DNA of 64,000 nucleotides from assembly GCF_964355755.1 (NCBI RefSeq), contig NC_092680.1:3720001-3784000 (forward strand), read 5' to 3'. This DNA comes from Antedon mediterranea. Lineage: Eukaryota; Animalia; Echinodermata. Position numbers and translations under genes: made by a program. The number at the start of each line of letters is the position of its first letter. The stretch's first letter is position 1. The notes beneath the pieces were generated by a model. It ran no database searches and was not told the origin of the DNA. It saw nothing but the letters and a program-made list of their open reading frames with translations. Shown here piece by piece: positions 1 to 64,000 of the stretch.

Positions 1-545
1 AGATATAAACCCATTTTCCCCTCAAGATATAAACCCATTTTCCCCTCAAGATATAAACCCATTTTCCCCTCAAGATATAAACTCATTTTCCCCTCAAGAT
101 ATAAACCCATTTTCCCCTCAAGATATAAACTCATTTTCCCCTCAAGATATAAACTCATTTTCCCCTCAAGATATAAACCCATTTCCCCCTCAAGATATAA
201 ACTCATTTTCCCCTCAAGATATAAACCCATTTCCCCCTCAAGATATAAACTCATTTTCCCCTCAAGATATAAACCCATTTTCCCCTCAAGATATAAACTC
301 ATTTTCCCCTCAAGATATAAACCCATTTTCCCCTCAAGATATAAACTCATTTTCCCCTCAAGATATAAACTCATTTTCCCCTCAAGATATAAACCCATTT
401 CCCCCTCAAGATATAAACTCATTTTCCCCTCAAGATATAAACTCATTTTCCCCTCAAGATATAACCCCATTTCCCCCCAAGATATAAACCCATTTCCCCA
501 CAAGATATAACCCCATTTCCCCCCAAGATATAACCCCATTTTTCT
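1..545. repeat. 24-bp minisatellite (AGATATAAACCCATTTTCCCCTCA), about 22 copies, truncated by the window edge, in a ZFR intron
   Basis: Direct tandem periodicity of 24 nt; the last units are degenerate. Confidence 0.95.
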
Positions 546-997
546 CAAGATCAAGATATACACACATCCAACAAAGATATAAACAAAAATGCTAAAGAGG
601 CACGGAAAAAACTAAGTTAAAATGAATGTTGGTAGCTGGATTGCAGACTTCAACAGTAAATAAATGTTCTATTAAATGCTGAACTCTTTACTAACTGTAC
701 ATAATCTAATTTGCATCACACCCACTTCTTACACTACAGTAAGTCTTCAACCTCTGTATAGCAGGTGGTTTTCAGTGGTGTCATATTTAAGACTTACTAA
801 CATAAATGGCTTAAGGCAAAGAACTTATAACACAAGAATCTCCTGTTCGTCCAAAGCGTGTAACAATTTCGAAAGGCATTGTAGGATAGAATAGAGCTAA
901 TGGGTGGCGCCATTGTGAGCCATACAGTAGCGTGCCCTCATCAAATTAGAAAGTAAAAATCATAGAGGGATAGAGTAATTGAAAAGAAGCCCATCAA

Positions 998-1164
998 AGC
1001 CTTGTCTACACTATCAAACTTTATTTGTCAAAAAAGTTTGATGTGCACATAAATGGTACAGTAGTGCTATGCTTAAATATGGTAGTGATATAACATCATC
1101 ATGTCCATATATGGACACATCACTTTTTTTTTGACACATAAAGTTTGATAGTGTAGACAAGGTT
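998..1164. mobile_element. Harbinger/Tourist-like MITE family A copy
   Basis: TIR AGC(T/C)(C/T)TGTCTACACTATCAAAC, about 140-180 bp. Other copies near 8078-8215, 8284-8395, 9000-9172, 10842-10981, 21637-21871, 25517-25672, 26357-26508, 30457-30628, 30866-30991, 33750-38267 (split by an insertion), 46119-46244, 51178-51316, 56318-56445, 57233-57370, 61201-61285 (half), 63000-63158. Flanks are usually TAA/TTA. Confidence 0.88.
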
Positions 1165-1250
1165 TTAGAGTCCTAAAAAAGCTTGTCATGGGCTCCTTTT
1201 CGAGGTTATACGTTACTGTATGCCACTAGACCCAGCCTAGCCTAGATTCA

Positions 1251-19887
<18,637 letters not shown>

Positions 19888-20146
19888 TGCTTTTTTTTCA
19901 GAATCGTAAAAACCGACGAGCCCCACGCGCACGACACACTTTCTCAACAAAAATATTAGCATACGGAATAGTACGATCTATTCCGACAAAAGCCGAGTTC
20001 AAGTAATATGACATGTGGTAAAAATAAAAATTTGCGGTTCGCATTCGATATAAAAAGTAGAGGGCGACATAACAGGACTGACTCTTCGAAAAAAATTGTT
20101 AGGCTTAATTTTAGGTTTAAATGATTTAAAGTAATAAGTACATCCG
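19888..20146. promoter_or_regulatory. Probable bidirectional promoter for ZFR and AGGF1, with a likely non-coding AGGF1 exon 1 ending at 20146
   Basis: Divergent genes; locally CpG-richer; donor CCG|GTAAAT at 20147 and acceptor TTACAG| at 20528, upstream of the AGGF1 ATG at 20600. Confidence 0.6.
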
Positions 20147-20599
20147 GTAAATTATATTATAAGATTGCTAATTATTGCCTATTATTACTGCTTTAATCTA
20201 CGGCTAGCCTAGGCCTAGCTAGTAGGCAGTAGAAGTAGCCTAATAAAGTAATACTAATTAATAGGCTAGGCCTAGCCTAGCTACTAGGCTAGGCCTATAG
20301 TTTAGGCCTAGCCTAGTAGGCTAGATAGCCTAGCTTGGCCTAGCTGGGCTCCCAACAGTGCAGATCCTACATACAGTAGATAAAGTAAGCCTTATTTAGA
20401 CCTTGGCTGAGGCCTACTGGGCCCCAGCCAGGTAGCATAGCCCTACCTAGAAAAGTTATATTAATTATTATGAAAAAATAGTATTAGTAGGCCTAATACA
20501 ATTGATTTTTTTTAATTTAATATTACAGACTGAAGATTATAGAGAGTACAAGAAATCAAATCACACTTTATATTAAAATTGTGTTATCATGAACTGAAG

Positions 20600-23500
20600 A
20601 TGGAGAAAAATGTAGAGGAAATTGAAGTGGAAAGTGCAATATTACTAAAGAAGAAAGAAGCTGACGGTCACTTGCAAAAAATAAAAGATCTTGAAGATGA
20701 ACTGCTAAAAGAAAGAGAACTTCGAAACGAGTCGGAAACATGTAACAGCGAACTTAAATCCAAGGTACTAAAAGTTTACAGTATGGATATATATTTCCAT
20801 CATAATTTCACAACATTTGTATTCTTTTTTATGTATAAAGCGAATTATCAAATTCATTGTGAAGCACTTTGATAAAAAGCGCTATAATTAATAAGCAATT
20901 ATTGAATTTTATACTCCCTTGCATTCTCAATATAAACTGTTTATCATAATGAGAATAGAGTAAGTTATAATAGCAATGAATTTGTTTAGATTTTAGAGCT
21001 GCAAAACGAGATTTCAATTTGGAAGAAGGATGAAAGGAACAATGTAGATGTGGCAACACAAACAGTGGAGGATGAGGGAACAATATCAGAGCAGCAGGTA
21101 CTTTATCATCATACAATAGATAATAAAATAAAATATTATCAATTCTCTTCTTCTTTCTGTCTACTTAGGGGATCATGCCAACATTATTAAGTTTAGTAAA
21201 TATAATGTTTACAGTACCGAAATATTGATTTTGTGTAGAAGTTTATGAGGCAGTCATTCCAATGAACAGTGTGTGTGATTATTTGAATGAATGAATTATT
21301 TCTAAAAAACAGTACTAAATAATACCATAAAACAGGTTAAAGAATAATGCAGTACAATCATTTTGACAGGAACTCAATTCATCAATAATAATTAAAATAC
21401 ATTGCTACAGTACTAATTGATTAATACACTGTAAAATCATTTAATACATCTATTTTAGGTAGAGCCTACATCAATAGCAGATAGTATTCGTGATGCGGCT
21501 GAATCAGCTATGACAAACTCTGGCTTTGTCTATGATGAAACTTCAGGACTGTACTATGACTATACATCTGGATATTACTATAACCCTGTAAGCATCAGCA
21601 ACATTTGTCAACAATCAATATTTGATTATATGATAAAGCCTTGTCTACACTATCAAACTTTATGTAACAACAAAATGTGATGTGCCCATATATGGACATG
21701 GTGATGTCATATCACTACTATATTTAAGCATATCACTACCATATTTGGGCACATCACACTGGACAGAGGTATGTTGCATCATCAAAATATCAAATCAAAA
21801 TATGGTAGTGATATGACATCATCATGTCCATATATGGGTACATCATAAAGTTTGATAGTGTAGACAGAGCTTAACATGCACTTGTATTTCCACTGAGGTG
21901 TGCCATTATTATAGCCCACTTAAATTTGGAATGTCATCAAGATACAAACAGTACACCTACAGCACATGTGTAGTTTTCAAAAGGTTTTTTTTTAGTATTG
22001 TATATTCAGGAATAGCCGCTCCATAGTCTCTTTGCTTTTCTTCCTTATATCTTATTCTTATTAACTCAAAATTATTTTTACTAACAAACATTACTATTTG
22101 TATGCCTAGTGTGTAAACATTATTGACATAATTTCATAAACATCTTCATGTCGTACAACTACTCGTAACATTTTTCTCAACTTTCTATCATCTAAAAGTC
22201 GTAGTTAGTCATGCCTCGGGTCACATTCTATGGTCACCGTACAGGTAGGCTACTACATTAGTACTTCTATGAATGGATGACTAGCCGGTGACAATAACGC
22301 TAGTTGGTCATACCCAGTACCGTTTTGATTTTACGATCATTCGGGAAACCACCTCACGACGTTTATAAGAAATTTTAATTATTTTTGTATTCTTGTTTTG
22401 TTAACAGGAAAATCATCTATACTATGATACTAATACCGGGACTTATTATTACTTCAATGAAAGTACCAGTTCATATGAGTTCCACTCACAAGTTGAGATT
22501 CCTGAAGAAAGTCAACGGAACACAGTTGAGTATAATATGCATTACGACAGAAAACAAGATAACAGAAGTAGAGAAAAACGTGTGAAGGAAAAGTACCGCC
22601 ATACTCCTGAGGTTTGTGAATATAAGAAACCATAGTATCACTCTATTTAGTGGTCATTATGTCTGTAATTACAATCATTCTAATTAAAGTTAACGAGGCA
22701 TTTGTATCTGTTTATCCATTTAATTAGGTTACCTTTCTTCTTCATGAATACAGAATCTATCTTTGTGATTTCATAGTAATTTTATAATGCATTATTGTAT
22801 GGTTATGAAATAAACTTTATAAGTGTGCAATTGTTATGCATACGCAATGAAAATACACGTCATTGCTTTGTATGATTACCCCTTTGTATATATGATACTT
22901 ATTGTATTTCAATGTGTACCTGATACCTGAGTATATTGGCCTACATTGTTTAAAAAAAAGGTTACATTACAGGATGGGGTTACAGTCAAATCTGCCAATA
23001 CTGGAAACCCTCCAAAATAAGACATTTTTAGGTTACAAATAGTAAAAAAATATGTTTAACATTAAAATTACACTTAGAAAACCATAATTTCTTACAAACG
23101 ATACATACTGTATTAGGCCAGTCCAAATGTGTCCACTAAAAAAAATAACGCATAAGTAGCAATTGGAATTCTCAACAAATATCTATATTTTTATTTATAT
23201 AAAGGGCATAAAATGAAAAATACATTTTCACTTGTATATTTTTTTCTTACAGATGGACAGTTTAACATCCAGGGTGTCAAACATGCACCTTGGGCCCAGA
23301 TACAGTTCAGACGTCTCAACGAAAAAAAGATTTATAGGTGAGCACGAAGATCTTTCATTCACACGCACCTTATTCTATTTTTCAGAGAGAAAATCTAAAA
23401 ACTGAAAATCGAAAAAGAAAAGATCGTCAATTGAGAAGTGAAACACCTGATCGTAGTAAAAATAAAAGAGAAGATAAACGTGAAAAACGTTATAAGGAAG

Positions 23501-26500
23501 AAAAGAAGTGTGATAGAAGTATAAGCAATAGAAGAAAAGAGAAAAGACACAAAAGGGACAGATATGATGAATCTTATTCAAGGTCAGATAAAGATCGAAG
23601 ATGTAAACATAAAAAACATCACAAAAAGAAGAAGAGAAAAGATAAAAATGATAGTAGACGTTTAGAGGGAAAAAATCCTGAACAAGATGAAGTAGAAGAA
23701 ACTAAAGTGAAAAAGCGAACGGAAAATGAAAAATATGAAATGAGTGAAAAGGAAAAGATTGAAAAAGGTGACAAGATTGAAAAAGATGACAAGAATAAAA
23801 AAGGAGAGAAAAAAGAAGCGAATATTGCTGTTATAAGTCCGGATGAGTCTGACGTTGAGGAAGGGGAGATAGAAGAAGTTGAGGAGAACATGGACGATGT
23901 GGAAGAAGGAGAAGTAGAAGAAGGAGAAATTGCATCTAGTTCTTCTAGTAAGAGCGTGTCTGAAATCAGTTCCCTGTCGGATATCTCAAGTGATTCAATG
24001 TCTGATGTATCGGATGAAGAAATGGATGAAGAAATGGAAGAAAGAGAAGAAGTGATGGAAAAAGAAGTGGAGCAAGGTTTGTGATATTCATTGTATGAAT
24101 GTTGTTTATTATTATTAATTTTTATTTTGTCATAATAATATCAACAATAATCACAAAAGGATGCATTTCTATATTGTACTATGACTCTCCCCAATCAAAA
24201 AAAAGTGTCTGTGTGCACATATAAATGTGAATAGAGTACAGAAATTGATTTAAATCTGATTTTTATAATGCAGATTTTAAAAAGTATCAGAACTTTTTAA
24301 TCTTGTGAAGGATTGTTGTTGCATCTTCAATTATTAACAAAATATCATGTTATTTTTTGTAGTAAATCGGCGTGAATACCCACCATGTATACGAATGATT
24401 GTGACCAAGTCTGAGAGCTTACAACCTGGTAGCTTGTTTATAATAACATGCATGGGAGGCAGTATTGGAAGGTATGTATAATATCACATTAATTATTTTT
24501 TAATTTATGATTGCAATTTATGACTACAAACAGTGGCATAACAGCTACAAGTGCTCACTGGCTAAATCCAGGGACCCCTGGAGCTTATGGAGGCCCATGA
24601 GCAGTGCGCAGAGGAGAAAACAGGTATTAAAATATGCCGAAAAGGCTAAAAACACCCGAGGCCTCAAGCATTGAAACTTGGAGGGTCACTTAGGTTTCCA
24701 AAACCAGGAGCCTCAGGCCTCTACGTTACGCGACTGACAAAATGTACCAAGAAACATCACACACATATATGTTACTATATTAATTTCCCCCCCCCCCTCC
24801 CCCTAAAAAAAAAAACAATACTTAAAAATAAAAATTGAAGAAACAAATAATAATTCATACTGAAATTTATTCAAAAAGCATCGTTGTTATTATATTTTAT
24901 CAAAACGTAAGATTTGATTATTTCAGAGAAGGTGAACATACAGTGCTTATACCTGAAATAGGAATTAGCAAAAATCATGCAGAGATCTTCTACTGTCAAA
25001 ACTCATGGCAGTATTATATCAGAGACTTAGGGAGTCAAAATGGCACACTTATCAATGCAAAACCTATAGGCGAGGTAAGAATTTCTATTTGAATAATTAC
25101 ATTTTTTTGCAATGCATGTTTTCTGTCTGTAGCTGACTAGAAGGGATGACCTTTTCTTAAAGTGCCCTTTTCAAATGCAAGACCAGCTGCAAAAATAATT
25201 ATAAATGTTCTTAACTAGCCTAACTTATGACGATTTTTACCTCTTTTTGTGGAAAAATAGTGCCCTTTTTTGAAAAAAAAACATATCTGTCAAAATTCTG
25301 GCTACATGCTTAGTTTTTAAAAGGTATTTTATTTAGTGAGAACTTTTATTTATAGTCAAGGAGTGAGAGTGAAGCACAAATTCTGTCACATAAGGATTAC
25401 CTGACCATTGGTGGTACGATGCTTCGACTACACATACACCCTGGAGCAGAAACTTGTGATGATTGTGAGCCAGGGCAAGTGCAGGCACTGCTGGCCCAAA
25501 CACAACCAAAAGGTAAAGCTCTGTCTAACCCTATCAAACTTTATGTGACAAACTAATGTGATGTGCCCATATATGGACATGATGATGTCATACCACTACC
25601 ATATTTGGCCATATCACTACCATATTTAGGAACACTTTTTTGTCAAACTAGTTTGATAGTGCAGACAGAGCTTATGATGTAACTTACAACTGCAAATAAT
25701 TATTTAATTGGCTGGGTTCACAAAGGGCAAACTAGTTTATCAAGGTGTATGGCCTAACATCTGCAAAGTATTTTTTTGCAGTTTGCAAAAGTGTGTCAAC
25801 TTGCCAAAAACTGTTATATTATTTTTTCCCTTTGTGTGTTTTTTTTTGTGAAACTTTTTTCATTAAATTCTACAGGTCCCCTAATACTATCGAATGACAA
25901 AGAGCAGCAAAGGCGGAAAGGTCTTAAGCAGATGAAGAAGAAATATGGTCTTACTAGAGAAACCTACGTTGAAACCAACTCATCGACTGCTAATCCAGCA
26001 TACACTGATAGATCAGACATCCGCCGCAAGACGGTTGGCAGTGACAACCCACACCAGAAAGACGACCTACCTGCATCTGTTGACAGGTAAGTGTGTTGTC
26101 GATCATTCCATATATGGTAGTCAATCATTCCATATATGGTAGTCAATCATTCCCTATATGGTAGTCAACACTCACGACACTTTCTGCAAATAGAAATGGT
26201 ATTATTAACATTGTTTTTAGTATTTGCATACAACTTCTCTTTTTTGTACATGATTGTGGATATTGAGATTAAATACTGTAAACCTTTTACAAGTCTGGAC
26301 TATACGTGTTGCTCAATCCATATTTTATGACCAAGATAGAAATAGAACCATATTAAAGCTCTGTCTACACTATCAAACTATATGTGACAAAAAAAAATGT
26401 GATATGGACATGATGTTGTCATATCACTACCATATTTAAGCATATCACTACCATATTTGGGCACATCACACTTTTTTTGTCAAATTAGTTCGATAGTGTA

Positions 26501-27587
26501 GACAGAGCTTTGGTGGCATATGTAACTAATGTTCATGTGGTGCAGTTATTTGATTTTAAATTCACACATTGCAGGGAAATTGCATCAGATAACGTTGGAA
26601 GGAAAATGATGGAGAAGATGGGATGGAAATCTGGAGAAACCCTGGGCAAGGATAACACCGGTATTAAAGAACCTGTAAGTTTGTCTGTTAAGCGATTCCT
26701 CATTATATTCAAATCTGATTATGATTTAATGACCCTATTGGTTCATCCATATCATTTAGATGCATGGCCATGTTTGATAGTGTATGGGTATGTTACGTAG
26801 AGGGTTTTTTAAGCATCTAGTCATTGGAGCTTGTTTCCCACTAGAGATGCAATGCAAGGACATATTATTTAATGTCAAGCGACAGTTTGAATTATCCATC
26901 GCTTGTGATTGGTTAAATGTTGCGTTCTTATGTATATGTATGGGAACCAAGCATTATACTACTAGATACTGGTCATAATGTCCGACGACTATACCTATTA
27001 TTTAACATGCTCTGACTTTTATATTATTACAGATTAATGTACTGTCTAATAACAAACGTGCTGGGTTAGGTGGCCAGGCGCGAAGAACGATAAGTGATCT
27101 CGCACTAGGAAACTTGCAGTCAGAGAAATGGGAAAGAGCAAGAGCCAGATATAATGCATTAGAGGAACCTGCACCAAAACCAATATCAATGAAAATAACA
27201 CAACCAAAAAAGATGGGGATGATGTGGACTAGTGGGGGCATCATTAAATCAGAGCCTAAAATAAAAATAGAAAATATATTTGGCAGTGATGATGATGATG
27301 AAAAAGAGGAAGAAGACAAATCAATGAAAATAACTCAACCAAAAAAGATGGGGATGATGTGGACTAGTGGGGGCGTCATTAAATCAGAGCCTAAAATAAA
27401 AAAAGAAAATATATTTGGCAGTGATGATGAGGAAGAGGAAGAAGACAAATCAATGAAAATAACACAACCAAAAAAGATGGGGATGATGTGGACTAGTGGG
27501 GGTGTCATTAAATCAGAGCCTAAAATAAAAATAGAAAATATATCTGACAGTGATGATGATGAGGAAGACAAATCTACTGTTAAATAA
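20600..27587 (+). CDS. AGGF1: Angiogenic factor with G-patch and FHA domains 1 (coiled coil, OCRE, FHA, G-patch)
   Basis: Phase-consistent exons: 20600-20764, 20990-21097, 21459-21587, 22408-22611, 23386-24076, 24363-24471, 24927-25074, 25356-25512, 25876-26086, 26575-26674, 27033-27587 (23253-23337 optional). OCRE GFVYDETSGLYYDYTSGYYY; FHA PPCIRMIV...IGR...ISKNHAEI...DLGSQNGT; HIHPGAETCDDCEPGQV; G-patch NVGRKMMEKMGWKSGETLGKDNTGIKEP. Confidence 0.95.
24531..24736. mobile_element. hAT-like MITE with 5-bp TSD
   Basis: CAGTGGCATAAC ... GTTACGCGACTG ends; ACAAA on both flanks. Confidence 0.65.
26102..26168. repeat. 22-bp tandem repeat, 3 copies
   Basis: ATCATTCCATATATGGTAGTCA x3. Confidence 0.8.
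27186..27572 (+). repeat. Coding tandem repeat, three units of about 41-45 aa at the AGGF1 C-terminus
   Basis: Units start at 27186, 27321 and 27450: SMKITQPKKMGMMWTSGG(I/V)IKSEPKIK(I/K)ENI..SDDD/E-rich..DK. Confidence 0.95.
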
Positions 27588-27760
27588 AAAAGTTATTCGT
27601 TTTTATTGATATGTTGGAGAACAGATGTTTTAATTTGTTATTTAATATCATAATATAAAATTTTAGTATTATTTCATTCAAATTTATTTGAAACAGTCCA
27701 AGAGAAAAAATACCAAGCATACATTTACAAATTGGCAAAACATAAGGAAATCGCTTCTTC

Positions 27761-27884
27761 ATGGGTGAAGTACTTAATGGGTGGAGTACTTAATGGGTGG
27801 AGTACTTAATGGGTGGGGTACTTAATGGGTGGAGTACTTCATGGGTGGAGTACTTCATGGGTGGAGTACTTCATGGATGGAGTA
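27761..27884. repeat. 16-bp minisatellite just downstream of the AGGF1 stop, about 8 copies
   Basis: ATGGGTGGAGTACTT(A/C) tandem. Confidence 0.9.
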
Positions 27885-29333
27885 GGTTTTAACAGAGGAG
27901 AGTGGCTACTAGATTAGAGGAATGTACGATAAATATTGAAATTAGCCATTAATGTATATTTGGAATATTAACTGTAATCTTATAGTATGTTCTCAATATA
28001 AACAGATAAATAATGGAAAAGTCAAGCGCTCAGGAACGAAAGTTAAATACTGTACTGTAATTCAGAGAAGAACACGACATAATAATTTAATATTTCAGCC
28101 CATATTGAAGATACAGATGTAAACAAACTTGTATTTTTTAGGAAACGTTTTTTAAAAACTTCTGCTTAAATATTTTATTTGACAGAACAACTGTTGTAAT
28201 ATATCAACTACATCAACTGTATATTATTCACAAAGTAATAAATAAAAAACAATTACAAAGTGGTTTAATTGCTGTACATATTTTCATTTATTTAACATAT
28301 TGTACAAGTTTATGTGGTGAAATGTCTATTAATGTTTCTATATTCAAACAAATAACTTAAAATTCAAACATGATATTACTGATCACTTAATAAAGATAGT
28401 GCCATATAATAGTTGAAGAACATGAAATAATTTTTATCGTTAAAAAAAAATGTGCTGAATAATCAAAATCAATTCACAACATGCATCCCTGAAATATATT
28501 CCACTCCCATCACTTTTATTTAATAATAATAAACTTAATAATATCATTTTAATAAAACATAGACAAAATTAATTATCTGTACAAGAAAATAAACATATAG
28601 AATATTAGGTATTACATTTATATAGAGTTTAGATGTACTAAAACTATGGATTATCCTCTATATACGAGCTATAGTCAGTTTAAACAAAACATTAAAAAAA
28701 ATGTATCTGGAACATAGAATCAACATTAGACGTTCCGTTAAAGCTCCCTATTGGATGCAACTAAAAGACGTAGGCACAATGCAAATGAGTTGACCAATCA
28801 AATGACAGTTTGTATGATCCATTGCGTAATAATTGGCCAAACTTGCAGCGCGCTTACGTCTTGCATTGCATGGGAAGCTTTTTTAGAGTGAAGATAAAAC
28901 ATGGATTCCTTGTAATTGCGCAATTCTGCCCCCACATATACATTTTATTATTTATTTTTTACAGCATATAAAATCAGCATTTTATTATTTACTGTCATAA
29001 CTTTAGTTCATTATTACCATAAAATATGTAATAAAACTTAGCTTGATACTGTCAACATACTATACTAACAACAATTTAAGGATTAATAAGAGGAAGGGTC
29101 ATGGGTCATATTGGGAGAGATCTCTCGGAGATTGAGAACGTATTCTTCGAAGCATGAGTGTCTACTTTTTCTTTTGTGAAGGAAAATCTGAGAAAGAAAA
29201 TCCAGTAAATGACTGTATGATAGCTTTAGAAATTCCATAAATAATTTGCACTATCTAAGAAACCCCAACAGTATAAGCATTCCTCTAATTTTGTTTGTGG
29301 CTTTTGAAACAACAGTATGAAACAATGAATACT

Positions 29334-29400
29334 GGAGCTGTAGATTAGTGGTTAACATGCTTGCCTTCCAATCCAAAGGTCCAGGGTTCAATCCTGACTT
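29334..29400 (+). mobile_element. tRNA(Gly-TCC-like)-derived SINE head
   Basis: A box TAGATTAGTGG, anticodon-like arm TTGCCTTCCAA, B box GGTTCAATCC, no good acceptor stem. Related copies on the minus strand near 32865-32930 and 62040-62088. Confidence 0.65.
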
Positions 29401-31902
29401 AGCTCTTAACTCTTTCAACTCCAAATCCTCAAATGAGACTTAGTTTATAAGCATGACAAATTATAAAATAGTTTATCCATCCTATAATTGGCGAGTTACT
29501 CGATGTTGGATGCGTATGAAATAAAACAAATTTAAAATGGGAGAGCCATAATCCTACAAACAATTAATATTTATTAAATTTAAAACCGGCTTACATCTAC
29601 ATATATAATTTACCTATTATGTTCAACATAATGGATTAACATAATTAAAATTACATTATATTTAACAACATACAACATTCAATATACTTTTGTATTAACA
29701 AATGAAAATCAAGCAATGAGACTCTTATATTCAAATGTTACTTTTTTAGTTTTAAGCCGTTTAAGCGACATCAAATACAATAATAGTGGCGTTAAAGAAC
29801 TATTAAAATCAACCATAAGGGCCAATTTACAGAGACAAGCGGTAACGGTACGCAGAAAACCACGTTGCTTGTACCATGTAGAATATTATCTATCCTGAGC
29901 GGAAACCTCCTGTCCACTCTGTGTTGTATGTAAATGGATGGCCATACAGAGTAACATAGATTCTATATTTATATTACCGTTCGTCTGTGTAAACTTACCT
30001 TAAAGATGCAAATATAACAAAAGATTAACAAAGACTGTTAAGAATTTTAGGGGTTAGGGTTAAATTTGTTAGAAATTTAAAAAAAGAAGACCCTTGACAA
30101 TCACAATATCTGATCTGTACTAGGCAACAAAATGTTAAAATGAAATTGTTTATATCAAATATTAAAATGAAACAAATGTAAAGGAACTCTTCTCATTAAA
30201 AAAGAAATAAAAAGAATTCCCATCAATATTTTTATTAATTACAAATTATTTTATACAATTACATAATTTTATATTGCCCTATTAATTAATTTTTTTTAGT
30301 AAAAACACTCAAATTTGAATATTAATCCATAAATGTAAAATAACAATATTTCTATTGTGATAGCATTGCAGTTCATAGGTTAATATAACAGAACACTCAC
30401 TCAAGCGGAACACTTTCCCGAGAAATTAATAAAGAGACTCCCTAAGGATAGTGTTAAACTCTGTCTACACTATCAATCTAGTTTGACAACAAATTTGTGA
30501 CCAAATATGGTAGCAATATGCCCAAATATGGTAGCAATATGCCCAAATATGGTAGTGATATGACATCATGTCCTTATATAGGCATATCACATTTTGTTGT
30601 CACATAGTTTGATAGTGTAGACAAGGCTTAAAAGTAATGTATGTTTTAACACTACAGTCCTATTATAAAGTACAACTTTGTTTGTCCCCTGAATGTGTCC
30701 CCTTAATAGGGGTTCAACTGTACAACTGATTAACATTTGTTTTTAATAATAATATAAACCACCTCTACAAACTTATATAAAAATATTTGTACCTGTATAA
30801 ATACATAATATGATATTCATAAAGTGTTATGACATTGTTCTGTTATGATACACCTAAAACTCTAAAATCTACACTATCAGACTTTATGTGACAAAAAAAT
30901 GTGATGTGCCAATATATGGACAAGATGATGTCATATTACTATCAAATCACACGTTTTTTTTGTCAAACTAGTTTGATAGTGTAGACAGAGCTTTAGTTTA
31001 GTCTTGGCATCACCTTCCAAAACTAGAATTAATTACTTTAAAATTTAGTATTCTGTAAAAGTTATCGTAAAATTGGCAACTCCAGACTACTTTAAATGCA
31101 TTTTAAAACGACATGACTACATATGATAACAAGGAGGTGATAGAGTAATGCCATCTTATTATGCTTACAAACCAGAGAGCTTCCACAAATATATTAATAT
31201 CAGAATTTAGTGTGGTCATGTTGATAAGCTATCACATCTAATGTTGGTTTGTAATGCTCTGTTCCATCTTGCTCTGTAATTGAACATTTCTTACTACCAA
31301 TATCATGGGACGTATTTGGACACTCAAACCATAGTCCTCTGGGTATGTAGAAATACACCATTGCCACCACTATAGTTATAATAAGCACCCACCACAAATA
31401 GTATATTATTTTTGTTTCGGTCAATAAAATACATAGCCTATGAAAATACGAGAACATTATTGGTCGAAATATTATATTATTAAGGCCAAGGGATCATCAA
31501 ATATTGATTGGTTGAATTTCTATGGTCATTTTTCGCTGAGTTAAGCAATGGTAGTTAGTTAGGCCCTGCCTGCAGAATAAAAATGTTGGCTATTTAATAT
31601 AACAGATAGTGCCTTTCGGTGTTATTTGATGTTATTTTGATATCAAAAGCAATTATATTTTTCTTGAGGGAAGAATAACTTCTTGTGAAGACATTTCATA
31701 TCATTCACATATCTGTATATTATTTTTACCTTAATAACCTTTGACCTTTGATAGTGGCAGGTCGCAATTTCAGATTCTCAACTAAGCATTGCATTTTTTC
31801 ATACCTGTTTGCTCAACAACTACGAAAAAGATCATCAAAAATATCTGTAAAATCCATGTCGGAGGACGGAGCCTGCATAGCCTCTGTCCCCCAGGTTCTT
31901 TG

Positions 31903-34900
31903 TCAATCGAGAGAAATGATGTCTTGGTTGAAGAGACTACTACTCGAAGAAGAACGTCCATGATCTGGCATTGGAGGATTCTGATATATGTTTGAATGCT
32001 ACGGAAATAAAAACATTAAAACATAGCTTAAGCAAAAAGTAATAGGGTCGTAGCCAGCATGAGACAGAGCTCACCTCATCTGCAATTTTTATATTTTATA
32101 TTAATACTATTTAAAGCATCTTTGCCTCGTCTGTTTTTAAACTTTCTCTATGGCCTTGAATGGCGATAGTATCGGTTTTTAGGTTTAGGAGGAGATATAA
32201 CACATTTTAGGTTAAGTGTATGTACTGAAAATGAAATGTACTCACTGTATACAGCATTGACATAAGATCTATATCTGTAAAAAAAGTAATAACAAAATTA
32301 TATTTTGAAAATATTTGGAGTCGTTCTATGGATGGGTGTTCCTCTGTTCTTTAACAAGAGAACCAAATAATTTATTATCAAAGTCCAAGTGTTTGGTAAA
32401 AATTAAAAAAACTGAAATATCAACATACTTGGATAGTCAGGCATGTGCGTCATTGGTAGCGGTGGAATATTCATATATTCGTTATAGCTTGGAAGGTGAA
32501 GGTGCGGGCTCGAACTTTGCGTATTTAACGAGATACTTGAAGTATTGGACCCAAAAGGTGGCATCGGTGTCGGTATGATTTCAGGACTTCTGTAAAAAAA
32601 AAAATTAAATTAAAAAAGTTATTCATTTATATTCATTAAAAAATAGCATAATTAATTTACGATTCAATTTAAGTTTTAAATACATTGAAAGAGATTTCAG
32701 GATTCTGTAAAAAAAAATATTTTAAATTAAAAGTAATTTATTTATATTAATTAAAAAAAATATTGTGTTATATAGCGTAATTAATTTACAATTCAATTTA
32801 GTTTATCTAAATTGAAAATATTTCTTAAAAAAAATAAAAAAGAGAAGGAAAAAAATTGGAATCAAGAGGATTTGAACCTGGTACCTTCAGACTGGAAGGC
32901 AACGATGTTAACCGTGAGCTAAAATGCCATACAACTCATCCCTATATCATAGTAGTACTATTATTAGTAACAACTTAAAAATATTTCAAACAAATAGTTC
33001 CCTAGAGCATTGTTTTGTAAATACTGAATTACAATGTAATAATTGTTTAAAATTACCTATTTAGCAAGCATTCATATTCTTTTTATATTATATCAAAATA
33101 ATTCCATGGGGTCCATGCAACTATTAAAGCACAGATATAGCTAAGAATGTGCTTTTAATTTGTGAACTATATGATGGTTGCTTGTTGAAGGACTTTATCC
33201 GGCCACAAGTCACAAGTAACATTTTATAATTTACTTAATTAATTTGTTTAATGATGGAGATGGCACTAACATTTTAACAAATTATTCATGGAAACATTTG
33301 GAATTGAATGTCATAATAAAAGCCTGGTTCCCACAACTTTCCTTTCTTTTTGGGTATAATTTTGTGATTTCAAATTCAGATAACACTCAGGAAAACTATA
33401 TCAACATTTATTTTGTGATTATTTCTACTTTTCTCTCGCACATAAAATTACATAAGTAATTGATGGAATAAATTGTGAATTATTGAGTCAAATAATCTAT
33501 GATTGACGATGACTGATTGCAAATAAGAAGCCAAAATAAAGCAATGTTTAAGAGTTTTTTTGCCTTAATACACTATTTAATATGAAAACAAATAAAAAAC
33601 ATGCTGTGCAGATTAACAGTAACAATATTAGTGAGTTGGATCCACATTTTAAAATATAAAAAAATCATTTTAAAGAAGAGTCCTAAATTAAGACTTTCTG
33701 CAACCAAACACTAACAACACCTAAATACTTAAAAGGGCATTCAGTCTAAAGCCTGTCTACACTATTAAACTTGAAGTGCCCATATATAGACATGATGGTG
33801 TATATCCATGGAGTAAAGAATAAGAGGAGGCACAACTCGGCCTAGCTATCCAGTTAATCCAATTAGTATCACGCTGTGCGGTAGTGCTTAAGCATAGGGT
33901 AATAAACTTCCCATAACGATCCTTTGAAGAACATCCTGTTTACCCGTGCAGCTCGCTGCAGAGTCGGCTCTGATTACGTAACACCCTAATTAAGGAAGAA
34001 GCCAGGCATGACATCGGTGACAAAAAAAGTAAACAGAGGCTGCGCAGTAGTTTCTAATACATCATAGTGAAGCATGACCTTTGTGCAGTTGTTCATTGTT
34101 CTTTGAGCTTTTTTCTCGAAAAAACCGTTTAAAAATCGAGTAAATTTTCACGGAGATATCGCAGTTTTTATACCAGCTAACAAATTAATCATATTTTTTA
34201 TCAAGCCATAGACGTATCATTTGGTAAATCGAAATTTTACCGTTTAAGCAACTTTTTAATTTACGAACCCTAGTGCATTTTGTAGCATATTAAAGACTTC
34301 AACTTATTTTAAAATCACATTTTAGTGCGCGCAAATGCGCGCATGAAAAAAATTATATAATTTGTTCTCATGAATATTCAAAAATATACGTATAGTAGAA
34401 TTCCAACGACACAATTTCTTATTTTTATTACTGTATATGACATTTAATTTATGTTTCAGTCTATATTATGACTGTTTAGCAAAACTAACATTCTTCTATT
34501 TTAGTCTCATATTGTATAATTAAATTATTTATGATATTAATATCATAAAATATATGATTTTTACGATCACATACTTAGAGTTCAGTGAACTTGTAGGACT
34601 TAAATTATATATCGTTTAACGATTTGTGGCTACACATAGGCCTAGTAGTTCGTAATATATTATTATTTAATAAATAGCCTAAATAAGGATAATATTTAAT
34701 CCCATAATGATGGACATATTCAGTGCATACCGTAACCGGTAGGCCTAATAGGTTCAGGCATAGGCGCGCCTATAGTAACAATAAACAATATCAATAATAA
34801 TAATAGGTTTTTTTTTATGTAGGTCTATATTAATATATTAATAATTGTAATAACGTTAGAAAACAAATAGTAGTAATATTTTATTAAAGAAGAAATTAAT

Positions 34901-37900
34901 CAATTAGTTTTAGTTTTCGGTTGGTCGTTATTATAATATTATATAATATGGTATAAAATGGTACGGTACTACGAGAATATTCGTTTAGTATCAACCCGTA
35001 ACAACAACTACAAATGATATGTGTTGGTTAAAAATTCAATTACAAATATAGTCTATGCTCTTTTGTAATTATAAGCCATTGTTTAAAAGGATTATGTACA
35101 GTTCGGTACATAGCGGTTAATCGTAAAATTAAAAAATCGGACATACAAACAATAGATCGCCAACATTATTCGTACCCTTTTGCTGTATTGCGTACGTCGA
35201 TCACGACTGATGCGGCTGTAAACTTCGCCTGGAAAGTAACTAGTACAGTACACATTCTGGTCCCTGGATGGAACATGATATCACACGTAAACCGCAATGG
35301 AGCAGGTCCAATGTTAAACAATTCGTACAAAGGGGAACCGCCAGACAAGTGCGTACCTATTCATTGTTTATTAGATCGCTGGCAATAATGCATGCAAAGT
35401 GCAATAGCTCTCCGCTCCACCAAGCAACGTACAGTACTAAAAAAAATGGAACGTCGCGGTTTTTCTAGGCGCTGAAGTTATACGAAGTGAACGCGAATGA
35501 TTTTTACTGTATATTATATTCCCCGACGAAAAGTACTCGCGTTTCCCAGACGGGGAAGAGGGGGGGGGGGGGAGACGACGAGGGGATACAGCCCCCGTAA
35601 CCCCCCGCTGGCACCACCACTGGTCCTTATTAAACCCATTTATTCATCATGATTCATGATAAGTTGTCTGGAGAAATTACCAACATTTAGTACACAGTAA
35701 ACCATATAAATATAATTCCTTTATTGGTGCCGTATAAAACTCGTATTATTAATTTATTAATAAAAGATATCCAGTAGAATATATATATAGCGCTGCTTTT
35801 TAATAAAAATTAATAAACAAGGTCGGAATACAAGTTCAGTGGGACAGCCAGTCGACAAATCGTGTCAAATTTCGACTCGGAGAGGGCGCCCTACTTTTCT
35901 AATTTAGTTCAAAATTGCTAAATTTTAGGGTGTTGGAAAAACACAATATTTGTAAATTTAGCTGATTATCGGAAAAATATTGTTAGTGAAATAAATTCAT
36001 AAATGGTTTTAATATATTGTCATGTAAAATTAAATGTATTTGAACAAAACGATAATCTGTAATTTAACGGCAAAATCAACCAATGTCTTTTTTCCGAAAT
36101 TGTACCCTAGAAAATCGTTAAAATAAAATATTTAGAAAAATTGAACAGTCCTGAATTTAAAATCCCTGTTAGAAAAATTAATAATCTACAGAATACGATA
36201 TTAAGATACAAAATTCGGTGGTTGGGATGCAGCTCCGACTATTCAAACTAAAGGTACCACTATTTGTTCCATCGAAAACTAGCGAAACCGCCATTTTGTA
36301 AACACATCGTCATCGTGTTTATGAATTTATTTATAGCGAACGATATACGCGATGTTTATAATTGTCCGCGTATAAGAATTCATATAAATAAATACATTCC
36401 AATACAACGTATATTATTACTTGTTTATTTATCACAGTATACATTTTAGTTGAGGAATATTTATCATAACTATTATAATAGCTTTTATACGAGTCCGAGG
36501 CCTAGCCCTATTAGCGAGCGATTGTTCCAGGGGCGGAAAGTCACTTAGTGACGTTGTGATCGAGCGCGTCGGGCCTAGCTAATATTAATAATATGACCTG
36601 AAATAAGCGGCTAACAAGAACTGTTATATACTTGCTTACAATTGTTTTGTTATTGATGAACAAACAAGCAATTAGATTGAATAACAAATTATTTATTCAT
36701 TTTTTTTGGGTAAAAACATGTACAAACTAGTACTGTATAATATAAATTAATAGTAATATTAAAATACAGTATTAATAAAATATAAAATAGGCCTAACATA
36801 CAATAAATATTCAATTTTTAAGGTCTACCACATGACAATAACATAATTTACAGAGTATAGTGTAGTAGGTTTGCATTCAACATAAATATTTGTATTGTAA
36901 TTCATCTAAATCCTCTGCAACATACATATATTTGTAATTCAACATTTTGTTTTAAATAATTAAATTATAGTTTGGGTATGACAATGTCGGTAGGTACCGG
37001 TGTCATCTTTTTATCCACTTCACTCTCAGTTTGAAGTCACAAAGACAAAGAACTCTGCATCATCAACGATTCCTGAAAATAAATATTTAAAAAAAAATGT
37101 TAATGTCAAATGGAAGCTGTATTTTATTAATTAATTATTACAGTATTTGCTATTATTATTTATATAATCTAGGCCTACTAGTAACCTAGCTAGGCATCTA
37201 TATTGAGCCTAATAAATCAAATAATAAATGAAAAATTAAATAATAATATTAATACTGATTGAAAAAAAGTATTTTTTTGGGGGGATCAGATCACCAGGCT
37301 AGGCCGGCCAGGACCAATGATACTCGTAATCAGTACAACTTAACGACTATCGGATCAGCATCAACACAGTACAACACACGTCTCGCTATCGCCTATACTG
37401 ACACACGTGTCTCGCGTTGCCGAAACCACGCTCACAGCTAGAAAATGTACCTACCTTTCGAGGCCTGAGAATACACCAACAAATTTTGAACAGGATAGAA
37501 ATATATCATACTCGATTAAACTAATATTATTCTTGATAAAACAATTGATTATAATCTTTTTAATTTGTTGGGATGCACCTCCGACTATTCAGAAAATGGA
37601 CAACAAAACAGTAGTCAAATCGTACCACATTTATAAATTTCACGAGTCCCGACTTCAGTCGCCGAATGTATTGTATTAGCTTCGGTTTCTTTGAAGGAAA
37701 CCGATTGGTTATTCAATTATACTTATTAGGAAATGATTTTACCATAATAGGTAATGTTGGGCGGTTCTTAAATATTCATGAGAGCTTAAAATAAAACAGC
37801 ACTTATTTGCTAGGCGACGAAAAATCGTGGTTTCAGTTTTCAACGATAGGTGGCGCTTCAAAATCGTCAATGCGGAAGTAAGTCGATTTTACACGATTTA

Positions 37901-40900
37901 ACGGTCAAAACGCGAAGTGGCTTTCCCACTGCAAGTTCAGTAGGTCTACAAACAGTATATAGTACACCTTTCACGCTTGAACGCACATCGCCTAGCAAGA
38001 GTATTGTGACGTCCTAATACGCATGTGTACTAACACCAAAATTGACCGCGGGCAGTAAACATTGTACTCTTTGCTAATTGGGTTACGTAACGGCAGTGTT
38101 TAGCACCTCCTTAAATACTCATTACAAGCATAGCCTTAAGCAAGCGGTAAACACGATGAACTATTCAAGTTGTGTCTCCTCTTATTCTTTACTCCATGGT
38201 ATATCACTACCATATTTGGGCACATCACACTTTTTGACAAGCTAGTTTGATAGTTTAGACAGAGCTTAAGGTTGGAGTCCAATGGTGATGTCCCCTCAAG
38301 TGTGGAAGCTGCCTGGGGTGGAGGCTGCCTGGGGTGGAGGCTGCCTGGGGTGGAGGCTGCCTGGGGTGGCCCAAAGGTGGAGTTAGTCTACCTGTCCAAG
38401 GGTCATTAATATTGGAAAAGATGACACATGTAAAAATAACATTTTATACACTTACAACCCAAAGAAATTAAAAGTTAAGACAATATAATATGAAATTTGT
38501 TGTCATGTATGTCATATCCTGTCATATCTACAAATGTAAATTAATATACTCATTTTAAAATCTATGCTTTCTTGTAACATAAATGAATACAGCAGAACCA
38601 ATGTTATGGGGACACCTTAAAGACCCAACAAATAAATTGGTTTAGTGTTGTTAAAACATTATTGCCCCTAATTTGTTTCACAGGAAAGTGTCCCCTTACT
38701 ATAGGAGTGTCCCTTCAAGTGTTCTCTTGATATGAGTAATCCCTTAAATGTGAGTGTCCTCTTACTAGGGTTCCCTCTTAATAAGGATATTCCCAAATAG
38801 GTCTTCTAATGTATTTAGAATAAAATAATATTTGAGTAGTAAACAAATACAATTTTGAAATTATTAATTTATAGCGACATGCAAATGATACAATCATGGA
38901 TGCAACAAGCATGAAGAACCAAGAAACAAAAGGCAAATTATAAGTTGTTTCAAGCGCAATTACAATGCAATGACCACAGTAGAACCTCTATAAAGGGGAC
39001 AATTTTTGGAAAACACAATAAAGTGCTCTTTAATTGGGTGTCATTGAATTGGGTTTGCAGTAGTATTAAAACATTTCCACAAAATGATTACACAGGCTGC
39101 CTAATATTGGTGTGCGCTTAATATTGGCGTGCGCTTAATATATGTGTCCGCATAATATTGGTGTCCGCTTAATATAGGTGTCCGCTTAATATAGGTGTCC
39201 GCATAATATAGGTGTCCGCTTAATATAGGTGTCTGCATAATATAGGTGTCCTCTGAATAAGAGTTCTACTGTATTATAGATTATATTGCAAATATTGAAA
39301 TGGTCTTTAAAAAATTATTCTGTGATTTATCTATTAAGCAGTACACATTTAAATTGTGTATGTCAATATCATGCATTAGTATAGAACTGAAAAATAATAT
39401 AATTATTAATAAATATATTTCCCTAATTGACACATAATGAATGAAATGAGGTGGGGGAATCCCCTTCAAGTTACTGTACTCATTTTGTAAATAACATTTA
39501 AGGTTGTAACTTGTACAGAGCAGTGGGAAACCCCCTTTACAATCGTATAATTTAAAGTATATGACAATGTATAAATCTTTTTATAAATATTTTCTTCCCT
39601 CTATTTTACATTCACAAACAGAAATGTTTTTGACATCTTCAACACTATTCTACAATTTTGTAACAAATAAATGAATATACATATATAAATATGTTTTATA
39701 ATAAACATTAACACAAACGTTTTTTACAAAACATTTCTTTAAAATAGCTTTCCAATATATTGTTAAGAAGGATAATTATAATGTGGGTAGCATGGGTAGT
39801 TGTTACCATTAGGATACCAATGGTATCTTTGTACCATGGGTGGAGGGGTTACGTTGTAATACTGCTGTTGTGGGTGGTTGGCATTATATTGCGGTTGCAT
39901 GTAGTAATTGTTAGGATAGCTTGGACCATCATAGTATTCTGTGCGCTGTCGTTTGGCACATGATTCTGTCATATGTGACCCAATGTTATTGGTTCTTACG
40001 AGTGGTTTTATAGCTGCTGTGTTAGATAACTTAGTACTTTCAGTTTCCTGTGTTTTATCAACAAGTACTATGTTGTTATTTTTACTTTTTTCTGTGTAAC
40101 TCTTTTCTGTGTAACTCTTTTCTGTGTAACTCTTTTCTCTGTTATTCTTTTCTCTGTTATTCTTTTCTGTGTTACTTTTTTCTGTGTTGCTTTTTTCTGT
40201 GTTGCTTTTTTCTGTGCAACTCTTTTCTGTGTAACTCTTTTCTGTGTTATTCTTTTCTGTGTTACAATTTTCTGTATTATTGTTCACAGGATTTGGTTTC
40301 ACTGGTGTATTATTTGTATGTTCTGTTGTCTTTTTTAAATGTGTGCTTTGTTCTGTATCTGTGTTCTCTGTATCACTTTTACAGGGCGATACGGAGCGGG
40401 ATTTTCTTTTACGTGTTTGATCAGCTGGGGATAAAGATGAGGTTAAAATTCTTTCAAAATCTTCAAAGTCCATGTCAGGTGTTAGTGGATCAGATGGTGG
40501 AGGTACTGAATCATCAACAATAGTGTAATCTGAATCAGAGTTCTTATCACTAGCTTGTTCTGGTGAGGTAGGATTGGAAGAGCTTGTTAAGCTTATAACT
40601 ACTGGTGAAACGCACCCTTTGTTAGATGAAAAGTCCAGTTTTGTAGGCTCTACAGGTATAGCGCTGTCTTCGTCATCGTCTGATTCCTCATCTGAGCTTA
40701 TTGTTAGGTCAACATACTCCACCTCTGTCTTACTAAAAGGTTTGAAAGAATTTGCTGAAAAGACAAATTATAAATAAATAAATTATCCATATCACTATAA
40801 GCATTTTTGTTAAGTATCAATATAAGAGGGGAGGTGGGGGAGGGGGAGTAGTAGTAAAATAGGGGAGACCCATTTGGCAAGCATGATTTATTATTACTAA

Positions 40901-43900
40901 TCATTTATGGCCCTTGCAAAAACTAAACATATAAAACATTGAACATTAGTGATATGGTAAATAAAGGTCAATTTACACCGACGAGAGGTAACGGTAAGCT
41001 AGGCCCAAAAAATAAAGGAGAACAAAACTAAAATAATGTAAATGTCTGCATTAAGGATCTTTCACACCTGTTCTGGCACGGTTCTGGTCTGGCACCGGCA
41101 AATCAAATCAGATGTTTCGTTTTTGAGACGCTTCACATGGCTTAAGTCAATCAATATGTGCGTAGTTGCATGAAAATGAAACATTGGCGTTATCTTTGAT
41201 TTGGAATCGTGCCGGATATTGACCATAACCGTGCCGAAAAAAGTGTGAAAGTCCCTTAAACCGAAACCCTGCATATCATGTAATGTACTGTATAGCCCAA
41301 CATTTTGCACGCCATTAATTTTCATGGCTTTCGCGATGAGAAAACAATCGAAGAAATAGCAAAAATAGTGAAATTCCCAACAATGTTTTTACTTCATCTG
41401 ACTGTAAGCCTAGATAGAATAGTGTTTAAGTATATACAGTTGTTAATGCACACATGGTATAAATAGAATGTCACTGGTTGAAGGTACACACCTAATTGGT
41501 GACAGTGGCTTAGGCTGCTTTTGTGCTTTCCTGGCAGCTAGTGACTATGTGGAGGTACACACCTGATTGGTGACAGTGGCTTAGGCTGCTTTTGTGCTTT
41601 CCTGGCAGCTAGTGACTATGTGGAGGTACACACCTGATTGGTGACAGTGGCTTAGGCTGCTTTTGTGCTTTCCTGGCAGCTAGTCACTATGTGGAGGTAC
41701 ACACCTAATTGGTGACAGTGGCTTAGGCTGCTTTTGTGCTTTCCTGGCAGCTAGTCACTATGTGGAGGTACACACCTAATTGGTGACAGTGGCTTAGGCT
41801 GCTTTTGTGCTTTCCTGGCAGCTAGTGACTATGTGGAGGTACACACCTGATTGGTGACAGTGGCTTAGGCTGCTTTTGTGCTTTCCTGGCAGCTAGTGAC
41901 TATGTGGAGGTACACACCTAATTGGTGACAGTGGCTTAGGCTGCTTTTGTGCTTTCCTGGCAGCTAGTCACTATGTGGAGGTACACACCTGATTGGTGAC
42001 AGTGGCTTAGGCTGCTTTTGTGCTTTCCTGGCAGCTAGTAACTATGTGGAGGTACACACCTGATTGGTGACCGTGGCTTAGGCTGCTTTTGTGCTTTCCT
42101 GGCAGCTAGTGACTATGTGGAGGTACACACCTAATTGGTGACAGTGGCTTAGGCTGCTTTTGTGCTTTCCTGGCAGCTAGTGACTATGTGGAGGTACACA
42201 CCTAATTGGTGACAGTGGCTTAGGCTGCTTTTGTGCTTTCCTGGCAGCTAGTCACTATGTGGAGGTACACACCTGATTGGTGACAGTGGCTTAGGCTGCT
42301 TTTGTGCTTTCCTGGCAGCTAGTGACTATGTGGAGGTACACACCTAATTGGTGACAGTGGCTTAGGCTGCTTTTGTGCTTTCCTGGCAGCTAGTGACTAT
42401 GTGGAGGTACACACCTGATTGGTGACAGTGGCTTAGGCTGCTTTTGTGCTTTCCTGGCAGCTAGTGACTATGTGGAGGTACACACCTGATTGGTGACAGT
42501 GGCTTAGGCTGCTTTTGTGCTTTCCTGGCAGCTAGTCACTATGCACTATGTGGAGGTACACACCTGATTGGTGACAGTGGCTTAGGCTGCTTTTGTGCTT
42601 TCCTGGCAGCTAGTGACTATGTGGAGGTACACACCTGATTGGTGACAGTGGCTTAGGCTGCTTTTGTGCTTTCCTGGCAGCTAGTCACTATGCACTATGT
42701 GGAGGTACACACCTGATTGGTGACAGTGGCTTAGGCTGCTTTTGTGCTTTCCTGGCAGCTAGTGACTATGTGGAGGTACACACCTAATTGGTGACAGTGG
42801 CTTAGGCTGCTTTTGTGCTTTCCTGGCAGCTAGTGACTATGATTTTATATTTTCTTTTGCGCTGTGGTTGTTTAATTTGTTGATCTGTATTGTATTTTGT
42901 AAAATGTATCTTTTGCCTAAATAAATAATAATAATAATAATAATAATAACTCACTATTTGTACTATCATTACTGGATGTTGAGCTGGCTTTTACGCTTTC
43001 TTGTGTGCTTTCCACATTAGTGACTTTGGTTGCTGAACCCAATACCACCGTCTCCTCCTTGTTGTTGTTGACTGGTTTCCATCTACCATCTTGTAAGAAA
43101 TGTATCTCATTGGTATCGGGTGATGACTGAATAATCTCTTGGAATAGCCTACAAAAAAAATGAATCAATACATAGTAAAATTCGTCTTGGATTTAGTAGT
43201 TTAAACTTTTACTTATATGATTGTGGTTTAGCTGCTTCTCCCATTTTGTTTTAAGGTAGTACTGGTTCTGAGGACCCATTTCACTTTTGTATTCTTTGCC
43301 TTTTATTCTTTATTCCGACATACACTACTCACCAGTGTTGATGAAATTGTTAAATATTTACTTGATCAAGACTCTACTCTTACTTCAATCAATCAATCAA
43401 AATCTTACTTATTAACTTACAATCAACTTTTATGTACCGTAATATTTTTGTTTTTATTAACTACTCTTTAAAATAAGCAAAATATCATTTTATTAAACTG
43501 TTCAGAAATGTATAGTCGATTCTAAAAGATTTTTTATATAGATTTTCGTTGTTATATATTTCCAAGTTTTGTTGCTAAGCTCATATTTGCTATATGTTGC
43601 AGAAGCTGCTTGAGATGAGACTAAGGCTGTACCTTGTGAAGAGCCTTTGAGCGAAATATTGAATAAAAACTAATTTTTTTTAAATAGCCTACAAAAACAA
43701 ATCCAAACAAATTAATAGGAGGCCTACATTTTAAATGAATAAAAGGTAAACTTACCCATCAAGAACAAGGAGATTAAACGGTGCTTTCTTATCACATACA
43801 GGACAGATCCATGTGGCTTTCCTGAAATTATAAAATAAGTATCAATAAACGTCAATATATACCTGTCAATCAATCAATCTGAATCCTCAGAAGGTGTAGT

Positions 43901-46900
43901 GTGCTACATATAGCCCTACTTTTAACCAACACATACTTAATATTCTAACTCTTAAGGCTGAGGGCTACAATGTAAATTGTCTCGGAGCTCAGGGTACATT
44001 ACTCATGAATAATGAGCCTTTAAGCAAAGGACTGAGGTTGAGTTACATTACAGCAATTTTGAATTTGTTTCAAAATTGCACAAACTGAGATGGTTTAAAG
44101 TTGCATGGAGACTCGACTACACACTAAATTTACAGTGTGAATTCATATTATACTTTATGATGATCAGTCAATTCTCTGCACTGCATTTCAGTATAATAGT
44201 ATTATTAAAGTGTCACATACAGTATGTATTATGTGGCACCTGTAAGTTAATGTTTGTCAGGTAAGGATTTTTGCCTAGATACTGGGATCACATGTGAAAG
44301 ACATGTTATTCTGTATCAAGGAATTTGGATATGATACTATACACTATACTGAGAATCAGAATCTATTTTCGAAAATTCAATGTCCTTACTTTTCGTTCAT
44401 CATGAGGTAGAGGGCGGCATCAAAACACTGCAAATGCGTACACGTACTTGCTCGACAGGGAATCTGCATACGCATTTTACCGAGTGGGCATAGTAACGAC
44501 ACTCTTAAACTTGTGGTTGCTATTTCACTATCTGCGTCATGAGATAACTTCTCTTTAACTGTAAAGCAAAACCAAACATAATTATCCTTACAAAATAAAA
44601 AAAAATGTTACTGTTGAGTAAGCGACTACTGAATTGACTACTACCGTATATTCTCTTCTATAGTATAATCCCACCCCTTAAAACATGAAATTGGGCTGAC
44701 TTTGGGGTGTGGGACTATACCCAGGGAAACCATGGTTCATGACAAAAATGACTGTTGAAGCATTTCTTGAAAAACTCATTTGAACTGGCTAGAGAGTGGC
44801 CTACATCCAGACCAAAAGTCAATACTGGGACTATACCCGGGGATATGCCTGTTGGTGAAATAAGACATAAAGTAGGGGGTGGGATTAAACCTGTATATTA
44901 AATTTTTCTATTTTGAGGTTAATGGATTCAAATTAAGCCGATTCTTGCCACGTTTTAAGAATCACCAATTCACCTTTAATAAATTTATACTGTTGAAAAT
45001 AAAAATCAATATTAGAATATTTTACAATTGTATAATCTATGCTACTGTATACCTTGACATACTTTCTTTATAAATAAACCCATTAATAATAATTACTACA
45101 TTTTTTTTCTAGTTAATACAGTACTACTCAAATTATCAAATTTTATACATGCAATTTTCTTGTAGATTCAATTTGTAATTTTTTCCAAAAACAGTTTGTA
45201 ATCACTTGTTTGTTTTGTTGGCCGTCCTCATGATTGGGATCAGGACAAAATTGACCGTTTGCGAAGGAAGACCAACAATTTATGTGCTTGATATGATATA
45301 TTTATTTTTGTATTATTTCAATAAAAATAATAGACAAATCTTTAACTCAAGGTGGAATGTTTTAAAATGAAGTGCAGACAACCAAAGTTTTTTTTTATAG
45401 AATGGTTATATATCCGAAATGATTATTTTAAATGTTTGCATTGTGTCCACCTACACCAATAATTAAGCATACAAATAAATATTTATTATGCAGATAAAGG
45501 TTAACAAACATGATTTATATGAAAGTCATTTTTTTTTCTCATAACAATTTCATTTCATTTTCATTTATTCTTTATTTGTTACAAAATAAATATACAGTCT
45601 AGATATAATAAAACAATATTTTATACCAAAAAAAATACCAGGAAGGCTCGTGACTGGTATGTACTCTCTAAAGAATATGTTTCTAGATTTCATCCACTGC
45701 TGAGCCATTGTAATTACACATGAACAAACTATTAATTTATGAAACATTTGATCTTATAATTCTTTGAGAAAATTCATAAATCGATAGATTTCCTGATATT
45801 TTCCATTAGGCTAAGCCAACAAACATTGTTGATGCATTATTATGGCATGATATTGATAAACCTTGGAAGTATCAGGGACGTGCAAAGAAATAACACAACT
45901 TTGACATAACTTGTTATAATATTAAAATCATATTGGCAATATTGGTCAATAAGCAGATAGAAATATGTAAACGAAAACAGTAATTCACCTTTTACATTAG
46001 TAAAGTAGTTCATATCTACTCACAAACACATTATAACAAATATACTGCCGCTGCTATGCCACAGTGTTAAAGTGAATAAACCCATTGCAATTAGTAAATG
46101 AGATAAATTCATGGCTAAAGCTCTGTCTACACTATCAAACTAAATGTGATGGGCCCATATATGGACATGATGATGTCATATCACTACCATATTTGGGATT
46201 TATAACAACCATATTTGGGTACATCAGATAGTGTAAACAGAGCTTAATTATACACTGTAGTATCAATAAAAAAAAGTAATATTAACATTTCAAGCAAATT
46301 GAAAATAATAATGAGGTATGTTGACAGACACAATGATGTACAGAGTAGTAACCATGTGAATATAACATTAATGTTTTTAATATCTTGTGAAAAATACTAT
46401 AAAAAATTATGAATTAAATTGTTCGACACACTGTTTATGTGCAGATATTTATTATTTTCAAGAAATTAATTCTATTTACAATGTTTTTATTAATTTGGAT
46501 ATTGGGCCTCATGAAAAATATACATATTTGAAAGTATTTCATAAAGTTTTGGAGGAGTTCACTGTAATTTTAGAGGTGCAAAAAAGTTATGTCGAAATTG
46601 CTGAGGGCTAAAGACTAAAGAAAAGAAAGGAGACTTAGGCTGCTGTTTTCTTGAAGAAAAAAACAATTTTTTTTTTATATTTTCAAAAATATTTCTTTGT
46701 GATTTTGCATCAGGACTGTTTTAGAATAAATAAATGATATTACATGCTTTGTTGTGTGATAATAAACCACTGCACATGATATTTTAGAGTCTGCAGTTGA
46801 AATAGGTCATTGAATATTATGTATTCATGTCTATTCACATGTCATTAAGGTCTAGTATGCATTCACTGAAAAAGGAATATGTCATATTTACAGTATTTTT

Positions 46901-49900
46901 AAATAAACCACCCTGAATTTGTAACTACATTTAATATTTTTCATCTAGAAATAGAAATTGAAAACTGCATGATTAGGTTAATTAATCAATTAATATTAAT
47001 AATCCTTATGAAAAAAAAATATGTAACTAAATTTAATATTTTTCCATCTAGCAACAGAAATTGAAAATTCGTTTTAATAATCCTTTTTTAAGATTTTAAA
47101 ATAAAAAAAATGCAAATTAATTTTTACGATAAATTGGATTCATTTATTGTATTGGGTATATTTTGAAAGAATGTTGCAACATCAAGTTCTATACAGAACG
47201 AAAGACAACAATTCTTTATACATATATTATTTTAAAATATATTATTTTAAAACAAATAAATAGTCATTATATCCAACAGATTTATCACGGATTCTTTTTT
47301 CTTTCCTTTTAGAGCATTGTTAATAAACAAATATGTTTATTTATACTACAGTACTGATAGTTGTTTTCAATTATCAGTTGTTGTATTCATTATAAACAAA
47401 ACTGAAACTTCTGGTATAAAATGTAGCTAAAAATAATAATATTTTGTAAACAAATTTCAACTCTGAACATTCAAATTGTTATTACTGGTATCAGGGACAA
47501 GACATTCTGAATTATGAAATATGTACTCTTGACATTGTAATGTCATAACATTAGAAACTTTGTATATATAAATATATTAACAGCATTCAATTCATATTAT
47601 CATAAATTATTTGAGCAGGTCTTCCTAATTAATAACAACTATAGAGCTATTTTTAGATTGCGTAAGGACAACGACCTTCAGAAAATATTCAAATAATTTT
47701 CACGGTTCACTGAACAATAAAGCACTGTAAGTTTCTAATTTGCATATGAATTGATGTTATTGTTGTGCTACTTTACAGTGGATAAAGCAAAATAAGGCAA
47801 GTCTTGAAGTACTGTATAGTCATGAATATGTTGTACGGGATCGGATTATCTGATCAATGGTATAACACAAACATTGACAATGAAATCAATATTAAAAATA
47901 AAATCCCTATTCAAGAGACAAATTCGGGATCCAACAAAGTGCCCCCAATAGAAAAACTCCTATGGGTTGGTTGTAGTGTTAAAACATATGTACAGTATAG
48001 ATTAATAGTAGTCCCTCATTTCATTTTACAAGAAAGTTCCTCCTTAGAAGAGGTATCACTTTAACAGGTTGACCCAAAGGAGAGGTTACTGTGTAACATG
48101 AGTTTGGGATTATTGTTATAAGAATAGTCTATCAGTATCAATCAATGCATTTAATCAAAAATAAATTTCTAACTTGAAGGACTTGAAAATTGTAGCATCC
48201 ATAATAAATACAAAAATAATTATGGATGACCTTGGGTCATAATTGCATGCTTCGATAAGACAGGGGTTGCATATGACTTCCTATTTCAACAGAATAGGAA
48301 GTGTTTTACATTCTGGATTTGACTCAAAATATGCTAAAGTGTTATAAAACTGTAACACAGAGGTCAATTTTTCATCTTTAACCTTTTTTTTTTTTTATAA
48401 CCTGAAATTGTTGAGTAAAAACATATCTTTCAGGCAATACTAAAAAAAAGATAAGTCACTGAACATGAACTTCAAAAAATGTATTTTAATTTAATTGGTG
48501 TAGCAATTGCGTGTGTTAGTTTTGACGGACAAAATGTTGTTGTTTTTCTTGAACAAATAATAAAATTATCATAACTATGTCTTATAATTTATTTAATTAT
48601 GTTTAATATACTACATTTCAAAGTATAAATGCGGAAAAAAAATTTCTCAATAATCACATAAAAGTGTTTTTGTCTTTAAAAAATTAGCATGCAATTGGTG
48701 AAAATTTATTATGCCGTTTTAATTGTACTTTAATCACTGTAAATCCTTTGGTTATTAACTATTCTTGATAGAATGGCAGAAAGTCATAATGGCAAAATGT
48801 TTTATGAGGAAAAATAATATCAAATGGCATATCTTTGAAAATAATGACATTATTTGAGGTGTACTTGCGTGTGTTAGTTTGACAGACACTACGCTTGCGT
48901 GTGTTAGTTTGACAGACGAAGCTGTGGGTGTGGGTGTGTGTGTTGTCTGGAAAACACTATTGGGCATGTAGTTTGAGAAAAAAAATGATAAGAGTACACT
49001 TTAGGTGTGAAGGTTGGCTATTTATTAAAAATTACCAATATTTTAATAAAATCCAAATACCGTTATGTAATCTCCGACATACAGTAATTTTCACTTGGCA
49101 AATTCAACTACCGGTATACAATACTTGCATGTATAAAAACACAACTAATGTCATCAAAATGGTTTGAAATATTTAAATTGAAAATTAATCTGAAACAATT
49201 ATCTTAATTGCCTAATTATTATACAGTCAACATGAAAACGTGCATGATGCATAAATAGAACATCTTTCTCTATACAATTTTGAATGGACGGCACCTCTTG
49301 AATTAGTTTTCGGGGTTGGTGAGCCCTTATTTATCTCTTCTATTTTTACTTTTATTTTTAAAACCATTCTGAAAATACAGCAAGTACAGAAAAAAATATT
49401 AATTTTGTATTTATTTTATTAATATTTTTATTTATTATATTAGTAAATCTATATGTTTTATTTATTTAATATTTCTTTAAATATTTTTATTTATGTTAGT
49501 AGGCCTACATTTGATTTATTCTTTTATATTTTAATTTGTTTTATTTCTATTTGTTTTAATTTAGTATACTTAATTATTATTGAGTTAATACTAATTAAAT
49601 AGCCTGTTAGTTACTTAACTATATTTTTATTATAGGTATTAATATTTATAGTATCTATTTATTTATAATTATATTGGAATAAATTTTATACTTCAAAATT
49701 ATTTTACCATGCTAATCATCAACACACAAAATGAAACTAAATTGTTTAATTCCATTAAATTTTTTTTTTATGAAGTATAAAAGCTATTAAAATACGCTAT
49801 TTGTAATTGAAATGAAATACACGATCTGCCAAATCCTTATATACACGGCCGCCGTCCGTCAAATATAACGCACGTGTTCGCCAGCGCTCCTCCGGAGACG

Positions 49901-52900
49901 GAATACCAGCGATTGCTACTTGTTTGAAGTATAGGCTTAGGCCTAGTTATAAAACCTAGGAATTACATGTATTAAAACTTGAAAAGAACATTCCATGATA
50001 TTAAAATTAACTAAAATCTAACCAATAAATATGTCAAGGCCTAACGCACGGAAGAAATATCTGTCAAATATAACGCACGATTTAGAAAGGTCAGTCAAAA
50101 CACTGAGCAAATTAGCCTAGGCGTGTGCCTATCGCTGTCGCTTGAGACAGTTCGCCCTAATAGCCGTACCGAGGTAATTATTAGGCCTAAAATACCATTA
50201 GAATTAAATATATAAAGCCTAAACTATGTATTTATGTTCTAAATGTATTTATTTATGATTTCTAATAATGTTAAGTACTTACGTGCGTTATATCTTGCGT
50301 GCGTTATATTTTTGACAGAAACTAGTTTTCGTTGTTTAGCGACGCAAGTTTACATTCTGTGAAGAATTTTTGCAGCGGGAAGCCATCGCGGGAGCTATAT
50401 TTGTAGGCTGCCATGTAGTATCGTCTGTTTGCTCATTCTCGGCGGTAATGACAGGAAAACATTGCGTGCGTTAGTTTTTGACAGACAATGGTGACATTTT
50501 TTTTAAATCGGGATTTATATACAATTAAATTACATAACATTTAAAATCTGATGCATTATATAGAGTAAACATATCCTTGAATTGTTTAACATTTTGGTTT
50601 TCGTATTGCCGTTGTTCTAGGCCTAACCCAGCCTAGGCCTAGTCAAACTTGATTGTTGACGGACACAGTAACGCACGTCAGCACAAGCAAAGATATTAAT
50701 TTATTATACAAAAATAAAATATTGTGGTGTCAATATATTGATTTTATTTATTGTTTATACATGTACTTCCAATATCCCAATCAATATTTTTTATTATACT
50801 TCACAATTATCAAATATAAATTGGATTATGAAGTGACACTCAAAATGTTACAAATTCATGGTGTGAGAATAGGCCATTATCACAACAAATTTGAAATTTA
50901 AAAAAAAAATAGTGGGTGGAGTGAAATGAAACTGTGTAAGTTATACCGTTGCATGTTAAACTATCTATTAATTCCCTACACATATTAGTGTATAGTATAT
51001 AATATTTTTTATAAATACAAATTAAAATGGCATTTTATGTAACACCTTAGCATATTTTGACTCATTTAAAAGATAATGAATATATTGGTATCTATCTACT
51101 CAGTTATACGATACCAAAATAAACTGGTTTGTCCATGGCCAAGGAAGTGCTAAGTCTACCCAAGTTTCATAAAGTAAAGCTCTGTCTACACTATCAAAAT
51201 GTATGTGCCCATATGGAGATGATGATGTCAAATCACTACCATATTTAAGCATATTACTAACTATATTTGGGTATATCAAATTTTTGTCAAACTAGTTTGA
51301 TAGTGTCAGACAGAGCTTTAGACATTGGTTTCGCTGGGCTGCATAGGTGGCCTAGCATGGTCGCAGGCCTAGGTAGGCTCATGAATTTGATTCCTATAAC
51401 AAAAACCATACTATTAAAATGCTCAGTTTTAAGGTTTTTGATAACCACAGGGCAATATCAGTAATGAAATCCCTGGAGTGGGATTTATTTTTATTTTATG
51501 TCTTTAGGCATATGAGGCCAAGGATTACTAATAGTAAATTAATCACCGTCCTATCAGATAGGTGGTAATCCCCAGATACAGGGGCTATTTTGTAAACCAG
51601 TTCACCGGAGTAACCCCCCTACTTGTCTAAAATGATGTGTACACTGGACCTACGGTTTATAGTTCGAATCGGCCTCGAACCAACGCCAATTGGATAGCAC
51701 ACAATGTTAAATGTTAAACAACATTAAAATTAAACATTAAATAGGGTGGGATAACACACAATGTTTAATAACATTAAAATTAAACATTAAATAGGGTGGG
51801 ATAACACACAATGTTTAATAACATTAAAATTAAACATTAAATAGGGTGGGATAACACACAATGTTAAATAACATTAAAATTAAACATTAAATAGGGTGGG
51901 ATAACACACAATGTTTAATAACATTAAAATTAAACATTAAATATGGTGGGATAACACACAATGTTTAATAACATTAAAATTAAACATTAAATAGGGTGGG
52001 ATAACACACTATGTTAAATAACATTAAAATTAAACATTAAATAGGGTGGGATAACACACAATGTTTAATAACATTAAAATTAAACATTAAATAGGGTGGG
52101 ATAACACACAATGTTTAATAACATTAAAATTAAACATTAAATAGGGTGGGATAACACACAATGTTTAATAACATTAAAATTAAACATTAAATAGGGTGGG
52201 ATAACACACAATGTTAAATAACATTAAAATTAAACATTAAATAGGGTGGGATAACACACAATGTTTAATAACATTAAAATTAAACATTAAATAGGGTGGG
52301 ATAACACACAATGTTTAATAACATTAAAATTAAACATTAAATAGGGTGGGATAACACACAATGTTAAATAACATTAAAATTAAACATTAAATAGGGTGGG
52401 ATAACATACTATGTTAAATAACATTAAAATTAAACATTAAATAGGGTGGGATAACACACAATGTTAAATAACATTAAAATTAAACATTAAATAGGGTGGG
52501 ATAACACACAATGTTTAATAACATTAAAATTAAACATTAAATAGGGTGGGATAACACACAATGTTTAATAACATTAAAATTAAACATTAAATAGGGTGGG
52601 ATAACACACAATGTTTAATAACATTAAAATTAAACATTAAATAGGGTGGGATAACACACAATGTTAAATAACCTTAAAATTAAACATTAAATAGGGTGGG
52701 ATAACACACAATGTTAAATAACATTAAAATTAAACATTAAATAGGGTGGGATAACACACAATGTTTAATAACATTAAAATTAAACATTAAATAGGGTGGG
52801 ATAACACACAATGTTTAATAACATTAAAATTAAACATTAAATAGGGTGGGATAACACACAATGTTTAATAACATTAAAATTAAACATTAAATAGGGTGGG

Positions 52901-55900
52901 ATAACACACAATGTTTAATAACATTAAAATTAAACATTAAATAGGGTGGGATAACACACAATGTTTAATAACATTAAAATTAAACATTAAATAGGGTGGG
53001 ATAACACACAATGTTTAATAACATTAAAATTAAACATTACTTACTTAATGCCCGTGTATGGTCTGCATTTCTAAAACCATTACTGCGTAATCTTTGTAGT
53101 AATATATCTGAAGTTAGTTGTTTTACAAGGTAGACGGCAACACAGTATTGCTATAGAGAAAAAAACATCAATAATTTGTATTCCTTATACAACACATGTT
53201 AAACTTGACCTTGATATTTTATTTAGTATTCAAGGAATACATGTAAAAGACCTACACTACAGTTAGATTTCCATGACATTTGTATCCAGTTGTACACAGT
53301 ACTGTAGGTTAACATTTCATAGTAAAGAAAAATTTAATTTTTTAAAGAAATGTTATAATTACTTACTCGACCAAACTCTTGCGCCCACGTTATATCTACT
53401 CGGTTAGGTTCATTTAAGTTCGGGCGTATCAGATGCGTAATGTTCACTGGCCGACTTGGTCGTCTTGGTTCCGCACCTGCCTTACTTTGTGGCAGAAATG
53501 CCTAAAAAAATGAATTAAAAATACACACAATTAATAAACTAATTCTCTTCATTTACTAATTGAAATACATAGTAGTTTAGTACTGTATGTATAGTAGCAA
53601 TAGAACCTATGGAACATAAAAGCAAAAACTTCCAAAAATGATTGGACAAATACTGTAAATATATCTTATCTCAATCTTATCTTTAAAAAATATAAATTAC
53701 AAAAAGAACCAAAAACAATTAAACACATTAATATAATAAAGTAATCAAATAGATTACACTAAAACATGAAATACCAAAATACTTAAAAAAATTACCATAA
53801 ATATTTATATATGATAGAGAGTACAGTCCCTACAGTACAGTATTGCTCGTTAAACAAAAATGGTATCATAAATTCATCATTAATTTTTACAAAAGAATCA
53901 ACAGTTCATGCTAGTTAATATGCTTCTTGAAGACAGGATTTACATGAAAAACAAATTAATAACTGATATAATACAGCAGGGAATTCCCCTGAGATTTCCA
54001 GGTCAACGGACTGATGTCTATATGGCTCAGGTCAATTTCCTTTTTTGAAAGGTTAACAGGAAATGACATCATAGAACACCAGACTAATGTAGGAATCATT
54101 AATTGACATCGGGTTATAATTTTAATTGCTTCCATAAGTATTTCTTTGTTTGGTACAACATAGTACAGGTTCCAGGTAGCACTATTTAAAATAAAATGAT
54201 TTCCTAAATAAATTAAATAGTATGGAATTGTTACGACGGTCTTAACAGACATATAACTGGAAATTCCCAAATCATGTCATTATAATCTCAAATCATACAG
54301 TAATTCTAAGGAATACATTGACTGGAAATAACAGGAATAAATAATAATAAATAAATAAAATGTGTGGAACACAAATTTAAAAAGATATAATGATCATTAT
54401 TAGTATACATTTAATTTATGAAGTTATTATCAATAACTGCATAAATTAAATGTGACCAACCTACTGGATAAGTGCAACTACTTAAATAGTAAATGATATA
54501 TTTAAAATGGAGTTCTGCAAAGTATAAGATGATAATAATGATGATGATGATGATGATTACAATTATTTGGAATACACCTACATTTAACAATATTGAAAAT
54601 CTCAGATGTAAGTAATGATTAACAATTTACTCCTTTTTCATATTGCCTCACTATTATTAAGTATTATTATACTATTACTAAATTTTAAAAAAATTACTTT
54701 TAACACAAACTGAAATCAATACTTTTAAGTGTTTCTTTCAATTCTTGCTTGTTGAAATGTAAAATGAATTTGTGCAGTAGCCTAGCAACATTTCAAAATG
54801 TCTTGAAATATTTCATCTTAAAGATTGTAAAAATAATTCAGTATTAAACCAGGAACCGGATTAAAAAAAAATAAAATTATAAGTATATATAATAAGATAG
54901 GAAAACAATTAGGTAGCACAATAAGATTTGAGCATCATGTGATCCGTGTATTAATTGCAAAATGCCTACAAGGAACAGTAATACCAGAAAGTTAAATTCG
55001 CAGTAGGATGAAGATTGTAGGTAGTGTCAGGTTTCTGTTTTTGACACACCCTGTAGGGTAACCCGACACTGCTGATATAAACTACAGGTAGTAGTATAGC
55101 CTTGAATTCATAACTACAGACCACTACAATCTAAACAATTATTGAATGTTGAATATTACAGAAGTGAATAACATTAAGAAGAGTGCAAAATGGTCTATTT
55201 AAAATTATATTAATCTTCATTTTTCATGTTTTTGGGGGACAATACAATATACAATACTTTAGGTATAAACCAAAATCATAATCTCTAAATTACAGTAATA
55301 TGCAAAGTAATTAATGAAGGAATAATGTTGTCAGTTTTAAGGTTTAATAATTGTGAACATAGTACTACCTACCACTACTAATACTATGGAATCAGCTAAA
55401 TTTGTGTTTTTGAATAAGGGTCTGTTTCTGCTCCAAAAAAAAATAAATAACTGGTTGACAACCATGTAAATAAAATAACCCCAATTTCTTGGCAGAAGAA
55501 AAAGGACCAATTTTCAATAACCGGTTAAATAGCAGCCTGAAAATAACGATTAAAACACCCAATCGATTAGGTGTTAGAACGATAAAATAAAAATTAATTG
55601 ATTGACCACCATTGACCTTTGACCCAACTATTGTTATCATCTTGATAACCATCTGAGTGCATTTTGGGTAATGTTAATGTTTTTCATTGACAACCACAAA
55701 CTAATTTAAACAGGTTTTATAAATTTAGCAGTCCTGATGCAGTTTACATAAAAATTACATTTTTTATCTATTTTGAAATACAAAACGGTTTATTTGCTGA
55801 GGCAGAGCATCTAAAACTATATCTGTTGAGTTGTAAGATTTATTTTACTGCCTCATTGTACTATAAACCTTTGCAGTATTTCCACCTACCCTCAACTTTT

Positions 55901-58900
55901 TAAACCTTTGTATAAAGTAGAATCGTACAAAATACTTACCGGTAGTGGACATAACTTATTGTTTACTTTCACACAAACACTCCCTGGAAATTTGTCATCT
56001 TGCTCACAACTTGTTTCTGCTAGACAAAACCTTCAAAATAAAAAATATCAATGAAAAAATAAGTATAAAATATGAATTAAAAATGAAAAAGGAATGTTAG
56101 TTAATGTTAATAACAAATCTGTTAATAATATATTTATTTAAGGCAAGCCAAAATATGAGCATTTTAATTTCCATTACATTGGATAACAAAAGGAATCTCT
56201 ATATGTACATCATTGATTGATTTTTTTTAAACTTAATAATTTATTAATTATTAAAAAAATCAATCCAAAAAAGGATATTCCAACAATTAAAAGGTGGATA
56301 CATGCCCTTTAAACTAAAGCTCTGTCTACACTATTAAACTTTATTTTACAAAAAGATGTGGTGTGCTTATATATGGACCTAATGATGTCATATCATTACC
56401 ATATTTAGGCACATCACACTTTTTTTTGTCAAATTTAGTTTGTTATCTAATTATAATAAGACCCTGGGATTGAGTTTAACCAAAGAACATTGATTTAAAA
56501 ATAATACGCTTCCAACATTAAACTAAATTAATAATCATACATTTTAATTATTAATGATTGATTTCATAAGATGAATTATATGTACTGTTCAGGTCTTTAT
56601 GGTAATTAAGGATTTTTTGTTTAATTAATGATATTTTATCATAACAATATTCAGTAAGTGTTTTTCATGTTTTGTTTGCTATGAAAAAAAAAACAAAACA
56701 ATTTCACAGAATGTCTAATCAAACGGGAAGTGATAAAGTATCAAAAGATTATTATTATAATTTTTCTTGTTGAGAGATCCATAGATAAACCACAATAACC
56801 TTCTGTTCTAACAGCTGTATGTTTCTAATCCATGGCGTGCAGTAAATAAAAACAGGAATATTAAGTCTCTCAACCTGCTTTGACTTTTTCAATTATTGTA
56901 CCACACTGTAAGCAAGCCAGTCGATTCTAATTCACCAATCTACAAAATTTATGCATCAGTTGATTGTCCAGTATTTGACCATGGAGTAAATCTCAATTAA
57001 AGTATTTAATTGTAACGCATTTATTGGTTTCGGGCTTGTTTCTTTTGAATATTGTAATGTCACCAGTTGGAGAGATAAAGGACAGTCTAGTACTGATAAA
57101 CTTAGAATCAATTTGTATTCACTTGTAGTTGTACATGATTGACATTAAACCATAGCCTTGTTAGACTAAAGTATTTCAACCTTACAACAAATGTTAGTAG
57201 CATTGTTGTAGAATATGTCTTTTGTAAACAAAACCTTTCTGTACCTACACTATCTAACTTTATGTGACGTCACTACCACATTTGGGCATATCACTACCAA
57301 ATTTGGGCATATAACTACCATATTTGGGCATCACACTTTCTTTTTGTCCAATTAGTTTGTAGAAAGAGCTTAATACCTTGAAATTGTTTAAATACCCTGT
57401 GAAATATATCCGTGCTGCTACTACTACAGTATTACAATTGTTAATAATTCATTTAAATATGCAGTGTGGAGGAATTGACTTACCTTAATTGAACTTGTAC
57501 TGCATATTCTATTCGTGGATTCGGTGTCCAAGACTCACGAATCATCTGTAATTGCTGCGGTGTTAGGTGAAATAACACGGTTCTTTGGATTTCTCTATAT
57601 TTACCAGATGGCACTGTCATTTAAGAATATTAATCAGCTTATTAATTTACACAGTAAAGCCTCTATTAAGGGGACACTTTCAGGAACCAACAAAGTGTCC
57701 TTTGAATAGGGGTGTCCCTTGAATAGGTACTGTAGGATTATCCCTTGAATAGGGGTGTCACTTGAATAGGTAGGATTATCCCTTGAATAGGTAGGATTAT
57801 CCCTTGAATAGGTAGGATTATCCCTTGAATAGGGGTGTCACTTGAATAGGTAGAATTATCTCTTGAATAGGTAGGATTATCCCTTGAATAGGTAGGATTA
57901 TCCCTTGAATAGGTAGGATTATCCCTTGAATAGGTAGGATTATCCCTTGAATAGGGGTGTCACTTGAATAGGTAGGATTATCCCTTGAATAGGTAGGATT
58001 ATCCCTTGAATAGGTAGGATTATCCCTTGAATAGGGGTGTCACTTGAATAGGTAGAATTATCTCTTGAATAGGTAGGATTATCCCTTGAATAGGTAGGAT
58101 TATCCCTTGAATAGGTAGGATTATCCCTTGAATAGGTAGGATTATCCCTTGAATAGGGGCGTCACTTGAATAGGTAGGAATGTCCTTTGAATAGGAATGT
58201 CCCTTGAATAGGAATGTCCCTTGAATAGGGGTGTCCCTTGAATATTAATGTCCCTTGAATAGGGGTGTCCCTTGAATAGGAATGTCCCTTGAATAGGGGT
58301 GTCCCTTGAAAAGGAATGTCCCTTGAATAGGGGTGTCCCTTGAAAAGGAATGTCCCTTGAATAGGGGTGTCCCTTGAAAAGGAATGTCCCTTGAATAGGG
58401 GTGTTTCTTGAATAGGGGTGTTTCTTGAATAGGGGTGTCCCTTGAAAAGGAATGTCCCTTGAATAGGTAGGAGTGTCACTTCAATAGGGATGTAACTTCA
58501 ATAGGGATATCCCTTTAATAGGATTGTCACTTGAATAGGATTGTCACTTGAATAGGAGTACCCCTTCAATAGGGATGTCAACAGTAGAAAAACACTTACC
58601 AAATGTTTTATTTGAACAATAAAAAGTAAATGAAAATCAATCATTATTTCTTTAAAAAAACCAATTCCAGTACTTACCCAGACCAGTTGGTTTTACTAGG
58701 TCATCTTGGATATCATAAAACGGTAATGGACAAAATTTAACATCAGGTCTAACAGGCTGAGGTGAGGTCAGTTCAATATGTTGACCTCCCACGTGCTGTG
58801 GTGTATGTTGCTGAGAACTAAACGGATAGAATTGTGGAAACTGCGGTAATGCTGGATTGTTTGGCGGCGATATTCTTTCTGTTACCGTTTGATTTGTATT

Positions 58901-60462
58901 CCTACTGGTACTATTTGAATTTCCAACTGCTACTTGCGGTGGGCTAACTAATCGCCTAGGGAATCGTCTCCTATTTAGCTCTTTTATTTTAATTTCAACC
59001 GGTGTATTACAATTGTTTTTTAGCAACGCAAGTGCCCTTGCTTGGAGTTCATGTTTACGACCACTTTTGTTCCTTCCGGCAAATCCTAACAATACTTGTA
59101 ATTCAGAAACACGAAAACTCATAACCATTCGCTGGAAAAAATATACAGAATTACTCAGACATGGATGTAATTGTGCTAAGCTAGGTACAGTAAGATACTG
59201 TGCTCACTTTCTAAGGCTATCTGTATTTTCAAAAGAGCACTGACTTGTTTGTCGATTTTCGCTGAGTGCAATTTTTTTCTTATTTTTAACATCATTGTGT
59301 TTATAGTGTGTAAAAATTTACCATTACTTTATCGTGAATATGTACCTTACAATATTTATTATTAAGGAAAATTATTATTATGAAGGAAAATCATACAAAA
59401 AGTAACAAATTCTTTAAATTGATGATTCTAAAGATGGATTTCTCGCACACTGTTCTTAAACTCTATGTTGAAGTGGAAGAAAAATGTTTATTAATTCTGT
59501 TTCTTTTATCAGCATAGAACTAGGTAGAGAGTTGAAAGTGCCTACAGAAACCTAAAACCTTAAATTTGACGCATGGTCAACCATGCCTATAGAAAATAAT
59601 AAATTACACACGCATAGTTGACCGTGCTGATAGCCTCAATGAAATAAATACAGAACTCATTATGTACTGTACAGTATGGAAAGGTAAACATGGTTAAAAA
59701 AATAATTACATATCATGAATTAAATTTAAATTGTTATGATGCTTATGGCTCTAGCTAGGCCAGATCTGCTATCTATAAGCAAGTGTAGTTAGCTATAGTA
59801 GTAGGGTAGGGAGTACCCTCATGGAGTAAAGATGGTACCCTGTAGGCAAAGTAGTAGAATAAATAGGGCAGGCTAACACAGAGTTAGACAATACTTTACA
59901 TTTACTTTACAACATGAAGACCTTTGTATGCTGTAAAAATAAGAGGTTAAACGTCACAACGTGTCATCTCAGTCGTCAGTCAGCTGAAAAGGGGCCAACA
60001 CCAGATTTTATCTTTTGAAATCAAATTATGTTATGCAACATTTGCAACAAGTTACCAAAAAAATACTTATCCTAAATTTATAGGCAAGGCCTGCCTGGCC
60101 TAGAACAGCAGTACGATTAATACAAAATATAACAACCCAAGTGCGGTGTGGCCTAAGCCCAAAGGCTAAATAAAGGCTTCATCAATCAAGATGATTGCCC
60201 ACTGACGAATACCCTGATGAAGGCTGATCGATCTATCGTACACCGCTAGCCTCCACACAGTCGGCCGGACAAAACAAATTGCGCTCTAAAAGTCATTCGA
60301 TTGATTTAGCCCTTTATTAAACCTTACAAAAAGTGAATACATATTACACGGAAAGTTAAATTCATCCACGGCCTAAAGATATGTCCGATATGTAAAAATA
60401 GCATATGAAAGGACCACAAACTGACAAATATTGCTTACTTTTAATTCCATATAGTCCGACAT
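31903..60462 (-). CDS. PIAS: PIAS family E3 SUMO ligase (SAP, PINIT, SP-RING, SIM), spliced isoform ending in DIISLD
   Basis: Phase-consistent exons: 60462-60439, 59131-58678, 57613-57484, 56030-55940, 53501-53367, 53150-53045, 44558-44390, 43821-43756, 43148-42955, 40754-40616, 32589-32429, 32274-32246, 31998-31903. [28 protein letters not shown]; [14 protein letters not shown]; [42 protein letters not shown]; SIM VEYVDLT; C-terminal QDIISLD as in vertebrate PIAS1/2beta/3. Confidence 0.9.
35555..35622 (-). mobile_element. Orphan hAT-like terminus
   Basis: Minus strand CAGTGGTGGTGCCAGCGGGGGGTTACGGGGGCTGTATCCCC; the partner end was not found. Confidence 0.45.
35837..37931. mobile_element. Nested non-autonomous DNA transposon (2.1 kb), 14-bp TIR, 6-bp TSD
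   Basis: CAGTGGGACAGCCA ... TGGCTTTCCCACTG; CAAGTT on both flanks; internal direct repeat TTGGGATGCA(G/C)CTCCGACTATTCA near 36222 and 37568. Confidence 0.8.
38308..38369. repeat. 16-bp GC-rich tandem repeat, about 4 copies
   Basis: GCTGCCTGGGGTGGAG repeated. Confidence 0.8.
38977..39271. mobile_element. Tc1/mariner-type MITE with internal 17-bp tandem array
   Basis: CAGTAGAAC...GTTCTACTG-TA ends; internal (TCCGCTTAATATAGGTG)n. Decayed relatives near 30655-30721 and 38590-38810. Confidence 0.7.
39763..40754 (-). CDS. PIAS: Alternative long terminal exon of PIAS (reads through the internal donor at 40615)
   Basis: Frame stays open for about 330 codons from the acceptor at 40754 to TAA at 39763; Ser/Pro/acidic composition, NLS-like RKRK, Tyr/Pro/Asn-rich tail. 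Confidence 0.75.
40083..40275 (-). repeat. 15-bp coding minisatellite ([15 protein letters not shown] pentapeptides, about 12-13 copies)
   Basis: 15-nt periodicity in frame with the PIAS long exon. Confidence 0.9.
41480..42841. repeat. 71-bp minisatellite, about 19 copies, in a PIAS intron
   Basis: Unit GGAGGTACACACCT(G/A)ATTGGTGACAGTGGCTTAGGCTGCTTTTGTGCTTTCCTGGCAGCTAGT(G/C)ACTATGT. Confidence 0.96.
51475..51690 (-). mobile_element. Partial Deu-domain SINE
   Basis: Minus strand GGTTCGAGGCC..ACTATAAACCGTAGGTCC...AGTAGGGGGTTACTCCGGTG, similar to the copy at 11768. Confidence 0.55.
51692..53039. repeat. 50-bp AT-rich minisatellite, about 27 copies, abutting a PIAS splice donor
   Basis: Unit ATAGGGTGGGATAACACACAATGTT(T/A)AATAACATTAAAATTAAACATTAA. 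Confidence 0.96.
57652..58584. repeat. Tc1-like MITE whose internal repeat has expanded into 21-bp and 17-bp arrays
   Basis: Starts CAGTAAAGCCTCTATTAAGGGACAC, then (ATCCCTTGAATAGGTAGGATT)n, then (GTCCCTTGAATAGG[GG/AA]T)n. Confidence 0.85.
59813..59841. mobile_element. Excision footprint of the P-family element seen at 33807
   Basis: GTACCCT-CATGGAGTAAAG-ATG-GTACCCT: 7-bp TSD around the first 12 nt of the left TIR and the last 3 nt of the right TIR. Confidence 0.8.
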
Positions 60463-60639
60463 CTTGCTGGTTGTTCAAAACTACAATCTCGTACCAAATT
60501 GTGCACATGCGCAATAAGTTTGAACTGCAGCAATGCATTTCGGGATACATAATTGAAAATATTACTTCCGTCGTGTGATCCTCTAGGCAACCAGACGCCT
60601 ACACTGTCTTTAAAGTTGTAGATTTTATGTTTAAAAAAA
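60463..60639. promoter_or_regulatory. Compact bidirectional promoter for PIAS and KATNAL2
   Basis: Only 177 bp between divergent ATGs; NRF1-like TGCACATGCGCA at 60502-60513 and ETS-like ACTTCCG at 60564-60570. Confidence 0.8.
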
Positions 60640-63561
60640 ATGGAATCACTTAGTTATGTAACACTAAAATCAGCAAACCAAGCAAGGGAGGCGGTATGTG
60701 GTAGTTATACGCTTCATATTCAAATGTAGCCTGAATAGGCCCTGCTAGGCTAGGCTAAAATGTAGCCTAACTAATTAATTTGATTGGGATTCGGAGGCTG
60801 CTCTCTCTCTCATTCGGCGGGTAGGCTAGGCTTCTAGGCCTAGGGCCTATATAGGCCTAGCCTTGCTAGGCCTAGGTAGATTATACTGTAGGTAGGCCTA
60901 GTGGGTAGGCTACTGCTGCAGGATCTGCTGGTGGTACAGTAGTGTGTGTTTTTGTGTGGGGGAGAGTGTAGTTAAGTGAAGAATGTGATGTGAACATTTT
61001 TTTTTTAAAAAAACAACTTTATTTTCAGGAAGAACAAAGGACAGAACAACGAAAACGAAATCTGTTAGTTCTTGTGCTTCATCACCTGGTCGATTCAGGA
61101 TATTTAGAGTCTGCTAAAGCATTAGAATCAGAGGGAAACCTGAGTTTTAGCAGATTTGAAGTGTGTGATAATATAGATCTACCAACTATTCTTATGGTAA
61201 GCATGATGATGTCATATCACTACCATATTGGGGCACATCACACTTTTTTTGTCAAACTAGTTTTATAGTATAGTGTAGACAGAGCTTATGTCTATAGACT
61301 ATATAATATTAATAAACATTTCCTTAACATAACGTATGATTTTTCTAATGATTTCAAATTCATTTTTAGGAATATGAATCCTATTTCTATGTAAAGTTTG
61401 GGAAATATCCAAAAATAACAAAAAAATTATCATCAGGTAAGTTTAAAAGTTGATTTAAATACTGTATTAATATGAAGAATATTGATAAAGTTATTATAAA
61501 GTTATATTTACTAAAACAAAAAAGCAATTTTCTTCTCAATGGCATAATGGTAATAGGGTTTATTACAAACAAAAAGGTACTGTATACTGTAATGTGCCAT
61601 ATATTGCCTGTTCAAGCTAATACATTTATTATTGAATGTGTGAATGTCTTTCTATGGGGTAATCCTATGTCTATCTTATTGTAGTCATACTAAGATCAAT
61701 ATTTAATACAACAACTGTATTATTTTTTGTAAAATTTATAATCATTGTTAGGCTGCAGTATCATTATTATTTCATTTTGTCGTTTTCAGGTGATGTTCCT
61801 CAACAGAAAGGAAGTGGAAAGAAGTAAGTTGTTTCAAAGCTATAAAGTACTGTAGGGTAGTAGGAATCGAGAAATTTTTACAAAAAGTTAAAGTAGATCA
61901 TTTTTATTTTTAAAAAAACGCATCCAACTGTGAGCACAAACTCACCAATTACAGGATGGATAAACTAAATTATAATTTAGTGTCATTTGAGGCTTAGGGA
62001 GTGGAGTTGAAAGAGTTGCGAGTTACAACCCTGGCACTAGGTCAGGATTGAACCCTGGAGATTGGATGTTAACCACCAAGCTACAGCTATTTAATTTATT
62101 ATAATCTAAACATAATTATGTTTGGACTGAATTTTAAAATAATAAGATCTTTTAATTTTATTTCCTTAAGTTAATCAACTGTTTGAAATTTGTTACAGGA
62201 ACCGAAATGGCAGTACTCCAAGTTTACCCAAAATTTCAGACCCAAAGGATGGCGCCTCATCGGCCACTTCTGCCTCGCGACGGAGACCAACGTCTTCAAA
62301 CCCAGCAATGCGTAAGCAACACAGTCTTGATCGGAAGCCTAAAGAAATGAACATTAAATCACAACAGGTAAATTATTTATAAAAAGCTTTTTTTTTTAAA
62401 ATCTTAAATGATTAAATAAGATTTACTCTCGCCATGATCTTGTTGGTGCTGCTGCACCTGACATTGTCTATTAGTGGGATGTCTCTTTCATTTAGGCTAT
62501 ACAATAGAAAGGTAGAATATAGGTAACTGGCTAAATATTTCATAAATGATAAAAACAACCCGTCGGGTTGCAGATAAATAAAATTATTTTAGGGTTCTAC
62601 ATGCAAAATGCATAACTTAGACTTATCACAATGTGAATCCTATGTTATATTTCCAGGTCAATGGTAATGCTGAGCCACTGTCTGACCTAGCTGTATCAGG
62701 ATCAACGGTAGCTTCTCCTAAAGGCAGTGATGCAGATGGACATAGGGGCAACTCTGGTAAACTACCTCCACGTAGGGGTCCGATAATTGACATGAAAGCC
62801 ATGCTAAATAACGCAGTAAAAGGGGCTACACAAGAGTACCTTACAGATTCAGATCCTTCAGTAAGTATTTGAAAAAAATTCAGCACAAAATTTAAAAAAA
62901 ATCAAGCCTGTAACCAGGATTTGTAATTAAATAATTTCTCCATGATGAGTGTAAGTAAGCACTATTGGCAGGGAACCTGCTGAAGATAAGATTGTTTAAA
63001 GCTCTGTCTACACTATCAAACTTTATGTGACAAAAAAATATGATATGCCCATATGAACATGATCGATGTCATATCACTACCATATTTGGGAATACCCCTA
63101 CCATATTAGGGCATGTCACACAATTTTTGTCAAACTAGTTTAATAGTGTAGACAGAGCTTTAGATTTAGCCTAGTAGATAATATGTGTCTGCTAATTAGG
63201 TAGGATTACCTATGTCATGAGCTGAGCCTATTTACTAAAACTTTTGCTGCTAGTCTATAATTTCCGATCTCCGGCTTGAAAAAGATGCGTCAGGAAGCCC
63301 CTGGCTACTATCTTCAAAGTGCAAGCTTTTTATGTAATTCTGAAGGTCCAACAAATCAATTATTTTTTTTAATGTTTTATTCAGGACAGATTACTAAAAC
63401 CTCTTGGAGGCTATGCTGGTTACTCTCTTGAATGGCGTGAATTAGCACAGAGTATTAGTAAAGATATTTATTTAAATAATCCGAACGTACGATGGGATGA
63501 CATCATAGGTCTAGATGCAGCCAAACGTCTTGTCAAGGAATCAGTAGTCTATCCAATTAAG
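60640..63561 (+). CDS. KATNAL2: Katanin p60 ATPase-containing subunit A-like 2 (LisH + start of AAA domain); continues beyond the window
   Basis: Phase-consistent exons: 60640-60693, 61029-61196, 61370-61436, 61790-61823, 62199-62367, 62657-62860, 63385-63561. [18 protein letters not shown]; Lis[29 protein letters not shown]; [33 protein letters not shown]; DRLLKPL...[28 protein letters not shown]. Confidence 0.95.
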
Positions 63562-64000
63562 GTGAGTTATTCATTTAATTCTTTTTATTGTTTTAATTAA
63601 AGATGTAGTGTCCCCCAAAAAGTTGAAAATTTAGATTAAAATCAGAATTTAAATAGGCCATTTTGCAGTTTTAATCAAGTTATTCACTTCTGTAATGAAA
63701 AAACAAAAATTATTTCACTTATAAAAAGACAAAAGAAATGGTTAATTTTAACCAAAAACCATTGTCTGACAGAGAATGTAGGTATTTTGTGCTTTAAATT
63801 GCATTTTTTTTTTCAGGAAAATAATTTCCCTGTTTTTGGTCAAATTGAATAACTATTATGTGACAAAAAAATTTACACAATTTATTTTTTAGGGGGACAA
63901 TATACTGCCAGTTGGTTTTTCAGGCAAATCAAATCATAACAGCTTATTCAAATCAGCAGTCAGTCATAGTATACCATTTACATTAAAATTGTTTTTTCTT

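Follow-up and report, generated by a model that had tools for sequence, protein, structure and literature searches.

Candidate stop-codon readthrough at the 3' end of a PIAS gene in the crinoid Antedon mediterranea

The analysed window is a stretch of 64,000 nucleotides from the genome of Antedon mediterranea. On its minus strand it carries a PIAS gene, of which the 597-aa isoform (RefSeq XP_071964420.1) is encoded by 13 coding exons spanning 31903..60462. The peptide of this isoform was placed exactly, exon by exon, on the window. Exon 2 is 100% identical to protein P0001, whose SAP, PINIT and SP-RING domains all exceed the Pfam cut-offs, and P0001 is thus assigned to the PIAS/Siz SUMO E3 ligases. 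Transcript data came from run X5, which was taken as RNA because its contig bears a spliced upstream junction; an X5 contig is an assembly path rather than a single molecule.

The gene has two alternative ends. The composite exon (39763..40754, minus strand, delimited from the ORF list and the position of an internal donor) leads to an isoform terminating in DIISLD when its internal donor, with the last exon base at 40616, is used. Read past this donor, it forms an alternative long terminal exon lacking DIISLD, and the Anneissia protein P0002 terminates in a tail equivalent to that end. An X5 contig covers 39222-40142 at depth 13.4. The DIISLD isoform continues on the minus strand through exon 11 (32429..32589, 161 nt, with a phase-1 donor; mapped by exact peptide match) and a 29-nt microexon (32246..32274), which was placed by peptide mapping and sets the DIISLD frame of the last exon. 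Beyond 31998, the X5 contig has a loose end that consists of the reverse complement of the microexon. The coding part of the last exon (31903..31998, minus strand) ends in the SIM-type motif DIISLD followed by the first stop codon, hereafter stop 1; XP_071964420.1 terminates at this motif, and the frame is the genuine PIAS frame. Ends of this type also occur in many vertebrate, amphioxus and echinoderm PIAS proteins. A review (PMC8616421) assigns two SIMs to each of PIAS1-3; the crinoid DIISLD, comparable to the C-terminal SIM of vertebrate PIAS1/2/3, is a putative SIM.

Stop 1 (31905-31903, minus strand) is a TGA with C in the +4 position, the next three bases being CAA. The frame stays open behind it for 29 sense codons (31816..31902, minus strand) and closes at a second TGA, stop 2 (31813..31815, minus strand). 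The candidate readthrough peptide encoded in between, QRTWGTEAMQAPSSDMDFTDIFDDLFRSC, has a net charge of -4. Slightly further on lies the donor motif CAG/GTATGA with its GT at 31804. All these elements had been described in a sequence-only reading of the window and are present where it placed them. The open frame alone is unremarkable, given that at least 29 open codons follow 81 of the 423 TGAC sites in the window. The codon-usage score of the extension equals +4.6 in frame and -0.7 and -8.3 in the other two frames; it is not significant, since 7.8% of 77 open stretches of matched GC content reach it, as do 8.8% of base shuffles. When the last exon read through stop 1 was used as a query, the protein search recovered only P0001 (one of three candidates), a search among short proteins gave no match, and a search among 50% representatives gave two unrelated repeat proteins only. 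The extension had no match among solved structures or in Pfam, and a DNA pattern for its acidic motif had no matches in metagenome contigs. Blank protein, structure, Pfam, metagenome and ESM Atlas searches count neither for nor against readthrough. The alternative terminal exon contains a DMDFED stretch, whose likeness to the extension was considered and dropped as not significant (shuffle p 0.06-0.08).

An RNA hairpin is predicted at 31860..31893 on the minus strand (-19.8 kcal/mol, z -2.7). The sequence-only reading had proposed a stem-loop after a 10-nt spacer, and the prediction agrees: the first G-C pair is 10 nt from stop 1, or 9 nt if the outer U-A pair is counted. The minimum-energy structure comprises 8 bp, an A.C mismatch, 3 bp and a 2-bp inner stem, with predicted stem pair probabilities of at least 0.98 and stop 1 left unpaired. 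The z-score of -2.7, computed on 50 nt, was matched by one of 200 shuffles and, in a separate run, by 15 of 1000. This 50-mer is the most stable one of the last exon and UTR, and an equally good fold occurs in 0.4% of 2558 minus-strand 50-mers of the window. The signal weakens when longer segments are folded (z -0.9 on 100 nt, not significant; z -2.1 on 106 nt).

The region was compared with a related organism, designated B, represented by DNA runs X6, X7 and X8 (two samples from one study). Both stops and the +4 C are retained in organism B, and the extension contains no indel; the leaky UGA-C context is thus conserved between species in a comparison limited to one relative. The extension differs by three changes in 87 nt (ACA>ACG, TCC>TCT and GAT>GAC), all at synonymous third positions, and all three are non-synonymous in both other frames. 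The chance of three synonymous changes out of three is about 0.025 (0.027 for three transitions, 0.024 for the exact change types). Where the last exon is known to be coding, all four changes are likewise synonymous. Past stop 2 the coding-type pattern stops: three of the four fixed changes in the next open frame are non-synonymous and one is synonymous, and a 13-nt insertion lies near 31740. The difference between the extension and this frame has Fisher p 0.14, or 0.024 if the extension is pooled with the known coding part. These data are suggestive of coding-type evolution of the extension that ends at stop 2, as judged from three substitutions against one close relative. The extension is barely less variable than its surroundings (3/87 nt vs approximately 4-6% in nearby UTR and intron pieces). 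Two other frames were rejected. An antisense ORF (31745-31963) shares third positions with the extension, but three of its changes in organism B are non-synonymous and fall at first positions. The frame that results from skipping the microexon stays open through the donor, and seven of seven changes in it are non-synonymous.

Two of the three changes fall within the hairpin and both preserve pairing. One replaces the A.C mismatch by a G-C pair, the other converts a G-C pair to G-U, so that the hairpin is kept and is stronger overall in organism B (-23.2 kcal/mol, z -4.1). A stable stem a short distance 3' of the stop is therefore found on 50 nt, with its pairing kept in the relative. The sequence-only reading had named a kept TGA-C, a frame free of frameshifts and stops, coding-type substitutions and compensatory stem changes as features to look for in related species. 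In this one relative the first two are seen, and all three substitutions in the extension are synonymous. As for the stem, it is retained or strengthened, whereas both changes are one-sided and pairing-compatible and no two-sided compensatory change is seen in organism B.

The path of the transcript is given by an X5 record of 1247 nt, aligned without gaps over 30972-31998 at depth 39.6, whereas depth is zero in the true intron just upstream (31999-32020). The remaining 220 letters equal 29 + 161 + 30, so that X5, judged by length, seems to end right where the real branch point lies upstream. Stop 1 and the extension lie on one unspliced mRNA path, crossed by a contig that carries the upstream junction. 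The 3' UTR (30972..31812, minus strand) is unspliced in X5 to at least 30972 and holds both the unused donor 31804 and an acceptor-like site before 31569. No splice joint was found within 31540-32020, and the X5 contig crosses 31804 unbroken.

The arrangement resembles known readthrough systems in several respects. As described by Firth et al. 2011 (PMC3159437), alphavirus, furovirus and Drosophila kelch and headcase UGA readthrough shares with the crinoid PIAS the UGA-C, a short spacer, a stem of about 12 bp and a synonymous-site pattern consistent with coding. The crinoid spacer of 9-10 nt compares with 7-9 nt in those cases and is near the 6-9 nt given there for readthrough stems. The crinoid hairpin is compact and local, in contrast to the long-looped stem of those cases, and the crinoid case is known from sequence, with no compensatory pairs seen in the one relative. 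The same source lists CAA-UUA as a readthrough stimulator, which the CAA after UGA begins; the CAA right after the stop is shared with the tobamovirus-type context. However, the full CAR-YYA hexamer does not occur: the crinoid sequence is CAA-AGA, and the next codon is AGA rather than UYA. Insect readthrough genes are, according to Jungreis et al. 2016 (PMC5100048), enriched for TGA-C and 3' structure (structures in 9-10% vs less than 1%). The insect and crustacean genes treated in that work and the crinoid PIAS have in common TGA-C, a conserved first stop, a coding-type second ORF, 3' structure and a many-intron regulatory gene. The crinoid is, by contrast, an echinoderm outside the readthrough-abundant clade, and two species were compared here vs 12-21 in PMC5100048. 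The same work reports functional readthrough as rare outside Pancrustacea, and the prior for a crinoid case is low for this reason. PIAS names and fly PIAS identifiers were not found among fly and human readthrough lists in the searched supplement portions of PMC5100048, PMC13278127 and PMC3840789. A literature search gave no description of a readthrough extension for any PIAS, and none of a readthrough case in an echinoderm.

We also scanned 78 PIAS loci, none recognisable as echinoderm, with 51 distinct PIAS ends. TGA-C was found in 2 of the 51 ends and a strong stem in one, i.e. the layout is not general in PIAS, and none of the scanned loci encodes a tail similar to the crinoid extension. 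A parallel case is L019, a contig from another invertebrate PIAS, with TGA-CAA, a spacer of 9 nt, a stem (-39.1 kcal/mol, z -5.5) and 163 open codons, a frame that remained open in 1 of 20000 shuffles. Ten of the first 12 bases from its TGA are identical to the crinoid sequence. Its tail has no similarity to the crinoid tail and no usable match in the ESM Atlas. One may speculate that UGA-CAA, a 9-nt spacer and a stem behind the terminal SIM recur in distant invertebrate PIAS genes as a switch, of ancient or convergent origin, between a free SIM and a tailed one, that the crinoid would be the first structure-stimulated case in echinoderms, and that the tail is possibly also reached by splicing; we regard this wider scenario as doubtful.

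Programmed readthrough is the best reading of PIAS stop 1 and in our view a reasonably probable one, based on three substitutions in one relative. If stop 1 is instead tight, the hairpin would either be conserved as a structure of the 3' UTR or have arisen by chance as a GC-rich fold, and the open frame and synonymous-looking changes would be coincidental. The frequency of 29-codon open frames after TGAC sites (81 of 423), a substitution density near background with n=3, the non-significant codon score, the choice of the site after inspection and the rarity of readthrough in non-pancrustacean animals all fit this account. On the other hand, only 10 of 39 hairpin-compatible transitions (3 of 16 within the hairpin) are synonymous, so two such hits would arise by chance with probability 0.04-0.07 and hairpin constraint is insufficient as an explanation. 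Moreover, the third synonymous change lies outside the hairpin, and the context, spacer length, frame-specific pattern and end of that pattern at stop 2 all coincide. We consider a tight stop unlikely. Recoding of the UGA in another way, by selenocysteine insertion or by A-to-I editing that yields a Trp codon, is scarcely credible. A stem 6 nt past the UGA does aid selenocysteine insertion in SEPN1. However, an Rfam search over 30400-32100 with E up to 5 returned 11 matches, none of them a SECIS and none overlying the site. Editing is opposed by the unpaired state of the stop in the predicted fold and by the X5 RNA contig, which has no differing letters over 31540-31998. The hairpin loop contains an ATG, but little weight was given to re-initiation there because this process is inefficient after a long ORF.

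Other accounts involve splicing at 31804. The sequence-only reading combined readthrough with use of this donor, so that normal termination would trigger EJC-dependent NMD and readthrough would rescue the mRNA. Its readthrough half is supported by the organism-B pattern. Its NMD half is not supported by the unspliced contig, which runs across the donor and lacks the needed junction more than 50-55 nt past stop 1. Minor use of the donor may still occur, because contigs lose rare forms and NMD itself would deplete the spliced one, a target expected to be scarce in steady-state RNA. The geometry is as originally described, organism B retains the motifs of both the donor and the downstream acceptor, and low readthrough is able to stabilise EJC-dependent NMD targets in human cells, as reported in PMC5360307. 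Against this, X5 retains 31804-31570 at full contig depth while the real upstream intron is absent, and at a divergence of about 5% the conservation of nine donor bases is a weak argument. The combined model is a special case of readthrough that adds an extra unobserved step, and we hold it to be very improbable. The second half of the extension could alternatively be coding through a possible cryptic 40-nt exon (31805..31844, minus strand; unspliced in X5). A minor isoform would leave out the microexon together with the first part of the last exon, enter before 31844 and end at the second TGA, with a 3' UTR intron spliced out from 31804; the hairpin would regulate the 31844 acceptor, and this TGA, 8 nt from the junction, would be NMD-safe. 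The acceptor-like TTTTACAG before 31844 and the donor-like CAG/GTATGA (GT 31804) do flank these 40 nt, a rare pairing in the window, where 1 of 38 such acceptors is followed by a donor at 20-70 nt. The phase matches the donor of exon 32589-32429, both sites are identical in organism B, and the acceptor further down, before 31569, reads TAG there instead of CAG, still an acceptor. The encoded residues resemble a motif that sea-cucumber PIAS isoforms encode in a microexon (shuffle p 0.002 for the last 150 aa and 0.016 for the whole protein, chosen post hoc from all stored proteins). However, the X5 contig is continuous over both sites, and the acceptor has 6 T at -20 to -5 vs 10-14 in three real 3' acceptors, no branch-point-like motif and a pyrimidine run partly paired in the stem. 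Such an exon also leaves TGA-C, the spacer and the two synonymous changes upstream of 31844 unaccounted for, and we find it quite unlikely. Among other splice candidates, acceptors before 31883 and 31872 were rejected as having no pyrimidine tract. The AAG acceptor before 31897 matches the phase of the 40616 donor, but it is a weak site and unseen in RNA. Readthrough does not account for the acceptor-like and donor-like pair within the extension.

Under programmed readthrough, the sequence layout, the unspliced mRNA path and the coding-type pattern against one relative, all of them observed, would be connected as follows. The main PIAS frame ends at UGA-C with the predicted hairpin 9-10 nt on, and a small share of ribosomes would probably continue. 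By analogy with known cases, the hairpin would stand at the mRNA entry channel of the ribosome when UGA occupies the A site; termination would slow, and a near-cognate tRNA would decode UGA in a few percent of events. The near-cognate tRNAs for UGA are those for Trp, Cys or Arg. Translation would then end at the second UGA, with one residue and a 29-residue acidic-hydrophobic tail added behind the terminal SUMO-binding motif, and no 3' UTR splice would be required. The tail would render the terminal SIM internal and add acidic F-x-x-I/L motifs, which could serve as a docking or degradation signal. The outcome would be a minor PIAS isoform with altered partners or stability.

The mechanism belongs to a familiar class, and the NMD coupling, which would be its more unusual side, is unsupported. 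Insects and crustaceans are the only groups in which functional readthrough is regarded as common; elsewhere a handful of cases are known. If the proposal is true, the crinoid PIAS gene would provide a compact readthrough cassette of about 100 nt in a deuterostome invertebrate, and a means of modifying a SUMO E3 ligase precisely at its terminal SUMO-binding motif.

The window is AT-rich, animal DNA. Its exon at 59131-58679 (minus strand) is 100% identical to an Antedon mediterranea (crinoid) PIAS2-like protein (XP_071964420.1, further referred to as P0001) and 86% identical to PIAS of Anneissia japonica. P0001 contains the SAP, PINIT and SP-RING domains (Pfam). Thirteen exactly matching segments place it between 60462 and 31906 on the minus strand; they include exon 11 (32589-32429), the microexon at 32274-32246 (29 nt) and a terminal exon that starts at 31998. 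Its C-terminus is DIISLD, and ends of this type are common across echinoderm, amphioxus and vertebrate PIAS proteins. PIAS1-3 have two SIMs according to a review (PMC8616421), and by homology the crinoid motif probably binds SUMO. Hemichordate PIAS proteins (P0006, P0013, P0046, P0142) are without the DIISLD end and terminate in another conserved acidic-aromatic segment. The microexon is frame-shifting, so that splicing past it into 31998 would leave the protein with another, short C-terminus. Echinoderms conserve the acidic-hydrophobic motif that it encodes, and an amphioxus isoform (P0092) seems to have two tandem copies of this motif.

Upstream of exon 11 the end of the intron is duplicated nearly in tandem (32730-32590, minus strand), which adds a further T-rich acceptor about 115 nt before the real one. 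The PIAS introns contain three long tandem-repeat arrays (41480-42860, 51700-53050 and 57700-58560). MITE-like palindromic elements of very high copy (30450-30640, 30860-31000, 38200-38270 and others; depth above 10^5 in DNA runs) have weak miRNA-like Rfam matches, far under threshold. About 3.4 kb separates the PIAS 3' UTR from the end of the exons of a convergent gene (25758-27587, plus strand) that encodes G-patch-like as well as repeated acidic motifs.

The sequence-only reading had proposed a readthrough cassette at the PIAS stop, and all its sequence elements are present in the window: TGA-CAA behind DIISLD (stop 1, 31905-31903), a spacer, a stem-loop, 29 open codons (the extension, 31902-31816), a second TGA (stop 2, 31815-31813) and a donor at 31804. 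The readthrough-type feature at this stop is real. The hairpin at 31893-31860 has a predicted energy of −19.8 kcal/mol (z −2.7) and folds better than any other 50-mer in the last exon or the UTR; 0.4% of 2558 windows fold as well, and the signal varies with window size (z −0.9 at 100 nt). An open frame of at least the extension's length follows 81 of 423 TGAC sites and is thus ordinary on its own. Therefore the single-genome layout is suggestive, not compelling. The codon-usage score of the extension, trained on 563 PIAS codons, equals +4.6 in the readthrough frame and −0.7 and −8.3 in the other frames; it adds little, since the same value is attained in 4.7% of open non-coding stretches (n = 344) and in 7.8% of those matched for GC (n = 77). 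The tail has a net charge of −4 and two acidic F-x-x-I/L motifs, which may resemble LC3-interacting or acidic activation motifs.

Five of the runs covering the region come from the same organism and three (2 samples, 1 study) from organism B, presumably a close crinoid relative, which diverges by about 4–8% across aligned introns and UTR pieces. One contig per organism B run spans the site (31540-32020). In the extension all three runs have the identical three differences, at 31885, 31864 and 31831. In organism B the frame stays open and the few substitutions are suggestive of coding-type evolution: there are 0 indels, both stops are intact, and in this one relative 3/3 changes are synonymous third positions in the readthrough frame. 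The same changes are non-synonymous in both other frames; the neutral chance of such an outcome is 0.024–0.027, and hairpin-only constraint does not remove it. Where the last exon is known to be coding, 4/4 differences are synonymous. Beyond stop 2, three of the four changes common to all organism B runs alter the residue, a count that omits three more differences varying between the runs, and a 13-nt insertion is found further on; taken by itself, the contrast of extension and downstream region does not reach significance (Fisher p 0.14). Within the hairpin, one change turns an A.C mismatch into a G-C pair (−6.2 kcal/mol) and another turns G-C into G-U (+2.8 kcal/mol). With both changes the hairpin is stronger overall (−23.2 kcal/mol, z −4.1).

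Among 108 confirmed stretches, of which the best 80 were retained, the scan of metagenome contigs yielded 78 PIAS loci. Of these, 57 (51 distinct) have a recognisable terminal SIM-type end, and it is followed by TGA-C at 2 of the 51 distinct ends, L026 and L019. In L026 (2127-2212) a DVISLD end is followed by TGA-CAA, and the frame then stays open for 27 codons, as far as the contig reaches, with no hairpin. L019 (1428-1925), a PIAS by Pfam, has TGA-CAA, a 9-nt spacer and then a stem of −39.1 kcal/mol (z −5.5; 0/200 shuffles), and its 163 open codons are closed by two stops, a frame as long being open in 1/20000 base shuffles. Its first 12 bases from the TGA coincide with the crinoid ones at 10 positions, and its tail is unrelated in sequence to the crinoid extension. 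This single contig, unreplicated as it is, repeats the crinoid layout after the terminal SIM of a second PIAS; as a single-sequence readthrough candidate, L019 would outrank the crinoid gene. The layout is not a general PIAS feature, as the other 49 ends in the best 80 of 108 stretches are without it. Another PIAS contig (L037) has an in-frame TAA amid the acidic region, and the 68 codons that follow look coding and lead to an ordinary SIM end; this TAA is probably an assembly error, since the contig is also frameshifted.

A contig of run X5 (1247 nt, depth 39.6) aligns without gaps to 30972-31998. Beyond 31998 it continues into the microexon, which marks it as spliced RNA. The number of unaligned letters, 220, equals the sum of the microexon (29), exon 11 (161) and 30 more; judged by length, the contig probably ends where the alternative terminal exon really branches off, and over that exon X5 contig depth is 13.4. 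This long exon (40754-39763, minus strand), delimited by its open reading frame and donor position, runs beyond the donor at 40616 to 39763 and encodes a long tail with TEKS/N repeats, without terminal DIISLD; the isoform chosen by RefSeq for Anneissia (P0002) is of this type. At the PIAS stop the X5 contig is unbroken both across the 31804 donor and across three acceptor-like sites (before 31897, 31844 and 31569), and the true intron (31999-32020) has zero cover; hence the dominant mRNA carries no junction downstream of the stop. That readthrough can protect mRNAs from exon-junction NMD is described in PMC5360307. Such an escape had been suggested here via a junction at 31804, which was not observed in the contigs, and these cannot show rare forms; we consider this coupling very improbable.

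A minor isoform might instead enter a 40-nt cryptic exon (31844-31805) and thereby carry the nine final residues of the extension where the microexon motif would otherwise stand. The F-T-D codons read TTTTACAG, which resembles an acceptor and precedes the donor by 40 nt (a donor lies 20–70 nt downstream of such an acceptor in only 1 of 38 cases in the window), and the phase is compatible with the exon 11 donor. The nine residues loosely resemble the microexon motif of sea-cucumber isoforms, a likeness noticed post hoc that arises in part from the acceptor sequence itself. However, the T tract is weaker than in real acceptors, there is no branch-point-like motif and no support in the X5 RNA contig, and TGA-C, the spacer and the two upstream synonymous changes are left unaccounted for, so that we regard this exon as unlikely. 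Selenocysteine at the UGA is unlikely, a SECIS match being absent from 30400-32100 up to E 5, as is majority RNA editing of the stop, the X5 RNA contig having 0 differing letters over 31540-31998.

The PIAS layout fits structure-stimulated UGA readthrough. In PMC3159437, stems in viruses, kelch and SEPN1 are preceded by 6–9 nt spacers, reporter readthrough reaches 6–8% in cells, and the stem effect is 3- to 14-fold for two alphaviruses. Insect readthrough genes are enriched for TGA-C and 3' structures, and abundant readthrough was found in Pancrustacea only (PMC5100048), which sets a low prior for echinoderms. Titles and abstract beginnings in the literature search contained no readthrough description for PIAS, echinoderms or sea urchin. 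The mechanism class is known; with no case found described there for the phylum or the PIAS gene family, the present one would be a new member of that class. On balance the feature is likely a programmed readthrough cassette, which would lengthen a minor share of the crinoid's PIAS by about 30 residues.
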